Assembly: GCA_035654795.1 (NCBI GenBank)
Contig: DASRWC010000011.1
Coordinates: 9,734 to 73,733 of the forward strand
Source of the DNA: Flavobacteriaceae bacterium
GTDB lineage: Bacteria; Bacteroidota; Bacteroidia; Flavobacteriales; Flavobacteriaceae
Length of the DNA stretch: 64,000 nt
Direction of reading: 5' to 3'
Part shown: positions 1 through 64,000 of the stretch, in pieces
How positions within the stretch are numbered: position 1 is the stretch's first letter
How the letters are laid out: each line of letters begins with the position of its first letter
Made by a program: the position numbers and the translations under genes
Notes under the pieces: generated by a model
Database searches by the model: none
Seen by the model: only the letters and a program-made list of their open reading frames with translations
Told to the model about the DNA's origin: nothing

Positions 1-1
1 T

Positions 2-760
2 TCGCTCAATGCGATTCGGTATGCCATGGAATATCTTAGGGAGGAATCTGTAAACTTCTTTATTCTTCATGTCATTCCTGATGATCAGTTGAACGGTTTT
101 TCCGGCAATACACCCTTTGAAGATCAGGTTCTGAGAAAACTCATCGCAGAAGGAATCGTTTTTAATAAAGATCATCGTTTTTTCCCTGTAAAGGAGACAG
201 CTTCATTAGTCGAGTCGGTTAGAAAGCAGGTTGATGATAAAAAAATAGATTTAATAGTGATGGGTACCAAGGGAATCACAAGATCTCCTGAAGGCTCCGT
301 GAGCAGTCATACCTATGAGGTTATTACCAAAGTGAAATGTCCCATCCTTGTTGTTCCGGAACACGCTGTTTTTAATGAGCAGTCGAATATTTCGTTTGTG
401 ACAGATTACAATTGTATTTATCGAAATGAAGTTTTGGACACATTGTCAAAAACCTTAAAGTTACACAATAGCTCTTTGAGGGTTTTAAAGCCACGAGTCA
501 AGAATAGACCTTTGACGGCGGGGCAAATCGATAATAAGGGATTCATTCATTATTTCTTCAGAGACAGAGATCATAGTTTTCATTTTTTAGAAAAAGAGAA
601 TCTCGAAGAAGGTATTCAAGATTTCGTGGATACCTACAAAATAAAGATGGTGGCTATTCCGGCAAGAAATTTAAATTTTATTCAGAAATTGATGCTAAGA
701 TTTTCTTCCGAGAAAATTAATTATCATACTGTTGTTCCTTTCCTTGTAATTCACGAGTAG
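2..760 (+). CDS. Universal stress protein family, two-domain; 5' end cut by window edge
   Basis: Reading frame is open from base 2 (SLNAIRYAMEYL), matching the S-x-NA-x-x-x-Y N-terminal motif of the three downstream paralogs. Contains IDLIVMGTKG and CPILVVPE motifs. Second, degenerate USP domain ends VVPFLVIHE. Confidence 0.85.
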   Translation, partial: SLNAIRYAMEYLREESVNFFILHVIPDDQLNGFSGNTPFEDQVLRKLIAEGIVFNKDHRFFPVKETASLVESVRKQVDDKKIDLIVMGTKGITRSPEGSVSSHTYEVITKVKCPILVVPEHAVFNEQSNISFVTDYNCIYRNEVLDTLSKTLKLHNSSLRVLKPRVKNRPLTAGQIDNKGFIHYFFRDRDHSFHFLEKENLEEGIQDFVDTYKIKMVAIPARNLNFIQKLMLRFSSEKINYHTVVPFLVIHE

Positions 761-986
761 CGCCAAATTCTTTCTCAATAGGATGATCTTCGTAGAAGTT
801 TTCGAAGGTTTTTTCAGTTTTGTAGTCATCTTTAAGGACTTGGAACACCGTGAACAGGAAAAGAACCTCTCCGGCCATTGTCATATAAAAAACGACATTG
901 AAAGGAAAATCCATAGAGGCGAAGAGGGCCACGATCAATAGGAGTATTGAAGTGATAATCACATAAGCAATGGGTGAGACTTTCAT
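717..986 (-). CDS. Small hypothetical membrane protein (about 2 TM helices)
   Basis: ATG at 984..986 (MKVSPIAYVIITSILLLIVALF..). Two hydrophobic helices followed by a charged tail. Its 3' end overlaps the convergent USP gene by 44 nt. No recognisable family. Confidence 0.4.
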   Translation of the reverse strand: MKVSPIAYVIITSILLLIVALFASMDFPFNVVFYMTMAGEVLFLFTVFQVLKDDYKTEKTFENFYEDHPIEKEFGATRELQGKEQQYDN

Positions 987-1054
987 AATCTTTTTTTTCA
1001 AATTACAAAAGATCCTTTTTCATCCTTCCCAAGAATTCCCTAAAGAATATTTTC

Positions 1055-1068
1055 CTGATGGTTGTCAG
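1055..1068 (+). promoter_or_regulatory. Crp/Fnr-like box CTGAT-GGTT-GTCAG upstream of the three-gene USP operon
   Basis: TGA-N6-TCA core. The centre (1061.5) is 29.5 nt before TATCTTTA at 1091. Confidence 0.4.
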
Positions 1069-1090
1069 TATTACAGTAATGTGAATTTCC

Positions 1091-1098
1091 TATCTTTA
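1091..1098 (+). promoter_or_regulatory. Candidate -7 box TATCTTTA (one mismatch to TAnnTTTG)
   Basis: Read directly. Lies 30 nt upstream of the ATG at 1128. Confidence 0.35.
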
Positions 1099-1127
1099 TC
1101 CATTATTGGCAGTAAAAGACAGGTTAA

Positions 1128-1973
1128 ATGCAAAAAATTTTAATTCCAACAGATTTATCACAAAATGCTCTCCGTGCCATTCATTATGCGACGGAATTGT
1201 TTAAACATGGCCCCACTCGCATTTTTCTGCTGCATGCTTATGCCGATGAGGTTTATGACCTGAAAAATCAAAGACAGGACCGTGAGTTTGATGAATTAAA
1301 GCGAGAAGTTTTTATTCGTACAGATTCTGCTCTTGAGATGTTAAAAAAGGAGATTTTTGTTCTGTCTCCCAATCCGAAACACAGCGTGCAGTGTCAGCCT
1401 GAATTTGGTATGTTGGTGGATGCAGTGAATGATTGGGTGGAAAAGGAGAATATTGATGTTGTGGTCATGGGCACTAAGGGGCAAACGGCAGACAAGAAAA
1501 TGACTTTTGGGAGTAACACCCTTCAGGTAATCAAATATGTCAAATGCCCGGTGCTTGCGGTACCTGAGGCGAGCAAACTTGAAAACCCGAAAAACATTGT
1601 TTTTGCCACTGATTTTCTTCTTCCTTATAAAAGAAGAGAATTGAAACTACTCTCGAATCTTGCCAAGCGCTTTGCTGCAAGAATTCATTTTCTTCATATC
1701 TCAAATTTCTCTCAGCTATCGTTACGGCAGCAGGATAATAAAGCTTTTTTAGAAGCTATGTTGAGTGAGAATCATCTTGCTTTTCATCAAACAGAAGAAA
1801 AGGATATCACTAAGGCCGTCAATAAATTTATTGAAGAGAAAGAAATGGATATGTTAGTAATGGTCAATACGCGCCATTCTTATTTAGAAAATATCTTATA
1901 TCAATCTACAATCGAAAAGATTGGATTAAATATTGAAATTCCATTTTTAGTTTTACAAAACTTGCCGCGTTAA
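1128..1973 (+). CDS. Universal stress protein family, two-domain
   Basis: ILIPTDLSQNALRAIHYA N-terminus. G-TK-G-x9-GS nucleotide-binding loop (MGTKGQTADKKMTFGSN). CPVLAVPE motif. C-terminal domain lacks the G-x2-G loop. Confidence 0.9.
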   Translation: MQKILIPTDLSQNALRAIHYATELFKHGPTRIFLLHAYADEVYDLKNQRQDREFDELKREVFIRTDSALEMLKKEIFVLSPNPKHSVQCQPEFGMLVDAVNDWVEKENIDVVVMGTKGQTADKKMTFGSNTLQVIKYVKCPVLAVPEASKLENPKNIVFATDFLLPYKRRELKLLSNLAKRFAARIHFLHISNFSQLSLRQQDNKAFLEAMLSENHLAFHQTEEKDITKAVNKFIEEKEMDMLVMVNTRHSYLENILYQSTIEKIGLNIEIPFLVLQNLPR

Positions 1974-1977
1974 TTAT

Positions 1978-2829
1978 ATGAAAAGAATTTTAGTACCTAC
2001 AGATTTTTCAGGCAATGCTTATTCTGCCTTACTCTATGCTTGTAAACTTTATTCGAAAGAAAATGTTCATTTTGCCATTCTCCATTCTTTTGAAGCAGAG
2101 CTTAGTCAATTGACCAGTAGGGTAGATGTAGGACGATCTGATGAAATGTTAAAAACACTCACAGACAATGCTGAGCAAGACGGCCAGCGCTTACTGGATC
2201 AATTAAATGTTGATAAAGGACCAAGTAATCATACGTATGAAGTGATTGCAACACCGCAACCTCTACTGAAGATTATCAATGAAATGATATCCGAAGATGT
2301 TGTAGACTTAGTGGTTGTCGGTAGTAAGGGAAGAACCGGAGCTGAGGGTGTCTTGATAGGAAGTACTGCTATAAATGTTACTGAGGGCATTGAAGGCTGT
2401 CCTTTATTGATTGTACCAAATGATGTTCATTTCGTAATTCCCCGAAAAATCGCCTTTGCTTCAGATTTTAATGATTTTTATCCCATTTCTACCATTAAGG
2501 CTATTACTAGGCTGGTGAGACATTTTGGTTCCGAAATTTATTTAGCTCACGTCGGTTCCGAAAATGAATTGGAAGCTCATCAGCGTGAGAATATGGAGAA
2601 GTATGAAAACGATTTGTCTGAATATGAGCACTACTTCAGGTTCCTTGAGAGGAAAGGAAATATCTCCGGGACATTGCATGACTTTGCCGACGATGAAAGT
2701 ATTGATCTCTTCTCTCTGGTATATCACAAGCATGCATTTTTGAAAAAAATATTCAGAGAACCTGTTGTAAATAGGGTAGGAAGACATACAAACATCCCGA
2801 CACTTGTAATACCATTTCCAAATAAATAA
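1978..2829 (+). CDS. Universal stress protein family, two-domain
   Basis: ILVPTDFSGNAYSALLYA N-terminus, VGSKGRTGAEGVLIGST loop. Starts 4 nt after the previous paralog. Confidence 0.9.
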   Translation: MKRILVPTDFSGNAYSALLYACKLYSKENVHFAILHSFEAELSQLTSRVDVGRSDEMLKTLTDNAEQDGQRLLDQLNVDKGPSNHTYEVIATPQPLLKIINEMISEDVVDLVVVGSKGRTGAEGVLIGSTAINVTEGIEGCPLLIVPNDVHFVIPRKIAFASDFNDFYPISTIKAITRLVRHFGSEIYLAHVGSENELEAHQRENMEKYENDLSEYEHYFRFLERKGNISGTLHDFADDESIDLFSLVYHKHAFLKKIFREPVVNRVGRHTNIPTLVIPFPNK

Positions 2830-2839
2830 ATCCACTTCA

Positions 2840-3691
2840 ATGTCCTATAAAGTTCTAATTCCCACCGATTTTTCAAAGAATGCATTTAATGCCATTCAAT
2901 ATGCTTTTTCGCTATTTAAAGAAAGATCGTGTGAGATCCTGCTGGTGCATTCTTATTACCTATCCGGACTTGACAAAGGAAATCTTTTGGTTCCGGAGCC
3001 TTCTGATGAAGAACGAAAACGAGTGGAGCAAACAGCTGCCAGACAGATGGATGAGCTGCGAGGAACCTTGGAAGAGACGCATTCAAACCATAAACATACA
3101 CTAAGATTTTTGACTGTTTTCGGACCCTTCTATAAAGTGATGGAAGAGACTGTTGAAAAAGAGAACATCGATCTGGTTATAATGGGTACTAAGGGAAGAA
3201 GTAATAAAAATTCGGTTATTTTAGGAAGTAATGCCGTGAATGTTATGGAGAAAGTGCGATTTTGTCCGGTTATGGCTATTCCATCCGATGCAGAATTTAA
3301 AAAACCCAATGAAATCGTTTTCCCTACCAGTTTCCGAAGCCAATATCGAGAGCATGAGCTTGAAGTTCTTGTGGATTTAGCCTCTTTATTAAATGCACCC
3401 ATTCGAATACTGCACATCACCAATGATGACACCCTTACTGAACGACAAGAAGAAAATAAGCAATATCTTGAGTCTATCCTCCTACCTGCCACTTTTACAC
3501 ATCACCGATTATACAACATGAGAGTGAATGATGGAGTACGCACTTTTATTCAGAGTCGAGAGAGTGAAATGATAGCTTTTGTGAATAAGAGACACAACTT
3601 TTTTGGAAGTATCTTCTCCAATCCTATGGTAAAAGAATTAGGAACGCATACAGAAGTTCCTATACTTGCCATGCATGACAAACGCGATTAA
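2840..3691 (+). CDS. Universal stress protein family, two-domain
   Basis: VLIPTDFSKNAFNAIQYA N-terminus, MGTKGRSNKNSVILGSN loop. Starts 10 nt after the previous paralog and is followed by a strong hairpin. Confidence 0.9.
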   Translation: MSYKVLIPTDFSKNAFNAIQYAFSLFKERSCEILLVHSYYLSGLDKGNLLVPEPSDEERKRVEQTAARQMDELRGTLEETHSNHKHTLRFLTVFGPFYKVMEETVEKENIDLVIMGTKGRSNKNSVILGSNAVNVMEKVRFCPVMAIPSDAEFKKPNEIVFPTSFRSQYREHELEVLVDLASLLNAPIRILHITNDDTLTERQEENKQYLESILLPATFTHHRLYNMRVNDGVRTFIQSRESEMIAFVNKRHNFFGSIFSNPMVKELGTHTEVPILAMHDKRD

Positions 3692-3700
3692 ACGCTAAAC

Positions 3701-3737
3701 AAAAAAAACCGCTCATCCCGAGGATAGAGCGGTTTTT
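3701..3737. terminator. Bidirectional intrinsic terminator between the USP operon and the convergent lipoprotein gene
   Basis: A-tract (3701-3708), stem CCGCTC (3709-3714) / GAGCGG (3727-3732) with inner ATCC/GGAT pairing, then a T-tract (3733-3737). Confidence 0.8.
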
Positions 3738-3752
3738 CAGGTCATCTATATT

Positions 3753-4262
3753 TTACTTAAAATAGTCGTAAAAGCGAGTCAGTCGTTCTTCAATATCATT
3801 TACTAGAATTTGTCCTTCATTAGCAGACTCTACTTTGGAGAGGCTTTCAATTTTTTCTATTAATGGATGAAGCCAAATGTGCAGGTTGTCATGTGATGCA
3901 CCTTCCATAGTACATTCTTTGACAATGTAATTTTTATCTTCATTAAGTTTTTCTGCAAGTGCCTTATAGCTTTCAGTACCGGAAAGTTCAGTGGTATGGA
4001 TGTTTTTTCGCATCCTCTCTACACCGGTGATGGTTTCGGGATTGGCCATCCAAAGTTTTCCTTCGTCTAATTTTATTTCGTTTAACCAAGAATTTTCTAA
4101 ATCACCGGTTTTGTTGTGATGGCTTTCGGCATCAGACAGATGATCGCGATCTTCCTCAAGCATTTCCTGAGTGGCAGAATCCGGAGAGGAATCGGTATTG
4201 TTTTTACAGCCAAAAAATGTAAGAAAACCTGAAACAGTAAGTAAGAGTAGCGTTTTTTTCAT
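3753..4262 (-). CDS. Hypothetical lipoprotein, acidic and His-rich N-terminal region
   Basis: Internal ATG at 4260..4262 gives MKKTLLLLTVSGFLTFFGC|KNN (lipobox). I prefer it to the ORF-track start at 4397. Mature protein contains DRDHLSDAESHHNK and HDNLHIWLHP. No family recognised. Confidence 0.6.
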   Translation of the reverse strand: MKKTLLLLTVSGFLTFFGCKNNTDSSPDSATQEMLEEDRDHLSDAESHHNKTGDLENSWLNEIKLDEGKLWMANPETITGVERMRKNIHTTELSGTESYKALAEKLNEDKNYIVKECTMEGASHDNLHIWLHPLIEKIESLSKVESANEGQILVNDIEERLTRFYDYFK

Positions 4263-4344
4263 ATGGAAAAAGAATTTGAAATTGAGTGGATAAAAGTAAG
4301 CAATTTTTCTAAGGTTTAGATTATGATTTCTATCGGCTGTTTTA

Positions 4345-4358
4345 ATGATAATTATCAG
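4345..4358. promoter_or_regulatory. Crp/Fnr-like palindrome ATGAT-AATT-ATCAG (perfect 12-bp core TGATAATTATCA)
   Basis: Read directly. Lies in the divergent region between the lipoprotein gene (start 4262) and the nos operon. Confidence 0.35.
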
Positions 4359-4383
4359 TTTTAGTGGTGACATTTTACGACTT

Positions 4384-4397
4384 ATGACAATAATCAT
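4384..4397. promoter_or_regulatory. Crp/Fnr-like imperfect palindrome ATGAC-AATA-ATCAT
   Basis: Read directly. One mismatch to the TGAT-N4-ATCA core. Confidence 0.25.
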
Positions 4398-4498
4398 TAT
4401 TTTTTATTCTGGATCTCTCTTTCTTTGTCTTAAAAATTTAGTAGGTCGCTAGTATATACCAAAATGAATTTTCAATAAAGGACTAATAGATCTTAAAT

Positions 4499-4512
4499 AT
4501 GATTAAAATCAT
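4499..4512 (+). promoter_or_regulatory. Crp/Fnr-type box ATGAT-TAAA-ATCAT upstream of the nos operon
   Basis: Perfect inverted half-sites with a TGA-N6-TCA core. The centre (4505.5) is 29.5 nt before the -7 box at 4535. Confidence 0.55.
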
Positions 4513-4534
4513 TTCACAGCCACAAAGAGCAATC

Positions 4535-4542
4535 TATTTTTG
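4535..4542 (+). promoter_or_regulatory. Bacteroidota-type -7 promoter box TATTTTTG for the nos operon
   Basis: Matches TAnnTTTG. Lies 28 nt upstream of the cytochrome c ATG at 4570. Confidence 0.5.
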
Positions 4543-4569
4543 CTCAGAATTTTAAAACCAAATACTACC

Positions 4570-5073
4570 ATGAAACATGTAATGAAAACTTTAGCTGCAG
4601 TGGCGATTTTGACCCTTGTAAGCTGCGGCGGAAAAGAAGAAAAGAAAGAGGAAAAAGTAACTCTTCGTTCTACAACAACTGAAACTGTAACTGAGGCGGC
4701 TCCGGCTACCTCTGATGTTAAACCTTCAGAGCGTGTTGATATGTCAACCAAAGGCGTGGGGCCTGTAAAAAGTGTAACCATAGGTGAGACTATCGATCAA
4801 GCTATGGCTGCAAAAGGGGAAGAATTGTATAAAACAAATTGCCTTGCCTGTCATAAGACTGACAAAAAATTTATTGGTCCGGCACCAAAAGGAATTCTTG
4901 ATAGACGTACTCCGGAGTGGGTTATGAATATGATTCTTGATCCGGAAGGAATGGTTAAAAACGATCCGTTAGCAAAAGAATTGCTTGTTGAATTTAACGG
5001 TTCTCCAATGGCTAATCAAGGCCTAACTCAGGACGAGGCTCGTCAGATTGTCGAGTATTTCAGAACGCTCTAA
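4570..5073 (+). CDS. Monohaem c-type cytochrome lipoprotein (NosC-like electron donor of clade II nos clusters)
   Basis: MKHVMKTLAAVAILTLVSC|GG lipobox. Single CLACH haem motif and a distal NGSPMANQG Met candidate. First gene of the nos operon. Confidence 0.85.
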   Translation: MKHVMKTLAAVAILTLVSCGGKEEKKEEKVTLRSTTTETVTEAAPATSDVKPSERVDMSTKGVGPVKSVTIGETIDQAMAAKGEELYKTNCLACHKTDKKFIGPAPKGILDRRTPEWVMNMILDPEGMVKNDPLAKELLVEFNGSPMANQGLTQDEARQIVEYFRTL

Positions 5074-5147
5074 TAGTAGGAACATTTAACTCAATATAAA
5101 CCTACTCCCAGGGAAAGTTTCCGGCGGGGTTCAAACAACAACCAACT

Positions 5148-5714
5148 ATGAAGTCAATTAATGTGCTTTTGGTTTCTGCAGCCATAACGGTCATGGCTTG
5201 CAAGAACGACTCACACGAGCAACCCGAAACAAGTGGAACAAAAACAACGACCGAGAATGCAACTGTCAAAAAAGGACAAGCGTTCATTGACAATGATCAG
5301 TCTCAGGCCAGTGTGCTTCAGATTGCGCTGAATTCTAAAGATCACACCACCTTGGTAGCCGCAGTGCAGGCTGCCGATTTGGAAAATTCTTTATCCAATG
5401 CAGGTCCATTAACGGTTTTTGCTCCTACCAACGCTGCTTTTGATGCATTGCCTGCAGGAACTGTGGAGGATCTTTTAAAACCTGAGAACAAGGAAAAATT
5501 AGCTTTCATTTTAAAGCATCACGTGACTCCCGGGAATTACGCCAAAGACTTTATGAAAAAGTTCAAAAAAGTGGGTCAAGCGAGCGGAGAAAACGCACCG
5601 GTACTTGTTGAAGGAGATGATGTATTGGTAGGAGGCGCGAGAATCGTAGCGAGTATCCCTGCCGGAAACGGAATCGTTCACGTTGTGGACAAAGTAATAT
5701 TACCTGAAAACTAA
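5148..5714 (+). CDS. Fasciclin (FAS1) domain lipoprotein
   Basis: Lipobox ITVMAC|KND. FAS1 signatures LTVFAPTNAAFDALP, LKHHV and NGIVHVVDKVILP. Confidence 0.85.
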   Translation: MKSINVLLVSAAITVMACKNDSHEQPETSGTKTTTENATVKKGQAFIDNDQSQASVLQIALNSKDHTTLVAAVQAADLENSLSNAGPLTVFAPTNAAFDALPAGTVEDLLKPENKEKLAFILKHHVTPGNYAKDFMKKFKKVGQASGENAPVLVEGDDVLVGGARIVASIPAGNGIVHVVDKVILPEN

Positions 5715-5738
5715 CATATAATTAAAAACGATTGAACA

Positions 5739-7700
5739 ATGAAAAAAACCATTCATTATTTATTTTCTCTTGTTATAGTCGCCGGATTGGTGAGCTGTAA
5801 TAATGGAGACAAAAAGAAACGCGGAGGCGGCGGATTAGCCACCAGTGCTGCTGAGCGCGTGTATGTAGCCCCGGGAGAGCACGATGAATTCTACGGATTT
5901 ATGTCAGGAGGATTTAGTGGTCAACTGGGAGTTTACGGACTTCCATCAGGGAGATTGTTAAAAGTGCTTCCGGTATTTTCTCAAAACCCTGAAAACGGTT
6001 GGGGATATACAGAAGAAACTAAGCCAATGCTTAATACTTCTTTCGGATTTGTGCCTTGGGATGACTCTCACCACCCTGATATCTCCCAGACAAATGGTGT
6101 ACTTGATGGACGATGGATTTTCATCAACGGAAACAACACCCCACGTATCGCCAGATTGAGTCTTGAAAGCTTTAGAACCGAAGAAATTATTGAGATTCCT
6201 AACTCTGCCGGTAACCACAGCTCCTCATTCATTACTGAAAATACAGAATATGTGGTAGCCGGTACTCGTTTCTCTGTTCCCGTTCCTCAGAAAGATATGT
6301 CTATTAAAGAGTATAAAGGAAACTTTAAAGGAGCTCTTACCTTTATCGCGGTTGACCAAGAAACCGGAAGAATGAATATTAAATTCCAGCTAATGATGCC
6401 CGGATTTAACTATGACCTTTCTCACCCCGGACGCGACAAGAGCCACGGCTGGTTCTTCTTTACAACCTATAACACTGAGGAAGCTCATACACTTCTTGAA
6501 GTAAACGCTTCTCAAAACGATAAAGACTATATCGCAGCTGTTAACTGGAAGAAAATTGAAGAGTACGTGAACAACGGTGGAGGAACAAAAACCAAAACCC
6601 GTTATGCACATAACGTAATGGATGCAAGTACCCATATGGCTACTTCTACAATTAAAGAAGAAGTTTTACAAGTAGATCCGCTTGAAGTACCGGGAGCTGT
6701 ATATTTCCTTCCAACTCCAAAGTCACCACACGGTTGTGACGTGGACCCAACAGGAGAATATATTATAGGAAACGGAAAACTTTCTGCTGACTTGACTGTT
6801 CACAGCTTCAGCAAAATGATTGATGCTATTGAAAACAAGAAGTTTGATGGAGAAGCCTACGGAATTCCAATTCTAAAGTTTGACGAGATTGTTGCAGGTG
6901 TTGTAAAACAACCCGGTCTTGGTCCACTCCACACAGAGTTTGATGACAAAGGAAACGCTTATACCACTTTCTTTATCTCTTCTGAAGTTGTAAAATGGAA
7001 AGTTGGAAGCTGGGAAGTATTAGACCGTCAGCCTGTTTATTACTCAGTAGGTCACGGAATGATTCCGGGAGGAAACTCACGCAAGCCATTCGGAAAATAT
7101 TTTGTAGCGCTTAACAAGATTACAAAAGACAGATATTTGCCTACAGGACCTGAGTTAACCCAGTCTGCGCAGTTATTTGACATTAGCGGAGAGAAAATGG
7201 AGTTACTGTTAGATTTCCCAACTATTGGAGAGCCTCACTACGCAGCCGGTATCCCTGCTGAACTTGTAGCACCAAAATCCAGACAGATTTATAGACTTAA
7301 TGAGAATAAACACCCATATGCAACATTGTCTGATGCTGATGCACGCGTTGAGAGAAAAGGAAATGAAGTTCATGTCTATATGGGAATGATTCGAAGCCAC
7401 TTTAATCCGGATAATATTGAAGGAATTAAAGTAGGAGATAAAGTTTACTTCCACGTGACAAACCACGAGCAAGACTTTGACGTACCTCACGGATTTGCAG
7501 TAATTGGAGCCAACAATGCCGAGATGCTGATTATGCCGGGTGCTACTGAAACATTGTTGTGGGAACCAAAAGAAGTTGGGGTATGGCCATTCTATTGTAC
7601 CGATTTCTGTTCTGCGCTTCACCAGGAAATGCAAGGATATATTCGAGTGAGCCCTGCAGATTCTAACATCCAGTTATCTTGGAGCTTAGGAGAAGATTAG
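5739..7700 (+). CDS. nosZ: Nitrous-oxide reductase, clade II (Sec-dependent, lipoprotein type)
   Basis: 653 aa. Signal peptide with lipobox GLVSC|NN and no twin-arginine motif. CuZ His ligand candidates: DSHHP, GNHSS, SPHGCDV, GPLHTEF, SVGHG, GEPHYA. C-terminal CuA motif C-TDF-C-SAL-H-QE-M (7596..7631). Confidence 0.97.
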   Translation: MKKTIHYLFSLVIVAGLVSCNNGDKKKRGGGGLATSAAERVYVAPGEHDEFYGFMSGGFSGQLGVYGLPSGRLLKVLPVFSQNPENGWGYTEETKPMLNTSFGFVPWDDSHHPDISQTNGVLDGRWIFINGNNTPRIARLSLESFRTEEIIEIPNSAGNHSSSFITENTEYVVAGTRFSVPVPQKDMSIKEYKGNFKGALTFIAVDQETGRMNIKFQLMMPGFNYDLSHPGRDKSHGWFFFTTYNTEEAHTLLEVNASQNDKDYIAAVNWKKIEEYVNNGGGTKTKTRYAHNVMDASTHMATSTIKEEVLQVDPLEVPGAVYFLPTPKSPHGCDVDPTGEYIIGNGKLSADLTVHSFSKMIDAIENKKFDGEAYGIPILKFDEIVAGVVKQPGLGPLHTEFDDKGNAYTTFFISSEVVKWKVGSWEVLDRQPVYYSVGHGMIPGGNSRKPFGKYFVALNKITKDRYLPTGPELTQSAQLFDISGEKMELLLDFPTIGEPHYAAGIPAELVAPKSRQIYRLNENKHPYATLSDADARVERKGNEVHVYMGMIRSHFNPDNIEGIKVGDKVYFHVTNHEQDFDVPHGFAVIGANNAEMLIMPGATETLLWEPKEVGVWPFYCTDFCSALHQEMQGYIRVSPADSNIQLSWSLGED

Positions 7701-7719
7701 TAAGTTAGTTTTTGGTTGT

Positions 7720-7788
7720 GAAAATACTAGATTGGTGATTGGTAGTATTTTCATTGAAGGCGGAGGTTGGTTGATTTCCTCCGCCTTC
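7720..7788 (+). other. Two adjacent perfect stem-loops just downstream of the nosZ stop, without a following T-tract
   Basis: Hairpin 1: GAAAATACTA (7720-7729) / TAGTATTTTC (7743-7752), with loop GATTGGTGATTGG. Hairpin 2: GAAGGCGGAGG (7756-7766) / CCTCCGCCTTC (7778-7788). An A-rich tract follows. Confidence 0.6.
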
Positions 7789-7895
7789 TAAAACCAAAAA
7801 AAATAAAAAAAACGACCATAATATTTAAAGCTCTACAACCTAAACCTTAGTAATTAATTGCGCCGAAGTATTTGCTTCGACCACAAAACACTGAT

Positions 7896-8531
7896 ATGAA
7901 AAAAGCAGGATTATTAATGATTGTGGGATCCCTTCTTCTATTGGGATTATTCAAATTTCCATTATGGAACATTATGCTAGGTGCACCGCAATATCCGGAT
8001 CCTCTGGGAATGGACATTTATATAGAAGGTATTAAAGGAGTAAAAGAATTTGATATTCAAAACATCGACGGTTTAAATCACTATATCGGGATGAAAACAA
8101 TCCCCAAAAACCACGAGATGTGGGAGTTTTCCGTGTTCCCGAAGGTAATCATGGGAATGGTAGCTCTAGGTGTAATTATCGGAATCCTTGGATTCATCGG
8201 AAAGGTAAGCTATAAATGGTTTCTAGGATGGTTTATTTTAATGTCTGTTTTAGGCATTCTAGGAATGTATGATTTTAATGCGTGGTTAACTGATTATGGA
8301 TCCAATTTAGATCCTCACGCAATTATGAGTTATACAAAACCTGACGGAACCCCTATGACTTACAAACCACCTCTTATCGGTTATCAGAAAATGCTCAATT
8401 TTGATGTGGATTCATGGCCTGCTTTAGGAGGATATTTAATGATGGCAGGGATGGCTTTGGTTTTTTTATCTTATTTTGTAGGAAAATCAGAGTACAAGAA
8501 GAAAGAAAAATTTAAACCCGCAATGGCATGA
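7896..8531 (+). CDS. Integral membrane protein of the nos cluster (NosB-like, about 4 TM helices)
   Basis: ATG at 7896 (MKKAGLLMIVGSLLLLGLF). Four hydrophobic helices with two predicted periplasmic loops. It sits directly downstream of nosZ, as reported for nosB in clade II clusters. Its stop overlaps the nosL start (ATGA at 8528-8531). Confidence 0.55.
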   Translation: MKKAGLLMIVGSLLLLGLFKFPLWNIMLGAPQYPDPLGMDIYIEGIKGVKEFDIQNIDGLNHYIGMKTIPKNHEMWEFSVFPKVIMGMVALGVIIGILGFIGKVSYKWFLGWFILMSVLGILGMYDFNAWLTDYGSNLDPHAIMSYTKPDGTPMTYKPPLIGYQKMLNFDVDSWPALGGYLMMAGMALVFLSYFVGKSEYKKKEKFKPAMA

Positions 8532-8968
8532 CCCGACTTTCAGTTTTTTTAATCGGAATAACTACTTTGCTTCTCACTGCTTGTGAAGTAGCACCGGAAA
8601 AAATAGAGTATGGAACAGATGCTTGCAGTTATTGTGACATGACAATAGTTGATCCAAAACACGCTTCACAAGTGGTCACTAAAAAAGGAAAAAATTATAA
8701 ATATGATGCCGTGGAATGTATGGTTCATCATCTTCAGGATGCTTTGGCTGATCAGCCCATAGCTCTAACTCTCGTTGCCGATTTTGATAATCCCGGAGAA
8801 TTGACAGATGCAGCCAAAGCCGGGTATTTGGTCAGTGAGGAGATAAAAAGCCCAATGGGGGCAAATCTGGCATCTTTTAAAAACGAGGAAAAAGCAAAAG
8901 CTGCTCAGCAGCTGTACAATGGAAAAACTTATTCCTGGAGCACCATCCGGGAACATTTAAAGCTCTAA
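8528..8968 (+). CDS. nosL: Copper chaperone lipoprotein NosL
   Basis: Lipobox LLLTAC|EV. CSYCDM motif and a conserved DAVECM segment. Positioned before nosD. Confidence 0.9.
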   Translation: MTRLSVFLIGITTLLLTACEVAPEKIEYGTDACSYCDMTIVDPKHASQVVTKKGKNYKYDAVECMVHHLQDALADQPIALTLVADFDNPGELTDAAKAGYLVSEEIKSPMGANLASFKNEEKAKAAQQLYNGKTYSWSTIREHLKL

Positions 8969-9006
8969 ATCAACCAAAAAAAGAGCCAATCACAAAAAAA
9001 AAATAA

Positions 9007-10260
9007 ATGGACCTAAATCATTTTGCTTTTATCCTTTTCCTGATAATCGGAGGAAATGGCGGATTTGCAAAAACGATTACAGTTTGTTCTTCTTGCGAAG
9101 TCAAGACCATAAAACAAGCTCTTGAATTGGCTTCTGACGGCGACACGATCCTCGTGAAGCCCGGAATATATAAAGAAGCGAATATCAAAATCAACAAATC
9201 CATTTCACTCATAGGAGAAGGAAAGCCCACCATAGACGGAGAAGAAAAGGGAGAAATAATAACCATAGGAGCTCCCCATGTAACTGTTGACGGATTTCTT
9301 ATTAAAAACGTAGGAAACAGTTTCACTAAAGATTATGCAGCCGTACGCATTGCAAACACCTCCGGATTTACCATCCAAAATTTAGAACTAAACAATCTAT
9401 ATTTCGGAATTTATCTTCAAAAAGCTGAAGATGGTAAGGTTCTGAACAACATTATCAAAGGTGACGCACAAAGCGAATTCAATTCCGGAAATGGGATTCA
9501 TCTTTGGAAATCGTCTAAAGTAGAGATTGCAGGAAATGATGTGCAGCGCGTGAGAGATGGGATCTATCTAGAGTTTTCAGATCAAGTTCACATTAGCAAC
9601 AACACGAGTAAGTATAATGTAAGGTACGGATTGCACTTTATGTTTAGCAATAACAATTATGCTCGTGACAATTATTTCGAGACTAATGGGGCCGGTATTG
9701 CGCTTATGTTTTCTCGAGACATGGAATTGACAGGAAATGTCATTAGAAAAAATTGGGGAACAGCTGCTTATGGTGTACTTCTTAAAGAAATAAATAATGC
9801 CGTAATAGCCTACAATACTTTTGAACTGAACACAGTGGCCGTTACCGTTGATGTTAGTACCAACATTGATTATTTTCATAATGATTTTATAAGCAACGGA
9901 TACGGACTTCGCATTCGAGGTGCTTCTTATAACTCGAAAATCAATAACAACAATTTTCTTTATAACTCCTTTGATTTAGCATATAACGGTAAGCTTAATG
10001 GCAATAATTTTGACGGAAATTACTGGAGTGGATACACCGGATATGACCTTGACAGAAATGGTATTGGAGATGTACCTTATAGGCCGGTGAAGCTTTTTTC
10101 TTATGTAGTCAATAGATCCTCACAGGCAATTATCTTGATGAGAAGCCTGTTTATTGACATTATCGATTTTTCTGAAAAGGTCTCACCAATTTTTACACCG
10201 GACAATTTGTTCGATGAAAAACCTAAAATGAAAAAAATCAACCATGATCGAAATAAATAA
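9007..10260 (+). CDS. nosD: Periplasmic beta-helix maturation protein NosD
   Basis: 417 aa. Signal peptide. Repetitive N/G/I-rich parallel beta-helix repeats (NNxIxGN pattern). The 3' end overlaps nosF by 17 nt. Confidence 0.92.
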   Translation: MDLNHFAFILFLIIGGNGGFAKTITVCSSCEVKTIKQALELASDGDTILVKPGIYKEANIKINKSISLIGEGKPTIDGEEKGEIITIGAPHVTVDGFLIKNVGNSFTKDYAAVRIANTSGFTIQNLELNNLYFGIYLQKAEDGKVLNNIIKGDAQSEFNSGNGIHLWKSSKVEIAGNDVQRVRDGIYLEFSDQVHISNNTSKYNVRYGLHFMFSNNNYARDNYFETNGAGIALMFSRDMELTGNVIRKNWGTAAYGVLLKEINNAVIAYNTFELNTVAVTVDVSTNIDYFHNDFISNGYGLRIRGASYNSKINNNNFLYNSFDLAYNGKLNGNNFDGNYWSGYTGYDLDRNGIGDVPYRPVKLFSYVVNRSSQAIILMRSLFIDIIDFSEKVSPIFTPDNLFDEKPKMKKINHDRNK

Positions 10261-10954
10261 TCTATATAAAAAATTTGGAAAGAATGAGGTGCTTAAAGGC
10301 ATTGATCTTTCAATAAAAAAGGGAGGGATTTTTGCGGTTTTAGGCCCTAACGGCTCAGGAAAAACTACTTTAATCAAATCAATACTCGGAATGGTAATAC
10401 CTAATTCCGGAGAGATTTTGGTAAATGGAGTTGCTTCAAAAAACAATTATAAATATCGAGATAAAATTGATTATCTGCCTCAAATTGCCAATTTTCCCGA
10501 AAACCTGAAGGTAAAGGAACTCATTGCAATGATTAAAGATCTTCGGAATTCGAAGACAGATAACGATGTAGAACTCATTGATATATTTAAGCTTGAGCCT
10601 TTCTTGGACAAGAAGCTCGTAAATTTATCCGGTGGAACCAAGCAAAAAGTTAATCTGGTCTTGACCTTTATGTTTGATAGCCCGATAATGATTCTCGATG
10701 AGCCAACTAATGGTCTGGATCCTATTTCTCATCTACGTTTAAAGGAATTGATCTTTAGAGAGAAGACCAAGGGTAAGACCATTTTGGTTACTTCTCATAT
10801 TCTAAATTTTGTAGAAGAGATTGCCGATGAGATTGTCTTCCTGTTGGAAGGGAAAATTTATTTTAAAGGAAGTACGTCCGAGCTTAAATCTCAGACAGGT
10901 CAGCCCGATTTTGAACACGCAATAGCCTCAATTTTATCCTCATCCTATGCTTAA
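10244..10954 (+). CDS. nosF: ABC transporter ATPase NosF
   Basis: Walker A GPNGSGKTT, signature LSGGTKQK, Walker B MILDEPT, H-loop TSHIL. Overlaps nosY by 8 nt. Confidence 0.92.
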   Translation: MIEINNLYKKFGKNEVLKGIDLSIKKGGIFAVLGPNGSGKTTLIKSILGMVIPNSGEILVNGVASKNNYKYRDKIDYLPQIANFPENLKVKELIAMIKDLRNSKTDNDVELIDIFKLEPFLDKKLVNLSGGTKQKVNLVLTFMFDSPIMILDEPTNGLDPISHLRLKELIFREKTKGKTILVTSHILNFVEEIADEIVFLLEGKIYFKGSTSELKSQTGQPDFEHAIASILSSSYA

Positions 10955-11729
10955 GATATTAAAATATAGTTTCTTCGATTTAATGCGAAGCCGTTGGAGC
11001 TACGTATATTTCCTGTTCTACTTGTTATTGGGCATTGTTTTACTTTTTCTTAATGACGATTTACCCAAAGCAGTAATTACTTTGATGAACGTTATCATCA
11101 TTCTTGTTCCTCTGATCGGGACCATTTTTGGAGTGATGTATTATTACAACTCGAGAGAATTTACAGAATTACTTTTAGCACAGCCCGTGAAACGAAGTTC
11201 TATCTTCCTGGGTCAATATTTTGGAGTGGCTACCTCACTGGCTATGAGTTTAATTATCGGATTGGGAGTCCCCTTTGTTTTTTACGGAATTTTTTACAGT
11301 GATGCTATCTGGGACTTTGTCCTTTTATTGGTTACCGGAGGATTTCTCACCTTCATTTTCACGGCTCTGGCTTTCGTAATTGCTTTAGCCAACGAAAATC
11401 GAATTAAAGGATTTGGTTATGCCATACTTGTATGGTTATTATTGGCGGTGATCTATGATGGATTGTTCCTGATGTCGTTATTGTATTTTGAGGATTATCC
11501 TTTGGATAAGTTTTCTTTGATTGCCACCATGTTCAATCCTGTGGACCTTTCCCGCGTGCTGATTCTGTTAAAATTGGATATTTCGGCACTTCTAGGATAT
11601 ACCGGAGCAGTTTTTCATAAATTCTTCGGAACAAATTTAGGATTGATTCTGTCTGTGACCATGCTTACCTTATGGGTAGCAATTCCAACCTTTTTTATCT
11701 GGAGAATCTCAAAAAAGAAAGATTTTTAA
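10947..11729 (+). CDS. nosY: ABC transporter permease NosY
   Basis: 260 aa with about 6 hydrophobic helices. Translationally coupled to nosF. Last gene of the cluster. Confidence 0.9.
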   Translation: MLKILKYSFFDLMRSRWSYVYFLFYLLLGIVLLFLNDDLPKAVITLMNVIIILVPLIGTIFGVMYYYNSREFTELLLAQPVKRSSIFLGQYFGVATSLAMSLIIGLGVPFVFYGIFYSDAIWDFVLLLVTGGFLTFIFTALAFVIALANENRIKGFGYAILVWLLLAVIYDGLFLMSLLYFEDYPLDKFSLIATMFNPVDLSRVLILLKLDISALLGYTGAVFHKFFGTNLGLILSVTMLTLWVAIPTFFIWRISKKKDF

Positions 11730-11907
11730 AACAGGATGTTTTAGCAAGAACATCTCTCCATATTAGAACAAAATAAAAGAAGGCCGGTAGATTATTTCTA
11801 TTCAGCCTTCTGCATATTTAGGTATTCCTGTATTTGTTTAGTCAATTTTATTTAACAGGGCTTCAGCCAAAGACCTCTAACAAATTCAGGAAGTCTCGTT
11901 TTTATTT

Positions 11908-12885
11908 TTAATCCATGGACTGGTTTTCTTGTTGTGATTGGATTAACATAGCTGCATATTCCTCGGCGCTCAAACTTCCATAATAAAAATCCATCGGGTT
12001 CATTCGCATATCGTCTTTAAAAACCTCATAGTGCAGGTGCGGACCACTGCTGCGCCCGGTACTTCCTACGAATCCGATAATATCCCCTCTTTTTACCTTT
12101 TGTCCTACTTTCACATTATACTTATACAAATGCCCGTAAAGGCTTTGATATCCATAACCGTGATCAATGATCACGTGGTTTCCGTATCCTGAAGCCTTGT
12201 TGTCGGCGCGCACCACTTTTCCTTCTCCTGTGGCATAAATCGGAGTTCCACGCGGGGCGCTAAAATCCATTCCGTAGTGAAACTTCTTGGCTTTAGTGAA
12301 CGGGTCTGCTCGGTATCCATATCCGGAGGCCATGCGGTTCATGTCTTCATTTTTAATAGGTTGAATGGCAGGGATTGCCGCTAGAAGTTTTTCTTTGTTT
12401 GCAGCTAATTCTGTGATTTCGTCAAGAGATTTGGATTGGACCACAATCTGTTTTGTAAGGATGTCAATGTTTTTAGCGATGTTTATTATAAGTTTTGAAT
12501 TATCAAATCCTTCCAGCTCTTGATATCGGTTTACTCCCCCAAATCCAGCTTTTCTTTGTTCTTCCGGAATGGGGTTTGTCTCAAAATAAGTGCGGTACAA
12601 GGTATTATCGCGTTCTTCTAATTCTGATAAAACAATCTGCGCTTGATTCACCTTTTTGCTCAATAATTCAAATTGGAGCTGCATATTGTCCAATTCCCTT
12701 TGCAAGGCCAATTCTTTTGGTGTGCGTACCATTGGAAGGTTGAGGTAAATGATCAGCAGTAAAAAACCGCTGAGCAGCATTCCTAAAACAGTAAAGATCA
12801 CAATGCGGGTGCGCCGGCCTTTCTTTCTTTCTATTTTTCGATAGGATAGGGTGTCACTATCGTAATAATATTTAACCTTAGACAT
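11908..12885 (-). CDS. M23 family metallopeptidase (peptidoglycan endopeptidase), membrane anchored with a coiled-coil
   Basis: HYGMDF (HxxxD) and GPHLHYEV (HxH) zinc motifs. N-terminal TM helix. ATG at 12883..12885 preferred over the TTG at 12915. Confidence 0.9.
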   Translation of the reverse strand: MSKVKYYYDSDTLSYRKIERKKGRRTRIVIFTVLGMLLSGFLLLIIYLNLPMVRTPKELALQRELDNMQLQFELLSKKVNQAQIVLSELEERDNTLYRTYFETNPIPEEQRKAGFGGVNRYQELEGFDNSKLIINIAKNIDILTKQIVVQSKSLDEITELAANKEKLLAAIPAIQPIKNEDMNRMASGYGYRADPFTKAKKFHYGMDFSAPRGTPIYATGEGKVVRADNKASGYGNHVIIDHGYGYQSLYGHLYKYNVKVGQKVKRGDIIGFVGSTGRSSGPHLHYEVFKDDMRMNPMDFYYGSLSAEEYAAMLIQSQQENQSMD

Positions 12886-12899
12886 GCGTTGAAATTTGC

Positions 12900-12907
12900 T
12901 ATTTTTG
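12900..12907 (+). promoter_or_regulatory. Candidate -7 box TATTTTTG upstream of alaS
   Basis: Matches TAnnTTTG. The 12-nt core TATTTTTGCACC is identical to the typA upstream box. This would give an alaS leader of about 135 nt. Confidence 0.3.
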
Positions 12908-13046
12908 CACCGCAAATCGGTGCGAAAAAAGGTAACGGACTTACAAATATAAAAATTGTTCCAAACGAACCTTCCCGATTGGTTTTTAATAAAAGTTTAA
13001 AATTTCGATTTCTCGGGGATTCACCCCATTTAATTTTAGTTAGCAT

Positions 13047-15656
13047 ATGACGTCTCAGGAAATCCGTTCCCGATTTTTAGAATTCTTCAAGTCCAAACAA
13101 CATGCAATTGTTCCTTCGGCACCAATGGTTGTAAAAGACGATCCTACTCTAATGTTTGTTAACAGCGGGATGGCTCCTTTTAAAGAATATTTTTTAGGTA
13201 ATGCAAAACCGAAAAGTGACCGAATAGCCGACAGTCAGAAATGTTTACGCGTAAGCGGAAAGCATAATGATCTTGAAGAGGTGGGGATGGATACCTATCA
13301 CCACACCATGTTTGAAATGCTCGGAAACTGGAGTTTTGGAGATTACTTTAAAAAAGAAGCCATAGCGTGGGCATGGGAATTATTGACAGAAGAACTTGGT
13401 ATAGACAAAGATATTCTTTATGTCACCATTTTTGAAGGAGATGAGAAAGAAGGACTGGCGCGTGATACTGAAGCATATGATTTATGGAAGCAGTTTGTTC
13501 CCGAAGATCGAATCCTTAATGGAAATAAAAAAGACAACTTCTGGGAAATGGGAGATCAAGGTCCCTGCGGACCCTGTAGCGAGATCCACGTAGATATCCG
13601 TTCTGATGAGGAGAAAGCCAAAATACCGGGAAGGGAGTTGGTTAACCAAGATCACCCTCAAGTTGTGGAAATATGGAATCTGGTTTTTATGCAATTTAAC
13701 AGAAAAGCAGACGGAAGTTTGGAACGATTGCCGGCGCAGCATGTGGATACCGGGATGGGTTTTGAGCGATTGTGTATGGTGTTGCAAGGCAAACAAAGCA
13801 ATTATGACACAGATGTTTTTACACCTATGATTTCGAAAATAGGTGAGATTACCGAAACAACTTATGGAAAAGACGAAAAAACAGATATTGCTATCCGTGT
13901 TATTGCTGATCATATTCGTGCTGTTGCTTTTTCCATTGCAGATGGTCAATTGCCAAGTAATTCCGGAGCGGGATATGTGATTCGTCGAATTCTACGCCGC
14001 GCCATCCGTTACGGATTTACGTTTTTGAATCAGAAAGAAGCGTTCATATATAAATTGGTAGATACGCTGGCAACTGAAATGGGTGAGGCATATCCGGAAT
14101 TAAAGCGAGAGCAACATCTAATTGAAAATGTGATTCGGGAAGAAGAACATTCATTTTTAAAAACCCTGGACCAAGGATTAATTCTACTTGATCAGGTTAT
14201 TTCAAATTCAGACTCTAAAGAAATTTCCGGAAAGAAAGTCTTTGAATTATATGATACTTTTGGTTTCCCTGTTGATTTAACTGCCTTGATTTTACGAGAA
14301 CGTGGATACTCTTTAAACGAAGCAGAATTTGAATCGGAATTGCAAAAGCAAAAAGAAAGATCACGTGCCGCAACAAAAGTAGAAACAGGAGACTGGGTGG
14401 TGCTCATCCCTGAATCAACAGAGGAATTTGTGGGTTACGATTCTTTGGAAGCTCAAGTAAGGATTTCGCGTTATCGTAAAGTAGATAGCAAAAAAGACGG
14501 GCAGATGTTTCAAGTTGTTTTTAACAAAACCCCATTTTATCCGGAAGGGGGAGGACAAATAGGCGATAAAGGTTTTATCAGATCAGCAACAGGAAAAGTT
14601 TATCCCATTCTAGACACAAAGAAGGAAAACAACCTTATTGAACATTTTATTAAAGAACTTCCGGAGGAAATTGAAGGTACTTTTGATGCAATAGTCAATA
14701 CCGATCAACGCGCTTGTACCGCCGCCAATCATACTGCCACACACTTACTTCATCAAGCATTACGGAAAGTGTTGGGTGATCATGTGGCCCAGAAAGGGAG
14801 TTTGGTTCACCACGATTACTTGCGTTTTGACTTTTCACATTTTACGAAAGTAACTGATGAAGAAATAAAGAAAATAGAAAGCTTTGTAAACCATAGAATA
14901 GCCGAAGGTCTTTCTTTAGAAGAGCAACGAAACATTCCTTATAAACAAGCGATAGATGAAGGTGCCATTGCGCTTTTTGGGGAGAAATACGGAGACTCCG
15001 TAAGAACGATTCGATTTGGTGAGTCCATGGAGCTATGCGGAGGTACTCATGTGAGAAATACAAAAGATATTTGGCATTTTATAATACTTTCAGAAAGTGC
15101 CGTAGCTGCCGGAATCAGAAGAATAGAGGCTATTACCAATAGAGCAGCCAGAGAATATTTCCAAAAAAGAAGTGAATCTTATGACCAGCTTCAGAAGTTA
15201 CTTGGAAATACTAAGGATCCGATTAAAGCAGTAGAACATCTTCAGGATGAAAACCAGCAGCTCCAAAAACAGATTGCACAATTCATGAAAGACAAAGCCA
15301 GAAATTTAAAAGGAGAATTGAAGGCAGCAATCCGCGATATTAACGGAGTGCAATTTCTTTCTGCAAAAATTGATATGGATGCTGCGGGTATGAAGGATTT
15401 AGCTTTTGAAATTGGCGGTGAGGTAGATCAGTTATTCTTAATTCTGGGCGCAGAACAGGAAGGAAAAGCATTGTTAACTTGTTACATTTCCAAAGATCTT
15501 GCAGCAGCAAAAAAACTGAATGCCGGCACGATAGTACGCGAACTTGGGAATTATATTCAGGGTGGTGGAGGAGGACAGCCATTTTTTGCTACGGCCGGAG
15601 GGAAAAACCCATCAGGAATCGATGAAGCACTCAAAGTAGCTCAAAATTATTTGTAG
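13047..15656 (+). CDS. alaS: Alanine--tRNA ligase
   Basis: 869 aa. [18 protein letters not shown] catalytic core, editing-domain [11 protein letters not shown] and CGGTHV, C-terminal [14 protein letters not shown]. Confidence 0.98.
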
Positions 15657-15833
15657 GAGGGCTGGAGCCATTCTTTGCATACAGAACTTATTTCCTTAGC
15701 ATTCAGGGAAGAGGATTCGTGAGTTATGAATGATCTGATTAATCAAGCGTTGTAGTACTTACTTCTCCAAATAACGTTGTTGAAATTTTTTCCTTTAGAG
15801 CCACCATACAAAACAGTGAGACCGGCTACCGAT

Positions 15834-16457
15834 TTAAAAATGAACAGAAATAGGAAAAAATATTCGCCCACACCGGGTTCCGGAGTGAACCACCTTATCG
15901 GGAGCCAAAGTCAGTAATAAGCTAACGAGACCGATGGTAACGGCGATGTTTTCAACGTTTCGGAACGGCCACATCATCAGTTTTCGCAACGGGTGCAAAT
16001 CATGTCCCCACTTGTGTATCAAATAAAAATAATCATTACCAATAGGGGCAAATAATAGAGGATCATCTGCGTTTTCTAACTTTAACAGTTTGGCAGGAGC
16101 CATAATTTTGAAGCCCGACAATGTAGTATGATGTTCTTTTTCGAGTATTCGAATTTTTGTAATGGCTTCTTCGGGAAAGTCTCCCTTAAAAAATTGAGAA
16201 TCCAAAAATCTCAATCGGTAATCAACACATATCTTTTGAATATCAGTGATATGGTATATATTTTCTGAGTCAAGATTTTCGAGATTAAAATCATTTGAAT
16301 CGTATCCTGAACCTTCTGTCAATTTTTGGTGGATGGCAGCGCGCGTCTCTTCATTATCCGAAAGAATTTCCTCAATTTCCTTCATCAGATCACCGGCAGT
16401 AGTACGAGAGTTTCTGCCGGCTCTCAATCGTTCTTCAATATCTATTCTGGAAAACAT
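15834..16457 (-). CDS. Hypothetical protein with a C-terminal hydrophobic segment
   Basis: 207-aa ORF convergent with alaS. No motif recognised. Coding-like composition. Confidence 0.5.
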   Translation of the reverse strand: MFSRIDIEERLRAGRNSRTTAGDLMKEIEEILSDNEETRAAIHQKLTEGSGYDSNDFNLENLDSENIYHITDIQKICVDYRLRFLDSQFFKGDFPEEAITKIRILEKEHHTTLSGFKIMAPAKLLKLENADDPLLFAPIGNDYFYLIHKWGHDLHPLRKLMMWPFRNVENIAVTIGLVSLLLTLAPDKVVHSGTRCGRIFFPISVHF

Positions 16458-16622
16458 ACTATGGTGATTTATTTATGACCTTAAAATTACATACCGCAAC
16501 TTGAGATAGCAAACGTTTTGACAAATTTGTGACTTTCTTGGTATATAAAAATTTTTCGCATTGAACACCATATCAATAAGAGACGTAAGATTTTTTATAT
16601 TTAGAACAACAACATTTGGATT

Positions 16623-17909
16623 ATGAGACTATTCTTGTTTTGGTTTTTATTAAATTCTCTCTTTATGACCGGTCAAAATTATGCTTCTAAAGCAATACCA
16701 TTTCACAAACCCTTTGATCTCGATTTGCTGATAACTGCAGCAAAGGATAAAAAATTGGTTATGATGGGTGAGGCAAGCCATGGCACTCATGAATATTATC
16801 TGTGGCGGGATGCCATAAGTAGAAGGCTTATCAGCGAACACAATTTCCGTTTTATAGCCGTGGAGGGGGACTTTGCCGGTCTTTATGAACTCAACAGATA
16901 TATAAAAAACGAACCCGGTGCGGCTTCTTCTGCGAGAGATGTGTTAAGAAAACTCAATAGATGGCCCAGATGGATGTGGGCTAATGAAGAGGTTGCAGAT
17001 CTTGCAGAATGGTTAAAAGAACACAATGAAAATCTTCCTGAAGAAAAGAAAGTGGGATTTTACGGAATGGATGTTTATGACGAATGGTATTCAAAGGAAG
17101 TAGTGCTGCGTTTGCTGAAGAAAATTGATAAAGACTTGTATAAAAAAGTTCAGAAGGAATATGATTGTTTTCACCCGTACAAAGGAGAAAGTTGGGAATA
17201 TGCCAGGGCTGTAAAAGCCGGAAAGAAACCTTGTAATGAAGCCACCAAACGAGTAGTGGAATTAATCAGGAAATATCGGGATGAATTAGAAAAACTACCG
17301 GATGACGAATATTTTTACCTTCTTCAAAATGCCATAGTGGTTCACAATGCTGAGGAATTTTATCGGGTGAGTCTTGATAAGGATGATGCACTATCGTGGA
17401 ATTCAAGGGTATTTCATATGCACGAAACCATAAAAGATTTATTTGAGATGTATGGCGAATCGGCAAAAGGAATCGTCTGGGCTCACAACACTCATATTGG
17501 TGACGCTTCCTATACCAATATGCGAAATTTTGGAGAAAAAAATATCGGGCAGTTAACCCGTGAATATTTTGGAGCATCGGAAGTTTTTTTGATTGGTCTT
17601 ATTGGCTATGAGGGGAAAGTGATGGCCGGCGCAAGTTGGGGAGCACCGATGCAGGTAATGACAATTCCGAAACCTATAGCCGGAAGTATTGAATCTCAAT
17701 TATATCGAGTACCGGGCGACCAGTTTTTCATTATTTTTAATGAGGAAGATCGTAGAGATAAGAATTTGTCATTAACAGGAAATCGTGCTGTGGGTGTCGT
17801 TTATAATCCAAATCGGGACCGTGCTCAGTTTGTACCTACTATAGTCCCGATGCGGTATGATGCTTTATTATTCTTTAAACAGACTACAGCACTTCGAGTT
17901 ATTGAATAA
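16623..17909 (+). CDS. Erythromycin esterase family protein with an N-terminal signal peptide
   Basis: GEASHGTHEYY, FYGMDVY and WAHNTHIGD motifs typical of the Ere/ChaN-like family. N-terminus MRLFLFWFLLNSLFMTG is hydrophobic. Confidence 0.85.
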   Translation: MRLFLFWFLLNSLFMTGQNYASKAIPFHKPFDLDLLITAAKDKKLVMMGEASHGTHEYYLWRDAISRRLISEHNFRFIAVEGDFAGLYELNRYIKNEPGAASSARDVLRKLNRWPRWMWANEEVADLAEWLKEHNENLPEEKKVGFYGMDVYDEWYSKEVVLRLLKKIDKDLYKKVQKEYDCFHPYKGESWEYARAVKAGKKPCNEATKRVVELIRKYRDELEKLPDDEYFYLLQNAIVVHNAEEFYRVSLDKDDALSWNSRVFHMHETIKDLFEMYGESAKGIVWAHNTHIGDASYTNMRNFGEKNIGQLTREYFGASEVFLIGLIGYEGKVMAGASWGAPMQVMTIPKPIAGSIESQLYRVPGDQFFIIFNEEDRRDKNLSLTGNRAVGVVYNPNRDRAQFVPTIVPMRYDALLFFKQTTALRVIE

Positions 17910-17970
17910 GAAAATAAGAATTGCCTTTGGCAGGCAAATTGTATATTTACATCCTTAAAAATAGGAAATT

Positions 17971-18540
17971 ATGATAAGAAGTCTTTTCATTACCCTCTCT
18001 CTGCTCATTTCCGGCGCAGGTTTTAGTCAGAAGTATCTGGATAAGAACATGGCAGAAGTCACAACCACATGGAATAATGCAGAATTTTCGTCAGCCAAAT
18101 CAGTTTCTGAAAATATTGCATCTATGGAGGAACTGAGTATTTATACGCAATTAATGAAAGACAAGCAGTTGCAACAAATCTTGGATAAGGAAGAGATGGT
18201 AACGATTTTTGTAATTCACAATGACGCTTTTTCCGATTTAAAAAAGAAGCAAAAAGACTCTTTATTTGCAAACAAGAAGGGAATAGAGAAAATGATCACT
18301 TTTTTAGCAATTCCGGGTCGTGTTGATAGGAATGGAATGGAAGTGGCGGCCCGAAAGAATAAAAATAAAGCCCAATTTGCCACTTTGAATGGAGAAAGTC
18401 TTATTGTTATTGAGGAAAACGGAAAACTATTTCTTCAAGATGCAAATGGAAAGAGAGCCGCAGTTATTGCTTCCAATTTTTATCACAAGAATGGCCTCTT
18501 CCATATCATAGATAAACGTCTTTCTCCGGATAGAAAATAG
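17971..18540 (+). CDS. Secreted protein with a divergent fasciclin (FAS1)-like domain
   Basis: Signal peptide. TIFVIHNDAFSDL, FLAIPGRV and NGLFHIIDKRLSP follow the FAS1 H1/H2 pattern. Confidence 0.6.
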   Translation: MIRSLFITLSLLISGAGFSQKYLDKNMAEVTTTWNNAEFSSAKSVSENIASMEELSIYTQLMKDKQLQQILDKEEMVTIFVIHNDAFSDLKKKQKDSLFANKKGIEKMITFLAIPGRVDRNGMEVAARKNKNKAQFATLNGESLIVIEENGKLFLQDANGKRAAVIASNFYHKNGLFHIIDKRLSPDRK

Positions 18541-18542
18541 CT

Positions 18543-19172
18543 TTAATCGATTTCCACAAACCCGTTTAGGAGTTGCTCAACTTGGGAGCGTTGCGTCTCA
18601 AGTATTTCCGGAGAAGTGTAAACGGTGTATTGAACGGCACCATCCTTTCCGGAGTAATAGTAGCCGAGAAAAGTAAATTCGGCACCATGGAATAGACCGT
18701 TCATCTCGAGCATCAAAATTTTCAATCCGTTTACATTCCTATATTCTTCTTTAACAATTTCCACATCCGGAATCATAGTTCTAAGATTTTCTACCGCGAT
18801 ATGTCGAAGTGCTTCCAATGGAAATGGAAATTTCTCAACAATAATGACCGCATATACATCTCCTTCTTCTTTCAGCTGAAGTTCGAATTCTGCATCTTCA
18901 TTAGAAACAGCTTTTTTGAAACTCCACTTCTGAGGGTCCAGCCAGAAGCCAACTTTAAGGATCTTACTTTTTAAGAGGAAACCGGCCGATTCGCTTTTGG
19001 TGAATTTTGTAGAATTTTCTTGAATGGTAGAAGCATCCGGAATTTTGTTTAAATATTTCCAAGTGCCATTGGTGTACAGAATTACTTCGTCTCCCTGATC
19101 TGTAATGGCTTTTATTTGCGCTTGTAAAAGAGCGGAACTCAGTATTAATAAGAATAGTAGCGTTTTTCTCAT
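18543..19172 (-). CDS. Hypothetical secreted protein
   Basis: ATG at 19170..19172 gives the signal peptide MRKTLLFLLILSSALLQAQ. The ORF-track start at 19214 would overlap the pheT 3' end. Confidence 0.55.
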   Translation of the reverse strand: MRKTLLFLLILSSALLQAQIKAITDQGDEVILYTNGTWKYLNKIPDASTIQENSTKFTKSESAGFLLKSKILKVGFWLDPQKWSFKKAVSNEDAEFELQLKEEGDVYAVIIVEKFPFPLEALRHIAVENLRTMIPDVEIVKEEYRNVNGLKILMLEMNGLFHGAEFTFLGYYYSGKDGAVQYTVYTSPEILETQRSQVEQLLNGFVEID

Positions 19173-19182
19173 TTTTAAATTT

Positions 19183-21603
19183 TTATCTAAGAGAGGCTCC
19201 AAAGTCTGTTTCAAACTTTTTTCGCAATTTCTCCATAATTTTATCTATCTGCACATCTGTCATTGTTTTCTCCTCGTCTCGAAATATAAATTTGAGGGCA
19301 TAACTTTTTTTCCCTTCAGGCAGATTTTTACCTGTGTAAACATCAAAGAGTTCCACTTTTTTCAACAGTTTCTTTTCCGTTTGAAAGGAGGCCTTTCTCA
19401 GACTGTCAAAGCTGATGTTTTCATCCAATAAAAGTGCGAAATCTCTTTCTGTTCCCGGATATTTTGGAATTGGTTGAACGTGGAAATTGGAAGTTGGAAC
19501 CTGGTTCAATATTTCAGCCCAATCAAAATCAGCATAAAAAACCTCAGTATGAACATCCATTTTTTTGCGTAGTTTTTTGTTCAAAATTCCGAATTGCACC
19601 AGTGACTTTTTATTTCTTTCAAAGGAAATGCCTTCTGAGAAAATATCAGAGACTTGGGTTTCTTCATTAACATCTGACAATCCCAAACGATCGAAAATGG
19701 CTGCTACAATTCCTTTCCCGAAGAAGAAATCCGATTTTCTATTGGGAATTGCCCAATTTCCTTCATTGCGCATTCCACTAATAAAGATCGTCAAGTGTTT
19801 TTTCTCATTATAGTTGTCGTTTTCTTGGGAATAGCTTTTTCCAAATTCGAACAATAACAAATTGTTGTTGTTTCTATTTTGGTTATAAGCGATGGTTTCC
19901 AGGCCCGAAAAAACCATAGAAGGTCTCATAATAGAAAGTTCCAGACTCAATGGATTGAGAATTTTTACCTCTTTTCCTTTTATTTCAGAAGCTGTTTCTG
20001 AATATTTTGGGCTGGAAAGAGAGTTGTTCAACATTTCGTGAAACCCTTGCGAAGTCAGAAAAGCGCCTATTTTATTTTGAACCTGATAATCCTCAACAAG
20101 ACCTATGGGAGCTGTACTTGCATTTAATTTTTGGGAGAATTTGATATTATTATATCCGTAAACTCTCAGAATCTCTTCAATAACATCCACCTCACGGGTA
20201 ACATCATTTCTATAGGGTGGCACCGTCATTCCGATTCCCGTTTCGGTCATGTTTGTAATTTTCATTTCCAGGGAAGTAAGAATGTTTTTGATGGTTTCCA
20301 TGGGAATTTTCTCCCCGATAAGCTGAGATGCTTTTTGAAACTGAAGAAAAACAGGATGTCCTTCAATCTTTTTCGGATAGAGGTCAATCAAATCGCTTGT
20401 TATAGTTCCACCAGCCAGTTCTTTAATCAGAATAACCGCTCGGCGCAGTGCATAATCGGCTATGTTAGGATCTACTCCGCGTTCAAAACGGAAAGATGCA
20501 TCGGTGCTAATTCCGTGTCTTTTGGCCGTTTTTCGAACGGTGACCGGATCAAAATATGCACTTTCCAGAAAAATGGAAGTCGTTTCCGAAGATACTCCAC
20601 TATTGAATCCGCCAAATACTCCGGCAATAGCCAGAGGTTTTTCAGCATCGCAGATCATTAAATCTTCCTCGTGGACTGTTCTCTCCACCCCGTCAAGCGT
20701 GACAAATTTTGTTCCTTTTTCTATGGTTTTTACATGAATCTCATTGCCCATGATTTTAGCCGTATCAAAGGCGTGAAGAGGCTGTCCTAATTCGTGCAGA
20801 ACATAATTGGTCGCATCCACAATGTTGTTAATGGGGGAGAGTCCAATGGCTTTGAGTCGGTTTTGTAACCATGTTGGTGAAGGAGCCACTTTGATATCGC
20901 TCATGGTAATTCCGCAATATCGCGGAGCGCGTGTGGCATCTTCTACCTGTACTTTTATCTTGTGGGTGCGATTATCTACTCTAAAATTTGTTGTTGAAGG
21001 AGTAATGACTTTTGAAGTCACGCCCCGTTGCAAAAGGCCTGCTTTTAGGTCTCTGGCTACTCCCCAATGACTCATTGCATCAGCGCGATTGGGAGTTAAT
21101 CCAATTTCAAAAACCTTATCATTTTCGATTTTAAAAACGGTTGCGGCAGGTGTTCCGGATTTAATTTTCCCATCAAGAACCATAATTCCTTCGTGAGCAT
21201 CGCCTATTCCCAATTCTTTTTCTGAACAAATCATTCCTTCGCTGACTTCTCCGCGAATTTTAGTTTTAGCAATTTTGAATTCACCTTCCGAAGTATGTAA
21301 AGTGGTCCCGATGGTGGCTACCAAAACTTTTTGATTGACAGCTACATTGGGAGCACCGCACACAATTTGCAGCGTAGTGTTTTTGTCAATTTCAACCTGG
21401 GTAAGTTTAAGTTTATCGGCATTAGGATGTGGTTCACAATTTTTCACGTGTCCCACCACCACACCTTCCAAACCTCCTTTTATAGGAGAAAAATCTTTAA
21501 TACCTTCTACTTCCAAACCTAAATCTGTCAAGAGTTCGCCGGTCTGAGTAGCATCATAAGGAATCTCGATAAACTGTTTTAGCCAGTTGTATGAAATCTG
21601 CAT
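19183..21603 (-). CDS. pheT: Phenylalanine--tRNA ligase beta subunit
   Basis: 806 aa. MQISYNWLKQF N-terminus, tRNA-binding domain (CEPHPNADKL), B3/4, B5 and FDX-ACB regions. Confidence 0.97.
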   Translation of the reverse strand: MQISYNWLKQFIEIPYDATQTGELLTDLGLEVEGIKDFSPIKGGLEGVVVGHVKNCEPHPNADKLKLTQVEIDKNTTLQIVCGAPNVAVNQKVLVATIGTTLHTSEGEFKIAKTKIRGEVSEGMICSEKELGIGDAHEGIMVLDGKIKSGTPAATVFKIENDKVFEIGLTPNRADAMSHWGVARDLKAGLLQRGVTSKVITPSTTNFRVDNRTHKIKVQVEDATRAPRYCGITMSDIKVAPSPTWLQNRLKAIGLSPINNIVDATNYVLHELGQPLHAFDTAKIMGNEIHVKTIEKGTKFVTLDGVERTVHEEDLMICDAEKPLAIAGVFGGFNSGVSSETTSIFLESAYFDPVTVRKTAKRHGISTDASFRFERGVDPNIADYALRRAVILIKELAGGTITSDLIDLYPKKIEGHPVFLQFQKASQLIGEKIPMETIKNILTSLEMKITNMTETGIGMTVPPYRNDVTREVDVIEEILRVYGYNNIKFSQKLNASTAPIGLVEDYQVQNKIGAFLTSQGFHEMLNNSLSSPKYSETASEIKGKEVKILNPLSLELSIMRPSMVFSGLETIAYNQNRNNNNLLLFEFGKSYSQENDNYNEKKHLTIFISGMRNEGNWAIPNRKSDFFFGKGIVAAIFDRLGLSDVNEETQVSDIFSEGISFERNKKSLVQFGILNKKLRKKMDVHTEVFYADFDWAEILNQVPTSNFHVQPIPKYPGTERDFALLLDENISFDSLRKASFQTEKKLLKKVELFDVYTGKNLPEGKKSYALKFIFRDEEKTMTDVQIDKIMEKLRKKFETDFGASLR

Positions 21604-21701
21604 AATCTTTTTCTATTTCAAAACTGCGCAAAGATAAGATTTAGATTCCTAAAGACTGTGGGTAAAACTTCAGATTTTAGCAGATGAAAGGTCATCAGCT
21701 T

Positions 21702-22097
21702 TTAAATCGTAATGAGCCATTTTCGAAGCAGATGCCTGAAACGACGAATTTCTTTTAGAATAACGGGTACATATTCCTTTCCGTTGCTGTTGGCGTTCTC
21801 AAGCCTCTGACAATTATAATAGAGTCTATTGCAAAGATTCAAAATAGAAATTGCATGACGGTGTTTGTCCTCTTGAAAATACTCCTCTTCAGCCTTTAAA
21901 ATATGCGGCCCCAGAGAAAAAGATTGTTGAACAATATCTCCTGAAATATATATATGCGGATCTTCATAATTTCTGATATCCTTCTCTGATAAATCCTGCG
22001 AAAGATATTCTGACAAGTGATGAGCCAATCGTAGAATCTCCTGAGCTTTTGAATAAATGGGAGAATAACGGTTATTATGTAATGAAGAGGTAAACAT
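21702..22097 (-). CDS. Hypothetical helical protein
   Basis: ATG at 22095..22097 (MFTSSLHNN..). Predicted all-helical. No family recognised with confidence. Confidence 0.45.
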   Translation of the reverse strand: MFTSSLHNNRYSPIYSKAQEILRLAHHLSEYLSQDLSEKDIRNYEDPHIYISGDIVQQSFSLGPHILKAEEEYFQEDKHRHAISILNLCNRLYYNCQRLENANSNGKEYVPVILKEIRRFRHLLRKWLITI

Positions 22098-22221
22098 ATT
22101 GATTCTTAGAAAAATAAGTGTATCAAATGTAGAAAGTTTAAAATACAATAGCTAAAACAATCTTAAGTATGAGAGAATTTTGCTTTAAAATTTAAAGTAT
22201 ATTTGAATAAAACTTTAAAAA

Positions 22222-22683
22222 ATGCTCGACAGTATAAATTGGAAAATTCTAAGATGTCTTCAACAAAATGCCCGCATGTCAAATACCGCAATAGGAAAAG
22301 AAGTGGGTATCAGTTCCCCGGCAGTATCAGAGCGCATAAAAAAGATGGAAGATGCAGGAATTATTACCAGGTATATCACCTTAGTGTCTCCTTATGAAAC
22401 CGGTTTTCAATTAAAAGCAATTATCACTCTGCGCGCTTTTATGGGTAAACTAAAACCTTTCCTGGAAATTGTTCAGACTTATGATGAGGTTATAAATTGT
22501 TACCGCATCACCGGAAACGAAAATATTGTAATGGAAGTGGTATTAAAAAATCAAAAGCATTTAGAAACTTTTATAGATCAACTCATTGTTTACGGCGAAA
22601 CAAAAACACAAATTGTTCTTTCTCAAGTTGTCAAATACAATAGTATAAAACCTTTTCATCCACCGATGGGGAAAAAAGAGTAA
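22222..22683 (+). CDS. Lrp/AsnC family transcriptional regulator
   Basis: N-terminal HTH (ILRCLQQNARMSNTAIGKEVGISSPAVSERIKKME) followed by a RAM/AsnC_trans_reg domain. Confidence 0.92.
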   Translation: MLDSINWKILRCLQQNARMSNTAIGKEVGISSPAVSERIKKMEDAGIITRYITLVSPYETGFQLKAIITLRAFMGKLKPFLEIVQTYDEVINCYRITGNENIVMEVVLKNQKHLETFIDQLIVYGETKTQIVLSQVVKYNSIKPFHPPMGKKE

Positions 22684-22688
22684 TGGGT

Positions 22689-23108
22689 TTAAAACTTGGC
22701 CACCATGATTATGGTTCCTAATATTATCAGACCGGCGCCAATTCCGGTTTTCAAAGAGATTTGTTCGTTCAGAAATATTACGGCCAAAATAATTACAAGC
22801 GCCACGCTCAATTTATCTACGGCGGCTACCTTTGATACTTCTCCCACTTCAAGTGCTTTAAAGTAGAAGAGCCAAGACAATCCTGTTGCTATTCCGGAAA
22901 TAATCAGAAAAAACAATCCTTGTTTGGATACTGTTCCCAAAGCTTTGCCTTCGCCTTTAAAAATGACTATAGCCCATACAAGAATTAAAATTACAACCGT
23001 TCGGATGGCGGTGGCGAGATTAGAGCTAATAGATGCCACGCCAAGTTTAGCAAAGATTGCAGTGAGGACAGCAAAGAGAGCAGCTAGAAGTGCATAAAAA
23101 ATCCATAT
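22689..23108 (-). CDS. Small EamA-like (DMT superfamily, about 4 TM) transporter; start codon uncertain
   Basis: The ORF track starts at GTG 23039. However, the first TM helix (WIFYALLAALFAVLTAIFAKLG) is encoded in frame upstream, up to a TGA at 23136-23138, with no ATG/GTG/TTG in frame. The 5' limit given here is the ATA at 23106-23108. Confidence 0.55.
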   Translation of the reverse strand: MWIFYALLAALFAVLTAIFAKLGVASISSNLATAIRTVVILILVWAIVIFKGEGKALGTVSKQGLFFLIISGIATGLSWLFYFKALEVGEVSKVAAVDKLSVALVIILAVIFLNEQISLKTGIGAGLIILGTIIMVAKF

Positions 23109-23303
23109 AGTCTTAAAGAGAATAATATACGTCTGTCAGAACAGCCGGAAGCCACCGATATACCATTAAGAGAATGACGAAAAAATGATGGTCATGGTCG
23201 GAGAATTCTCGTTAAAAGTTATTGTTGCATTTCAATTTTAAGCCATTTTAGCGCCCGTTGCTATCCCGTACAAAACTATTATCTTGCAGGCTCATTTGAG
23301 AGC

Positions 23304-24761
23304 ATGAAAGCGTCTATGCCTAAAACAACTGCCCAAACTACATCTTTCAATCCTTTTTTAATAGGAATAATTTGCGGAATTTATCCCTTATTGTTCTATT
23401 ATTCCAACAATTTTTCGGCTATAAACACTTGGGAACATTTCGGGTTTTTTACTCTTTTTTTTATAGGTCTTCCTACCGGAGTGTTTTTATTATTGAAGAT
23501 TTTATTGAATTTTTTTCCTAAAACTGAATCTTTCCGCAACCCCATACTTTTTGTGTGTATAGTGATGTCTGTGGCTGTGCTTATGTCTTTTGCTATGTAT
23601 CTAATGCTTAAGAAGAAGGTATTAGTTCTTGTTTTTGTAATTAGCATCATTTTGGCGTGGAAGTTAGGAAACCAATATAAGAAGTTATTGATCTTGGTAT
23701 TAATAATGAGTCTCATTCCTCTAGGGAAAAATATTGTCCATATATATGAACATCAAAAACCAATGCCCTGGGCATCTCTTCCTGATGCTATTGCAGATGT
23801 TCGTTTTGTTCATAAACCAAATATATACCTCATTCAGCCGGACGGATATGTGGGGCGAACTGCTATGCGTGAAGCGCCCTATGAATTAGAAAATCCGCTT
23901 TACCCCTGGCTTGAGGAGAAAGGTTTTACCCTTTATGACGATTTTAGAAGTAATTATCCTGCGAGCCTTACTTCCAATTCCTCCATGTTTTCCATGAAGC
24001 AGCACCGATTTAATAACATGCTGTTTCCTTCAATCGAAATGCCAAATGCCCGGAATTTTATTTCCGGAACCAGTTCCGCTCTAGAGATTTTGAAATCAAA
24101 TGGATATCGCACATTTTTTATAGTGGAGGATGAGTATTTTCAACAAAATCGTCCTGAGCCGGGATATGATTTTTATAATATTAATTTTAAGGAAATACCT
24201 TATTTCAGTGATGACAACAGCGTGAAGAAAGATGTCTTTGCCGACTTAAAAAACGCCATGAAAATAAATGTCGGAGAAGCACCAAAATTCTTTTTTGTTG
24301 AAAAATTACTACCTCATCACATACATTTTATTGGAACGAAAGAAGAAGAACGTCAGAGGTATCTGGAGCGCATCCGTGAGGTCAATGAATGGATAAAAGA
24401 GACAACGCTGTATATTCAAGAGAACGATCCAACAGCACTTGTTATTTTTCTTGCCGACCACGGAGGTTGGGTGGATTTAGGAAGTTATCCGGAGATGTTT
24501 TCCATAACAAATAAAAGGCAACTAACTTCAATTTTTTCCACCCTTGCTGCCATTAAATGGAACGGATATCTTCATGACCAAAAAGATCAGGAACTGCGAA
24601 GCAATGTAAATTTATTCCGTGTTCTTTTTTCTGTTCTGAGCGATGAGGATAAATATTTAAAATATCTGGAAGACAATTCGAGTTATAACTTAAAAACGGG
24701 CACCTTTTCCAATTCTGTACGGGCTGTTTTAGATGACCACGGAAATGTGATAGCGAAGTAA
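23304..24761 (+). CDS. Membrane protein with a C-terminal alkaline-phosphatase/sulfatase-like domain
   Basis: About 5 N-terminal TM helices. The extracytoplasmic domain has IYLIQPDGY and FLADHGGW (GDHG-like) motifs. The family assignment is tentative. Confidence 0.5.
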   Translation: MKASMPKTTAQTTSFNPFLIGIICGIYPLLFYYSNNFSAINTWEHFGFFTLFFIGLPTGVFLLLKILLNFFPKTESFRNPILFVCIVMSVAVLMSFAMYLMLKKKVLVLVFVISIILAWKLGNQYKKLLILVLIMSLIPLGKNIVHIYEHQKPMPWASLPDAIADVRFVHKPNIYLIQPDGYVGRTAMREAPYELENPLYPWLEEKGFTLYDDFRSNYPASLTSNSSMFSMKQHRFNNMLFPSIEMPNARNFISGTSSALEILKSNGYRTFFIVEDEYFQQNRPEPGYDFYNINFKEIPYFSDDNSVKKDVFADLKNAMKINVGEAPKFFFVEKLLPHHIHFIGTKEEERQRYLERIREVNEWIKETTLYIQENDPTALVIFLADHGGWVDLGSYPEMFSITNKRQLTSIFSTLAAIKWNGYLHDQKDQELRSNVNLFRVLFSVLSDEDKYLKYLEDNSSYNLKTGTFSNSVRAVLDDHGNVIAK

Positions 24762-24762
24762 T

Positions 24763-25740
24763 ATGAAAACCATCGAAGTCAAAAAATATGATGCCAATCT
24801 AAAGGAGTCTTGGGATTCCTTTGTTGATAAAGCAAAAAATGCTACTTTTTTGTTTCGTCGAGACTTTATGGATTATCATAAACATCGTTTTGAAGACTAT
24901 TCTTTAATGGTCTTTGAAGGGAAAAAGTTGATGGCGGTTTTGCCTGCCAATATTGTAGGGAATTCTGTTTTTTCGCATCAAGGACTTTCCTATGGCGGAT
25001 TGGTTTTGCAACGGGAAGTGTATTTCTCTCAGGTGGTGGACATTTTTCGTGCTGTTCTTCTGTTTCTGGAAAATGATCGAAAAGAAAATTTGCACCTAAA
25101 GTTGTTGCCTCACATTTATCATAAAGTCCCTTCAGAGGAAATCGAATACCTCCTATTTATATTGAAGGCGAAGTTGGAAAGATGCGATACCGCTGCGGTG
25201 ATTGATTATAGGCATCGGTTGGAAATAAAATCTTCAAATAGGCTACGCGGAATAAAAAAAGCAATAAAAAATAAGTTGCAAATCAAAGAAGAGGTCAATT
25301 TCGAAGATTTTTGGTCAGAAGTTCTCATTCCAAATTTAAAAAGAGCACATCGCGCTTCTCCCGTTCACACAGTGGAAGAAATTGATAAATTAAGAAAAAA
25401 CTTTCCTGAGAATATCAGACAGTTTAACGTCTATTCAGGTACTGAAATTTTGGGAGGAACAACTATTTTTGAAACCAATGAAGTGGCTCATGTACAATAC
25501 ATATCGGCTACCGAGGCAGGACGAAATATGGGAGCCTTGGATCTCCTTTATGAAGTTTTGATTGACAATTTTTCACAAAAAAAATATTTTACTTTCGGGA
25601 TTTCCAATGAAGATCAGGGACAAAAAGTCAATAAAGGACTTTTGCATTGGAAAGAAACTTTTGGGGCACGCACCGTAACCCATTCCTTTTATAAAGTTGA
25701 AACAAAAAATCATCCACTTCTTAATGCCATTTACGTATGA
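24763..25740 (+). CDS. GNAT/FemAB-like acyltransferase
   Basis: 325 aa. Begins 1 nt after the previous stop and overlaps the DegT gene by 4 nt. Its position is equivalent to wecD in ECA-type loci. The fold assignment is by resemblance only. Confidence 0.55.
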
Positions 25741-26837
25741 TTCCTTTCCTGGATTTAAAAAGTATCAATAATCGATTTGAGAAAGAGTTTAATGACAGGC
25801 TCAGAAGATTTTTTGCCTCCGGGCACTATATACTGGGAAATGAGGTGCGTCTGTTTGAAACTAATTTTGCCCGTTATTGCGGTGTGCAGCATTGCATAGG
25901 TGTCGGAAACGGATTGGATGCACTCCGTCTGATTCTGGAAGGTTATAAAATTTTGGGCAAATTAAAGGCCGGAGATCGTGTATTGATAGCTGCCAACACC
26001 TTTATTGCAACGATTCTCGCCGTAAAACAAGCCGGACTTCAACCGATTCTGGTAGATGCTGATGAGCGAACCTTTAATTTTGATATGGAAAAACTGCGGG
26101 AGAAATTAACTCCGGAAGTTAAAGCTATCATGGCGGTGCATCTTTATGGACAATTAGCGCCAATGGAATCTATTTTAGAAATGGCCCGAGAACATGACCT
26201 GTTGGTTATTGAAGATGCGGCGCAAGCTCATGGAGCAGAAGACATCCACGGAAAACGTGCGGGAAATTTGGGAAATGCTGCCGGATTCAGTTTTTACCCG
26301 GGGAAAAACTTAGGTGCTCTGGGAGATGGAGGAGCTGTAACTACAAATGATGATGCTTTGGCAGAAGTGATTTCAAAACTTAGAAACTACGGAAGCATTC
26401 GCAAATATGAAAATGAATTTGTCGGATTCAATTCAAGGTTAGATGAGATTCAAGCTGTTTTTCTGAATGTGAAATTGCCATTGCTTGATGCAGATAATGC
26501 ACGAAGACGGGAGATAGCCAAACGCTATCTAAGGGAGATCAAAAACCATAAAATTGTTCTACCTTCTTTTGGCGGAGGAAAAGGGCATGTTTTTCATCTA
26601 TTTGTGGTACGGGTTCAGAAACGTCAGGATTTTATGGAACATTTAGATCGGAAAAATATCGGTCATCTTATTCATTATCCAATTCCGCCACATCAACAAA
26701 AAGCCTTGAATGAATTTTCCACCCAACACTTTCCTGCTACAGAGAAAATTCATCAAGAAGTAATTAGCCTACCCATTAGTCCGATAATGACACCGGCTGA
26801 TGTTACTCGGGTTATAGAAGCAGTAAATTCTTTTTAA
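25737..26837 (+). CDS. DegT/DnrJ/EryC1/StrS family PLP aminotransferase (sugar 4-aminotransferase, WecE-like)
   Basis: IPFLDLK N-terminus, [24 protein letters not shown] (PLP lysine), YPIPPHQQ. Confidence 0.92.
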
Positions 26838-26847
26838 AAAACGACTA

Positions 26848-28134
26848 GTGAAACTTCCCGCCTTCATACGAAACAATTTGTTGTTAAAAATGACCTCATT
26901 AAATGCGGGCGTTATTGCGGTGAGGCTGGTAATTTCGCTTTTTGTGCAGCGGCTGTTGGCGCAAATGGTCGGGGAGGCAGGGATTGCCAAAATCGGGTCG
27001 CTACGAAATCTCCTGGAAATGTTGGGATCCTTTGCTTCTGTAGGAGTTTTTAGTGGTGTCGTAAAATACGTTGCTCAATATCAAGAAGATAAAGAGCAAC
27101 TTCAAAAGCTTTTTTCCACTTCCACCGTTTTTGTTCTCTTTGGATCCCTCACTGTTTTTTGTGTTTTATTTTTCGGATCAGAATACTTCAGTCGTACCAT
27201 CTTCGAAACTGAAGATTTTGTTTACCTCATAAAATTGCTGGCCATTGTAGTTCCATTTATCGGAATTTATAGGTTATATAACGGGGTAGTCAACGGGTTG
27301 TCGAGGTATAAAAGACTCGCGAGTATCGATTTGTTCAGTTATATCGTCAGTTCGGTTTTGACCGTGATATTGCTTTTAACGCACAATCTTGACGGGGCAA
27401 TGGTAGCTATTGCGATAACTCCGGTTTTCCAATTTTTAGTTTTGCTTTTTATTTTCGGAAAAGTTCTGAAAGAATATGTTCAATTCTCTCAATTATCTTT
27501 TAAAATCCCAATGGCAAAAGAGCTATTGGCTTTTTCTTTAATGTCTTTCTTTTCAACCGTTTTATTGAATTATGTAGAGATTGATATTAGGATAATGATT
27601 CAGAACCGAATCCATATAGACGATGCAGGAATCTGGACTGCAATGACCAATATTTCCAAAAACTATATGGTATTTTCGCAAGCGGTTTTTTCCTTATATG
27701 TACTACCAAAATTTGCCGGAATTTTTACCCGCCATGAGTTCAAAAAAGAATTGCTAAGCATCTACAAAACCCTCCTTCCTCTTTTTGGAGTGGGGATGAT
27801 TCTGGTGTATGTATTGAGAGATGTTGTTATTCAAATTATTTACCCTGATTTTACAGAAATGGCTCCATTATTCAAATGGCAACTTCTGGGAGACTTTGTT
27901 CGGCTGGCGTCTCTTGTTTTGGGTTATCAGTTTTTAGCAAAAAGGCTGGTTCGGAATTTCATTTTTACCGAAATTTTATCCTTGGCACTTTTTTATGGAT
28001 TCTCCTACTACCTAACAGGCATCTATGGCGTGGAAGGTGTTGTAATGGCTCATTTTTTTAGATATCTAATATACTTTGTTGTGGTGCTGGTTTTGGTGCT
28101 TCGCTATTTTAGAAAAAACAAAATATTATTATAA
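26848..28134 (+). CDS. Wzx-type polysaccharide/O-antigen flippase (WzxE-like)
   Basis: About 12 TM helices of the MOP superfamily. Follows the aminotransferase as in the wecE-wzxE arrangement. GTG start at 26848; alternative ATG at 26890. Confidence 0.8.
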   Translation: MKLPAFIRNNLLLKMTSLNAGVIAVRLVISLFVQRLLAQMVGEAGIAKIGSLRNLLEMLGSFASVGVFSGVVKYVAQYQEDKEQLQKLFSTSTVFVLFGSLTVFCVLFFGSEYFSRTIFETEDFVYLIKLLAIVVPFIGIYRLYNGVVNGLSRYKRLASIDLFSYIVSSVLTVILLLTHNLDGAMVAIAITPVFQFLVLLFIFGKVLKEYVQFSQLSFKIPMAKELLAFSLMSFFSTVLLNYVEIDIRIMIQNRIHIDDAGIWTAMTNISKNYMVFSQAVFSLYVLPKFAGIFTRHEFKKELLSIYKTLLPLFGVGMILVYVLRDVVIQIIYPDFTEMAPLFKWQLLGDFVRLASLVLGYQFLAKRLVRNFIFTEILSLALFYGFSYYLTGIYGVEGVVMAHFFRYLIYFVVVLVLVLRYFRKNKILL

Positions 28135-28239
28135 GACCAACAACATCAGGAAGAATAACAAATAGTTTAAATATTTCCCGGATCAATTTCTGACCGGGCT
28201 ATACTTTTTGCAAATTCAAAATTTTCGTATTTTTGAAGC

Positions 28240-28638
28240 ATGAAAAACTTTGTCGCCATACTTCTATCTACCCTTATCCTTACTCAAGGGGCGGGACTTG
28301 GTGTAGGCGACATTTTACTTTTTGGCCGGCTTCTGGAACACGCTCAGTGCCATTCAGAAAATTATGGAGATGATTTTTTGACATTTTTAGCAGAACATTA
28401 CGGGCCGTTGTATTCAGAGCATAAAGATGCACACGGAGAGGATGATTCCCATCATAAACACCTTCCTTTTCATCATGACCAATGTCATCATTCCATTGCA
28501 GAAGTAATCGTTTATTCTTATGAATTCCCGATTGAGCGTGCGTATTTACCAATTATTTCTGACTCCAATTTCTTTTATCTGGATTTACATTCTTCCTTTG
28601 AAAAGACACCGCTTTTCCAACCTCCCAAAATTGCATAA
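28240..28638 (+). CDS. Small His-rich protein with an N-terminal hydrophobic segment, first gene of the czc-like operon
   Basis: 132 aa. HAQCHSENYG, EHKDAHGEDDSHHKHLPFHHDQCHHS. No family recognised. Confidence 0.55.
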   Translation: MKNFVAILLSTLILTQGAGLGVGDILLFGRLLEHAQCHSENYGDDFLTFLAEHYGPLYSEHKDAHGEDDSHHKHLPFHHDQCHHSIAEVIVYSYEFPIERAYLPIISDSNFFYLDLHSSFEKTPLFQPPKIA

Positions 28639-28751
28639 CATACTTGGTTTTTACTTTGTATAGAGCAAAGTATTCTTCAATCTTCTTTTCTAAAGATTGA
28701 AAGTCAATTATTTATTCAGATTTCATTTAAGAAATCAACCTAATTTATGTT

Positions 28752-31700
28752 ATGCTTTCAAAAATTATTCGGTTTAGTATAAACCACAAATTGATTATAG
28801 GGCTTTTTACCCTGGCATTGATCGGAGTTGGAATTTATGCACTAACTCAAATTACGATTGGTGCCGTTCCCGATGTCACTAATAATCAGGTTCAAGTAAT
28901 CACAACTTCCAAAAATCTTTCCACTCAAGATATGGAGCAATATGTTACATATCCTATTGAGCTGGAAATGGTCAATCTTCCCGGAGTGAAAGAAATTCGC
29001 TCCATAACCCGTTTCGGTTTGTCTGTTGTTACCATTGTTTTTCATGACAACATGGGAACTTACTTGCCTCGTCAATTGATAGCTGAAAAGATTCTTTCAG
29101 CTTCTGAGCATATTCCCGAAGGATTTGGTACTCCTGAAATGGCACCAATAACAACAGGACTCGGAGAAATATATCAATATACCCTAGAGGTTGAGCCCGA
29201 ATTTAAAAACAAATATTCTGATATGGACTTACGTACCATTCAGGATTGGATTGTAAAACGCCAGCTCTCGGGTATTCCGGGTGTAGTTGAAATAAATACA
29301 TGGGGTGGGCATTTAAAACAATATGAAGTGGCTATTCGCACCAATCGGTTAAACGCTATGAATATAACCATTCAGGATGTTTACACCGCCCTTGAAAAAA
29401 ACAACAGCCTATCCGGCGGCGGATATATCGAACGCGAGAATCAGGCGTATTTTATTCGAGGAGAAGGATTGGTGAAAACGCTGGAAGATATCGAAAACAT
29501 CGTTGTTAAAAACAACAACGGAATTCCGGTTTTTATCAGAGATGTGGCCCATGTCCATTTCGGATCTGCTGTTCGTTTTGGAGCCGTTACAGGGAACGGA
29601 GAAGGAGAAAAAGTAATGGGCCAAATCTTGATGCTAAAAGATGGCGATTCACACAAAATTATCAATGATATTAAAAAACGGGTGGAATTAATTTCAGAGA
29701 ATCTGCCTGAAGGAGTATATATCAACCCTTTTCTGGAAAGAAGTGAACTCCTAGACAAAACTACTTCTACAGTTGCAGAAAATTTGATATTGGGGATCTT
29801 GATTGTAATTTTTGTGGTTGTTCTTCTTTTTGGAAATCTACGTTCAGGATTTGTTGTTGCCTCTGTTATTCCATTATCACTTCTCTTTACGCTCTCCATG
29901 ATGTATCTTTTTAATCTGGATGCCAACTTAATGAGTATGGGGGCCATAGATTTTGGAATCATCATTGACGGAGCAGTTATTATCGTAGAATTTGTCGCCT
30001 TTCAAATTGCAAAAAATTCAGCTTCACTCAATGCTCTACCGCCTCAAGAAAAACAGGCTGCAAAAGATGCCATTACCGAAGAAAGTGCAACCACAATGAT
30101 GAATGCGGCTGTTTTTGGCCAGTTGATTATTCTGATTGTATTCATACCCATTTTGTCCTTAGGTGGAGTAGAAGGAAAGATGTTTCGTCCCATGGCCTTA
30201 ACTTTCAGCTTTGCACTTGTTGGCGCAATGATTCTTTGTTTTACATACGTCCCTATGGCCGCTGCTTTGTTTTTGAAACCCAACAAAAAAGAGAAGAGAA
30301 ACTTTTCAGACAGACTTATGGATAAAATCAGAAATTGGTATGACCCTGTAATCCGTAAGGCTTTAAGAGCCAAAAAACTCGTCCTCGCTGTGGCAGCAGG
30401 TATTCTTGTGGCTACGACATTTTTATTTTCCGGTATGGGATCAGAATTCGTTCCGCAGCTAGACGAAGGAGATTTCGTGATTCAGCCTGTATTAAGAACC
30501 GGAACTTCGTTAAGCAATACTATTGAAATTACAACTCAGATAGAGAAAATCCTTTTAGAAAACTTTCCCGAAGTCGATCAGGTGGTGAGCAGAATTGGAG
30601 CTGCAGAAGTGCCTACAGATCCAATGGCTATGGAAGAAAGCGATATTGTGATTAACCTAAAACCAAAGAAAGAATGGACCTCGGCGAAAACAAAAAATGA
30701 GCTTGCAGATAAATTTAAGGAAGCCCTGGAGGTAATCCCGGGAATGGATGTAGAGTTTACTCAGCCAATAGAAATGCGGTTTAACGAACTTATTACCGGA
30801 GTGCGTGCAGATATTGCAATCAAAATCTTCGGAGAAGATATGGAGTTTCTTGCCGAGAAAGCGAACGAAATCAAAAACTTAATTGAAGATGTTGAAGGAG
30901 CCGACGATATTATTGTTGAAAAAGTTATTGGACTTCCGGAAATGCGAGTTGCCTTTGACAGAGCAAAAATTGCCCGCTTCGGATTGAACACTGCCGATTT
31001 AAATGATATTATCGCAATGGGTTTTGCAGGAAAAACCGCCGGAAGTATTTTTGAAGGAGAAAGGCGTTATGATATCGTGCTCAGGCTTGATGAGGATAGT
31101 AGAAAAGACATCTCAAGTCTTGAGAATCTTTATGTAGATACACCTTCAGGCGGAAAAGTTCCTCTTCGTGAGCTCGCAGAAATTACTTACGCTAAGGGGG
31201 CTGCCAAAATTTCGCGAGACGATACAAAACGACGTATTGTAGTAGGTGTAAATGTGCGTAGCCGGGATCTACAAAGTGTGGTGGACGATGTCCGGAAAAG
31301 AATTCATGACAACATCCATCTTCCTGCAGGATACACCATAGAATACGGCGGACAATTTGAGAATTTACAATCGGCCAAGCTTCGATTGTTTATTGCTGTT
31401 CCCGTGGCACTGGTTCTCATTTTTATCCTTCTCTATTTTGCCTTTCATTCGGTTAAAAAAGCTTTAATCATCTATGCGGTAATTCCTCTTGCTGCTGTGG
31501 GAGGTGTGCTTCTCTTGTGGCTTCGAGATATGCCCTTTAGTATTTCTGCCGGAGTAGGATTTATTGCTTTATTTGGAATTGCAGTGCTGAACGGAATTGT
31601 GCTATTAGAACATTTTAAAGAGCTGAAAGCTTCGGGACTGACAGATCCTGAAGAATTAATTATAACAGGAACAAAAGATCGATTACGAGCGGTTATCCTT

Positions 31701-33092
31701 ACAGCCTCTGCTGCTGCTCTGGGATTCTTGCCTATGGCTGTTTCAGGAAGTGCAGGGGCGGAAGTGCAAAGACCTCTCGCCACAGTGGTTATTGGAGGAC
31801 TTGTGAGTGCTACCATTTTGACCCTCGTGGTGCTTCCCGTGTTATATTCCATCTACGAAGGCGGCGGTTTTAAGGGGAAGCATAAAAATAGTAGAGTGAA
31901 TAAAAAATTCATTTCAGTGGTTCTACTCCTTCTGTGTTTCAGCGGATATCAAGTTGTCAATGCACAAGAACAATCGCTGGAAGATCTTCAATTTTTGGCT
32001 CGTAAAAATAACCTGGGTTTAAAAGCTTTGGGTATAGAACGTGACGAAGCCAAAGCGCTCATTGGGTCTGCTTTTTCATTGGACAAAACAGAGTTGTTCT
32101 ATGAATATGACGAAAACAATATTGCTCCAAATAATTTACCGCTGAGAGTGTGGGGAATCGCTCAGGATTTTTCATTTCCAACGGTATATTTCGCCGAGCG
32201 AAAGGTTCTGAAACAACAACATATGCTTCAAAACAGCTTGTTTGAATTGAAATCTTTTATTCTTGATGGACAGGTAGCTGCGGCTTATTATCAGTTTTTG
32301 TATCAGAAAAACAAGGAAGATGTTTACGTGAAACTTGATAGTCTCTATCAAAATTTTTCAAAGGCAGCCGACAGACGATTTGAGTTAGGTGAAACCAATT
32401 ACCTGGAAAAAATAACTGCCAGAGCCAAACAACGCGAACTTCAGGCAGAATTATCTGCAAGTTCGGAAGAGGTCATTTTAGCTCTGGAGAAATTAAAAAT
32501 CTTGACACAATCTGATGGTCCCATAAAACCGAAGGTAAAAGTTTTGGAGCGAATATTATTGGATACCTTAATGACCACAACACATCCGGGAAGCGTCCTT
32601 TATAAGAATCAAAACGAATTGTTCCGATACCGAAGCAATCTTGAGAAACAACAATTACTTCCGGATTTTTCAATTTCCTATGGGATGGGAAGCAATCCCT
32701 CTCTGAATGAAAATCTTTACTCCTATCAAATCGGATTAAAAATCCCTCTGTTTTTTGGAGGAAAAGCTTCAAAAATAAAAGCAGCGCGTGTGGCTCAAGA
32801 AGCATCTGAAGTGCAGGCGGCAGATTTCGAGACGCAACTTTCGTCAAGGAGAAGACAACTTTTAAACGAATTGAGGAAATATGAAGAATCGCTTGCTTAT
32901 TATGATGAAGAAGGAAAAGAACTTTCAGAACAGATATTACGTACAGCTACAGGAAGTTTTCAAAATGGAGAAATAGATTTCTTTCAGTACATCCAAAGTC
33001 TGGAAAACGTGTATTCCATTGAACTTCGCCGGCTAGAGAACCTTAATAATTACAACCAAACCATAATTGCCCTTACCTATATAAATCTATAA
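28752..33092 (+). CDS. CzcA-type HME-RND efflux pump fused in frame to a TolC/CzcC-like outer-membrane factor
   Basis: 1446 aa. Residues 1 to about 1035 form a 12-TM RND pump with the TM4 motif DFGIIIDGAVIIVE (divalent-cation DFG-DGA-VE type). The linker is GGGFKGKHKNSR. A signal-peptide-like segment VNKKFISVVLLLLCFSGYQVVNA|QEQ follows. After it comes about 395 aa of two-repeat OEP/TolC-like sequence. Confidence 0.9.
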   Translation: MLSKIIRFSINHKLIIGLFTLALIGVGIYALTQITIGAVPDVTNNQVQVITTSKNLSTQDMEQYVTYPIELEMVNLPGVKEIRSITRFGLSVVTIVFHDNMGTYLPRQLIAEKILSASEHIPEGFGTPEMAPITTGLGEIYQYTLEVEPEFKNKYSDMDLRTIQDWIVKRQLSGIPGVVEINTWGGHLKQYEVAIRTNRLNAMNITIQDVYTALEKNNSLSGGGYIERENQAYFIRGEGLVKTLEDIENIVVKNNNGIPVFIRDVAHVHFGSAVRFGAVTGNGEGEKVMGQILMLKDGDSHKIINDIKKRVELISENLPEGVYINPFLERSELLDKTTSTVAENLILGILIVIFVVVLLFGNLRSGFVVASVIPLSLLFTLSMMYLFNLDANLMSMGAIDFGIIIDGAVIIVEFVAFQIAKNSASLNALPPQEKQAAKDAITEESATTMMNAAVFGQLIILIVFIPILSLGGVEGKMFRPMALTFSFALVGAMILCFTYVPMAAALFLKPNKKEKRNFSDRLMDKIRNWYDPVIRKALRAKKLVLAVAAGILVATTFLFSGMGSEFVPQLDEGDFVIQPVLRTGTSLSNTIEITTQIEKILLENFPEVDQVVSRIGAAEVPTDPMAMEESDIVINLKPKKEWTSAKTKNELADKFKEALEVIPGMDVEFTQPIEMRFNELITGVRADIAIKIFGEDMEFLAEKANEIKNLIEDVEGADDIIVEKVIGLPEMRVAFDRAKIARFGLNTADLNDIIAMGFAGKTAGSIFEGERRYDIVLRLDEDSRKDISSLENLYVDTPSGGKVPLRELAEITYAKGAAKISRDDTKRRIVVGVNVRSRDLQSVVDDVRKRIHDNIHLPAGYTIEYGGQFENLQSAKLRLFIAVPVALVLIFILLYFAFHSVKKALIIYAVIPLAAVGGVLLLWLRDMPFSISAGVGFIALFGIAVLNGIVLLEHFKELKASGLTDPEELIITGTKDRLRAVILTASAAALGFLPMAVSGSAGAEVQRPLATVVIGGLVSATILTLVVLPVLYSIYEGGGFKGKHKNSRVNKKFISVVLLLLCFSGYQVVNAQEQSLEDLQFLARKNNLGLKALGIERDEAKALIGSAFSLDKTELFYEYDENNIAPNNLPLRVWGIAQDFSFPTVYFAERKVLKQQHMLQNSLFELKSFILDGQVAAAYYQFLYQKNKEDVYVKLDSLYQNFSKAADRRFELGETNYLEKITARAKQRELQAELSASSEEVILALEKLKILTQSDGPIKPKVKVLERILLDTLMTTTHPGSVLYKNQNELFRYRSNLEKQQLLPDFSISYGMGSNPSLNENLYSYQIGLKIPLFFGGKASKIKAARVAQEASEVQAADFETQLSSRRRQLLNELRKYEESLAYYDEEGKELSEQILRTATGSFQNGEIDFFQYIQSLENVYSIELRRLENLNNYNQTIIALTYINL

Positions 33093-33099
33093 TAAGAAG

Positions 33100-34248
33100 A
33101 TGAAAAATTTTTTATATATCGTTTTTGCTTTATTGCTTGTCAATTGCGGAAAACAACAAACTGCTGAAGAGTTGACCCCACACGGGAAAGATGTAGATGA
33201 AGAGATTATTGTTGTGACCAAAGCTCAATTTTTATCGGCTAAGATGACGCTTGGAACTTTTGAAGAGAAGCCTTTTGCAGAATTTGTTCGCGCAAACGGG
33301 ATAATCAATGTTCCTCCTCAAAACCGAGCTATAATCAGTGCATTTGCCGGAGGGTTTGTAAAAGATCTGCCGGTTCAAGTGGGAGCTGCCATAGCCAAAG
33401 GACAACGTATCGTCACTCTTGAAAATCCGGAATTTATAGTACTCCAGCAACAGTATGTAGAACTTGCCGAACAATTGAACTACTTAAAATCTGAATATGA
33501 ACGGCAGCAGGTCATGTTAAACGAGAAAATAACGTCGCAGAAAAGTTTTTTAAAATCTGAAAGTGATTACAAATCTGCTCTGGCCAGAGTGAACAGTTTG
33601 AAAAAGAATCTGGAGATGTTGAATATAAGTCCGACTGCTGCAGCAAATGGACTTATCACTTCAAATGCGGGTATTTCCAGCCCAATTTCCGGGTATGTTA
33701 CCAATGTTTGGGTTATTCGTGGCGCCTATGTTTCTCCCTCAGATCCTGTGATGGAGGTGGTCAATACAGATGAAATTCTTCTAGAGCTGAAAGTTTTTGA
33801 AAAAGATTTAATGCAGGTCGAAAAGGAACAAGAAATTCTTTTTCGAATTCCTGAAGTTTCTAAAGAAATTTTTCACGGAACAGTTACGTTGATAGGAACC
33901 TCAATCGATTCCAATTCCAGAATGGCCACGGTTTTAGGAAAGATCCGCAATAAAGAGAATTATAACTTTTCTACCGGAATGTTTGTAGAAGCTGATATTG
34001 TTACTTCGGAAATAACCTATAATGCCATCCCGGAAAATGCAGTGGTAGAATTTGAAGGAGAAAATTACGTTTTGGTTTTACAGAAGGAAGAAAATGATTC
34101 CTATCAATTTTTACCGATGAAAGTCACTGTTGGTGCCTCTTATAAAGGCTATGTGATTATTGAAAATGACAAGGATTTTGGTCCCGATGCAAAAATCTTA
34201 ACAAAAGGAGGCTTTGTATTGCTTAAAGAAGGCGGCGGGGACCACTAA
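33100..34248 (+). CDS. Efflux RND periplasmic adaptor (CzcB/HlyD family) lipoprotein
   Basis: Lipobox LLVNC|GKQ. Barrel-sandwich and coiled-coil hairpin pattern. Starts 7 nt after the RND/OMF gene. Confidence 0.88.
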   Translation: MKNFLYIVFALLLVNCGKQQTAEELTPHGKDVDEEIIVVTKAQFLSAKMTLGTFEEKPFAEFVRANGIINVPPQNRAIISAFAGGFVKDLPVQVGAAIAKGQRIVTLENPEFIVLQQQYVELAEQLNYLKSEYERQQVMLNEKITSQKSFLKSESDYKSALARVNSLKKNLEMLNISPTAAANGLITSNAGISSPISGYVTNVWVIRGAYVSPSDPVMEVVNTDEILLELKVFEKDLMQVEKEQEILFRIPEVSKEIFHGTVTLIGTSIDSNSRMATVLGKIRNKENYNFSTGMFVEADIVTSEITYNAIPENAVVEFEGENYVLVLQKEENDSYQFLPMKVTVGASYKGYVIIENDKDFGPDAKILTKGGFVLLKEGGGDH

Positions 34249-34291
34249 TTTTTCGTAAATAAAAATTTGATGTTTAAAAATGCCCGAAGAT

Positions 34292-34336
34292 CCGGCTGTT
34301 GATATGGATTTCTCTCATCAACAGCCGGTTTTTTTA
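34292..34336 (+). terminator. Intrinsic terminator after the czc-like operon
   Basis: Perfect 12-bp stem CCGGCTGTTGAT (34292-34303) / ATCAACAGCCGG (34317-34328), followed by T7. The T-tract overlaps the stop codon of the convergent gene. Confidence 0.85.
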
Positions 34337-34720
34337 TAATCTCAATTGAAGATAACCTTTTTGCTGAAGACGTAATGCATCGGTAAATGCATTTTCCACC
34401 ACTTCCATACGTTCAGGAATGTCAGTTTTTTTAAGTCCTAGTTTCTGCATAGACAGTTTGCAAACAGCCAATTCTACCTTGTATTTCATAGCATAATCTC
34501 TGAAAGTTTGTAGCTTGTCGTCATTTAATTCTCGTAATGCCGGACCATAAAAAACGATGCGGAAATGTCCGTCTCGAAATTCAGATGTGGCTACTTGCAT
34601 TACAGCATCTGCCATATTGAGATCTGACATAAGTATCACATAATCCGTTGTCGCACTTTTTTCCTGGGCAAATATTCCAAGATTCATTAGCAGCAAACAG
34701 AAGAATAAAATCTTTCTCAT
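34334..34720 (-). CDS. Secreted DsrE/DsrF-like family protein (tentative)
   Basis: Signal peptide MRKILFFCLLLMNLGIFAQ. IVFYGPAL..ELAVCKLS..GYLQLRL layout resembles YchN/DsrE-fold proteins. Paralog of the adjacent gene. Confidence 0.5.
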   Translation of the reverse strand: MRKILFFCLLLMNLGIFAQEKSATTDYVILMSDLNMADAVMQVATSEFRDGHFRIVFYGPALRELNDDKLQTFRDYAMKYKVELAVCKLSMQKLGLKKTDIPERMEVVENAFTDALRLQQKGYLQLRL

Positions 34721-34730
34721 ATTGCCATTT

Positions 34731-35165
34731 TTAAAGAGTGAGACTTAAGAAACCTTTATTCTGCATTTGCAGATCATGCAAAACAGCATTGTCAATAATT
34801 TTAACGGTATCTTCAAAAGGAGATGAATCTACCTTAAAGGCTTTTAAAGAATAACCGCAAATAAGCAAATTCACCTTATGATCTCCCGCATTCTTAATCA
34901 TCTCTTCAATTTCTGTCGGTTTTATATCTTTTACCGCATCACCATAAATTACTAAATCAAATTGACCGAACTCTTTTTCTTTTCCGGCCAGGGTTTTGGC
35001 GGTCATAAAAATTGAGGGAAGTTGTTCTAAATTCTTTGTGAGAACAACATAATTAAATGTCTTTTCGTTTTCTACAGAAACGGTTTGCGCAGAGAGCATT
35101 TTTACTTGAGCATTTCCTGAGATGCATACCAAAAAGAACAACAATGTGCTGATAAAGGTTTTCAT
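34731..35165 (-). CDS. Secreted DsrE/DsrF-like family protein (tentative)
   Basis: Signal peptide ending GNAQ. LVIYGDAV..LLICGYSL..GFLSLTL is parallel to the downstream paralog. Confidence 0.5.
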   Translation of the reverse strand: MKTFISTLLFFLVCISGNAQVKMLSAQTVSVENEKTFNYVVLTKNLEQLPSIFMTAKTLAGKEKEFGQFDLVIYGDAVKDIKPTEIEEMIKNAGDHKVNLLICGYSLKAFKVDSSPFEDTVKIIDNAVLHDLQMQNKGFLSLTL

Positions 35166-35245
35166 ATATCTATTGAGTTTAATAATAATTTTCGAAGATA
35201 CTAATAGTATTTAAACCACAAGGATTGACCAAAACGGTTTTTGAG

Positions 35246-35259
35246 CTGATTTAAATCAT
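35246..35259 (+). promoter_or_regulatory. Crp/Fnr-type box CTGAT-TTAA-ATCAT (perfect 12-bp core TGATTTAAATCA) upstream of the fifth USP gene
   Basis: Read directly. The centre (35252.5) is 29.5 nt before the -7 box at 35282. Confidence 0.5.
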
Positions 35260-35281
35260 TTTCAAAGACCTGAGAAAAGAA

Positions 35282-35289
35282 TATATTTG
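35282..35289 (+). promoter_or_regulatory. Candidate -7 box TATATTTG
   Basis: Matches TAnnTTTG. Lies 45 nt upstream of the ATG at 35334. Confidence 0.45.
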
Positions 35290-35333
35290 ATTCTTCAAAA
35301 AGTAAATTAAAAATCAACCCAAAATCCTTATCC

Positions 35334-36173
35334 ATGATTAAAAAAATATTAGTTCCGACAGATTTTTCCAAATCCTCAGAAAATGCGCTGGAGGTGGCAG
35401 CGGCCATTGCTAAACATCACGATGCTGAAATCATTCTTCTTCATATGATGGGTCTTGCTGACGGTATGGCAACAAAAAGTGATCAGCAAGAAGTTTTTAA
35501 AGCTTTATATTTCATGCGCTATGCCGAGCAACAATTTCAAAAATTGATGGAGAAAGAATACCTGCAAGGTGTTCAGATAACTGATACTGTTCACAACTAT
35601 GTAAATTTTAGCGAGATCAACACGGTATCCAGAGAGGTGGGCGCACATCTTATAGTTATGGGATCACACGGGGCAACCGGATTAAAAGAAGTTTTTGTGG
35701 GAAGTAACACAGAAAAAGTGGTACGCACATCAGATGTTCCTGTACTTGTAATTAAACATCAAACAACCAATTTCACCCCAAAATTGGGAGTTTTTGCTTG
35801 TGATTTTCAATCTGCGGCCGTAGGACCCTACAAACGAGCCAAAAGAATGTTTGAACTTCTCGGTCTTGAGATGCAACTTCTATATATCAATCTGGCAGGA
35901 GATTTTAGAAGCACACGTGAAATTGAAAAACGAATTATTAAGTTCTTGACCGATGCCGGCGAGGACAATCCGGTAATGACTGCAAATAAAGTTATTCAAT
36001 ATAACGACTACTCCGTAGAAGCCGGAATTTTCGCTTACAGTCAAGTAGCAAATGCCGATTTGATTGCCTTACCCACAGCAGGACGTCAAGGATTAGCACA
36101 TTTCTTCTCCGGAAGTATTGGAGAAGACGTAGTGAATCATTCAGATTTACCGGTGATGACTTTCCGCGTTTAA
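35334..36173 (+). CDS. Universal stress protein family, two-domain
   Basis: ILVPTDFSKSSENALEVA N-terminus, MGSHGATGLKEVFVGSNT (G-x2-G-x9-GS), DVPVLVIK. The second domain ends LPVMTFRV. Confidence 0.9.
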   Translation: MIKKILVPTDFSKSSENALEVAAAIAKHHDAEIILLHMMGLADGMATKSDQQEVFKALYFMRYAEQQFQKLMEKEYLQGVQITDTVHNYVNFSEINTVSREVGAHLIVMGSHGATGLKEVFVGSNTEKVVRTSDVPVLVIKHQTTNFTPKLGVFACDFQSAAVGPYKRAKRMFELLGLEMQLLYINLAGDFRSTREIEKRIIKFLTDAGEDNPVMTANKVIQYNDYSVEAGIFAYSQVANADLIALPTAGRQGLAHFFSGSIGEDVVNHSDLPVMTFRV

Positions 36174-36195
36174 ATGTTTGTTTAATGGTGAAAAA

Positions 36196-36230
36196 AACCG
36201 TCTCAGTTCATAACCGGAGGCGGTTTTTTT
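36196..36230 (+). terminator. Intrinsic terminator after the USP gene
   Basis: 9-bp stem AACCGTCTC / GAGGCGGTT (one G-U pair), followed by T7. Confidence 0.75.
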
Positions 36231-36446
36231 ATGCAGAGCTCACAAGCTTTGATGGCTAACACGTCTTCTTCCCTAATAGATTTCCAAAGAAACAAAACTC
36301 TATAGGAAATCTAACTCTAAGCGATAATGGAAGGAGAGCGTAAATACTTAATTTTTCTCTACCATCGGCATTTCCAAAAGTTTTTATAATTCATCAAAAG
36401 AACCTGCTTTACCTTTAATTTTCTGACTATTATCCCGAAAAAAGCG

Positions 36447-36454
36447 TATTTTTG
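36447..36454 (+). promoter_or_regulatory. Candidate -7 box TATTTTTG for typA
   Basis: Matches TAnnTTTG. Lies 32 nt before the ATG at 36486. Confidence 0.45.
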
Positions 36455-36485
36455 CACCCTCAAAAAATTTAAGGAGCTTTCCTAT

Positions 36486-38273
36486 ATGAAAATTAAAAAC
36501 ATCGCCATTATCGCCCACGTTGACCACGGGAAAACAACCCTTGTGGACAAGATCATGAACTTTTGTAAAAAATCAGGATATGATGCTGCTGAAGAAGCGC
36601 ATCTGGATAACGAAGATCTGGAACGGGAACGCGGGATAACCATTACGGCAAAAAACGTATCGGTTACGTATAAAGGCACTAAAATCAACATCATCGATAC
36701 TCCCGGTCACGCCGATTTTGGAGGCGAAGTAGAGCGTGTGTTGAATATGGCAGACGGGGTACTGCTTTTGGTTGATGCGTTTGAAGGTCCTATGCCGCAA
36801 ACACGTTTTGTACTTCAAAAAGCATTAGCACTCGGTAAAAAACCTTGTGTGGTAATTAACAAAGTAGATAAAGAAAATTGTACCCCTGATGAGGTCCATG
36901 AAGCCGTATTTGATTTAATGTTTGATTTGGGAGCGGAAGAGTGGCAGCTGGATTTTCCGGCTGTTTACGGTTCGGCTAAGCAAATGTGGATGAGTGAAGA
37001 CTGGAGAAAACCTACAGATTCTCTAGAGCCGCTTCTGGATATGGTTCTTGAGCATATTCCTTCGCCCAAGGTGGAAGAAGGAAGCGTGCAAATGCTCATT
37101 ACATCGCTCGATTATTCTTCCTATACCGGAAGGATAGCTATTGGCAGACTTCAACGCGGAACTTTAAAAGAAGGAATGCCTATTTCCTTAGTTAAACGAG
37201 ACGGAACCATTGTGAAATCTCGCATTAAGGAACTTCACACCTTTGAAGGAATGGGACGCAAAAAAGTTTCTCAGGTTGAAGCCGGCGATATTTGCGCGCT
37301 AGTTGGTCTTGAAAGTTTTGACATTGGAGATACGGTTGCCGATGCCAATGAACCCGAAGCACTGGCTACAATTGCCATTGACGAACCCACAATGAGCATG
37401 CTTTTTACCATTAATGATTCGCCTTTTTTCGGAAAAGACGGAAAGTATGTAACATCGCGCCACATTAAAGAACGTCTGGAAAAAGAACTTGAAAAAAACC
37501 TGGCGCTGCGAGTGGAGGAGACAGATAGTGCCGATAAGTTTATGGTTTATGGGCGCGGGGTGCTCCATCTTTCAGTATTGATTGAAACCATGCGTCGTGA
37601 AGGTTATGAAGTACAAATTGGGCAGCCACAAGTTATCATTAAGGAAATTGACGGTGTAGAATGTGAGCCTGTAGAAGAAATGACCATAGATCTTCCGGAA
37701 GAGGTGAGCGGTACAGCCATTAATATGGTGACCATAAGAAAAGGGGAGATGATCAGCATGGAAAATAAAGGCGAACGTATGGTTTGTAAATTCATCATAC
37801 CTTCCCGTGGAATCATCGGCCTTCGAAATCAGATTTTGACTGCTACTGCCGGAGAAGCTATAATGACCCATAGATTCCTGGAATATCAACCAATGAAAGG
37901 AGGAATTCCGCAAAGACAGAACGGAAGCTTGGTATCCATGGAAACCGGAACTGCCATTCCGTATTCTATCGATAAACTTCAGGAACGCGGACGTTTTTTT
38001 GTAGATCCGGGAGAAGAAATTTATGAAGGACAAGTGATTGGAGAAAACAGCAGGCATGAAGACATGGTGGTGAACGTTACCAAAACAAAAAAGCTGACCA
38101 ACGTGAGAGCTTCCGGTTCTGATGATAAAGCCCGTATTGTTCCGGCAATAAAATTTTCATTGGAAGAAGCCCTGGAATATATTCAGAAAGACGAATATGT
38201 AGAGGTAACTCCGAAAAATCTGCGTCTGAGAAAAATTCTACTAAAAGAAACCGATAGAAAACGAAGCAAATAA
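36486..38273 (+). CDS. typA: Translational GTPase TypA/BipA
   Basis: [34 protein letters not shown]. 595 aa with EF-G-like domains. Confidence 0.97.
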
Positions 38274-38301
38274 TTGCTCTTTAAATAAATTATTAAAAGT
38301 T

Positions 38302-38332
38302 GAGGTTCGGTTACCGGACCTCATGCTTTTTT
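38302..38332 (+). terminator. Intrinsic terminator after typA
   Basis: Stem GAGGTTCGG / CCGGACCTC (one G-U pair), 3-nt loop, then ATGC and T6. Confidence 0.7.
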
Positions 38333-38382
38333 AGTTTCTTTGTAACTTCTTCTTTTTAAGGGAGAAACTAAACCGGATAATT

Positions 38383-38583
38383 ATGTACTTTCTTTATTTT
38401 GATCCCGGACTCGGAGCTATGATTGTTCAGGCTGTGGTAGCGGCAGCGGCGGGGGTATTGCTTTTTTCTAAAAACGTGATGTACAAGGTAAAATCGATTT
38501 TGGGGCTAACCAAAAAAGAAGATAACTTGTATGATTCGATTGATATAGAAGAAAAAGATACCAAAACTCATGATAAAGACTGA
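38383..38583 (+). CDS. Small membrane protein (one TM helix, acidic tail)
   Basis: MYFLYFDPGLGAMIVQAVVAAAAGVLLF followed by a KE/D-rich tail. The 3' end overlaps the next gene by 14 nt. Confidence 0.45.
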   Translation: MYFLYFDPGLGAMIVQAVVAAAAGVLLFSKNVMYKVKSILGLTKKEDNLYDSIDIEEKDTKTHDKD

Positions 38584-39952
38584 TACAGCCCACGAGGCCT
38601 CCTTTCGAGATCCTTCGGGTTTTATGTTTTATGACGGGCATGTTTTAAGACGTGCCATTTTACCTGTTTATTTTTCTCAATATCAGAAACTGAAGGAAAG
38701 CGGTTTTTTCGATACGCTCATTTCTCAGGGATTACTAATTCCGCACGATGAAACTTCTGTTTCCGAATCACAAATTGTTATCACTCCCGAACCCATTCCT
38801 TTTATTACCAATCCTTACGAATGGAGTTTTGAACAATATAAACATGCGGCACTGCATACTTTAAAGATTCATAAATATGCCCTTTCCAAAGGCTTTATTC
38901 TGAAGGATGCATCTGCCTATAATGTTACTTTTCATAAAGGAAAACCTGTATTTATAGACACACTTTCTTTTGATTTCTATGAAGAAGGGACGCCTTGGCG
39001 GGCCTATAAACAATTTATAACCCATTTTTTCGGTCCTTTGGTTTTAGCAAAATATCACGGAATCGAAATTTTTAAAATGATGCAAACGCACATAGACGGA
39101 ATTCCGGTGGGTTTGATTGCTTCTTTGCTTCCGCGAAAAACAAAGTTTAATTCCACGCTGTTTACCAATATCCATTTGCTTGCAAAAATGGAACGAAAGC
39201 ACAGTGAAGACTATAAAGGTGAAACCAAAGTTGCCCGACTTTCAAAGAAAGCCCAAGAGAATATTGTGGATAGTCTTTTCCAATATATCCGAAATTTATC
39301 GCTGAACGAAAAGAGCGAGTGGGGGGATTACTATTCTAAAACCAATTATGAAGAAGCAGCTTTTGAAGCGAAGAAGAAGTTGATTCGGAAATGGATTTTA
39401 CCCGTTGCACCTCAAAAATTAATTGATGTGGGTGGAAATGATGGAACGTTTGCAAGAACCGTAATCGATGCTGTTCCACATATAATAGTTACCGATATTG
39501 ATGCAAATGCAGTGGCGCAAAATTATAAACGAGCGTTGGATAACAGAGAAGAGAATATGCTGCCATTTGTTTGCGATGTGCTTCAGCCTGCGCCGGGGAT
39601 TGGGTTTAATAATACCGAAAGGAGTTCGTTAATGAGCAGATTAACGGACTATGCGCCCGATGTCACCATGGCGCTCGCGCTAATTCATCATATTACGCTT
39701 TCGGGAAATGTTCCATTCGCAAAATCGGCAGACTTTTTTGCGTCGTTCTCGAAACATCTGATTATTGAGTTTCCAACACGTGAAGATTCTTGGGTTACTT
39801 CTTTATTGGTACGAAAAAGAGAGTTCATTAACCACTTCGATTTCTACAATGAAATTGAATTTGAAAAGGCTTTTTCAGCAGTGTTTACATTAGTTGAAAA
39901 AGAGCAGATTTCCGGTACCCAACGCATTCTCTATCACTTCCTGAAAAAATAG
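38570..39952 (+). CDS. Class I SAM-dependent methyltransferase with a large N-terminal domain
   Basis: Motif I LIDVGGNDGTF, followed by VTDID and ALALIHHI in the C-terminal half. The N-terminal 250 aa is not assignable. Confidence 0.7.
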   Translation: MIKTDTAHEASFRDPSGFMFYDGHVLRRAILPVYFSQYQKLKESGFFDTLISQGLLIPHDETSVSESQIVITPEPIPFITNPYEWSFEQYKHAALHTLKIHKYALSKGFILKDASAYNVTFHKGKPVFIDTLSFDFYEEGTPWRAYKQFITHFFGPLVLAKYHGIEIFKMMQTHIDGIPVGLIASLLPRKTKFNSTLFTNIHLLAKMERKHSEDYKGETKVARLSKKAQENIVDSLFQYIRNLSLNEKSEWGDYYSKTNYEEAAFEAKKKLIRKWILPVAPQKLIDVGGNDGTFARTVIDAVPHIIVTDIDANAVAQNYKRALDNREENMLPFVCDVLQPAPGIGFNNTERSSLMSRLTDYAPDVTMALALIHHITLSGNVPFAKSADFFASFSKHLIIEFPTREDSWVTSLLVRKREFINHFDFYNEIEFEKAFSAVFTLVEKEQISGTQRILYHFLKK

Positions 39953-39971
39953 AAGAAACTAAACAAATTTC

Positions 39972-41147
39972 TTATGCTCTTCGGGAAATTCGAAGGAGAT
40001 AAATATACCTTACAGCCAGTCCTGCAAGAAGCGGAATGATTCCGACAGAGAATTTCTGAACTCCTGTAATCCAATGGATAATCAGTAGGCTCAGAAATAT
40101 CACTAACATTGAAACATATTTCCGGAATCCGCCTGAAATACCAGGTCTTGAAGCAGCGATCACGGCAAAGACAGATAGCGGAAATGCCCAAAGCATGTTA
40201 TAATTATACGCTGCGGCGCTATGGTCTGTAGCAACCCACAAGAGGAATAGAAAAATTCCGAATAGTCCGGTAATCAAGAAAATTGAAACATCCAGCCACC
40301 GACTGCGTTTCTCTTTTTTGATATCCATCACTGTAATTCCTATGATAAGCAGTCCCAGAATTCCAAAAATAAATAATGGTGAGGTGAAAAAAGAAGATTC
40401 TTTTGGTTGCGGATTGTTATCAAACAAAGTTCTTTCTTTTTTGACCAAGGATTCGGGACCATCGTTGTGGTAAATAACTGCATTTTCGGCACTCAAATAA
40501 ACATATTCCGGAAGGAATTGATATTCCTCCGGCGTTGCATCTTTATCAATCGGTGCGCCGAGAGCCAAGTCTATTCCGAGACTTCCCCATGAATTCTGAT
40601 TTACGTGATTATGGATATGTTCCCGAAATGTGTAAATACTATCGATATAATCATAATTGTACTCAAGCCGATCACCAAGTGTGACTTTCAAAACATCGCG
40701 GATTTTTGTCGCGCAGTTGTCATAGAAATAATCGTACCTATATTGCTTATTCTCCGGTCGTGCGTTGATCCACAGAAAATCGGAAACCGCTTGTTTCTCT
40801 TCTTTGGTAAGATTTAGTATCTGCTCTTTTATCCATCGGTTTTCGGCGACATAATTCTGATAAAAATCGTGATAATAGGCTACTCCCAACTCATAGAGCA
40901 TGGTTCCTTGTGCAAAACGGAGGTAAAAATGTGGCTGATTAAAATCGTAAACGCCGTAATTAAAAACCACATCTACCCCTGAAAGAGAATCTTTTACACG
41001 AAACGCACTGTGTCCGAATTTGTCATACAGTTCTTTCCCCGGACCTATGGTAAGAATGCTAACCTCCGCGGCGTCTGAAAGAGCACCAAATTGTGCGTGT
41101 GACACAAGACCTACACTGAAAAGTATATAAAGAAGAAATTTTTTCAA
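39972..41147 (-). CDS. DUF4105-like protein with a periplasmic N-domain and a multi-TM C-terminal region
   Basis: Signal peptide. GHSAFRV and FNYGVYDF motifs typical of DUF4105. About 4 C-terminal TM helices. Confidence 0.65.
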   Translation of the reverse strand: MKKFLLYILFSVGLVSHAQFGALSDAAEVSILTIGPGKELYDKFGHSAFRVKDSLSGVDVVFNYGVYDFNQPHFYLRFAQGTMLYELGVAYYHDFYQNYVAENRWIKEQILNLTKEEKQAVSDFLWINARPENKQYRYDYFYDNCATKIRDVLKVTLGDRLEYNYDYIDSIYTFREHIHNHVNQNSWGSLGIDLALGAPIDKDATPEEYQFLPEYVYLSAENAVIYHNDGPESLVKKERTLFDNNPQPKESSFFTSPLFIFGILGLLIIGITVMDIKKEKRSRWLDVSIFLITGLFGIFLFLLWVATDHSAAAYNYNMLWAFPLSVFAVIAASRPGISGGFRKYVSMLVIFLSLLIIHWITGVQKFSVGIIPLLAGLAVRYIYLLRISRRA

Positions 41148-41230
41148 TTTGAGAAATTAAGCCGCAAAGGTAAGAAATACAAAAATGAGTTGTATGGCAC
41201 GAAAAGCAGGAGCTCTCAAAACTATTGGAA

Positions 41231-41605
41231 TTAAAACTTAATCCCGATGAAAAGACCAAGAAAAACGGCAGCAATTCCGAAAATTAAACTTGCTAAAATA
41301 TAGAGTATGATAGCGGAATATTCGCCCGATTTTAGAAGGGTATAATTTTCATAAGCAAAAGCAGAAAAAGTCGTAAAACCTCCGCAAAATCCCGTTACCA
41401 AAAGCAGGTGTAATTTGTTCTGGGAATCACCCTGTTTGAGTAGAACTGCAATTAGAACTCCAATCAAAAAGGATCCTAAAATATTTACTGACAAGGTTCC
41501 GAGAGTGTTGAAGTCCGGAAACTTCTTAGCAACAATTTGTCCTACCCCATAACGTAATCCGCTACCAATACCTCCTCCCAATATTACAAGAAGTAGGTTT
41601 TGCAT
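41231..41605 (-). CDS. crcB: Fluoride ion channel CrcB/FluC
   Basis: GGGIGSGLRY and GFCGGFTTFSAF motifs. 124 aa, 4 TM helices. Confidence 0.93.
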   Translation of the reverse strand: MQNLLLVILGGGIGSGLRYGVGQIVAKKFPDFNTLGTLSVNILGSFLIGVLIAVLLKQGDSQNKLHLLLVTGFCGGFTTFSAFAYENYTLLKSGEYSAIILYILASLIFGIAAVFLGLFIGIKF

Positions 41606-42657
41606 TAGATTCCTTCTAGGGTTTCTATTTCTTTTTCTTTGATCGGCAGGTATATTTCAGTTACCCAGGCTGCCGGATTAAGATTGTCATCTTCGCCGAC
41701 ACTGAATATTTCGAAAATTTTTCGATCCGGATTTTCCTTATAGCCGTTTTCTCTCATAAAAGCTCGTGCATCGGAGTAGGCTTCCTCAACATGTTGATAA
41801 TTGCCTTTTAAGGTGACCTTTACGGCACTCACGGGTTCAAAAAAACCGGCCACAACCGGACTTTCATCGGGAGTTATTACTTGTTCACGAACGGGGATGC
41901 CGGCCGAGAAAATAATGTTTTTATTGGCAGGATCGATTTCATTATAAATCAACAAAGGCTGTCCCGATAGCCGTATATTATTGTCTTCCGTAAACTTCTG
42001 TACCTGCCGGAACATTGGAATCATCTTTTGATGGACTTCCTTAGATTTTGCTACGGATGAAACAAACATATAGTAACCGCCGCCATAATGTGTAATTCCG
42101 TCCACGTTTATACTGTAAAGTTGCATGTCCTCCTTAACCACTCGTTCAAGAGCCGTTAGAGACAGTTCTTTGTTGTTTCTCCAGGAACTTTCAAAATCTT
42201 TTTTGACAAGAGCAAAATAGATTTTGTCCATCAAACTGTGTTTCCCACTAAAGATCCAATGTACATTGGTTTGATTTTGTTCTGATTCAAAAAGCCATTT
42301 CATGACAGCCTTTCTTTCACCAAAAAACGTATGGTATGTTATTTCCTGCTCAATTTCTGAGTTCGGAATCACGCGTGTGGTAACGAGATCTCCTTTTTCA
42401 TTACCACTCCAATGGATTGAAGCACCTTCCCCCGTAGATTTTTCGGCCTTACTGAAATGAAGTTCTGATGGATTGGTCCACGGGCCCCAAGTTTCCCAGC
42501 TTTCCAAACTATTTACCTTTTCAAAAACAACAGGCAGGGGAGCGTCTATTACTTTAGTGTTTTCAATGGTAAATGACCCTTCTTGTGTTCCAAAATAAAT
42601 AGCACTTCCTATAAATACCAAAAGGAGAAGAAAAAAGAGGTATTTTACGATTTTCAT
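41605..42657 (-). CDS. Membrane-anchored protein with SRPBCC-like and GyrI-like (small-molecule binding) domains
   Basis: N-terminal TM helix. START/SRPBCC-like first half and GyrI-like second half, assigned by resemblance only. Its stop overlaps the crcB start (TAATG). Confidence 0.5.
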   Translation of the reverse strand: MKIVKYLFFLLLLVFIGSAIYFGTQEGSFTIENTKVIDAPLPVVFEKVNSLESWETWGPWTNPSELHFSKAEKSTGEGASIHWSGNEKGDLVTTRVIPNSEIEQEITYHTFFGERKAVMKWLFESEQNQTNVHWIFSGKHSLMDKIYFALVKKDFESSWRNNKELSLTALERVVKEDMQLYSINVDGITHYGGGYYMFVSSVAKSKEVHQKMIPMFRQVQKFTEDNNIRLSGQPLLIYNEIDPANKNIIFSAGIPVREQVITPDESPVVAGFFEPVSAVKVTLKGNYQHVEEAYSDARAFMRENGYKENPDRKIFEIFSVGEDDNLNPAAWVTEIYLPIKEKEIETLEGI

Positions 42658-42809
42658 AATTAGAGTGGGGTTGGGGGTTGTAATTGATGGCTAAGATATA
42701 TAAAATTCGTGAAGTCTATTAAATTTCTACAATTAACCCCACAATATAAGAAGCTGTCTTAAGAATAAATTTTTTTACATTTGTTCGAATTCAAAAATCA
42801 ACTAAAAAT

Positions 42810-44855
42810 ATGAAAAAAACAGTCTTAATAGGTCTGACTGTCGGCACTTTTGTGTTTTATTCCTGTAAAAACAATAAAATGGCTGAACCTGCTGAAACAG
42901 CGGTAGTGGAAACGGAAAACACTTCCGAATTTCATTATACAGTAGATCAATTTGCAGATTTGCGCGTGTTGCGCTATGACATTCCCGGGTGGGACAAGTT
43001 AACGCTTAAAGAGCAAACCCTTGTTTATTATCTGGTTCAGGCAGGACTTGAAGGAAGAGATATCATGTGGGATCAAAACTATCGTCATAATCTCACGATT
43101 AGAAAAGCATTGGAAAATATTTATCAAAACTATAAAGGAGATAAAAATACAGATGACTGGAAAAGCTTTGAGATTTATTTGAAGCGCGTTTGGTTCAGTA
43201 ACGGAATCCATCATCATTATTCTTCAGATAAAATAAAACCGGATTTCTCGGCAGAATTTTTGAAACAATTATTGGCCGATACCGGAACAATCTTGGAAGG
43301 AGAAGCTTTCGAAGTAATCTTTAATGACAAGGATACGAAAAAAGTGAATCTTTCTCCAAAGGCGGATAATGCGAAGCAGAGTGCCGTAAACTTCTATGGA
43401 CCTGATATCACAAACAAAGATGTGCAAACGTTCTATGCCAAGATGAAATCCCCAAATCCGGAAAAACCTTTATCTTTTGGATTGAACTCTCAGTTGGTAA
43501 AAGAGAATGGAGTAGTAAAGGAAAGAGTATATAAATCCGGTGGTCTTTATGGTTCTGCCATTGATAAAATCATCGGCTGGCTTGAAAAAGCTCAAGGAGT
43601 AGCGGAAAATCAAAAGCAAGCCGACGCTCTTGGACTTCTTATAGAATATTACCGAAGCGGAGACCTTCAAAAATGGGATGATTACAATGTAGCATGGACA
43701 GCAGCCACAGAGGGAAATATTGATTATATAAACGGATTTATTGAGGTGTATAATGATCCTCTCGGATATAAGGGATCTTATGAGACTATAGTGCAAATTA
43801 AAGATTTTGATATGTCTCAGCGTATGGCGGTACTCTCAGAAAACGCACAATGGTTTGAAGATAATTCCCCATTGATGAATGAACATAAGAGAGAAAACGT
43901 GGTAGGAGTTTCTTATAAAGTGGTTAACGTTGCCGGGGAAGCCGGAGATGCGTCACCTACTACACCAATTGGAGTGAATTTACCAAATGCCGATTGGATC
44001 CGCGCAGCAGTAGGGAGTAAATCTGTTTCTTTAGGAAATATTATCGACGCATATAATAATGCAGGATCGGAAGGTAGATTAAGAGAATTTTCTCACAGCG
44101 ATGAAGTTTATGAACGTGCTAAAAAGTATGGAGAAATTGCAGATAAATTGCATACAGCTTTACACGAAGTCATTGGCCACGCATCAGGAAGATTGAATCC
44201 CGGTGTGGGAGAACCCAAAGAAACTCTTAGAAATTATGCTTCCACTTTAGAAGAAGGCCGGGCAGATCTTCTAGGATTATACTATTTGTATTCTCCTAAA
44301 CTTCAGGAGCTTGGATTGGTGGATAATTGGAAAGAAGTAGGAATGGCTGCTTATGACAATTACATCAAAAACGGGCAGATGACCCAACTTATCAGGCTCA
44401 ATTTAGGAGATGATATTGAGCAGGCACATATGAGAAACCGCCAATGGGTTTCCGGCTGGGTCTATGATAAAGGGAAAGCAGATAACGTAATTGAGAAAGT
44501 GAAAATAAATGGGAAAACTTTCTTTAAAATCAATGATTATGAAAAGTTGCATGAGTTATTTGGGCAGTTGTTGAGAGAGACTCAACGCATAAAGTCTGAA
44601 GGAGATTATAAAGCCGCTCATGACTTAGTTGAAACCTACGGAGTGAAAGTAGATCAGGAAGTTCACAAAGAAGTTCTTGAACGAAATAAACAATTTGAAG
44701 CTGCGCCGTATAGCGGTTTTGTCAATCCTGTAATTGTTCCGAAGATGAATGATAAAGGAGAAATTGAAAGTTTCACCATTGAACAGCCTAAGACTTTTGA
44801 AGAGCAAATGCTTTTTTATTCCAAAAATTACAGCAACCTGCCAGAAAAAAATTAA
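42810..44855 (+). CDS. Dipeptidyl-peptidase III (M49) family lipoprotein
   Basis: Lipobox FVFYSC|KNN. Zinc motifs HEVIGH (HExxGH) and EEGRADL (EExRAE/D). Confidence 0.85.
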   Translation: MKKTVLIGLTVGTFVFYSCKNNKMAEPAETAVVETENTSEFHYTVDQFADLRVLRYDIPGWDKLTLKEQTLVYYLVQAGLEGRDIMWDQNYRHNLTIRKALENIYQNYKGDKNTDDWKSFEIYLKRVWFSNGIHHHYSSDKIKPDFSAEFLKQLLADTGTILEGEAFEVIFNDKDTKKVNLSPKADNAKQSAVNFYGPDITNKDVQTFYAKMKSPNPEKPLSFGLNSQLVKENGVVKERVYKSGGLYGSAIDKIIGWLEKAQGVAENQKQADALGLLIEYYRSGDLQKWDDYNVAWTAATEGNIDYINGFIEVYNDPLGYKGSYETIVQIKDFDMSQRMAVLSENAQWFEDNSPLMNEHKRENVVGVSYKVVNVAGEAGDASPTTPIGVNLPNADWIRAAVGSKSVSLGNIIDAYNNAGSEGRLREFSHSDEVYERAKKYGEIADKLHTALHEVIGHASGRLNPGVGEPKETLRNYASTLEEGRADLLGLYYLYSPKLQELGLVDNWKEVGMAAYDNYIKNGQMTQLIRLNLGDDIEQAHMRNRQWVSGWVYDKGKADNVIEKVKINGKTFFKINDYEKLHELFGQLLRETQRIKSEGDYKAAHDLVETYGVKVDQEVHKEVLERNKQFEAAPYSGFVNPVIVPKMNDKGEIESFTIEQPKTFEEQMLFYSKNYSNLPEKN

Positions 44856-44910
44856 CCCCACGGCAGAGACTGCTTTCAAAAAATTAACGGTTAAGTCTTA
44901 TAGAAAACCG

Positions 44911-44947
44911 GCAGAAAATCCCGTCCTTTCGGGATTTTCTGCTTTTT
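44911..44947 (+). terminator. Intrinsic terminator after the DPP III gene
   Basis: Perfect 13-bp stem GCAGAAAATCCCG / CGGGATTTTCTGC, 6-nt loop, then T5. Confidence 0.85.
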
Positions 44948-45045
44948 ATCCTTCCTAACGAATGAACAACAAAATCACGTATGCCGGCCGGTGATACCGT
45001 GCAAAAATGAGTTCTGACAAAGATGATTGAATCTGTCGCTGTTTG

Positions 45046-46569
45046 CTAAAGAATTTGTCGTACAAACTGCTCCCATTTCCTAAATTTTTCTTCTGACATT
45101 ACTTTTTCCATTTTCACCTGCCCACCTTTCTTTTTTTGGTGACCGTTCCATTCGTGGAATACTTGTGGAGGGACAGTGGTAACTAAAACATCTTTAAGGG
45201 CTTTGGATCGTGCCACTTTATAGTTCTTGTTTGCTTCCATCAGCGCTTTATCCAAAGACTGCGAAAGATGATCTGAATCAACTTCGCCTTCTACTCCCAG
45301 ATACCAATGATGTATATAGTCTCCGTCTTTTTTAACGGCTGCCAGTGTAAATTCAGGAATTTTAATATCGAATTTTTCTTCCATTTCCATAAGTGCAACT
45401 TCCATTTTATTTACTGAAAGCTGAGATCCTACCACGTTTAAGAAAAATTTGGTTCGTCCTGTTATTATGATTTCTGCCCGTTCTTTATCGGTAAATTTTA
45501 TGGTGTCTCCAATTAAGTATCTCCAGGCACCTGAGACGGTACTGATAATTAATACATAATCTTTTCCTTCCTCTACTTCCTCCAGAGTAAGTGCCGGTGC
45601 ATCTTGTGATAACGATCCATCATCCAGTATGTATTCAGGCTTAAAAGGAACGAACTCAAAATAAATACCATTATCCGTGATCAGCTGCATTGATGTTGTT
45701 TCAGGTCTGTTTTGCAATGCCAGGAATCCTTCTGAGGCTAAATAGGTATCTAAAATGGTTATGGGGTGTGCAAGAAGCTCTTCATAGCTCTTTTTATATG
45801 GTGCAAAGGCAACACCGCCTGTGGCATATGCTTGTAAATTGGGCCAAATTTGGTGAATATTTTCTACCTCGTGATAGGCTATCACCCGTTTCAGCATTAA
45901 CTCAATCCACGAGGGGATGCCGCTTAGAGCGCCAATGTCCCAGTTTTTTGCATGTTTAGCTATGGATTCTACACGTTCATCCCAATCATCGATGAGGGCA
46001 ATTTCTTCTCCCGGTTTATAAAATCCGCGAAACCAAAAAGGAATGCGACTGGCGCTTATGCCACTTATTTCCCCTTCCAAAAACTGTCCGTTTTCGTCAA
46101 GTTTGGTGCTACTCCCGAGCATCATGATTTCTTTTTCAAAAAAATCGGAAGGCATATCAAAATTGGCCATGGCAGCAACCTGCTTGATCCCGGCGTTTTG
46201 TATAGCATCAATCATTTCCTCGGTCACCGGGATTTTTTTTGAGGTTTTGCCGGTGGTGCCGCTGCTTCTGGCAAAATAATGAGGCACCCCGGGCCAAGTC
46301 ACATCTTTTATGCCTTTTTGTGTTTGACACCACCATTGAGTTTCCATCTTATGATAATCAAAATAGGGTATGCGCTCTGCAAAGGCTCTTTGAATGTCAG
46401 CGGCCTCAAGTATGTCATAAAATCCATAGTATTTTCCGAAAGCCGTGTCCTTCGCTTTGTCAAGAAGTTCTTTTAAAACATCTTTCTGTGCCTCTAATGG
46501 ATTGATTTCTGAAGAAAGCGCTTCTTTTACGTCGATTGCTGCTTTGATGATTGATCCAAGGATTGCCAT
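45046..46569 (-). CDS. GH3 family (acyl-adenylate-forming) protein
   Basis: FARSSGTTGKTSKKIP adenylation motif. 507-aa length and layout typical of bacterial GH3-domain proteins. Confidence 0.85.
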   Translation of the reverse strand: MAILGSIIKAAIDVKEALSSEINPLEAQKDVLKELLDKAKDTAFGKYYGFYDILEAADIQRAFAERIPYFDYHKMETQWWCQTQKGIKDVTWPGVPHYFARSSGTTGKTSKKIPVTEEMIDAIQNAGIKQVAAMANFDMPSDFFEKEIMMLGSSTKLDENGQFLEGEISGISASRIPFWFRGFYKPGEEIALIDDWDERVESIAKHAKNWDIGALSGIPSWIELMLKRVIAYHEVENIHQIWPNLQAYATGGVAFAPYKKSYEELLAHPITILDTYLASEGFLALQNRPETTSMQLITDNGIYFEFVPFKPEYILDDGSLSQDAPALTLEEVEEGKDYVLIISTVSGAWRYLIGDTIKFTDKERAEIIITGRTKFFLNVVGSQLSVNKMEVALMEMEEKFDIKIPEFTLAAVKKDGDYIHHWYLGVEGEVDSDHLSQSLDKALMEANKNYKVARSKALKDVLVTTVPPQVFHEWNGHQKKKGGQVKMEKVMSEEKFRKWEQFVRQIL

Positions 46570-46684
46570 AAGTTTTGATTTATTTGTTGAATCTACATTT
46601 TTTGAGTTTTTTCCGAAAGGCGTTTAAATGAAGTTTAACAATTGCAGTTTTATGTCTGTCCGTATCTTTACGAAAAAAAAGAAG

Positions 46685-47521
46685 ATGGATCAGAAAGAAT
46701 CGGTTCGACTAAATAAAGCAATCAGCGATAGTGGATATTGCTCCAGACGTGAGGCTGATGTTTTGATAGAAAAAGGTCGTGTCACTTTAAATGGAAAACA
46801 GGCTGTTTTAGGAGATCGTGTCTATCCTGAAGATGAAGTAAAAATTGACGGAAAGCCCATAAAGGAAAATACAAACGAGGTTTATATTATCCTTAATAAG
46901 CCGGTGGGCATCACCTGTACTACCGATACGCGTTTTGAAGGGAATGTTATTGATTTTATAAATCATCCCGAACGGATTTTTCCTGTAGGAAGGCTGGATA
47001 AGCCAAGTGAAGGTTTATTGTTGCTCACAAACGACGGAAATATCGTCAACAAAATTCTTCGTGCGGGAAATGCTCATGAGAAGGAATATATCGTTAAGGT
47101 CAATAGACCCATAACTGATGATTTTATAAAAAGGATGGGAGCCGGTGTTCCTATTCTCGATACAGTAACAAAACGTTGCAAAGTTGAACAAATCAGCCGT
47201 TTCGAATTCCGAATCATTCTTATTCAAGGCTTGAACCGACAGATTAGACGAATGTGTGAGTATCTGGATTATGAAGTTGTTGAGTTGAAGCGAATTAGAT
47301 TGATGAACCTGACTTTAGATAATCTTGCAGTAGGAGAGTGGCGAAATCTAACAGTGAAAGAGTTACAGATTTTAAAGGATTCCGTAAAAGACAGTGACGG
47401 TCGCCCAACGGCTCCAAAAGCATTGAAACAAACTAAAAATAAGAAAACACTTCCTATAGAAAGAAGTGGAGACAAGAGAGATTACTCTTCAGGAAAGATG
47501 CGCAGACGCCGTGGGAAATAA
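46685..47521 (+). CDS. RsuA/RluF-type 23S rRNA pseudouridine synthase
   Basis: S4 domain (VRLNKAISDSGYCSRREAD), catalytic GRLDKPSEGLLLLTNDG, basic C-terminal tail. ATG at 46685 preferred over 46628. Confidence 0.85.
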   Translation: MDQKESVRLNKAISDSGYCSRREADVLIEKGRVTLNGKQAVLGDRVYPEDEVKIDGKPIKENTNEVYIILNKPVGITCTTDTRFEGNVIDFINHPERIFPVGRLDKPSEGLLLLTNDGNIVNKILRAGNAHEKEYIVKVNRPITDDFIKRMGAGVPILDTVTKRCKVEQISRFEFRIILIQGLNRQIRRMCEYLDYEVVELKRIRLMNLTLDNLAVGEWRNLTVKELQILKDSVKDSDGRPTAPKALKQTKNKKTLPIERSGDKRDYSSGKMRRRRGK

Positions 47522-47525
47522 AAAA

Positions 47526-47553
47526 ACCACACGCCGATTGAGTAGCGTGCGGT
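47526..47553. terminator. Hairpin between the convergent rluF-like and hsp20 genes
   Basis: ACCACACGC / GCGTGCGGT (9 bp with 1 mismatch), flanked by an A-tract and CATTTTC. Confidence 0.5.
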
Positions 47554-47586
47554 CATTTTCAACTAACTAACCAAATTAAATTTCAA

Positions 47587-48063
47587 TTATGAAATCTCAA
47601 CCATTCTTTTAAGTACTTTTTCTTCTACTTTTGGAAGTTTCAGCTTAAGTACTCCGTTCTCATAATTTGCCTGAATTTCATCTGTATTGATGTTTTCAGG
47701 AAGTTTGAAAGAACGTATAAATTTTGAAAAGTTAAATTCTTTTCTTCTAATTTTCACGTCTACTTGCTCTTCTGATTCTGTGTTAGCATCCACTTCTGTA
47801 TTTGCTTCGTTTTTCTCAGAATCAATTACTTCTGTTTTACCGGCACTAATTTTTAAAAGATCTTTTTCAACTTCAACGGAAAAGTCTTCTTTCTTTAAAC
47901 CCGGTGCCGCAATTTCGAGTACAAAGCTATCAGAATTTTCCAAAATATTCACCGCAGGAACATTAAAAGTTTCCCAATTGCGAGGAAGATCAATTTTGCT
48001 GTCAAAGAACAAGCTGTCTAAAAGTTTAGGCAACCATACGTCATTTCTATTAACTGTTTTCAT
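47587..48063 (-). CDS. Hsp20/alpha-crystallin family small heat-shock protein
   Basis: PAVNILENSDSFVLEIAAPGLKKEDF, and a YENGVLKLKLPK C-terminal motif. Confidence 0.9.
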   Translation of the reverse strand: MKTVNRNDVWLPKLLDSLFFDSKIDLPRNWETFNVPAVNILENSDSFVLEIAAPGLKKEDFSVEVEKDLLKISAGKTEVIDSEKNEANTEVDANTESEEQVDVKIRRKEFNFSKFIRSFKLPENINTDEIQANYENGVLKLKLPKVEEKVLKRMVEIS

Positions 48064-48217
48064 ATCGTTTTATTGTTTTAGTTTCAAATTATTTTTACTA
48101 CTAAATAACAAAAACAATTCCACCTCAATTACAACGACTTTTTGGCAGCAAAATCCTTTTTCTGCCTGACTTTTTGACAAAGAACTTCTAAATGACTGTG
48201 CAAATAGAAATAATTTT

Positions 48218-48252
48218 TGAAAAAAGAAAGCTTCGGAATTTCTTCCGAAGCT
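48218..48252 (-). terminator. Intrinsic terminator after sucC
   Basis: Perfect 10-bp stem AGCTTCGGAA / TTCCGAAGCT, 4-nt loop. On the minus strand it is followed by TTCTTTTTT. Confidence 0.85.
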
Positions 48253-48273
48253 GGATTCTTTCTATGAGTTTAT

Positions 48274-49464
48274 CTATGCAAGAACTTCTTTCACCTTGTC
48301 GGCAGCTTCCTGGAACTCAACGGCACTGTGTACATCCAAACCGCTTTCATCAATCATTTTCTTTGCAATATCTGCATTCGTTCCTTGAAGTCTGACAATA
48401 ATAGGAACATTGATGTTCCCAATGTTTTTGTAGGCGTCAATCACTCCTTGCGCCACGCGATCACAACGCACAATTCCTCCAAAAATATTTATTAGGATGG
48501 CTTTTACGTTTGGATCTTTTAAAATAAGATGGAAAGCAGCCTCTACACGTTCCGCATCAGCTGTTCCCCCCACGTCTAGAAAGTTGGCAGGCTCTCCTCC
48601 GGCTTGTTTGATTAAATCCATGGTAGCCATTGCGAGTCCGGCACCGTTTACCATACAACCTACGTTTCCATCCAGATCTACATAGTTAAGACCTTTTTCT
48701 CCGGCTTCTACTTCAATAGGATTTTCTTCCCTTTTGTCTCTCATAGCTTGATAATCTTTATGACGGAACAGTGCGTTATCGTCTATGGTTACCTTGGCGT
48801 CAACAGCAATGATTTTATCATCACTGGTTTTTAACACCGGGTTGATTTCAAAAAGGGATGAATCAGATTCGGTATAGGCTTTATAAAGCGCTTTTACGAA
48901 TTTCACCATTTCTTTGTATGCAGTACCTGAAAGACCAAGGTTGAAAGCAATACGTTGTGCTTGGAAGTTTGCTAATCCTACAGCGGGATCGATTTCTTCG
49001 GTAAAAATAAGATGAGGAGTCTCTTCGGCTACAGTTTCAATATCCATTCCTCCTTCAGTGGAGTACATAATCATGTTTCTGCCGGTGCTTCTATTTAACA
49101 GTACGCTCATATAGAATTCCGCAGTTTCGCTTTCTCCCGGATAGTATACATCTTCTGCTACCAATACTTGATGCACTTTCTTTCCTTCGGCTGAAGTTTG
49201 GGGTGTTATCAAGTTCATACCGATAATTTGAGAAGCAATATTTTTAACGTCGTCAAGGTTTTTGGCCAGTTTTACTCCGCCACCTTTTCCACGTCCTCCG
49301 GCATGAACCTGTGCTTTGATTACATGCCATCCGGTTCCGGTTTGCTCAGTTAATTTCTTGGCTGCTTCTACGGCTTCTTCGGGGGTTGTTGCAACAATTC
49401 CTCGTTGTACTTGAACGCCAAAGCTGCTCAATATTTCTTTTCCTTGATATTCGTGTAAGTTCAT
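48274..49464 (-). CDS. sucC: Succinate--CoA ligase (ADP-forming) beta subunit
   Basis: MNLHEYQGKEIL, VHAGGRGKGGGVK, GCMVNGAGLAMATMD, NIFGGIVRCD. Confidence 0.97.
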   Translation of the reverse strand: MNLHEYQGKEILSSFGVQVQRGIVATTPEEAVEAAKKLTEQTGTGWHVIKAQVHAGGRGKGGGVKLAKNLDDVKNIASQIIGMNLITPQTSAEGKKVHQVLVAEDVYYPGESETAEFYMSVLLNRSTGRNMIMYSTEGGMDIETVAEETPHLIFTEEIDPAVGLANFQAQRIAFNLGLSGTAYKEMVKFVKALYKAYTESDSSLFEINPVLKTSDDKIIAVDAKVTIDDNALFRHKDYQAMRDKREENPIEVEAGEKGLNYVDLDGNVGCMVNGAGLAMATMDLIKQAGGEPANFLDVGGTADAERVEAAFHLILKDPNVKAILINIFGGIVRCDRVAQGVIDAYKNIGNINVPIIVRLQGTNADIAKKMIDESGLDVHSAVEFQEAADKVKEVLA

Positions 49465-49778
49465 AATAAGAGTTTGAAATTCCTGCCTTCCGGCGTTAGA
49501 AAATGATTATTGGAATGCAAAAATAACAAATGTTCAACGATTGGGCTAAGATTTTTTAACATGAGCAGCGAATTAAGCAGACATAATTAACGAAAGTTGA
49601 ATCATTGAAATTAGATGACATTTTTGGCGGAATAGAAAAATTACACTTTTCTAACAATTGGCAAGAGTGATTAAAATTTTTTCAAAAAGGAGAGCATAAA
49701 AATATTTTTTTAAATAGTTTCCTATTCCATTTATAAGATTATCTTTACCGCTTATTTCAATTTATATTTATTATTACA

Positions 49779-49970
49779 ATGCACAAAGGAAAAGTAAAAT
49801 TCTTCAACGCCACAAAAGGATTCGGTTTTATAGTTGAAGATGGAGCCAACAAAGAACATTTTGTACACGTTACAGGATTAGTGGATGAAATCCGCGAAGG
49901 TGACGAAGTAGAATTTGATCTTAAAGAAGGAAAAAAAGGATTAAACGCCGTGAACGTGAGAGTTCTGTAG
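49779..49970 (+). CDS. Cold-shock protein (CspA family)
   Basis: KGKVKFFNATKGFGFI (RNP1) and HFVHV (RNP2). 63 aa. Long AT-rich upstream region. Confidence 0.95.
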   Translation: MHKGKVKFFNATKGFGFIVEDGANKEHFVHVTGLVDEIREGDEVEFDLKEGKKGLNAVNVRVL

Positions 49971-49996
49971 TTATATACGATCTTTTTAAAGTCAAG

Positions 49997-50019
49997 TCCC
50001 GCCATGTGCGGGATTTTTT
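49997..50019 (+). terminator. Intrinsic terminator after csp
   Basis: TCCCGC / GCGGGA stem, 5-nt loop, then T6. Confidence 0.75.
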
Positions 50020-50033
50020 GATTTTTGACCGAA

Positions 50034-50975
50034 TTAAAGTTTCGCAACTTCTTCTTTGGCGCTGTTAAATTCAGTAATTATAGCTCTTACTATTTGAGAT
50101 GCCGGCTTTATATCATGAATTAATCCGGCTACCTGACCAATTTCGAGTTCCCCTTCTTCTAAATTGCCCTCAAACATACCAAGTTTTGCCCTTGCCCGAC
50201 CGAGATGCTGTACAAGTTGATCGCGTGTTGGATTAGTGGCATACAGTTCCATAACACTGTCAAAAAACTTATTTCGAAGTAGGCGAACAGGAGCCAATTC
50301 TTTTAATGTGAGATAGGTATCACCGTCTTCCGCTTCAATAACGGCCTTTTTGAAATTGGGATGTGCGGAACTTTCTTCAGAAGCTACAAACCGACTCCCA
50401 ATCTGTACGCCATCTGCACCAAGAACCATGGCTGCTAACATTCCGCGTCCGGTGGCAATTCCTCCGGCCGCAATTAAAGGAATACTGATTTTTTCTTTGA
50501 CCATTGGAATTAAGGTAAAAGTAGTAGTTTCCTCCCGACCGTTGTGCCCTCCTGCTTCAAACCCTTCAGCTACAATGGCGTCCACTCCTGCTTCCTGTGC
50601 TTTAAGAGCAAATTTTACACTACTTACAACATGCACCACTGTAATTCCGTGCGCTTTCAATTTTGAAGTAAAAGTTTTGGGATTTCCTGCCGAGGTAAAG
50701 ACAATTTTAACTCCTTCCTTAATAATGATATCTATTATCTCTTCAATATTAGGGTAGAGCATCGGAACGTTTACACCGAAAGGTTTGTCTGTTGCTTTTT
50801 TACACTTTTGGATGTGTTCTAAAAGTACATGCGGATACATGGAGCCGGCGCCAAGAAGACCTAATCCGCCTGCGTTTGCTACGGCACTTGCCAGACGCCA
50901 TCCGCTGTTCCAAATCATTCCGGCTTGAATGATGGGATATTCAATGTCGAAAAGTTCAGTAATTCGGGTTTTCAC
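50034..50975 (-). CDS. NAD(P)H-dependent flavin oxidoreductase (nitronate monooxygenase / FabK-like family)
   Basis: FDIEYPIIQAGM, GGLGLLGAG, and IPLIAAGGIATG FMN-binding pattern. GTG start overlaps the upstream stop by 1 nt. Confidence 0.85.
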   Translation of the reverse strand: MKTRITELFDIEYPIIQAGMIWNSGWRLASAVANAGGLGLLGAGSMYPHVLLEHIQKCKKATDKPFGVNVPMLYPNIEEIIDIIIKEGVKIVFTSAGNPKTFTSKLKAHGITVVHVVSSVKFALKAQEAGVDAIVAEGFEAGGHNGREETTTFTLIPMVKEKISIPLIAAGGIATGRGMLAAMVLGADGVQIGSRFVASEESSAHPNFKKAVIEAEDGDTYLTLKELAPVRLLRNKFFDSVMELYATNPTRDQLVQHLGRARAKLGMFEGNLEEGELEIGQVAGLIHDIKPASQIVRAIITEFNSAKEEVAKL

Positions 50976-52591
50976 TATTTTTTAATTATTTTAAAGCTCG
51001 TGGTTTTATTTTCAGAAGTTATGGATACTAAATAGACTCCGGAATTTAGCGAGCTAATATCCACACTGTTAGCAGTAGGTGAAATCTGCTGCTGCATAAG
51101 TTTTTGTCCTAAAATGTTATATAGAGCGAGTTGAGCGACTGTTTTGTTATTTGGAAAAGAAACAAAAAATCTCGATTCTACAGGATTGGGATAAATGGCA
51201 AAAAGCTGTTGTTGCATCTGCACTTCAATTCCAAGTTGCTCTACTCTTGCCAGTGCATCACCAAAATCAGGTATTCCATAACCCATTTCATCTGTCGGAG
51301 AGGAATATAGACTAGATGACTCTCGTATAATTTGCATGATAACGTTATTTTTTAGATGTGGTGCGGCTTGCCATAAAGAGGCCACTGCTCCTGCGATAAT
51401 AGGTCCGCTAAATGATGTTCCATTTGAAAAAGAAACGCTTCCGTATTCATTTATGATCGCTGCACTCTCTCCTTGAGCCATAACATCAGGCTTAATCCTG
51501 CCGTCATAGGTCGGGCCATGAGAACTGAACCATGCCCGCGTTCCGTCTGAATCTACAGCTCCCACTGTGAAGGATCCCAGAGCATCTGCCGGACTGGTAA
51601 TATAACCGAAACGGGAACCCTCATTTCCCGCGGAGACAACGTTTAGCATACCTTTTTCAAAAGCAATATTAGACCCTCGGGCTCCCAATGTTGTATGACC
51701 GTCTAGATCAGCGTATTGATAATTGTAGGCCGGAACATCAAAATCCAAATATCCCAGAGAAGTATTTGTTACAAAAACGCCCAGACTGTCTGCACGTTCT
51801 AGAGCTTCAACCCACCATGCTTCTTCCACCGGAGATTCTTGTCTGCCATCTTCAGTAATAAATAAATAGTAAGATGCCTTAGGAGCCGTTCCAACATATT
51901 CCCCATCAATAAACGCCGCGGCAGTGCTTAAGGTAGCCGCACCATGGCTTCCGGTTCCACGCGGATTTTCAGTGCGATCCACAAAATCATAATACCCTAA
52001 TAACCTACCTTGGTTTCGCATTTGAAGATAGGCTCTGTTTTGAAGAACATTGGGATAACCATTGTCCATAAAAGCTATTGTTATTCCCTGTCCGTCATAA
52101 TTTTCTTCATGAAGAGCGTTGACTTGAATCATCTCAACCTGATTCCCGGCGTATCCATAATTATAATTAGTTCTGTGTTCCGTCTCAACCTCAAATTTGT
52201 CTCTTAAAGGTTTTGGCTGAAATCTTCTGTTGAGACTCCTGTCCAAAAACTCAATTTCCCTTACATATGACAAATTTGCCAGGCTGTTGATTGCAGAAAT
52301 ACTTCCCCGAACGTAAACCGCATTTAACCATTTTGACTTGGCCAATACGGTAATGCCGCTTCTTGCGGCAATAGCCGCCTTATAAGTCTCATTTACAGGA
52401 ACATCTCTTTCGTCTATCAGAATGTTATGCAACGCTTTTCTGTCTAATGATTTCTGAGACAGAATGGTAATGGGATTTGCCAATGCGTCTGCCACATTTG
52501 GTTTGTCTGTAAAGTAAATCAAAGCATCGTTTTGCTGTGCAAGACTACTTACTGATACAAGAATTGCGATGACGAATAGAATTGGTTTCAT
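50975..52591 (-). CDS. S8 (subtilisin) family peptidase with a T9SS C-terminal sorting domain
   Basis: Catalytic triad contexts IAFMDNG, GSHGAATLS and NGTSFSGP. C-terminal LALYNILGQKL..GVYLVSI..FKIIKK is typical of a type A Por sorting domain. Confidence 0.9.
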   Translation of the reverse strand: MKPILFVIAILVSVSSLAQQNDALIYFTDKPNVADALANPITILSQKSLDRKALHNILIDERDVPVNETYKAAIAARSGITVLAKSKWLNAVYVRGSISAINSLANLSYVREIEFLDRSLNRRFQPKPLRDKFEVETEHRTNYNYGYAGNQVEMIQVNALHEENYDGQGITIAFMDNGYPNVLQNRAYLQMRNQGRLLGYYDFVDRTENPRGTGSHGAATLSTAAAFIDGEYVGTAPKASYYLFITEDGRQESPVEEAWWVEALERADSLGVFVTNTSLGYLDFDVPAYNYQYADLDGHTTLGARGSNIAFEKGMLNVVSAGNEGSRFGYITSPADALGSFTVGAVDSDGTRAWFSSHGPTYDGRIKPDVMAQGESAAIINEYGSVSFSNGTSFSGPIIAGAVASLWQAAPHLKNNVIMQIIRESSSLYSSPTDEMGYGIPDFGDALARVEQLGIEVQMQQQLFAIYPNPVESRFFVSFPNNKTVAQLALYNILGQKLMQQQISPTANSVDISSLNSGVYLVSITSENKTTSFKIIKK

Positions 52592-52601
52592 ATGTTATGA
52601 T

Positions 52602-53813
52602 TTAGGAAATTACCCCGCTTCCCAATAATTCCGAATCCCGATACCAGGCAACAAACTGCCCCTCGGTTATTGCAGATTGAGGATTTTCAAAGATAACATA
52701 TAGGCCTGAAACAGTTTGGTATAAAACAGCTTTTTCTAAAGGCTGTCTATAGCGAATGCGCGCCATTATATTCATTTCTTCACCTTCCTTCAATCGTAAA
52801 TCTTCCCGAATCCAATGAACTTCCTCATTTTTCACGAAGAGACCCTTGCGGTATAATCCAGGATGGTTTTTTCCTTGACCCGTATATATAATATTATTTT
52901 CCACATCGGTGTCTAACACAAAAAGCGGCTCTTTTGTGCCACCAACAGCAAGCCCTTTTCTTTGACCTATGGTAAAATAATGCGCACCGTGATGCATACC
53001 TACTTCTTTCCCGTCTTGTAGGGAATATTCAAATTTTGCCGAATAATGTCGAAGCATGTCTTCTTGAGAATAGAAATCCGGGACACCTACATCATATCTA
53101 TCAAGTTCAGCAGGCACTTCGATGATCACTCCGTCTTTTGGTGCGAGTTTTTGTTGAAGAAATTCGGGAAGCCTTACTTTCCCAATAAAACAGAGCCCTT
53201 GAGAGTCTCGTTTCTCGGCGGTAACCAATTGTTGCTGAGAAGCTATTTCTCTTACTTCAGACTTCATATATTCTCCAATTGGAAAAAGTGTTTTTGACAA
53301 TTGATCTTGCGAGAGCTGACAAAGAAAATAGGATTGATCTTTATGCGGATCCTTTCCTGCCAATAATCTGTAAATTTCTTTTCCGTCTTTTTCTATAACT
53401 GCTTTACGACAGTAATGCCCGGTAGCAACGTAATCAGCACCAAGCCCGAGAGCAATTTTCAAGAAAACATCAAACTTGATTTCACGATTGCACAGAACAT
53501 CGGGATTTGGTGTGCGACCCATCTCATATTCCCGAAACATATAATCTACGATACGTTCTTTATATTCCTCTGATAAATCTACTGTCTGAAAGGGAATATT
53601 TAGTTTCTGAGCTACCAGCATGGCATCATTGCTGTCATCAAGCCACGGACATTCTTTGGAAATTGTAACGGAATCGTCATGCCAGTTTTTCATAAAAAGA
53701 CCAATAACCTCATATCCTTGCTCTTTTAGGAGATATGCGGCCACACTGGAATCCACACCGCCACTCAATCCTACAACTACTCTTTTCTTTTTTTCCATGC
53801 TTAAAAAACTCAT
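52602..53813 (-). CDS. mnmA: tRNA 2-thiouridine(34) synthase
   Basis: PP-loop [31 protein letters not shown]. Alternative ATG at 53798. Confidence 0.95.
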
Positions 53814-53877
53814 TTTTCCTTCAACTTATGAATTTAGAAGAAGGATTCGATAAACCTTACAAAATTAAAAGATTTAA

Positions 53878-54561
53878 TTAATGCTTCGGGAATTGCTCTT
53901 CCCTTACCTCTCCGTTTTCATAATAGCGCCACTTGCCATCTTTCATTCCCTGCTTATACTGACCTTCAATGAGTTTTTTTCCCTTAGTATCATAATAAAC
54001 AGCCGGGCCATGAAGCTTCCCGTTCTTGTAAAATAATTTTCTTAAAAGAACTCCTTCTGAAGAATAATATTTTTCTTCCCCTTCTTGGATCCCGTTTTTG
54101 TAATATTGCTCCTCAGCAATTTTTCCATCAGGATAAAACGTTCTTTTTAGTCCGTGTAATTTGTCTCTCTCATAATTCTCTTCCGTCATAATCGAAGAGG
54201 CATTTTTATGGTAGTATATCCACTTTCCTATATGGATTTTGCCGTCCATTTTTCCTTCGCTGATAAGCTTTCCGTTGTCAAAAAACTTGACTTCCGCAAT
54301 ATCATTTTTCGGATTAAAAGATTTAATGACATTGGGAGTGTTGCCACAGTCTTCGCAGTAAAATCGGAATTCACCAATTTCTTTGCCGTGATGGAATTTG
54401 CCTTCGTAGCGTAGCTGTGGTTTTTTCGTGTTTGGGTAATATTGCTTCCAAATGCCATGTCTGCGTCCTTCAGAGTCAAACTGATTGATGTTTTCCTGAG
54501 CACGGAGAGAGGGCACGGCAAAAGCTAGAATAAAAAGGAAAAAAACTAAATTCTTTTTCAT
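53878..54561 (-). CDS. Secreted MORN-repeat-variant (YwqK-like) protein
   Basis: Signal peptide ending LRAQE. Repeated Y-x-NG-x-x-x-G-x-x-x-Y units (YYKNGIQEGEEKYY, FYKNGKLHGPAVYY, etc.). Confidence 0.8.
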   Translation of the reverse strand: MKKNLVFFLFILAFAVPSLRAQENINQFDSEGRRHGIWKQYYPNTKKPQLRYEGKFHHGKEIGEFRFYCEDCGNTPNVIKSFNPKNDIAEVKFFDNGKLISEGKMDGKIHIGKWIYYHKNASSIMTEENYERDKLHGLKRTFYPDGKIAEEQYYKNGIQEGEEKYYSSEGVLLRKLFYKNGKLHGPAVYYDTKGKKLIEGQYKQGMKDGKWRYYENGEVREEQFPKH

Positions 54562-54618
54562 CTACTTGCTAATTTTACTCCATTGACGACGATTCTCTTT
54601 TATGTAGAGAAATAATGG

Positions 54619-56502
54619 TTATTTCTTTCGTTGCTGCTGCTGTTTTTGCTGTTCTGCCTGTTCCATAATTTCAGCCATTTTCCGCTGGAATCTGTTTTGT
54701 TTTTTGGGCTGTGCTTTCTTGTGTTCAATTTTTGCAAGAACTTTATCTTCGTCAATAATCACATGTTTTATAACAAGCATGATGCCAATGGTAATTAAAT
54801 TGGAGACGAAGTAATAAAGCGAAAGTCCACTCGCATAGTTGTTAAAGAAAATCAACATAAACAACGGAGACAAATACATAATGAACTTCATATTTGGCAT
54901 CCCGGGTTGTTGCTGTTGTTGCATACTTTGTCCGGTAGTCATCATCATGTAAACGAAAATAGCAAGAGAAGCCAATATGGGGAACAAGCTGATATGATCG
55001 CCATAAAAAGGAACGTGGAAAGGCAAATCAACAATGGTATCATAACTCGACAAGTCATCTGCCCAAAGAAATTTTTTCTGACGCAAATCAAATGCCGAAG
55101 GGAAGAACGTGAAGAGTGCATAAAACACCGGAATCTGCAATAAAGCCGGAAGGCATCCTTGAAGTGGACTGGCACCGGCAGACGATTGCAATTTCATGGT
55201 CTCTTGCTGTATCTTCATTTGGTTTCCTTCATATTTCTTCCGAATCTCATCAATCTCCGGTTTTAAGATTTTCATTTTGGCTTGTGCCAGATACTGTTTA
55301 TACTGTACCGGAGAAAGCAGAAGTTTTACCAATATGGTGAGCACGATAATGGCAATCCCTGCCGGAAGAAAATCGCTCAGAAATCCAAAAACAGGTATAA
55401 TGACATACTTATTAATCCATCCGAAAATTCCCCAACCTAATGGCATAGCCTTATCTAAATTTCGACCATATTTTCTGAAAATTTTATAATCGGTAGGACC
55501 GTAATACATGTTCATGTCATAGGCCAGACGCCCATTTTTCGCCTCTAAAAGAATTTTGGCATCATACTTCTTTGTGTAAACGGTGTCTATTTCTTCATCT
55601 TTCACCAAGTTATTGGAAGAAAAGGTTACTTCCTTAAAAGGCGTATCCGTTAAGAGCATAGAGCTGAAAAAGTGCTGGCGGAAATTCATCCAGCTCACAT
55701 CTTGTCTAACTTTTGAATCTTGTCCGGTTGGAGAAAGTTTTGAATGTTTATTCCCTTCATATTCATAAGTGAGACGGGAGTAGCGATTTTCGTATGAGAT
55801 GCTCTTCGCGTGGCGGTATCCGGTTAATTCCCAATTCAATTCCATGGGTTGCGATGTATCCAGAATGCCTTCAAGACCTTGGCTGTTAATTCCGAAGTCC
55901 ATCATGTATTCTCCCGGATGCAAGGTGTATCGGTATTCAATAAAAGCATTATCCGATGTCTTTAATCTCATGGAAAGAATCTTATCCTCTCCGTTTTGAG
56001 AAAGCTGTGGCTCAAAGTACAGGTCGGCCGTATTAAGCATTCTGTTCTCAGCAGAAAAACGCAGATTTAATCCGGCGTTTCCGTCCCGAATGAGATACAC
56101 CGGTAAAGAATCATATTGCGTATGTTTTTTTAACCTGGCTTCAGTTATATATCCTCCTTTGTTGCTGACTTTCAAGTAAAGTACATCATTCTCCAAAACG
56201 GTTTCGGCATCAACGGCAGATGGCAACATTCCGGAATAGGCGAAAGATCCCAGTCTGTTTTTTAACTGCTCAATAGCCAGAGAATCGTTGCTGCTTGTAG
56301 CGGCCATTTGTGCTGTAGCTTCGCTTAACGAAACGTCTGTTGTTTTGTGCTGTTCGGCTTGCGCTGCTGCAGCTTCTTTTTTTGCTTTTTCTGCTTGAAT
56401 TTCTTCTTCGGAAGGCTTGTTGAGGAATAACATCCAGATCAAAATTCCGCTGATTAATACAAAACCGATTAATGAATTCTTGTCAAATTGTTTTTGCTCC
56501 AT
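54619..56502 (-). CDS. yidC: Membrane protein insertase YidC (long Bacteroidota form)
   Basis: N-terminal TM helix, large periplasmic domain, conserved core GWGIFGWI..PLQGCLPALLQIPVF, basic C-terminal tail. Confidence 0.93.
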   Translation of the reverse strand: MEQKQFDKNSLIGFVLISGILIWMLFLNKPSEEEIQAEKAKKEAAAAQAEQHKTTDVSLSEATAQMAATSSNDSLAIEQLKNRLGSFAYSGMLPSAVDAETVLENDVLYLKVSNKGGYITEARLKKHTQYDSLPVYLIRDGNAGLNLRFSAENRMLNTADLYFEPQLSQNGEDKILSMRLKTSDNAFIEYRYTLHPGEYMMDFGINSQGLEGILDTSQPMELNWELTGYRHAKSISYENRYSRLTYEYEGNKHSKLSPTGQDSKVRQDVSWMNFRQHFFSSMLLTDTPFKEVTFSSNNLVKDEEIDTVYTKKYDAKILLEAKNGRLAYDMNMYYGPTDYKIFRKYGRNLDKAMPLGWGIFGWINKYVIIPVFGFLSDFLPAGIAIIVLTILVKLLLSPVQYKQYLAQAKMKILKPEIDEIRKKYEGNQMKIQQETMKLQSSAGASPLQGCLPALLQIPVFYALFTFFPSAFDLRQKKFLWADDLSSYDTIVDLPFHVPFYGDHISLFPILASLAIFVYMMMTTGQSMQQQQQPGMPNMKFIMYLSPLFMLIFFNNYASGLSLYYFVSNLITIGIMLVIKHVIIDEDKVLAKIEHKKAQPKKQNRFQRKMAEIMEQAEQQKQQQQRKK

Positions 56503-56570
56503 ATCGCGTTGCGCGTTTATATGTTTAAAGATCCTTTTTCAGGATAGAGTTTAAAATAAAAAGTTTTTCT

Positions 56571-58244
<1,674 letters not shown>

Positions 58245-58300
58245 TTATTGTGGAAGCGAAAGAAAATCGCGAATTGAAATAGACGAAGAAATACTTGTAT

Positions 58301-58525
58301 TTATTTCCGGATTAACGGACGCAACAGCGGTTCTAAGCCGTTAATTTTAATTTCGAGCATTTCTTGCATCATTCTTCCCAATTTTCCGGGAGGAAATCCT
58401 TTTTGTCTGAACCATAAATAATAAAATTCGGGCACATCTATCAGTCGCCAATTTTTATACTTTCCAAAAGGCATTCTGTAGTTTGCCAATTCAATAAGGG
58501 CTTCGTTATTGCTTCCACTTGTCAT
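58301..58525 (-). CDS. DUF3820-like small protein
   Basis: MPFGKYKNWRLIDVPEFYYLWF..GFPPGKLG motif. Overlaps the upstream gene by 20 nt. Confidence 0.65.
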   Translation of the reverse strand: MTSGSNNEALIELANYRMPFGKYKNWRLIDVPEFYYLWFRQKGFPPGKLGRMMQEMLEIKINGLEPLLRPLIRK

Positions 58526-59033
58526 AAAGCATCAGTTGTTTGGCAATATACGCTTCCCAAAAAGCTTCTTTTTTTACATTTTGAGAATGATCGGTTTCTG
58601 CATCAAATCGGCGTTGCATAGACTTCCGTTGTTGCTCAACTTTGTTATAGATGGTATGGATTTCGTTTTTGATGTTTTTAGTGAATCTTTTTTCACTTAA
58701 TCGCTTTCTTAGAATTCTGGCGTGCAGTTCCGAGATGTCAAAATGCGCTTGTTCATGACGTAAAATATGATCATCTGCTAAGTGAGGGAAGTACCACGAC
58801 TCAGAAGGGTTGAAAAAACTCGAGATGGTGAATGTTACTTCTATTTCGCCGTTATTCATGGTATAAGAGTAACCAAATTCCACTCCTGTGTTGGTGATGG
58901 CGGCAAAAGGTGAATTGGATTCGGGAGTTCCTCTAAAGTCAGACCATTGCAACTTCCTTGACTCGTGCCACAGAATTCGTTGCTCCGCTTGTGGAAGGCA
59001 AACAAAGAGCAGTAAGGTCAAGATAAGTTTCAT
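58506..59033 (-). CDS. Secreted DUF922-like putative zinc metalloprotease
   Basis: Signal peptide. HEQAH (HExxH) in LRHEQAHFDISE. Confidence 0.6.
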   Translation of the reverse strand: MKLILTLLLFVCLPQAEQRILWHESRKLQWSDFRGTPESNSPFAAITNTGVEFGYSYTMNNGEIEVTFTISSFFNPSESWYFPHLADDHILRHEQAHFDISELHARILRKRLSEKRFTKNIKNEIHTIYNKVEQQRKSMQRRFDAETDHSQNVKKEAFWEAYIAKQLMLYDKWKQ

Positions 59034-59062
59034 GAGCAGACATATTCTTTAGAAACAACTAA

Positions 59063-59467
59063 TTATCCCCAGTTAAAGATGATATTTTTTTCCATCTCAG
59101 GGTGAAGACTTTGCAGAACCGGGCAAGATCTTCCGGTGTTTTCGAGTATTTTACGAGAACGCTCATCGATACCGGCAGGAAAATGAAGCACAACATCTAC
59201 ACGAGAAATCCGTCGCGGATTGGCAGCCATCGTTTTGGTCACCTCGGCGGTGGTCCCATCCATATTAACACCCATTTCTGCGGCTTTAATGCCCATAACC
59301 GTGATCATACAATTTGCAAGTCCGGTAGCCACGGTGTCAGTAGGAGAGAAGGCTTCTCCTTTTCCATGATTGTCCACGGGGGCATCGGTTATGTATTTAT
59401 TTCCGGACCGGAGATGCTCGTTCTCCGTACGAAGATTTCCTAAATAAGTTACTTTTGAAGTGGTCAT
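59063..59467 (-). CDS. OsmC family peroxiredoxin-like protein
   Basis: Two conserved Cys contexts, GLANCMITV and GRSCPVLQS. 134 aa. Confidence 0.88.
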   Translation of the reverse strand: MTTSKVTYLGNLRTENEHLRSGNKYITDAPVDNHGKGEAFSPTDTVATGLANCMITVMGIKAAEMGVNMDGTTAEVTKTMAANPRRISRVDVVLHFPAGIDERSRKILENTGRSCPVLQSLHPEMEKNIIFNWG

Positions 59468-61401
59468 TCTACAACATCTAATTTTAAATTCTCATTATAT
59501 TTCAGAATATAGGCCGCTTGATTTGAATATCCGTTTGTCCCTCCTTTTTCATACCGAAACTTGTTTTCAACATATACCGTTTCGCTTGCCGAGTTTGCCG
59601 TTTGATACAAATCTTTTTCTGCAGCAAGGCGAAGGATAACATCATAAGTCACGTCAAAACCGCGAGTAACATATCGGTTTGGCCATACCCCGTATTTGCT
59701 CTTATACCGCTTAAAAAATTCAGTATTCTCTTCTGAGTCTGTGTTCTTATTTACCGAAGGAAAAGTAAAATTTAATTTGGCTAGTTTTGAATTTGAAACT
59801 TCATGCCATTCATAAGCCTCGTTTTTATCTAAGGTAAAAAGGCGGATGTCATTGCTGTTTGCCATATTTGACAAAACATTGACTACACTGCTTACAAGTA
59901 TGGGTTTATCAGAGGCCAGTACGATCCAGTTTTCACGGCTATTGTCGATTTGCGGTTGAATGTCAGAGTCGCGCACATAGTTGTTTCTCACCACAATTAT
60001 TTTTGTGGCTGGTAAAGAGGAAGTAACTGTTTCAGATAATTTCTGATGTTTCGCATCGGTCAAAAAGATAATGTTTTTGTTGTTTCCATGTCTTTTCAGA
60101 TAATGAATCATCACTTCCCGCAAAACGCCGGAAGTAGGCAGGGATTGAAAAAGATTGGAACTCATTTCCAGTTCTCTGTTGCTAAGCGGCGAGAAAACCG
60201 GAATATTATTTTTTTCCAATACCTGAGCCGTTTTTTCTACATTACGCTGAAGTAATGGACCAATCACGGCATCTGTAGAATTAAAGTTGTTTCCGGATAG
60301 AATTCCGTTCACTTTATTCTCATTTTGTCCGGTATCAAATACATGAATATTGATTGAAATTCCTTTTTCTTTGGCAAATTCTGCAGCCATAAGGGCTCCG
60401 CTATAAAAATCTAAGGCTACCCGCAGGGTGGGATCTCGTTTTATTAATTCTTCCCCATTCTGAATAGAATCCTCCGCTATTCGAAAGGGTAACATGAGCG
60501 CCAGATTTTTGGTTCGTTTATTATCAATCTTTTTTTCGAGATCAACAATTTTTACTTCTTCTTTTGAAACTCCCTTATTGCTTGTAGGAATTTTTAAAAT
60601 CATCCCTTCCTTAAGTCCCTCTTTAGCATAAGGATTCAATGCGATAATTTCCTCTTCAGAAAGTCCGAATTTTACCTTCAATCTGTAAAAACCTTCTTTA
60701 GCTTTCACTTCATATAATTCAAAATTATCTGGATCCACTTCTCCTTGTTCTACTACCTTTTTAGATGGAACAATGATTTTCGCACCAATTTGAAGTTCGT
60801 CTTTGATGTGCGGATTCAGATCTTCCAATTCGGCAATAGTGATACCAAATTTTCGAGCAATACCATATTTTGTTTCCTTGGGTTCCACAGTATATTCCAT
60901 TGTTCCCGGAGGGGTATGGCTGGAGCTGCCGGTTTTTTCTTTATGTGAAATCTCTGTAGAAGAATGAGGAATAAGGATAATTTCACCTTTTCTTACGCCA
61001 CGAGAATTTAAATCAGGATTAACTCTTTTCAGATCATCTGCGCTTATGTTGTAATCACGAGCTATTCCAAAGACGGTTTCCTTTGCCTTTACTTTGTGTT
61101 CTCTGAGCCCAAGGGGATTTACGGATTTCCCTGATTCAAATTTTGAAGCCGGCAAAATTAAGATGCTGTTTGCTTTAATTCCATTTTTTGAATCGGGATT
61201 TAAATTGTAAATAATTGATTCGGAAATTCCACGATCTCGGGCAATACTAGCCACGGTTTCTCCTTTCCGGACAGCGTAGCTTTCATAGGAAGTGGGTTGT
61301 GCAGTAGAACCACAGCTGATAGTAAAAAAAACAACCAAACAGAGGTATAATGAATACTTCAAAGCAATAAAAAATTGATATTTAAATTGAGTTCCTGCCA
61401 T
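59464..61401 (-). CDS. Lipoprotein with four LysM repeats and a periplasmic-binding-protein (type 1)-like C-terminal domain
   Basis: Lipobox FTISC|GST. Four repeats of the Y-x-V-x-x-G-E/D-T..IA..N pattern. The C-terminal 350 aa resembles the PBP1/Leu-binding fold by eye. Confidence 0.8.
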   Translation of the reverse strand: MAGTQFKYQFFIALKYSLYLCLVVFFTISCGSTAQPTSYESYAVRKGETVASIARDRGISESIIYNLNPDSKNGIKANSILILPASKFESGKSVNPLGLREHKVKAKETVFGIARDYNISADDLKRVNPDLNSRGVRKGEIILIPHSSTEISHKEKTGSSSHTPPGTMEYTVEPKETKYGIARKFGITIAELEDLNPHIKDELQIGAKIIVPSKKVVEQGEVDPDNFELYEVKAKEGFYRLKVKFGLSEEEIIALNPYAKEGLKEGMILKIPTSNKGVSKEEVKIVDLEKKIDNKRTKNLALMLPFRIAEDSIQNGEELIKRDPTLRVALDFYSGALMAAEFAKEKGISINIHVFDTGQNENKVNGILSGNNFNSTDAVIGPLLQRNVEKTAQVLEKNNIPVFSPLSNRELEMSSNLFQSLPTSGVLREVMIHYLKRHGNNKNIIFLTDAKHQKLSETVTSSLPATKIIVVRNNYVRDSDIQPQIDNSRENWIVLASDKPILVSSVVNVLSNMANSNDIRLFTLDKNEAYEWHEVSNSKLAKLNFTFPSVNKNTDSEENTEFFKRYKSKYGVWPNRYVTRGFDVTYDVILRLAAEKDLYQTANSASETVYVENKFRYEKGGTNGYSNQAAYILKYNENLKLDVVE

Positions 61402-61414
61402 AATAGTTCAAATT

Positions 61415-62944
61415 TTATTCCCATTCAATGGTAGCAGGCGGTTTCGAGCTAATGTCATAGACCACTCTATTAACGCCATTTACTTCATTTATTATTTTAT
61501 TACTAACGTCTTGCAAAAATTCATAGGGTAGCGGAATAATATCTGCCGTCATTCCGTCAACCGAATTTACGGCTCTCAATGCCACCACTCGCTCATAAGT
61601 CCTTTCGTCTCCTGAAACTCCTACACTGTTTATGGGTAAAAGAATGGCTCCTGCCTGCCAAACGTTGTCATATAAATTCCATTCTCTCAATTGGTTAATG
61701 AAAATTGCATCCACTTCTTGCAAAATACGAACTTTTTCGGCAGTAATATCTCCTAAAATTCGAATAGCCAGACCGGGTCCGGGGAATGGGTGCCGCCCGA
61801 GAAGATCGGGATGAATTCCCAATTCTTTGCCCACACGGCGCACTTCATCCTTAAAAAGCATTCTCAAAGGCTCCACAATTGACAGTTTCATAAAATCCGG
61901 CAATCCTCCCACGTTATGATGACTTTTAACGGCTACAGATTTTCCGTCGGCGGAAACGCTTTCTACAACATCGGGATAAATGGTTCCTTGCGCCAGCCAT
62001 TTTACATCAGAAATTTGATGAGCTTCGTCATCAAAAACTTCAATAAATGTCCGACCGATAATTTTACGTTTTTCTTCAGGATCGCTCACGTCTTTTAAAG
62101 CAGTCAGAAAACGCTCTGAGGCATCCACACCTTTTACATTCAAGCCCATGTCTTTGTACTGATGCAGCACATTTTCAAATTCATTCTTCCGTAGCAATCC
62201 ATGATTCACGAAGATGCAGAAAAGGTTTTTTCCTATTGCCTTATTTAAGATTACCGCCGTGACCGTAGAATCTACTCCTCCGCTCAATCCTAAAACGACT
62301 TTGTCATTTTGAAGGTCTTCTTTCAATTTTTTTATAGAGTTATCTACAAACGCTTGTGGAGTCCAAGTAGGCACTATATTAGCAATGTTTATCAGGAAGT
62401 TCTCGATTATTTTTTTCCCCTGGGTGGTGTGATGTACTTCAGGATGAAATTGAAACCCGAAAGTGTTTTCGTTTGATAATTGAAATGCAGCTATTTCTCC
62501 TTCTACTGATTGTGCTAAGACCTGAGCTGATGCCGGTAGTGCCTTTATTTTATCTCCTAGGCTGTACCATACCTGAAAATTGTCGTTGAGATCTTGAAAA
62601 ATTTTATTGGTTTGATCCACTTTTTGTAGGTGCGTTTTTCGATATTCTCTTTTTTCGGCTTTAGCAATTTCACCTTCGGCCATGTGTGCAAGGAGTTGCG
62701 CACCATAACCAATTCCAAGCACCGGAATCTTGGTCAAGAATGACGAAAGTTGTGCTATGGGTGCATTTTCGGAATGTACTGATGCAGAGCTCCCCGAGAG
62801 AATAACAGCTTGATAGTTTTCCGGATTTTCAGGCAGGTTGTGGTAAGGATGTATTTCACAAAATACATTTAGCTCCCTCACTCTTCGAGCAATTAGTTGG
62901 GTGTATTGCGAACCAAAATCTAAAATAAGAACAGTGTTTTGCAT
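61415..62944 (-). CDS. guaA: GMP synthase; ATP-pyrophosphatase domain intact, glutamine amidotransferase domain with atypical active-site residues
   Basis: [38 protein letters not shown], and C-terminal KPPATIEWE. The nucleophile-elbow motif reads LGIGYGAQ instead of G-x-C-Y-G-x-Q. Confidence 0.95.
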
Positions 62945-62977
62945 AAAGCGGATTTTATACTTGTAGGAATAGATAGT

Positions 62978-64000
62978 TTATAAGAAAAATATTTTAAAAT
63001 TCATTTCCAGGGGGTTCAACTTGTCTTTCAGTCTTTCGAGAAAGTCATGGCCGTATTCCAAATAATATTCGGAAAAATTATCCATTCTTTCTTGAAGTGA
63101 CTGATTTGGAAATAGTTCTTCCTGAATCTGAATAACGCGTTCAATTTCGTCTAAAAATTTTCTTTTTTGTGCTTTTAAAAGTCGCCTCTCCAGTTTGTCT
63201 AAACCATTTAATTGTTTTTTTTCCTGCGCCTTTACTGCACCTAAGAAAGATTTATCCGTTTGTTCTGCAATTTTATAAAGGTCTGTGAATTGCTTTTGAA
63301 GAAAATCTTTCTGAGGAGAAAAATCAATAGGAATTGGAGAGAGTTCTTTGGCTCTTTTAGACCGAAGTTCGTTTTCCGGAAGAAATAATTCTTCCGGACT
63401 CACATCTAACTTTTGCATTTTCTTAGCCCATTTTTCCGAGATCAACAGCGCAGAATTTCTCAAAAGCAACATAGGGAAAGTAACTCCCACTGCATCAAAA
63501 TAATCTTTTAGCTGAAACCAGTATGCCAGCTCACCTCCACCGCCTATATAGCAGAGATTTGGAAGAATAACTTCTTGATAAAGTGGTCTTAAAAGTGCAT
63601 TGGGAGAAAAATGTTCGGGATAATTTTGAAGTTCCTCCAGAATCTCGCCCTCGGTAAAACGGATGTCGGTGTTCAAAACTCGAAAAATATGATCCTCCAA
63701 AACGATCCGCTCGCGCAGGTTGTTTTTTAAATAAAACAAATTTATCTCCCTCGGGTGTACCTGTTCCGGATATCCTTTGGAAACAAGGTTTTGCGTGGTC
63801 CGGGAGATGATGTGATGGCTTAATTGACGGGTTAAGTCTTCTTTCATATACGGCGAAAAACAGTTTTTTAATTCACTGTCATTCCCATCTATGATTACCA
63901 GACCATAAGTGCGAAATAATTGATTGGCCAAATATCGGGTGGCGTCGGCAAGATTTTTATTCTTGACATAAGCGTCAAAAAATAAGGCGGTCAATTTTTT
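62978..64000 (-). CDS. bshC: Bacillithiol biosynthesis cysteine-adding enzyme BshC; 5' end beyond window edge
   Basis: FSPNALLRPLYQEVILPNLCYIGGGGELAYWFQLK and a C-terminal coiled-coil region. The frame stays open to base 64000. Confidence 0.85.
   Translation of the reverse strand, partial: KKLTALFFDAYVKNKNLADATRYLANQLFRTYGLVIIDGNDSELKNCFSPYMKEDLTRQLSHHIISRTTQNLVSKGYPEQVHPREINLFYLKNNLRERIVLEDHIFRVLNTDIRFTEGEILEELQNYPEHFSPNALLRPLYQEVILPNLCYIGGGGELAYWFQLKDYFDAVGVTFPMLLLRNSALLISEKWAKKMQKLDVSPEELFLPENELRSKRAKELSPIPIDFSPQKDFLQKQFTDLYKIAEQTDKSFLGAVKAQEKKQLNGLDKLERRLLKAQKRKFLDEIERVIQIQEELFPNQSLQERMDNFSEYYLEYGHDFLERLKDKLNPLEMNFKIFFL

Follow-up and report, generated by a model that had tools for sequence, protein, structure and literature searches.

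The nos operon and its surroundings

The window (the whole 64-kb stretch of DNA analysed here) is a piece of the 91.6-kb metagenomic contig k141_6756552 (ENA ERZ27256727), whose gene table is referred to below as L081. It contains a nos operon, which was delimited by Pfam and NCBIfam matches, by the L081 gene table, and by synteny in 80 loci (Table 1). The NosZ protein scored 936 bits against TIGR04246, the Sec-dependent family (cut-off 625), indicating that it belongs to clade II, and its nearest relatives are Aequorivita-like, with 89% identity. Pfam analysis of the cluster ORFs and the L081 gene table identified nosL, nosD, nosF, and nosY and found neither nosR nor nosX in the nos cluster, in agreement with a first-pass annotation that had described the cluster as nosR-less and of clade II. 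The conserved membrane protein encoded after nosZ has no Pfam or NCBIfam match; its gene lies immediately 3' of nosZ in 78/78 loci that retain the region, and it occupies the place of nosB in clade II clusters. On the 5' side, the operon is preceded by a divergent lipoprotein gene and an array of USP genes. A scan of positions 4000-4900 with Rfam gave a single sub-threshold snoRNA match and thus no known RNA element, and a sigma-70 promoter and terminator scan was uninformative for this phylum.

The comparison set was assembled by a NosZ scan with one genome per species, yielding 80 Flavobacteriales loci with the common order cytochrome c-fasciclin-nosZ. Promoter counts were taken over 79 related Flavobacteriales nos loci.

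Table 1. Features of the nos region and of related promoters in the window
Feature	Position	Strand	Sequence, evidence or remark
Weak/degenerate copy of the site B promoter	1055..1098	+	CTGATGGTTGTCAG, 22 nt, TATCTTTA; box at 1091; before the USP triplet (1128-3691)
Lipoprotein gene	3753-4262	-	divergent from nos
Third near-site	4345..4358		ATGATAATTATCAG; 13/14 positions; fourth-best PWM match
Second upstream site B with degenerate box	4384..4427	+	ATGACAATAATCAT (4384-4397), 22-nt gap, TTTCTTTG (4420-4427)
Site A	4479..4494		AGGACTAATAGATCTT (ArGAY-N6-RTCyT); centre at about -60.5, 19 bp before that of site B
Site B, 22-bp Crp/Fnr-type palindrome	4495..4516		AAATATGATTAAAATCATTTCA; sequence, 70-orthologue profile, top PWM match
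Bacteroidota sigma-A -7 box (TAnnTTTG)	4535..4542	+	TATTTTTG; invariant in orthologues
Predicted transcription start (~4547)	4546..4548	+	leader ~23 nt; inferred from the -12 to -5 rule
nos operon	4570..11729	+	Pfam, NCBIfam, L081 gene table, synteny in 80 loci
Cytochrome c, lipoprotein type	4570-5073	+	first gene of the operon; ATG at 4570
Fasciclin	5148-5714	+	
nosZ, Sec-type	5739-7700	+	
NosB-like conserved membrane protein	7872-8531	+	
nosL	8528-8968	+	
nosD	9007-10260	+	
nosF	10244-10954	+	
nosY	10947-11729	+	
Two DsrE/DsrF-like genes	34334-35165	-	divergent from the USP gene at 35334
USP promoter	35246..35289	+	CTGATTTAAATCAT, 22 nt, TATATTTG; box at 35282; USP gene 35334-36173

A Crp/Fnr-type palindrome upstream of a -7 box

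The region upstream of nos contains an even 22-bp palindrome, AAATATGAY-N4-RTCATATTT, which we call site B. Its core, ATGAT-N4-ATCAT (ATGATTAAAATCAT, 4499-4512), is centred at 4505.5 and has the TGA-N6-TCA arrangement of CRP and FNR sites. A gap of 22 nt separates this core from the -7 box, and the T with which the box opens is 29.5 nt away from the centre of the palindrome; 27 nt then lie between the box and the cytochrome c ATG, compared with a median of 25 nt in the orthologues. The first-pass annotation had reported a Crp/Fnr-type palindrome at a class II distance from a -7 box at this place, and its coordinates for the palindrome, the box and the start codon (4499-4512, 4535-4542, and 4570, with the 29.5-nt distance) were all exact.

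Across 70 orthologues, the TGA and TCA bases of site B are invariant. The canonical FNR/FixK half-site, TTGA(T), is not what we observed: the outer base is A in 70/70 sites, with C or G in variants, and TTGAT-N4-ATCAA has no match anywhere in the 64-kb window. The composite ATGA-N6-TCAT-N22-TAnnTTTG, with up to one mismatch, was found four times in the window against 0.09 expected, far more than chance would give. Three of the composites (4384, 4499, and 35246) are intergenic; the fourth, at 21514, was treated as chance because it lies inside pheT. By itself, ATGA-N6-TCAT has eight matches in the window, compared with 2.3 expected. Those at 28442 and 28475 were set aside as codon coincidences of a His/Asp-rich ORF. 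This ORF (28240-28638) encodes a 132-aa secreted protein (GEDDSHHKHLPFHHDQCHH), lies 5' of a 1,446-aa ORF and of a gene for an HlyD-type membrane-fusion protein, and probably specifies a metal-efflux accessory protein.

When a PWM was trained on the 70 orthologous sites, leaving out the site of the window, 4495-4516 ranked first in the window with 18.4 bits. Three of the best four matches fell in the nos intergenic region, while only ~8% of the window is non-coding. Thus, in the comparison of intergenic with coding DNA that had been proposed as a check, the site was enriched in intergenic DNA, as judged from both the top PWM matches and three of the four composites.

Conservation and geometry of the nos promoter

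Within the 300 nt upstream of nos, ATGA-N6-TCAT was the commonest gapped palindrome, being present in 74/79 loci. It was followed by a gap of exactly 22 nt and TAnnTTTG in 71/79 loci, and gaps of 18-21 or 23-26 nt between the two elements occurred in none of the 79. A variant (a CTGA or GTGA arm, or an imperfect box) is present in seven of the other eight loci, so that the alignment of orthologous promoters, another of the proposed checks, revealed an xTGA-N6-TCAT site in 78/79 loci in all, with an invariant gap. Between the box and the start codon, the spacing varies, with 20 nt as the shortest and 137 nt as the longest. In the 70 orthologues, the information content is high over T.TCCTwAAT-ATGAYwwwwRTCAT-rTTTT and over the box and falls to about zero in the 17 nt between, a pattern that points to selection on the elements and on their spacing. 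Exact composites numbered 112 in the 1.58 Mb of loci and zero in ten block shuffles. Because site B is kept at the exact spot in almost every relative, it is very likely the missing on-switch of nos in this group.

According to the transcription start sites mapped in Flavobacterium psychrophilum, TAnnTTTG, the sigma-A consensus, occupies positions -12 to -5 (PMC9723704). If this rule holds here, site B would be centred at -41.5, the class II position of Crp/Fnr activators and the one that the first-pass annotation had anticipated. The lack of a -33 TTTG could not be used as evidence, since the -33 box is weak or variable in Flavobacteria. In E. coli, an FNR site at -41.5 is likewise 29.5 nt from the T at -12 of the -10 hexamer. 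At three loci (L056 at ~6580-6690, L015 at 8647, and L034 at 9387), a lone site B has TAnnTTTG 22 nt away on both strands; with such an arrangement, one bound dimer could serve two divergent promoters, either nos and rrf2 or nos and USP.

Other copies of site B and a putative regulon

Two more copies lie upstream of site B in the window (Table 1). The one at 4384 may be either a weak second promoter or the relic of a divergent USP promoter; its counterpart precedes a divergent USP gene in seven loci (L002, L003, L004, L008, L009, L010, and L015). For the near-site at 4345, no -7 box was present at the class II gap on either strand. Elsewhere in the window, the same geometry had been claimed for two USP promoters. 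At 35246/35282, this was borne out; at 1055/1091, the gap is the same but the site is degenerate and weak, a feature that had been overlooked. In L001, the orthologue of this site is a perfect ATGA-N6-TCAT (ATGAGCGATATCAT plus TATCTTTA). A further USP gene, just beyond the left edge of the window, is preceded by CTGATTTTTATCAT plus TACATTTG (position 8772 of L081).

We surveyed the flanks of the 80 loci for the composite on either strand. It was found before hemN, which encodes the radical-SAM coproporphyrinogen oxidase, in 20 loci, at 17 USP promoters in 13 loci, before nirK in three loci, and before Rrf2 genes likewise in three loci; ric/ytfE, ccoS, a gene for a norC-like cytochrome, a thioredoxin gene, and others followed it in single or few loci, and Crp-family genes were also among those behind a composite promoter. 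The occurrence of site B at an equal distance before hemN, USP, and other low-oxygen or denitrification genes would place nos within an FNR/FixK-like regulon; judged by its gene content, this putative regulon is of the FNR/FixK low-oxygen type. Under oxygen limitation, F. psychrophilum is reported to induce its cbb3 oxidase and haem synthesis (PMC9723704). A division of the sites by CTGA and ATGA half-sites was tried and dropped, as it did not cleanly separate USP from hemN or nos targets.

Site A and the adjacent Rrf2 gene

A second palindrome, site A, had escaped the first-pass annotation. It is the sole match to ArGAY-N6-RTCyT in the 64-kb window, and it was found with zero or one mismatch in 55/60 nos promoters, starting 19-21 nt before site B and exactly 20 nt before it in most loci. 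Beyond nos, site A was seen before nirK and before an unknown gene of 124 aa; at hemN and USP promoters, its position looks random. In L070 (~5077), L036 (~15872), and a third locus, a membrane protein of 124-132 aa (MKSYV..LIKPLWPIAEY.., with a CNGKC motif) is encoded behind sites A and B. The presence of both sites before this gene, as at nos and nirK, suggests an unrecognised denitrification accessory gene.

In 39/79 loci, a gene for a 3-Cys Rrf2-family protein, followed by ric/ytfE, is divergent from nos across ~120 nt; the window has no rrf2 adjoining nos. Rrf2 genes have been described as enriched near clade II nos (PMC6264515). Where an Rrf2 gene adjoins nos, site A is placed in the spacer of the rrf2 promoter, bounded by site B and the rrf2 -7 box. 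As this is where an autoregulatory operator would be expected, we provisionally assign site A to the Rrf2 protein, an assignment that we regard as evenly balanced. The protein scores only as a generic Rrf2, below the NsrR and IscR cut-offs, and the published NsrR motif, gATGyAT-N5-ATrCATc, fits neither site A nor site B. The AAGAT/ATCTT arms of site A resemble the outer arms of NsrR sites, and its location in the promoter of a 3-Cys Rrf2 gene with ric/ytfE next to it is another likeness to NsrR/Rrf2 operators; unlike them, it spans 16 bp (AAGAY-N6-RTCTT), whereas the published NsrR motif spans 19-23 bp. Together, site A and the adjacent Rrf2 gene imply that nos would not be controlled through site B alone.

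Candidate proteins for site B

No Crp/Fnr gene was found in the window, nor in what was read of its 91.6-kb contig, from ~11 kb inside the left end rightwards. The L001 arrangement, with a regulator immediately beyond the window's left edge, was considered and rejected, since L081 shows a fifth USP gene there and then dnaK; the right end of the contig (L085) has no regulator. When positions 6705-9633 of L081 were compared with 6763-9965 of L092, dnaK stood where relatives carry an operon of a histidine kinase and a REC-Crp fusion. Synteny between the two loci returns at the first USP gene, where the site B promoter is still present, which points to a rearrangement by which regulator and targets came apart. 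The earlier statement that the cluster carries no regulator gene thus stands for the window and for the contig as read, but it does not extend to the relatives, where nos has an Rrf2 gene next to it (39/79) or, in the Aequorivita clade, the genes for the kinase and the REC-Crp fusion; these neighbours of nos had not been noticed.

Three Crp/Fnr subfamilies, identified by ORF clustering and tblastn, are encoded within 10 kb of nos in relatives. The first is a 347-aa fusion of Response_reg, cNMP_binding, and HTH_Crp_2 domains, encoded downstream of a PAS histidine kinase (the two genes together at 1743-4027 in L001). In the PDB, the PAS domain of this kinase (L001) best matches FixL and DosP haem domains, with the proximal His aligned. 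The pair was seen in Aequorivita-like loci (L001, L003, L015, L028, L086, L088, and L092-L095). It lies directly 5' of a block of four USP genes, the lipoprotein gene, and nos in L001 and L092-L094. In L003, L015, L028, and L086, the pair precedes a USP array and, a few kb beyond it, nos; in L088, it precedes just a USP array. Site B with its box is found on both sides of the kinase/REC-Crp operon in L001, L086, L088, and L092, and before the USP gene downstream of the operon in L003, L015, and L028. The fusion family has at least 7,996 matches at E<1e-30 and, among the matches listed, occurs in every named Aequorivita species; in A. vitellina, the fusion and nos are on different contigs. Databases label the fusion as 'response regulator' only.

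The second subfamily is a Cys-rich FNR-like protein of 233 aa with an equivalent of C122, found in L039 and L022, whose best NCBIfam match is Fnr, below the cut-off. The third is a short Crp of 197-201 aa, encoded behind or beside site B in L022 (as hemN-crp), L034, L052, and L078. All three candidates keep the recognition-helix Glu and Arg that read TGA, have Ile at the position of FNR Ser212, and lack CRP Arg180. These residues would be compatible with a non-G, non-canonical outer base and do not discriminate among the candidates, so that by sequence the three subfamilies appear equally compatible with site B. We know of no characterised regulator that prefers an ATGA outer arm. In the Aequorivita clade, the best candidate for the site B protein would be the REC-Crp fusion acting with the FixL-like haem-PAS kinase, an identification that we put forward tentatively and at somewhat less than an even chance, with the Cys-rich FNR-like protein and the short Crp as alternatives.

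Proposed mechanism and alternatives

On the sequence evidence, we consider with good confidence that site B is a Crp/Fnr-type class II activator site controlling nos; conservation, the fixed gap, and intergenic enrichment all support the proposal, made at first pass, that it is a control element of the operon. A dimeric activator of the Crp/Fnr family would bind site B at -41.5 of a sigma-A promoter with a -7 box and would turn the nos operon on through class II activation, in which the activator touches RNA polymerase directly. The most likely trigger would be oxygen limitation; from regulon content and the kinase seen in relatives only, we lean towards oxygen as the signal. Site A would add an input specific to nos and nirK, probably through an Fe-S Rrf2 (NsrR-like) regulator that reports NO. 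The nos promoter would then combine a general input at site B with a denitrification-specific input at site A. The full scheme, in which a dimeric Crp/Fnr activator works at -41.5 in class II fashion at low oxygen within an FNR/FixK-like regulon and site A provides an additional input, seems probable to us.

It is also conceivable, if rather unlikely, that in marine Flavobacteriia the two palindromes form an AND gate, in which the haem-PAS oxygen kinase would phosphorylate the REC-Crp fusion, which would bind ATGA-N6-TCAT at -41.5, and an Fe-S Rrf2 protein at -60.5 would gate this activation by NO. If true, the first of these inputs would be a collapsed FixLJ-FixK pathway that recruits the Bacteroidota sigma-A polymerase. 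We are aware of no organism in which either the ATGA specificity or the fused regulator has been characterised.

That A+T-rich intergenic DNA yields many short palindromes, and that several of the eight ATGA-N6-TCAT matches in the window lie in coding DNA, might suggest that site B is a functionless inverted repeat that arose by chance. We give this reading practically no weight: the excess of composites in the window (four against 0.09) and in the loci (112 against none in ten shuffles) argues against it, and the conservation data already refute it, as the exact position is kept across genera while adjacent bases drift. Site B could instead be the operator of a repressor, either Rrf2/NsrR-like or Crp-type; such an operator, overlapping the -33 region, would hold nos silent until de-repression. 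A divergent Rrf2 gene adjoins nos in about half of the loci (39/79) with site B in the shared intergenic region, and Rrf2 regulons elsewhere take in nirK, nor, and ytfE (PMC1274295). However, a repressor does not need the base-pair-fixed gap that we observed in 71/71 promoters; the NsrR motif reads ATG-N11-CAT, whereas site B reads ATG-N8-CAT, and a TGA-N6-TCA core in an even 22-mer is the signature of Crp/Fnr. In addition, hemN, USP, and crp genes have site B too, as do loci with no rrf2 nearby, the window among them, and a separate palindrome, site A, already fills the expected place of the autoregulatory operator in the rrf2 promoter spacer. For these reasons, we judge repression at site B very improbable and infer that the bound protein activates.

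The activator might respond to NO or another N-oxide rather than to oxygen, as a protein of the Dnr/NnrR/Nss type would, for example the short Crp. Consistent with this idea, short Crp genes are found behind or beside site B in L022, L034, L052, and L078, the composite also precedes nirK, ric (ytfE), rrf2, and the norC-like gene, and DNR and NNR use FNR-like boxes at proteobacterial nos genes (PMC1274295; PMC3541799). Yet hemN, USP, and ccoS, which have site B without site A, are typical targets of oxygen limitation, the input specific to nos and nirK is more economically given to site A, and the short Crp is present in only 4/80 loci. We regard an N-oxide sensor at site B as unlikely and prefer the activator that answers to low oxygen.

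Comparison with known systems

The proposed arrangement resembles the class II promoters of E. coli FNR (TTGAT-N4-ATCAA at -41.5) in its TGA-N6-TCA inverted repeat with even symmetry and A/T flanks, in the 29.5 nt between the centre and the first base of the -10-equivalent, and in having hemN-type anaerobic genes in the regulon. It differs in the outer base of the site, which is A (ATGA...TCAT) and not T, and in the promoter, which has the Bacteroidota TAnnTTTG -7 box instead of TATAAT; the binding protein here is putative.

Control of clade I nos by FnrP/NNR in Paracoccus, DNR in Pseudomonas, and FixK2 in Bradyrhizobium, for which class II activation is established, likewise relies on Crp/Fnr activators at FNR-type boxes. 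Those systems are Tat-dependent, have nosR, and belong to Proteobacteria with sigma-70 promoters and TTGA boxes, whereas the cluster here is a Sec-type clade II cluster of Flavobacteriales without nosR. In Wolinella, Crp/Fnr regulation of clade II nosZ by NssA/B/C has been proposed. A similar proposal was made for Nitrosophilus labii, another member of the Campylobacterota (PMC11539149). The likeness to the Campylobacterota is that of a nosR-less clade II nos cluster thought to be Crp/Fnr-driven; the phylum, the promoter type, and the composition of the cluster (nosG, nosH, nosC) differ, and no motif is known to be shared. In the clade I systems, N2O reductase is switched on by low oxygen and NO (PMC3541799; PMC5582078; PMC1274295).

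The system in the relatives is also reminiscent of FixL-FixJ-FixK of alpha-proteobacteria, with a FixL/DosP-like haem-PAS kinase that has the proximal His, a phospho-receiver, and a Crp-type output; the putative target box and that of FixK (TTGA-N6-TCAA) are alike except at the outer base, and USP, hemN, and cbb3-type genes would be targets. Unlike FixJ and FixK, which are separate, the receiver and Crp domains in the relatives are fused in a single 347-aa protein, so that the two-step cascade would be collapsed, and this protein is absent from the contig of the window as read. A different Crp-type motif, HcpR2 (GTAAC-N4-GTTAC), was described in Bacteroides by Rodionov et al. (PMC1274295). The literature that we searched describes neither ATGA-N6-TCAT nor site A nor the fused regulator, and recent papers on flavobacteria as N2O sinks do not deal with regulators of transcription. 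How nos is switched in Bacteroidota has been stated to be unknown (PMC6264515). What is familiar in our findings is the proposed mechanism, class II activation by Crp/Fnr; less so are the half-site and the type of promoter on which it acts, the layout with two palindromes, and the likely architecture of the regulator.

For comparative purposes, the nos promoter is a clear example of the geometry of class II-type activation on the -7/-33 promoter of Bacteroidota, itself unusual. Among the major sinks of N2O in coastal sediments, oceans, and engineered systems are flavobacteria that carry clade II NosZ (PMC13502197; PMC11168931). With a cis-element whose conservation extends to the base pair, a defined regulon, and three candidate regulators, the switching of nos in this group becomes directly testable, and the sites provide a sequence signature with which it might be predicted from genomes or metagenomes when N2O reductase will be expressed.

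What the first reader, a model, noticed from the sequence alone, without database searches (positions are those of the whole stretch)
31860..31964. Inner-membrane CzcA pump and outer-membrane factor encoded as one 1446-aa ORF, with a retained internal signal peptide and an in-frame GTG
After RND TM12 (..VVLPVLYSIYE) comes a short linker, GGGFKGKHKNSR. It runs directly into VNKKFISVVLLLLCFSGYQVVNA|QEQ, a textbook Sec signal peptide with an AxA-like cleavage site. A complete TolC/CzcC-like OMF follows. A single polypeptide cannot stay in both membranes. Either the signal-like segment acts as a 13th TM helix and is cleaved, releasing the OMF into the periplasm. Or the OMF is also made separately from the in-frame GTG at 31896..31898, which is preceded by an A-rich tract. 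Both other reading frames carry stop codons at the junction (TAA, TAG, TAG and TAA in one frame, TGA in the other). The fusion could therefore be a recent or artefactual 1-nt frame change. The operon order (small His-rich protein, pump::OMF, adaptor) also differs from the classical czcCBA order.
Basis: partly seen in the sequence, partly recalled or inferred. Interest (0 to 1): 0.7.

Follow-up and report, generated by a model that had tools for sequence, protein, structure and literature searches.

The report
Metal pump and exit duct fused
A marine Flavobacteriaceae bacterium, like dozens of related genera, encodes its inner-membrane metal-efflux pump and the matching outer-membrane channel as one 1446-residue protein, joined by an internal signal peptide that is most likely cut after export so the channel can move to the outer membrane.

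Summary
ORF 28752..33092 (+) encodes a full CzcA/ZneA-type RND pump (aa 1-1036), a 16-aa basic linker, a signal-peptide-like segment (aa 1053-1071, ...VNA|QEQ) and a complete TolC-fold outer-membrane factor (aa 1072-1446).

It is not an artefact or a recent frameshift. A second assembly and read-derived protein fragments show the same frame. In 74 of 80 related species genomes, covering at least 26 Flavobacteriaceae genera, the same 1438-1483-codon frame is uninterrupted. Divergent relatives, including a Prolixibacteraceae MAG, are also fused.

Across these proteins the junction sequence varies but its layout does not. A 13-20 aa positively charged linker is followed by a short hydrophobic stretch and then [A/G/S]-Gln (74/75). 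That is the Bacteroidetes "Q-rule" signal peptidase I site, also seen in 5 of 5 ordinary type-I signal peptides in this window. An in-frame start codon in the linker is missing in 24/75 orthologs, so internal initiation cannot be the general route.

Best explanation (about 0.75): a polyprotein in which the internal signal peptide acts as TM13, exports the channel domain and is cut by signal peptidase I. No description of this was found in the literature. Cleavage itself has not been tested.

The parts
28228..28235 (+). Bacteroidetes-type -7 promoter-like motif TATTTTTG, 4 nt before the first gene of the module (weak, consensus match only)
   Evidence: Regex scan. There are 27 such motifs on the + strand of the 64-kb window. 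None lies near the junction; the next one is at 31046, inside the RND body.
28240..28638 (+). Small His-rich protein (132 aa) with a hydrophobic N-terminus; first gene of the conserved module; function unknown
   Evidence: No Pfam or NCBIfam match. A homolog lies directly upstream of the fused gene in 72/80 related loci.
28752..33092 (+). Fused czcA::OMF gene, 1446 aa plus stop
   Evidence: The exact protein is NCBI HZW76866.1. A second assembly gives the same length with one substitution.
28752..31859 (+). HME-RND pump domain (aa 1-1036), 12-TM CzcA/ZneA/CusA type, ending with TM12 ...LPVLYSIYE
   Evidence: TIGR00914 scores 1136 bits over aa 1-1036. End-to-end matches to ZneA 4k0e (E 3e-194) and CusA 3k07 (E 2e-165). 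The TM4 motif AIDFGIIIDGAVIIVEF is visible.
31860..31907 (+). Cytoplasmic basic linker, which is also the n-region of the internal signal peptide (GGGFKGKHKNSRVNKK, aa 1037-1052)
   Evidence: In orthologs the segment scored (which includes 3 residues after the LPVLY motif) is 13-20 aa with a mean net charge of +3.8. It has low pLDDT and no secondary structure in the AF2 model.
31896..31898 (+). In-frame GTG (V1049), a candidate internal start codon; not conserved among orthologs
   Evidence: A start codon is absent from the linker in 24/75 orthologs.
31908..31964 (+). Internal signal peptide h- and c-regions (FISVVLLLLCFSGY QVVNA, aa 1053-1071), predicted TM13 with N-in/C-out orientation; predicted signal peptidase I cut after A1071
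   Evidence: -1 is A/G/S and +1 is Q in 74/75. The AF2 model places a helix at model residues 34-47, which are aa 1051-1064. The site follows the Q-rule (PMC5837995). The window's own signal peptides also end in [AGS]|Q.
31965..33092 (+). Mature outer-membrane factor (aa 1072-1446, 375 aa, N-terminal Gln) plus stop codon; TolC fold
   Evidence: Pfam OEP matches twice. AF2 gives pLDDT 90.3 and pTM 0.80 with two repeats of 2 strands plus long helices. Foldseek matches TolC, CusC, OprM and SilC at E 1e-16 to 1e-18 and TM 0.63-0.72. The mature length is constant at 375-380 aa in orthologs.
33100..34248 (+). Periplasmic adaptor (MFP, CzcB/CusB-like, 382 aa) with a lipoprotein-like N-terminus (…LLVNC)
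   Evidence: HlyD_D23 E 1.5e-30 and TIGR01730 E 2e-39. It lies directly downstream in 80/80 related loci.

Best explanation
The gene encodes a natural polyprotein of a tripartite heavy-metal efflux system.

1. The CzcA-type RND pump (12 TM helices, C-terminus in the cytoplasm) is inserted co-translationally.
2. The short Lys/Arg-rich linker stays in the cytoplasm.
3. The following hydrophobic segment inserts N-in/C-out as a 13th helix. It works as an internal Sec signal peptide and starts translocation of the C-terminal 375-residue TolC-fold domain into the periplasm.
4. Signal peptidase I cuts after VNA(1071). The pump keeps a 35-residue tail that includes TM13, and a free outer-membrane factor with N-terminal Gln is released. 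Following the Bacteroidetes Q-rule, this Gln is probably cyclised to pyroglutamate.
5. The factor then trimerises in the outer membrane and docks, through the adaptor encoded by the next gene, onto the pump.

The fusion gives equimolar synthesis of pump and duct, which matches the 3:3 stoichiometry of the assembled complex.

Shown here: the domain identities, the reality and deep conservation of the fusion, the conserved signal-peptide and cleavage-site layout, and the non-conservation of internal start codons.

Inferred: membrane topology (from homology to ZneA/CusA and the positive-inside rule), the cleavage itself, pyroglutamate formation, and divalent-cation (Zn/Co/Cd-type) specificity.
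For: (a) The fusion is real and old.
- The exact 1446-aa protein is in NCBI. A second contig has one substitution, and read-derived fragments cross the junction in frame, including a variant.
- 74/80 species-level genomes have an uninterrupted 1438-1483-codon frame that aligns to residues 1-1446 at 62-73% identity. Three more are cut by contig ends, and three have breaks elsewhere in the RND body.
- Among the 50%-identity representatives, 57 cross the junction in one frame. They include full-length proteins with 30-32% identity to the window's C-terminal 429 aa, and one comes from a Prolixibacteraceae MAG.

(b) The junction behaves like a signal peptide under selection.
- Its sequence is free to vary, but every ortholog keeps a basic linker, a hydrophobic stretch and a c-region (about 17 aa together for the last two).
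- Position -1 is A (60), G (8) or S (6), position -3 is small or aliphatic, and +1 is Q in 74/75.
- The cleavage site sits at a fixed 375-380 residues from the C-terminus.

(c) This is the Bacteroidetes signal peptidase I signature (PMC5837995). The five ordinary type-I signal peptides encoded in this window end the same way.

(d) The one verified split relative, Lacinutrix algicola, starts its separate OMF gene exactly at this n-region: MKKKSIITIIILLLTFNIQA|QNKP. The pump's TGA overlaps the ATG there. The segment is therefore homologous to a working N-terminal signal peptide.

(e) Only about 4 residues lie between the predicted cut and the first helix of a confidently modelled TolC fold. An uncleaved chain therefore cannot place the barrel in the outer membrane.

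(f) Internal start codons are dispensable: none in 24/75 orthologs and ATG in only 27/75.

(g) The RND part matches 12-TM ZneA/CusA structures end to end. Their C-termini are cytoplasmic (established knowledge), which gives the orientation a signal peptide needs.

(h) Precedent, from my own knowledge: Bradyrhizobium japonicum fbcH encodes a cytochrome b/c1 precursor that is split at an internal signal peptide (Thony-Meyer et al. 1989, listed in the references seen).
Against: - There is no experimental evidence of cleavage for any member of this family.
- No signal-peptide predictor or proteomics data could be consulted.
- In this window an in-frame GTG in an A-rich context leaves room for some separate initiation.
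- One ortholog (L052) lacks a recognisable [AGS]Q site.
- The topology of TM12 and TM13 is inferred, not tested.
- The library of papers is incomplete, so an existing description may have been missed.
Confidence: 0.75

Rival explanations
1. Internal translation initiation: the OMF, with its own signal peptide, is translated separately from the in-frame GTG at 31896 (ATG in some relatives). The full-length fusion is then a minor or non-functional product.
For: - The GTG is in frame. Among the 99 in-frame ATG/GTG/TTG codons of the ORF it is tied for the most A-rich 20-nt upstream context.
- Bacteroidetes initiate without Shine-Dalgarno sequences, at A-rich unstructured sites (my own knowledge).
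- 27/75 orthologs keep an ATG 3-7 codons before the h-region.
- The split Lacinutrix gene starts at this position.
Against: - 24/75 fused orthologs have no ATG, GTG or TTG anywhere in the linker. Examples are Aequorivita lipolytica L012, Arenibacter amylolyticus L016, L020 and L022.
- Within the 'KMNKK' clade the Met is replaced by Ile (L056, L078), Pro (L037) or Val (L074) while the fusion is kept.
- The A-richness follows from the Lys/Asn codons that a positively charged n-region requires.
- There is no Bacteroidetes -7 promoter motif near the junction.
- Ribosomes translating the pump would read through into the OMF anyway, so the fused chain still has to be dealt with.
Confidence: 0.12
2. 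The fusion is never cleaved. The TolC-like domain stays tethered to the inner membrane through TM13 and works in a non-canonical way, for example as a periplasmic extension of the pump.
For: No experiment shows cleavage. A hydrophobic segment that follows TM12 could in principle serve as a permanent anchor.
Against: - The -3/-1/+1 cleavage signature is conserved in 74/75 orthologs, while the rest of the segment drifts. A plain anchor would not need that signature.
- The h-region is short, about 17 aa together with the polar c-region.
- Only about 4 residues link it to the first OMF helix.
- The model has a complete four-strand barrel segment typical of outer-membrane insertion.
- A split relative uses the same segment as an N-terminal signal peptide.
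Confidence: 0.06
3. Assembly or sequencing artefact, or a recent inactivating 1-nt frame change that joined two genes.
For: The linker is A-rich, and such homopolymer runs are prone to indels. One relative is split and differs by a 1-nt frame change in an A run.
Against: - The same frame appears in an independent contig and in read-derived fragments.
- The frame is uninterrupted in 74/80 species genomes, including complete isolate genomes.
- The 'split' database entries that were examined are themselves mostly long-read frameshift artefacts.
Confidence: 0.02

Closest known systems
CzcCBA / ZneCAB / CusCBA heavy-metal RND tripartite efflux systems (Cupriavidus metallidurans, E. coli)
   Same: - It has the same three components: an HME-RND pump, a membrane-fusion adaptor and a TolC-fold outer-membrane factor.
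- The RND part matches ZneA (4k0e, E 3e-194) and CusA (3k07, E 2e-165) end to end.
- It reaches the TIGR00914 cut-off.
- The OMF model matches CusC, SilC, TolC and OprM.
   Different: - The pump and the OMF are one ORF joined by an internal signal peptide.
- The gene order is small protein, A::C, B rather than C-B-A.
- The OMF is short (375 aa mature). It has no lipoprotein Cys and no detectable sequence match to any PDB OMF.
- A conserved small His-rich protein of unknown function leads the operon.
Bradyrhizobium japonicum FbcH cytochrome b/c1 precursor (polyprotein split at an internal signal peptide)
   Same: In both, a polytopic inner-membrane protein whose C-terminus is cytoplasmic is followed in the same ORF by a signal peptide and an exported protein. 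Two mature proteins of one complex then come from one gene in 1:1 ratio. This comparison rests on my own knowledge; the 1989 paper appears in the reference list seen.
   Different: - The protein families are unrelated.
- In FbcH both products stay at the inner membrane. Here the released product has to cross the periplasm and be inserted into the outer membrane.
- Cleavage is experimentally shown for FbcH and is only inferred here.
Bacteroidetes Sec/SPI signal peptides obeying the Q-rule (PMC5837995, PMC10653852)
   Same: It has a positively charged n-region, a short h-region, small residues at -3 and -1, and Gln at +1. This matches the ordinary signal peptides encoded in this window and the stand-alone Lacinutrix OMF.
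   Different: It begins about 1040 residues into the protein, after 12 TM helices, and not at the N-terminus. After cleavage it would stay attached to the pump rather than being released and degraded.
Split czcA + OMF gene pair of Lacinutrix algicola (L081)
   Same: It is an orthologous module with the same gene order. Its OMF is 43% identical to the window's, and the signal peptide sits in the same alignment columns.
   Different: The pump gene ends at a TGA that overlaps the OMF ATG (ATGA). This is a 1-nt frame difference within an A run relative to its fused relatives.

Membership tests
HME-RND pump (CusA/CzcA family, TIGR00914 / Pfam ACR_tran) | Full-length match to the family model above the curated cut-off | tested here: met
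   TIGR00914 scores 1136 bits against a cut-off of 701, covering model positions 1-1036 of 1051. ACR_tran scores E 2.6e-276.
HME-RND pump (CusA/CzcA family, TIGR00914 / Pfam ACR_tran) | 12-TM architecture with two large periplasmic loops, collinear with solved HME pumps | tested here: met
   Single end-to-end alignments to ZneA 4k0e (query 1-1036 to chain 1-1016) and CusA 3k07. This is at sequence level only; no topology predictor was run.
HME-RND pump (CusA/CzcA family, TIGR00914 / Pfam ACR_tran) | Charged TM4 relay motif (DFG-DGA-VEN type in divalent-cation pumps; motif recalled from Nies 2003) | tested here: met
   AIDFGIIIDGAVIIVEF is present in the translation. Both Asp and the Glu are present, and the final Asn is Phe. 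Assignment to a metal-specificity class is an inference.
HME-RND pump (CusA/CzcA family, TIGR00914 / Pfam ACR_tran) | Metal efflux activity | not testable with these tools
   No functional data are available.
Outer-membrane factor (TolC / OEP, PF02321) | Two OEP repeats | tested here: met
   Pfam OEP scores E 2e-22 in two stretches. The TIGR01844 TolC model is only weakly matched and falls below its cut-off.
Outer-membrane factor (TolC / OEP, PF02321) | TolC protomer fold: 2 x (two beta-strands plus long coiled helices) | tested here: met
   AF2 gives pLDDT 90.3 and pTM 0.80, with strands at model residues 96-107, 113-123, 288-297 and 305-313 and helices of up to 69 residues. Foldseek matches TolC, CusC, OprM, SilC, CmeC, VceC and MtrE at E 1e-12 to 1e-18.
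Outer-membrane factor (TolC / OEP, PF02321) | Own N-terminal export signal on a separate polypeptide | tested here: not met
   The signal is present but internal, after 1036 residues of pump. It is N-terminal only in the split Lacinutrix relative.
Outer-membrane factor (TolC / OEP, PF02321) | N-terminal lipoprotein Cys (NodT/CusC/OprM subclass) | tested here: not met
   No Cys is conserved at or after the cleavage site. The mature N-terminus is Gln in 74/75 orthologs.
Outer-membrane factor (TolC / OEP, PF02321) | Trimer forming a 12-strand barrel in the outer membrane | not tested
   Only a monomer was modelled.
Sec / signal peptidase I signal peptide (Bacteroidetes Q-rule type) | Positive n-region, 7-15 aa h-region, polar c-region | tested here: met
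   The window reads KGKHKNSRVNKK / FISVVLLLLCFSGY / QVVNA. In orthologs the linker has a mean net charge of +3.8, and h plus c average 16.7 aa.
Sec / signal peptidase I signal peptide (Bacteroidetes Q-rule type) | Small uncharged residues at -3 and -1, Gln at +1 | tested here: met
   Position -1 is A (60), G (8) or S (6). Position -3 is G, V, I, S, A, M, L or T, with one F. Position +1 is Q in 74/75. Divergent fused representatives show the same pattern, as do 5/5 ordinary signal peptides of the window.
Sec / signal peptidase I signal peptide (Bacteroidetes Q-rule type) | Located at the N-terminus of the precursor | tested here: not met
   It starts at about residue 1041 of 1446.
Sec / signal peptidase I signal peptide (Bacteroidetes Q-rule type) | Actual cleavage by signal peptidase I | not testable with these tools
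   This needs N-terminal proteomics or western blots.
Bacterial membrane polyproteins split at an internal signal peptide (FbcH type) | Upstream polytopic membrane protein ending in the cytoplasm, then signal peptide, then exported partner of the same complex | tested here: met
   The cytoplasmic C-terminus of TM12 is inferred from ZneA/CusA homology and from the basic linker.
Bacterial membrane polyproteins split at an internal signal peptide (FbcH type) | Two mature products demonstrated | not testable with these tools
   No experimental data are available.

The most novel reading that the evidence does not exclude
The fusion is not merely tolerated. It would be a distinct biogenesis route in which an outer-membrane channel is born from the C-terminus of its own inner-membrane pump. 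Obligatory co-synthesis would give strict 1:1 dosage in bacteria that lack Shine-Dalgarno-based translational coupling. The duct would be released next to its cognate pump (assembly in cis). The signal peptide would remain as a permanent 13th helix of the pump, possibly with an accessory role like that of the small helix AcrZ on AcrB.
Probability: 0.2. Interest if true: 0.8.

Novelty: new variant of a known kind. Interest (0 to 1): 0.58.

Why it matters
Tripartite efflux pumps are normally described as three separately made proteins. In a large group of environmental Bacteroidota, the inner- and outer-membrane parts are instead made as one chain.

If cleavage is confirmed, three things follow:
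- It would be a widespread natural case of an outer-membrane beta-barrel protein released from a polytopic inner-membrane precursor by signal peptidase.
- It would give a ready-made system to study internal signal-peptide processing, stoichiometric control without Shine-Dalgarno coupling, and how a channel finds its pump.
- It would add a 13th helix to an RND pump.

There is also a practical point for annotation. These genes are labelled only 'CusA/CzcA family RND transporter', so the outer-membrane factor is invisible in functional inventories. In addition, the A-rich linker causes spurious 'split' gene calls in long-read assemblies.

Tried and rejected
- **Artefact or recent frameshift.** Rejected on the basis.
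- **Fusion/fission history.** I tried to count fusion and fission events on an NJ tree of 108 representative OMF domains. It needed 31 changes against 36 for shuffled labels, so it was uninformative. DNA-level inspection then showed why: four of six 'stand-alone' OMFs examined come from contigs full of frame breaks (L085-L088), and one sits behind an IS1595 transposase with no pump (L083). Only Lacinutrix (L081/L082) is a clean split. Protein-database 'stand-alone' counts (55 of 157) are therefore unreliable and I do not use them.
- **PDB sequence searches with the OMF.** A single-sequence search and a 12-sequence profile search both found nothing. Only the fold search identified the family.
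- **Lipoprotein-type OMF.** The window has a Cys in the h-region (LLLLCFSG), but it is not conserved, so this is rejected.
- **'GTGA' as a relic of a start/stop overlap**. N and K codons after the start make NTGA likely by chance, so this is not used as evidence.
- **Literature.** Ten full-text searches and readings of the 2021 Chem Rev review of tripartite pumps, the OMP-family survey and a mutant-fitness survey found no description of a natural RND-OMF fusion. The library is incomplete, so this is absence of evidence only.
- **Exact-sequence contig look-up.** It found nothing for the window protein.
- **Internal promoter near the junction.** None was found with the Bacteroidetes -7 consensus. 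This is a weak test.
Full report
**1. The observation**

Window 28752..33092 (+) is one ATG-to-TAA ORF of 1446 codons.
- Residues 1-1036 are a complete heavy-metal RND pump. Pfam ACR_tran covers aa 5-1034 (E 2.6e-276). NCBIfam TIGR00914 'CusA/CzcA family' scores 1136 bits against a cut-off of 701. The part aligns end to end with ZneA 4k0e (E 3e-194) and CusA 3k07 (E 2e-165).
- After TM12 (...LPVLYSIYE) comes GGGFKGKHKNSRVNKK, then FISVVLLLLCFSGY, then QVVNA|QEQ.
- The remaining 375 residues hit Pfam OEP twice (E 2e-22).
- An AlphaFold2 model of aa 1018-1446, built on 68 sequences, has pLDDT 90.3 and pTM 0.80. It shows the TM12 helix, an unstructured low-confidence linker, a helix over the hydrophobic segment, and then a TolC protomer of two repeats of two strands plus very long helices.
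- Foldseek finds TolC, CusC, OprM, SilC, CmeC, VceC and MtrE at E 1e-12 to 1e-18 and TM 0.6-0.7. Sequence searches of the PDB find nothing.
- The in-frame GTG is at 31896. The other two frames carry five stops and one stop across the junction.
- The flanking genes are a 132-aa His-rich protein and a CzcB/CusB-type adaptor.

Every factual element of the finding is therefore confirmed.

**2. Not an artefact, and not recent**

- The exact protein is NCBI HZW76866.1, from a Flavobacteriaceae MAG. A second contig (91.6 kb, ENA) encodes the same 1446 aa with one substitution. Read-derived protein fragments from another data set cross the junction in frame, including a variant with two substitutions.
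- A scan of one genome per species with an OMF profile returned 80 loci. These come from at least 26 named genera, including Aequorivita, Arenibacter, Maribacter, Mariniflexile, Polaribacter, Tamlana, Algibacter, Kordia, Gillisia, Salegentibacter and Aquimarina. Several are complete isolate genomes.
- In 74 of the 80 the stop-to-stop frame that covers pump plus OMF is uninterrupted (1438-1483 codons). It aligns to window residues 1-1446 at 62-73% identity.
- Three loci are cut by contig ends. Three have frame breaks within the RND-coding part, upstream of the linker (one of them, L059, about 30 residues before its end).
- The module small protein, fused gene, adaptor is conserved (72/80 and 80/80).
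- An exhaustive search of 1.84 billion cluster representatives found 235 relatives of the C-terminal 429 aa at E<=1e-30. Among the best 150, 57 cross the junction in one frame, counting representatives only. They include full-length proteins of 1447-1457 aa that share only 30-32% identity with the window's C-terminal 429 aa. One comes from a Prolixibacteraceae MAG, which is outside the Flavobacteriaceae.

**3. What the junction looks like across relatives**

- The sequence between TM12 and the OMF is poorly conserved, but its architecture is invariant.
- The segment scored between the TM12 motif and the hydrophobic stretch is 13-20 residues long. It is rich in Lys and Arg, with a mean net charge of +3.8.
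- A hydrophobic stretch and a polar c-region follow, about 17 residues together.
- Then comes A (60), G (8) or S (6), followed directly by Gln in 74 of 75 proteins. Position -3 is small or aliphatic.
- This site lies at a constant 375-380 residues from the C-terminus.
- The pattern is the signal peptidase I signature of Bacteroidetes, the 'Q-rule' (PMC5837995).
- The organism itself follows the rule. The five clear type-I signal peptides encoded elsewhere in the window end in G|Q, S|Q, A|Q, A|Q and A|Q.
- A plain membrane anchor would have no reason to keep positions -3, -1 and +1 while everything else drifts.

**4. Internal start codon**

- Only 27/75 orthologs have an ATG in the linker. 51/75 have any of ATG, GTG or TTG, and 24/75 have none.
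- In the clade where the linker reads ...KEIKMNKK..., the Met is Ile, Pro or Val in some species that still keep the fusion.
- Separate initiation therefore cannot be what keeps this architecture working.
- In this window the GTG sits in an A-rich context, tied for the richest of 99 in-frame candidate codons. That richness follows from the Lys/Asn codons of the n-region.
- No Bacteroidetes -7 promoter motif lies nearby. One sits 4 nt before the first gene of the module.

**5. Split relatives**

- Lacinutrix algicola has pump (1041 aa) and OMF (396 aa) as two genes. The pump's TGA overlaps the OMF's ATG (…AWFEEKKTLK* / MKKKSIITIIILLLTFNIQA|QNKP). An independent assembly shows the same arrangement.
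- Compared with fused relatives (…KELKMNKK…), this is a 1-nt frame difference in an A run.
- The internal segment of the fused proteins is therefore homologous to a functioning N-terminal signal peptide. The free OMF is the working form.
- Most other 'stand-alone' OMFs in protein databases are not real. Four that I traced to DNA lie on contigs riddled with frame breaks, one of them broken inside the signal peptide itself. A fifth follows an IS1595 transposase with no pump.
- This also explains why a tree-based count of fusion and fission events was meaningless.

**6. Mechanism**

- RND pumps have both termini in the cytoplasm (established for CusA, ZneA and AcrB).
- A basic linker followed by a short hydrophobic segment will insert N-in/C-out. 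It will then start Sec-dependent translocation of what follows, just as an N-terminal signal peptide does.
- The model shows only about four residues between the predicted cut and the first OMF helix. That helix pair (about 33 residues) leads up to the barrel strands.
- An uncleaved chain therefore cannot have its barrel in the outer membrane while TM13 sits in the inner membrane.

The most likely course (confidence about 0.75) is:
1. Co-translational insertion of the pump.
2. Export of the OMF domain through TM13.
3. Cleavage by signal peptidase I after A1071.
4. Probable cyclisation of Gln1072.
5. Trimerisation and outer-membrane insertion of the 375-aa OMF.
6. Assembly with the adaptor encoded next.

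The pump would keep a 35-residue tail with a 13th helix. The lack of sequence conservation in that helix argues against a specific structural role, but does not exclude one.

The benefit of the fusion is plausibly fixed 1:1 dosage. This may matter especially in a phylum without Shine-Dalgarno-based coupling; that last point is an inference.

The nearest mechanistic precedent I know is the cytochrome b/c1 precursor FbcH of Bradyrhizobium japonicum (my own knowledge; reference seen).

**7. Rivals**

- Internal initiation as the main route: 0.12.
- A permanently uncleaved, inner-membrane-tethered TolC-like domain: 0.06.
- Artefact or recent frameshift: 0.02.

**8. Comparison with what is known, and novelty**

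- The components are ordinary members of the HME-RND, OMF and MFP families.
- Three things are unusual: the covalent pump-OMF fusion with an internal cleavable signal, the gene order, and the conserved small His-rich leader gene.
- The proteins are in public databases by the hundreds, but are named only as CusA/CzcA transporters.
- Ten full-text searches and three papers read found no description of the fusion. The library is incomplete.
- I rate it a new variant of a known kind. It is real, widespread and mechanistically interesting, and the key step, cleavage, is still untested.

Noticed in passing
window 28240..28638 (+): A 132-aa His-rich protein (HxxxH, HHKH and HHDQCHH patches) with a hydrophobic N-terminus and no Pfam or NCBIfam match. 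It is conserved directly upstream of the fused pump gene in 72/80 related loci. It may be a periplasmic metal-binding or regulatory partner of the pump.
   Followed up: partly
window 28228..28235 (+): A Bacteroidetes-type -7 promoter motif TATTTTTG lies only 4 nt before the ATG at 28240, with a TTTG 17 nt further upstream. This suggests a very short or leaderless mRNA for the operon. It is a consensus match only.
   Followed up: no
L085 4400..4600; L086, L087, L088 (whole loci): 'Stand-alone' OMF proteins in public protein sets that resemble this one often come from long-read contigs with many frame breaks. In L085 the break lies inside the signal-peptide h-region. The A-rich linker and neighbouring homopolymers make this gene prone to false splitting.
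   Followed up: yes
L081 5990..6010 (Lacinutrix algicola), also L082: This is a genuine split version of the same module. The pump's stop TGA overlaps the OMF ATG (ATGA). A P-type ATPase gene follows the adaptor (L081 8442..10418).
   Followed up: yes
L083 4982..5899 and L084 1295..2212: An IS1595-family transposase gene sits directly upstream of an OMF-plus-adaptor pair that has no pump gene. The pump part seems to have been lost through the insertion.
   Followed up: no
L036 (Maribacter halichondriae complete genome) about 4300..4400; L027 about 3276; L059 about 4872: These loci have frame breaks within the RND-coding part of otherwise orthologous fused genes (in L059 close to its 3' end). 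They may be pseudogenes or sequencing errors.
   Followed up: no
window 16623 (+), 17971 (+), 19172 (-), 52591 (-), 54561 (-): All five clear type-I signal peptides encoded in the window end in [A/G/S]|Gln. This organism therefore follows the Bacteroidetes Q-rule.
   Followed up: yes
window 34334..35165 (-) and 35334..36173 (+): Two adjacent DsrE-like genes and a tandem universal-stress-protein gene lie just downstream of the efflux module, on the opposite and the same strand respectively. No link to the pump was examined.
   Followed up: no
window 23304..28134 (+): Just upstream of the module is a polysaccharide-biosynthesis block: a sulfatase-like gene, a DegT/DnrJ aminotransferase and a Polysacc_synt flippase. 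PheT and BipA lie further out. The module is therefore in an ordinary chromosomal context and not on an obvious mobile element.
   Followed up: partly

Follow-up and report, generated by a model that had tools for sequence, protein, structure and literature searches.

The guaA gene of the window analysed here, a 64,000-nucleotide stretch of DNA from an uncultured relative of Aequorivita, encodes a GMP synthetase homologue in which the catalytic nucleophile of the glutaminase domain is replaced and the synthetase half is intact. We favour the reading that this gene product is a GMP synthetase with a glutaminase-dead domain that depends on free ammonia, and that free ammonia is probably the nitrogen donor for GMP in these bacteria. 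Textbooks present GMP synthetase as a glutamine amidotransferase. In the literature searched we found no description of a natural glutaminase-dead or paralogous GuaA, nor of ammonia-based GMP synthesis as a natural state of this enzyme.

The window protein carries the SGGxDS PP-loop, the C-terminal domain and the lid-loop motif of two-domain GuaA proteins, and its gene occupies the guaA locus position. It matches the Pfam families GATase (1.4e-35), NAD_synthase and GMP_synt_C (7e-42), scores 741 bits with the NCBIfam GuaA equivalog NF000848 (cut-off 400) and 467 bits with TIGR00884 (cut-off 338.75), and aligns to E. coli GMPS (1gpm) with E=4.6e-164 in HMMER. The N-terminal half is barely above the cut-off of the N-domain model (186.6 vs 172.15). 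As to the glutamine-hydrolysing GMP synthases (EC 6.3.5.2), the window protein lacks the nucleophile Cys and has the His, the Glu and the GATase alpha/beta fold. All synthetase-half residues considered are present, including the P-loop, the lid-loop K/H/H/N and D325/E328, as well as R493, K501, I506 and E507 in the C-terminal domain, where the essential residues are those listed in PMC10526850. The features are collected in Table 1.

Table 1. Features of guaA and of the pyrG control gene in the window (positions are those of the whole stretch)
Feature	Position	Strand	Description	Evidence or comparison
guaA	61415..62944	(-)	two-domain GMP synthetase homologue, 509 aa	ORF and profile matches
N-terminal class I GATase-like domain	62375..62944	(-)	residues 1-190, predicted catalytically dead	PF00117 over residues 6-186
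SGSSAS	62780..62797	(-)	altered oxyanion-strand motif, Pro -> Ser at residue 53	canonical ILSGSPFS; E. coli SGGPES
Gly79 codon GGT	62708..62710	(-)	replaces the nucleophile Cys (E. coli Cys86)	elbow LGIGYGAQ at 62696-62719
WYSLGD	62552..62569	(-)	altered segment, putatively glutamine-binding	canonical WMSHGD
His167-Pro-Glu169	62438..62446	(-)	remaining part of the triad (QFHPEV)	alignment
ATP-PPase P-loop SGGVDS	62267..62284	(-)	intact, residues 221-226	alignment
Lid-loop motif VKSHHN	61913..61930	(-)	K, H, H and N kept, Ile -> Val	canonical IKSHHN
C-terminal dimerisation / XMP-binding domain	61418..61693	(-)	intact, residues 418-508, ending KPPATIEWE	PF00958, 7e-42
pyrG (CTP synthase)	56571..58199	(-)	canonical GATase, GICLGMQ and QYHPEY	internal control

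An earlier note on this DNA had reported Gly in place of the catalytic Cys at codon 79, and both re-translation and the HMMER alignment to 1gpm, which pairs Cys86 of the E. coli motif GVCYGMQ with Gly79, agree. When E. coli and the 120 nearest homologues from the database are aligned, the nucleophile column holds Cys in 111 of the 121 sequences, and the codon is TGT or TGC in all 81 canonical genes, which comprise 80 reference-genome loci among the matches listed and Aequorivita L003. The same reference-genome loci carry the canonical motifs, except for L009, which gave no match to the motif regular expression. The two further altered motifs named in the note, WYSLGD (with Leu from CTA at codon 129, 62558-62560) and SGSSA, are likewise real departures, for relatives read WMSHGD and SGSPFS, and the alignment to 1gpm also sets WYSLGD against WMSHGD. 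By the shared motif, WMSHGD would correspond to P. falciparum W167/N169/D172, which act in glutamine binding (PMC4673825). Alignments to 1gpm also bear out that the His-Glu context and the ATP-pyrophosphatase domain are intact, and the amidotransferase domain of the window pyrG is indeed canonical.

The loss of triad residues is genuine and fixed in a clade of related bacteria. A twin contig (L084) from an independent ENA assembly, ERZ27256727, shares 99.91% identity across 12.6 kb and carries the same GGT codon, the protein of cluster P0004 is present in at least two samples, and clade relatives from at least nine other samples or assemblies show the same loss. The Gly codon itself differs among related lineages (GGT, GGC or GGA). 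Thus, the view of the earlier note that this is no base-calling error stands, since the codon recurs in L084 and the relatives combine synonymous Gly codons with further triad losses; aligned with related GuaA proteins, the window strain is not an isolated case. Altogether, the broken triad was found in 15 clusters at 90% identity, at least 14 of them besides that of the window and from independent samples. Cys -> Gly alone occurs in four clusters (P0001, P0002, P0003 and P0004), Cys -> Gly together with His -> Leu in seven (P0020, P0025, P0053, P0055, P0066, P0112 and P0263), and His -> Leu alone in three (P0095, P0250 and P0251). His167 and Glu169 are both retained in lineage A, to which the window belongs, and the His is Leu in lineages B-E; Glu169 is invariant in 16/16 clade sequences.

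A single origin in the shared ancestor of the five related lineages A-E is probable, and the descendants would then have lost different triad residues. The GuaA tree joins the broken-triad sequences at 100% bootstrap when the N- and C-domains are each analysed separately, although the flanking-gene tree leaves the sister relationship of lineage A and lineages B-E unsettled (50.5% vs 42% bootstrap). By synteny, the window guaA is the ordinary positional orthologue. Its gene order, M14 peptidase-BshC-GuaA-LysM/PBP-OsmC-DUF922-...-PyrG-YidC, matches that of canonical Aequorivita sp. H23M31, and the M14-BshC-GuaA-LysM/PBP-OsmC-DUF922 part is common to the window, L001, L002, L084-L089, L210, L211 and canonical L003. 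The H23M31 GuaA (P0017) has the same length and locus and is 72% identical to the window protein, but the N-domains are only ~52% identical as against ~82% for the C-domains, and it is canonical at GVCYGAQ, SGSPFS, WMSHGD and IKSHHN, each of which is altered in the window. The only hits of a homologue search with the N-domain were short canonical fragments, every one of them with Cys, and clade members were not among them; no canonical N-domain found was more than 56% identical to that of the window.

Within the clade, N-domain dN exceeds C-domain dN by a factor of 3-5, whereas canonical pairs have a median ratio of 1.48 (5-95%: 1.04-2.07; 3240 pairs). The clade C-domain has an omega of ~0.04-0.07, like canonical pairs. 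Nearly half of the N-domain sites that are invariant in canonical enzymes (46/95) are altered somewhere in the clade. The eroding N-domain nevertheless remains constrained; it is far from neutral, with hardly any indels and with helix alpha1 and P168-E169 conserved. It is also predicted to fold. The AF2 model of the window GuaA resembles bacterial GMPS (TM 0.78-0.83), its N-domain shows pLDDT blocks of 65-90, and Foldseek matches that domain to GATase subunits (TMt 0.84-0.87).

Glutaminase activity would be lost in the window enzyme, judging from the mutant biochemistry of homologues. The C89A variant of P. falciparum GMPS is without glutamine-dependent activity but keeps its NH4Cl-dependent activity intact, with a lower Km for NH4Cl (PMC4673825). 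Together with the clade-wide triad loss, this Cys-to-Ala precedent supports the proposal of the earlier note that the gene encodes a real, presumably glutaminase-dead GuaA. With a dead GATase domain next to an intact and constrained synthetase half, the enzyme would most likely adenylate XMP and then aminate it with free NH3/NH4+. External ammonia is usable by all GMPSs studied; the Km of canonical enzymes for NH4+ is high at 10.8-174 mM (PMC10526850 for both properties). The E. coli value is 103 mM. To work on ammonia alone, an enzyme would need plentiful ammonia inside the cell or a better Km. The dead domain may have been retained since it would still pack against and stimulate the synthetase domain; the isolated ATPPase domain of the P. 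falciparum enzyme has a kcat 5.9-fold below that of the full-length protein (PMC4673825). Glutamine inhibits the C89A variant (PMC4673825), and erosion of the glutamine pocket would also relieve such inhibition. In the window lineage, where His167 and Glu169 are still in place, the former active site may support some leftover or changed chemistry.

The most serious competitor, which we regard as unlikely, places the glutaminase elsewhere in the genome, as a second canonical guaA or as a stand-alone GuaA-type glutaminase docking in trans, with the window copy being an auxiliary or specialised ammonia-using isoenzyme. Two-subunit GMPSs do occur in archaea (PMC10526850), and Gly-for-Cys GuaAs are common in metagenomes and may not be sole copies there. 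The window gene, however, sits at the ancestral guaA locus, and purifying selection on its synthetase half matches in strength that on canonical orthologues, something a redundant copy would not be expected to show; it is for these two reasons that free ammonia is favoured. Each of 80 related reference genomes, which did not include that of the window, has a single guaA locus among the matches listed. No other amidotransferase or glutaminase was found within the 64 kb window, and no GuaA-type stand-alone GATase was detected there or in the 426 kb flanking Gly-type guaA genes, where the HMM was specific for GuaA (PyrG was not reported by it) and distant class I glutaminases would escape it. A partner acting in trans would also find its docking surface taken by the cis pseudo-GATase domain.

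It is very improbable that GuaA has left GMP synthesis for a new moonlighting or regulatory role, with GMP supplied by salvage. Eukaryotic GMPS has documented moonlighting roles (PMC10526850), but all residues known to be necessary for adenyl-XMP formation and XMP binding are conserved in the window protein, and the evolutionary rate of its synthetase half is as low as that of canonical enzymes. We give hardly any credit to the idea that glutamine or another amide donor is still hydrolysed by means of a relocated nucleophile. For lineage A, the candidate would be one of the new serines of SGSSAS acting with His167 and Glu169, both of which are retained there, and Pro53 -> Ser does add a hydroxyl to the oxyanion strand. 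The corresponding P60 -> Ser also accompanies Cys -> Gly in 7/40 unrelated metagenomic GuaAs. Relocation to Ser53 was rejected because this combination is not associated with retention of His and Glu, most Gly-type GuaAs keeping both whatever residue stands at position 60; in addition, His is lost in the sister lineages and the glutamine-binding WMSHGD motif is degraded. Finally, errors of sequencing or assembly can be practically dismissed, and so can a pseudogene in decay, for although the source is a metagenome-assembled genome and one T-to-G change converts TGT to GGT, the codon is identical in an independent assembly, several substitutions accompany it in an intact ORF, the loss is shared across the clade, and the C-domain omega is ~0.05.

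The preferred reading, an ammonia-dependent GMP synthetase, may extend well beyond this clade. Many unrelated bacteria also have a GuaA with Gly in place of Cys, as seen both in a motif scan and in a scan of cluster representatives; the triad is broken in about one tenth of the GuaA representatives examined, each standing for a 50%-identity cluster, and nearly always Gly has replaced Cys. This clade-fixed and recurrent natural loss contrasts with a 2023 review, in which the triad is described as 'invariant across GMPS sequences' (PMC10526850). The first residue of the lid loop varies along with the triad. It is Val in 11/11 clade members but Ile in 110/110 canonical sequences (109 from Flavobacteriaceae and that of E. 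coli), and among diverse representatives Ile was found in 100/101 with an intact triad compared to 7/12 with a broken one. In sister lineages B and E (L002, L088 and L211), PyrG also has Gly for its nucleophile Cys, which points to a wider shift away from glutamine.

We put forward more tentatively, as a possibility we hold with somewhat less than even confidence, that an entire Aequorivita-related lineage of free-living Flavobacteriaceae has moved nucleotide amidation from glutamine to free ammonia, for GMP in the window branch and for both GMP and CTP in its sisters, with the dead GATase domains kept as structural or activating modules. The same switch, repeated across bacteria, would then define a natural class of GMP synthetases that are specific for ammonia, have gone unrecognised and are now annotated as 'glutamine-hydrolysing'; in it, the covarying change in the lid-loop motif IK(T/S)HHN would mark residues used only for ammonia channelling.

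Several known systems offer partial parallels. CPS1 of ureotelic vertebrates keeps an inactive class I GATase-like domain in which the nucleophile Cys is replaced, and the window GuaA repeats this pattern of a retained domain, a replaced nucleophile and an intact synthetase. The CPS1 synthetase uses free ammonia (PMC4655335), and frog CPS1 shows that function can be lost before the triad, an order that resembles what the varied triad losses in lineages A-E suggest. CPS1 is, however, another enzyme, from another kingdom, in which Ser rather than Gly replaces Cys, and it is a duplication paralogue that exists beside a glutamine-dependent CPS, whereas in the window the change affected the ancestral orthologue at its single locus. 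That CPS1 uses ammonia has been demonstrated; for the window GuaA it is predicted. The P. falciparum C89A and C89A/C113A mutants concern the same enzyme, altered at the same position. They are laboratory changes to a canonical protein, in contrast to the natural GuaAs, which carry Gly along with many long-fixed changes in the pocket and lid loop.

In the archaeal two-subunit GMPS (GuaAA and GuaAB), the ATPPase subunit can form GMP by itself when supplied with external ammonia (PMC10526850), and the C-terminal half of the window GuaA matches this subunit (6jp9 and 2dpl). The archaeal glutaminase is active and separately encoded, whereas that of the window is fused and predicted to be dead. NadE also belongs to the PP-loop ATP-pyrophosphatase family and has natural ammonia- and glutamine-using forms (PMC3376133). 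Ammonia-dependent NadE, however, is without the (nitrilase-type) glutaminase domain, which the window GuaA would retain as a pseudo-enzyme.

If the preferred reading is true, the 'glutamine-hydrolysing' label and the metabolic models built on it are wrong for these organisms. The parallel Cys -> Gly change in sister-lineage CTP synthase further suggests that nucleotide synthesis in some bacteria bypasses glutamine and thereby the ATP cost of glutamine synthetase. For the persistence of pseudo-enzyme domains, such proteins would provide a bacterial counterpart to CPS1. Natural broken-triad GuaAs may also reveal residues that serve only glutaminase coupling or ammonia channelling, for instance the Ile of the lid loop and the WMSHGD pocket; no GMPS structure so far reveals the channel.

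Coupling to glutaminase loss was also considered for the Met in the SVGVMGD loop. It is Ser or Leu in 11/11 clade members as opposed to Met in 110/110 canonical sequences, and it is replaced in 28/31 metagenomic Gly-type GuaAs. This idea was dropped because the column varies naturally in canonical enzymes, with K in Coxiella, A in Thermus, R in Plasmodium, and M, K and Q in 37, 27 and 14 of the representatives, respectively; the substitution is merely a marker of the clade.

The protein encoded by the window guaA gene is a GuaA family member by all structural and positional criteria tested. It matched E. coli GMP synthetase (GMPS) over its full length (1gpm, E=4.6e-164), contained the Pfam domains GATase (1.4e-35), NAD_synthase and GMP_synt_C (7e-42), and scored 741 bits against the NCBIfam equivalog NF000848 (cut-off 400). 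The hallmark of triad glutamine amidotransferases, the nucleophile Cys, is absent. In the alignment to 1gpm, GIGYGAQ lies opposite the E. coli elbow GVCYGMQ and WYSLGD opposite WMSHGD, and QFHPEV is kept; SGSSAS is found where the strand reads SGGPES (E. coli) or SGSPFS. These motif coordinates were confirmed by re-translation. The N-terminal half, carrying the GATase domain, is barely above its NCBIfam model cut-off (186.6 vs 172.15 bits), and the C-terminal half, carrying the ATPPase, is far above its own (467 vs 338.75). The residues described as essential to adenyl-XMP formation and XMP binding, mapped by motif, are all present (D325/E328, K340/H342/H343/N344, R493, K501 and E507). An earlier note, made from the sequence alone, had described the Gly and Leu codons, the altered SG-G/S-P turn, the intact QFHPEV context and ATP-pyrophosphatase half, and the canonical amidotransferase domain of the window pyrG; its factual statements were all correct. 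The glutaminase of this protein is very probably dead, and in the name assigned by PGAP to the NCBI entry for the identical protein (HZW76893.1, source 'MAG TPA: Flavobacteriaceae bacterium'), 'glutamine-hydrolyzing GMP synthase', 'glutamine-hydrolyzing' is probably the wrong word.

Coordinates of the features discussed (window positions unless a contig is named)
Feature	Position	Strand	Basis or remark
guaA, 509 aa	61415..62944	minus	ORF
Gly79 codon GGT, at the nucleophile Cys86 column of E. coli GMPS	62708-62710	minus	alignment to 1gpm
Leu129 codon CTA, within WYSLGD	62558-62560	minus	alignment to 1gpm
Lid-loop equivalent of IK(T/S)HHN in guaA	61913-61930	minus	alignments
pyrG, canonical GICLGMQ and QYHPEY	56571-58199	minus	window
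Cys-to-Gly PyrG	L002:16057-17694
Cys-to-Gly PyrG	L089:6638-8275
Cys-to-Gly PyrG	L088:15463-17076
Cys-to-Gly PyrG	L211:10557-12170
NosZ-type propeller protein	5739-7700		nitrous-oxide reductase cluster (5739-11729)
NosL	8528-8968		nitrous-oxide reductase cluster
NosD	9007-10260		nitrous-oxide reductase cluster
ABC ATPase	10244-10954		nitrous-oxide reductase cluster
Likely NosY	10947-11729		nitrous-oxide reductase cluster

As the earlier note had argued, the Gly codon is not a base-calling error: the identical GGT occurs in L084, a 91.6-kb contig of an independent ENA assembly (ERZ27256727) that matches 12,586 nt of the window at 99.91% identity, and relatives also carry Gly. The two contigs differ at 11 of the 12,586 aligned bases, seven of them (four non-synonymous, three synonymous) inside a single 336-nt stretch of the dead GATase domain (window 62342-62676, guaA codons 90-201; binomial P = 2.9e-9). 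This cluster could reflect a short tract of recombination, or else strain-level variants gathered in the relaxed domain.

Gly occupies the Cys column in 10 of the best 120 database homologues. With the clusters added by a profile search, 15 broken-triad clusters (90% identity; P-numbers) were found in five lineages of uncultured Flavobacteriaceae related to Aequorivita. In lineage A (the window with P0001/P0002, plus P0003 and P0004), Gly replaces Cys, and His and Glu remain. Lineages B (P0020, P0025, P0055, P0066, P0112) and C (P0053) have this Gly and also Leu in place of His; D (P0263) has both of these changes and an Arg instead of the elbow Gln; and in E (P0095, P0250, P0251) Leu replaces His while Cys is retained. 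The P0004 protein is identical on contigs of at least two different sequencing runs. Gly is encoded by GGT in the window and L084, GGC in contigs L001, L002 and L087, and GGA in L085/L086, while the nucleophile codon of 81 canonical genes compared as DNA is TGT (71) or TGC (10). This variety of Gly codons indicates that the substitution is old and the Gly maintained. The lineage A contig L084 and the lineage E contig L211 belong to ENA assemblies with neighbouring accession numbers (ERZ27256727 and ERZ27252335), and therefore these two dead-glutaminase lineages may come from one study or habitat.

The gene order at the window guaA (M14 peptidase, BshC, GuaA, LysM/periplasmic-binding protein, OsmC, DUF922, QSregVF_b, [spermine-synthase-like], PyrG, YidC) is the same in all related contigs fetched (L001, L002, L084-L089, L210, L211) and around the canonical guaA of Aequorivita sp. 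H23M31 (L003, complete genome). The window gene is the orthologue at the ancestral locus, not an extra copy. Neighbour joining on the concatenated five flanking proteins (1436 columns; 200 bootstraps) put lineages A-E together with canonical Aequorivita in one well-supported group containing (D,(C,(E,B))) at 98% support; bootstrap support was split over whether lineage A is sister to B-E (50.5%) or to canonical Aequorivita (42%). The GuaA tree united A-E without canonical Aequorivita, at 100% bootstrap whichever of the two domains was used. All clade members have in common the C-domain changes I339V, M444S/L, T462V and loss of P335, at sites where 98% or more of 109 canonical relatives agree. 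The alternative to a single origin is convergence of these C-domain changes. Most likely, a single ancestral change of function was followed by piecemeal loss of differing triad residues in the descendants, as would be expected after the triad has become dispensable. Depending on topology, Cys would have changed to Gly two to four times within the group.

The ratio of N-domain to C-domain dN was 2.9-5.3 in the broken-triad clade and had a median of 1.48 (5-95%: 1.04-2.07) in 3240 canonical pairs. C-domain omega was about 0.04-0.07 in the clade and 0.02-0.06 in canonical pairs; N-domain omega in the clade was roughly 0.1-0.2, with dS saturated. Amino-acid identities point the same way: P0003 and P0004 are 92% identical over the C-domain but 64% over the N-domain, and for canonical pairs whose C-domains are 90-95% identical the mean N-domain identity is 82%. 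One or more clade members are altered at 46 of the 95 canonical-invariant N-domain sites and at 34 of 232 such C-domain sites. Conserved N-domain parts include helix alpha1 (S12-L25) and P168-E169-V170; in Plasmodium and Methanocaldococcus GMPS, the alpha1 helix and the triad-bearing loop form the contact surface to the ATPPase domain (PMC10526850). Degraded parts include the nucleophile, the oxyanion strand and WMSHGD, which by motif would correspond to the segment of PfGMPS bearing the glutamine-binding residues W167/N169/D172 (PMC4673825). The N-domain is predicted to fold still: pLDDT blocks of the AF2 model are 65-90 in this domain, low confidence is confined to the lid loop (residues 320-357) and a few C-terminal loops, and Foldseek against bacterial GMPS gave TM 0.78-0.83.

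More widely, the nucleophile among 113 full-length 50%-identity cluster representatives is Cys in 103, Gly in 8 and Asn in 1. The triad is broken in 12 of the 113, although the representatives over-sample divergent sequences and this 1-in-10 is not a genome frequency. JGI metagenome contigs were scanned for P-x-[LF]-G-[IVM]-G-Y-G-x-Q, and 40 of the 120 matches listed (L090-L209, JGI/ENA contigs) are full two-domain GuaA homologues with a Gly nucleophile. These form 32 clusters (70% identity threshold), represent many unrelated lineages, and are 41-62% identical to the window protein and 37-61% to that of E. coli; His and Glu are both kept in 27 of the 40, and one or both are lost in the others. 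From these counts, loss of the glutaminase triad is recurrent in GuaA, with Gly the strongly preferred replacement. The lid-loop Ile of IK(T/S)HHN co-varies with the triad state: it is nearly invariant where the triad is intact, and some 40-50% of the independent lineages with a broken triad have replaced it, mostly by Val. Compared with intact-triad representatives, Fisher's exact test gave 3e-5 for broken-triad representatives and 1.5e-10 for metagenomic clusters. This co-variation suggests that the Ile is important mainly for the glutamine-coupled reaction.

Residue at the lid-loop Ile position by triad state
Group	Ile	Other
Representatives, triad intact	100	1
Representatives, triad broken	7	5
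Metagenomic Gly-type clusters	13	14
Canonical (109 Flavobacteriaceae plus E. coli)	110	0
Aequorivita-like broken-triad clade	0	11 (all Val)

CTP synthase (PyrG) is a second amidotransferase that lacks its nucleophile cysteine within this group. On the lineage B and E contigs that carry guaA, Gly occupies the E. coli Cys379 column of PyrG (LGIGLGMQ or FGIGMGMQ), the GATase domain has further changes, such as GGTMRLG to GGTMLLG or GSSMLLG, and His and Glu are kept; lineage A, including the window, has canonical PyrG.

The ATPPase module of GMPS works without dependence on the GATase, and all GMPSs studied can use external ammonia, with Km for NH4+ running from 10.8 mM (P. falciparum) through 26 mM (M. 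tuberculosis) and 103 mM (E. coli) to 174 mM (human) (PMC10526850). The closest direct precedent of the window GuaA is engineered PfGMPS C89A, which has no Gln-dependent activity, intact NH4Cl-dependent activity and a lower NH4Cl Km (8 mM vs 19 mM; 2.8 mM in C89A/C113A); in PfGMPS, glutamine in the dead GATase site inhibits the ammonia reaction, and the isolated ATPPase domain has a kcat 5.9-fold below that of full-length GMPS (PMC4673825). The sequences fit what this biochemistry predicts: the nucleophile could be lost without harm to GMP synthesis, and the dead GATase domain would be worth keeping and its glutamine pocket worth degrading. Because of these homologues and the complete set of adenyl-XMP/XMP-binding residues, we favor, with some reserve, a GMP synthetase that depends on ammonia and keeps a pseudo-GATase domain. 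That the genome encodes another, canonical guaA or a glutaminase acting in trans seems less likely, given a guaA at the ancestral locus, a synthetase half under canonical-strength constraint, no other amidotransferase or glutaminase in the 64-kb window beyond those noted, and no GuaA-type GATase in the 426 kb searched around Gly-type guaA genes. The closest analogue is vertebrate CPS1, in which a class I GATase domain likewise persists in inactive form (Cys to Ser) and free ammonia is obligatory (PMC4655335). We found no description of natural glutaminase-dead GMP synthetases in the literature, and a 2023 review gives the triad as invariant across GMPS sequences (PMC10526850).

Elsewhere in the window, the nitrous-oxide reductase cluster is directly preceded upstream by genes for a cytochrome c and for a protein with a fasciclin domain. 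A 1446-aa ORF (28752-33092) joins a complete AcrB-type RND transporter (residues 5-1034) and an outer-membrane efflux protein (OEP) domain (residues 1290-1443) in one frame, a fusion that would be unusual if real, and is followed by an HlyD-type membrane-fusion protein (33100-34248). Four tandem universal-stress-protein (Usp) genes open the window (26-3691), and a fifth, tandem-domain Usp is located at 35334-36173. The GH3 family, best known in plants, is represented by an acyl-acid amido synthetase-like protein at 45046-46569.
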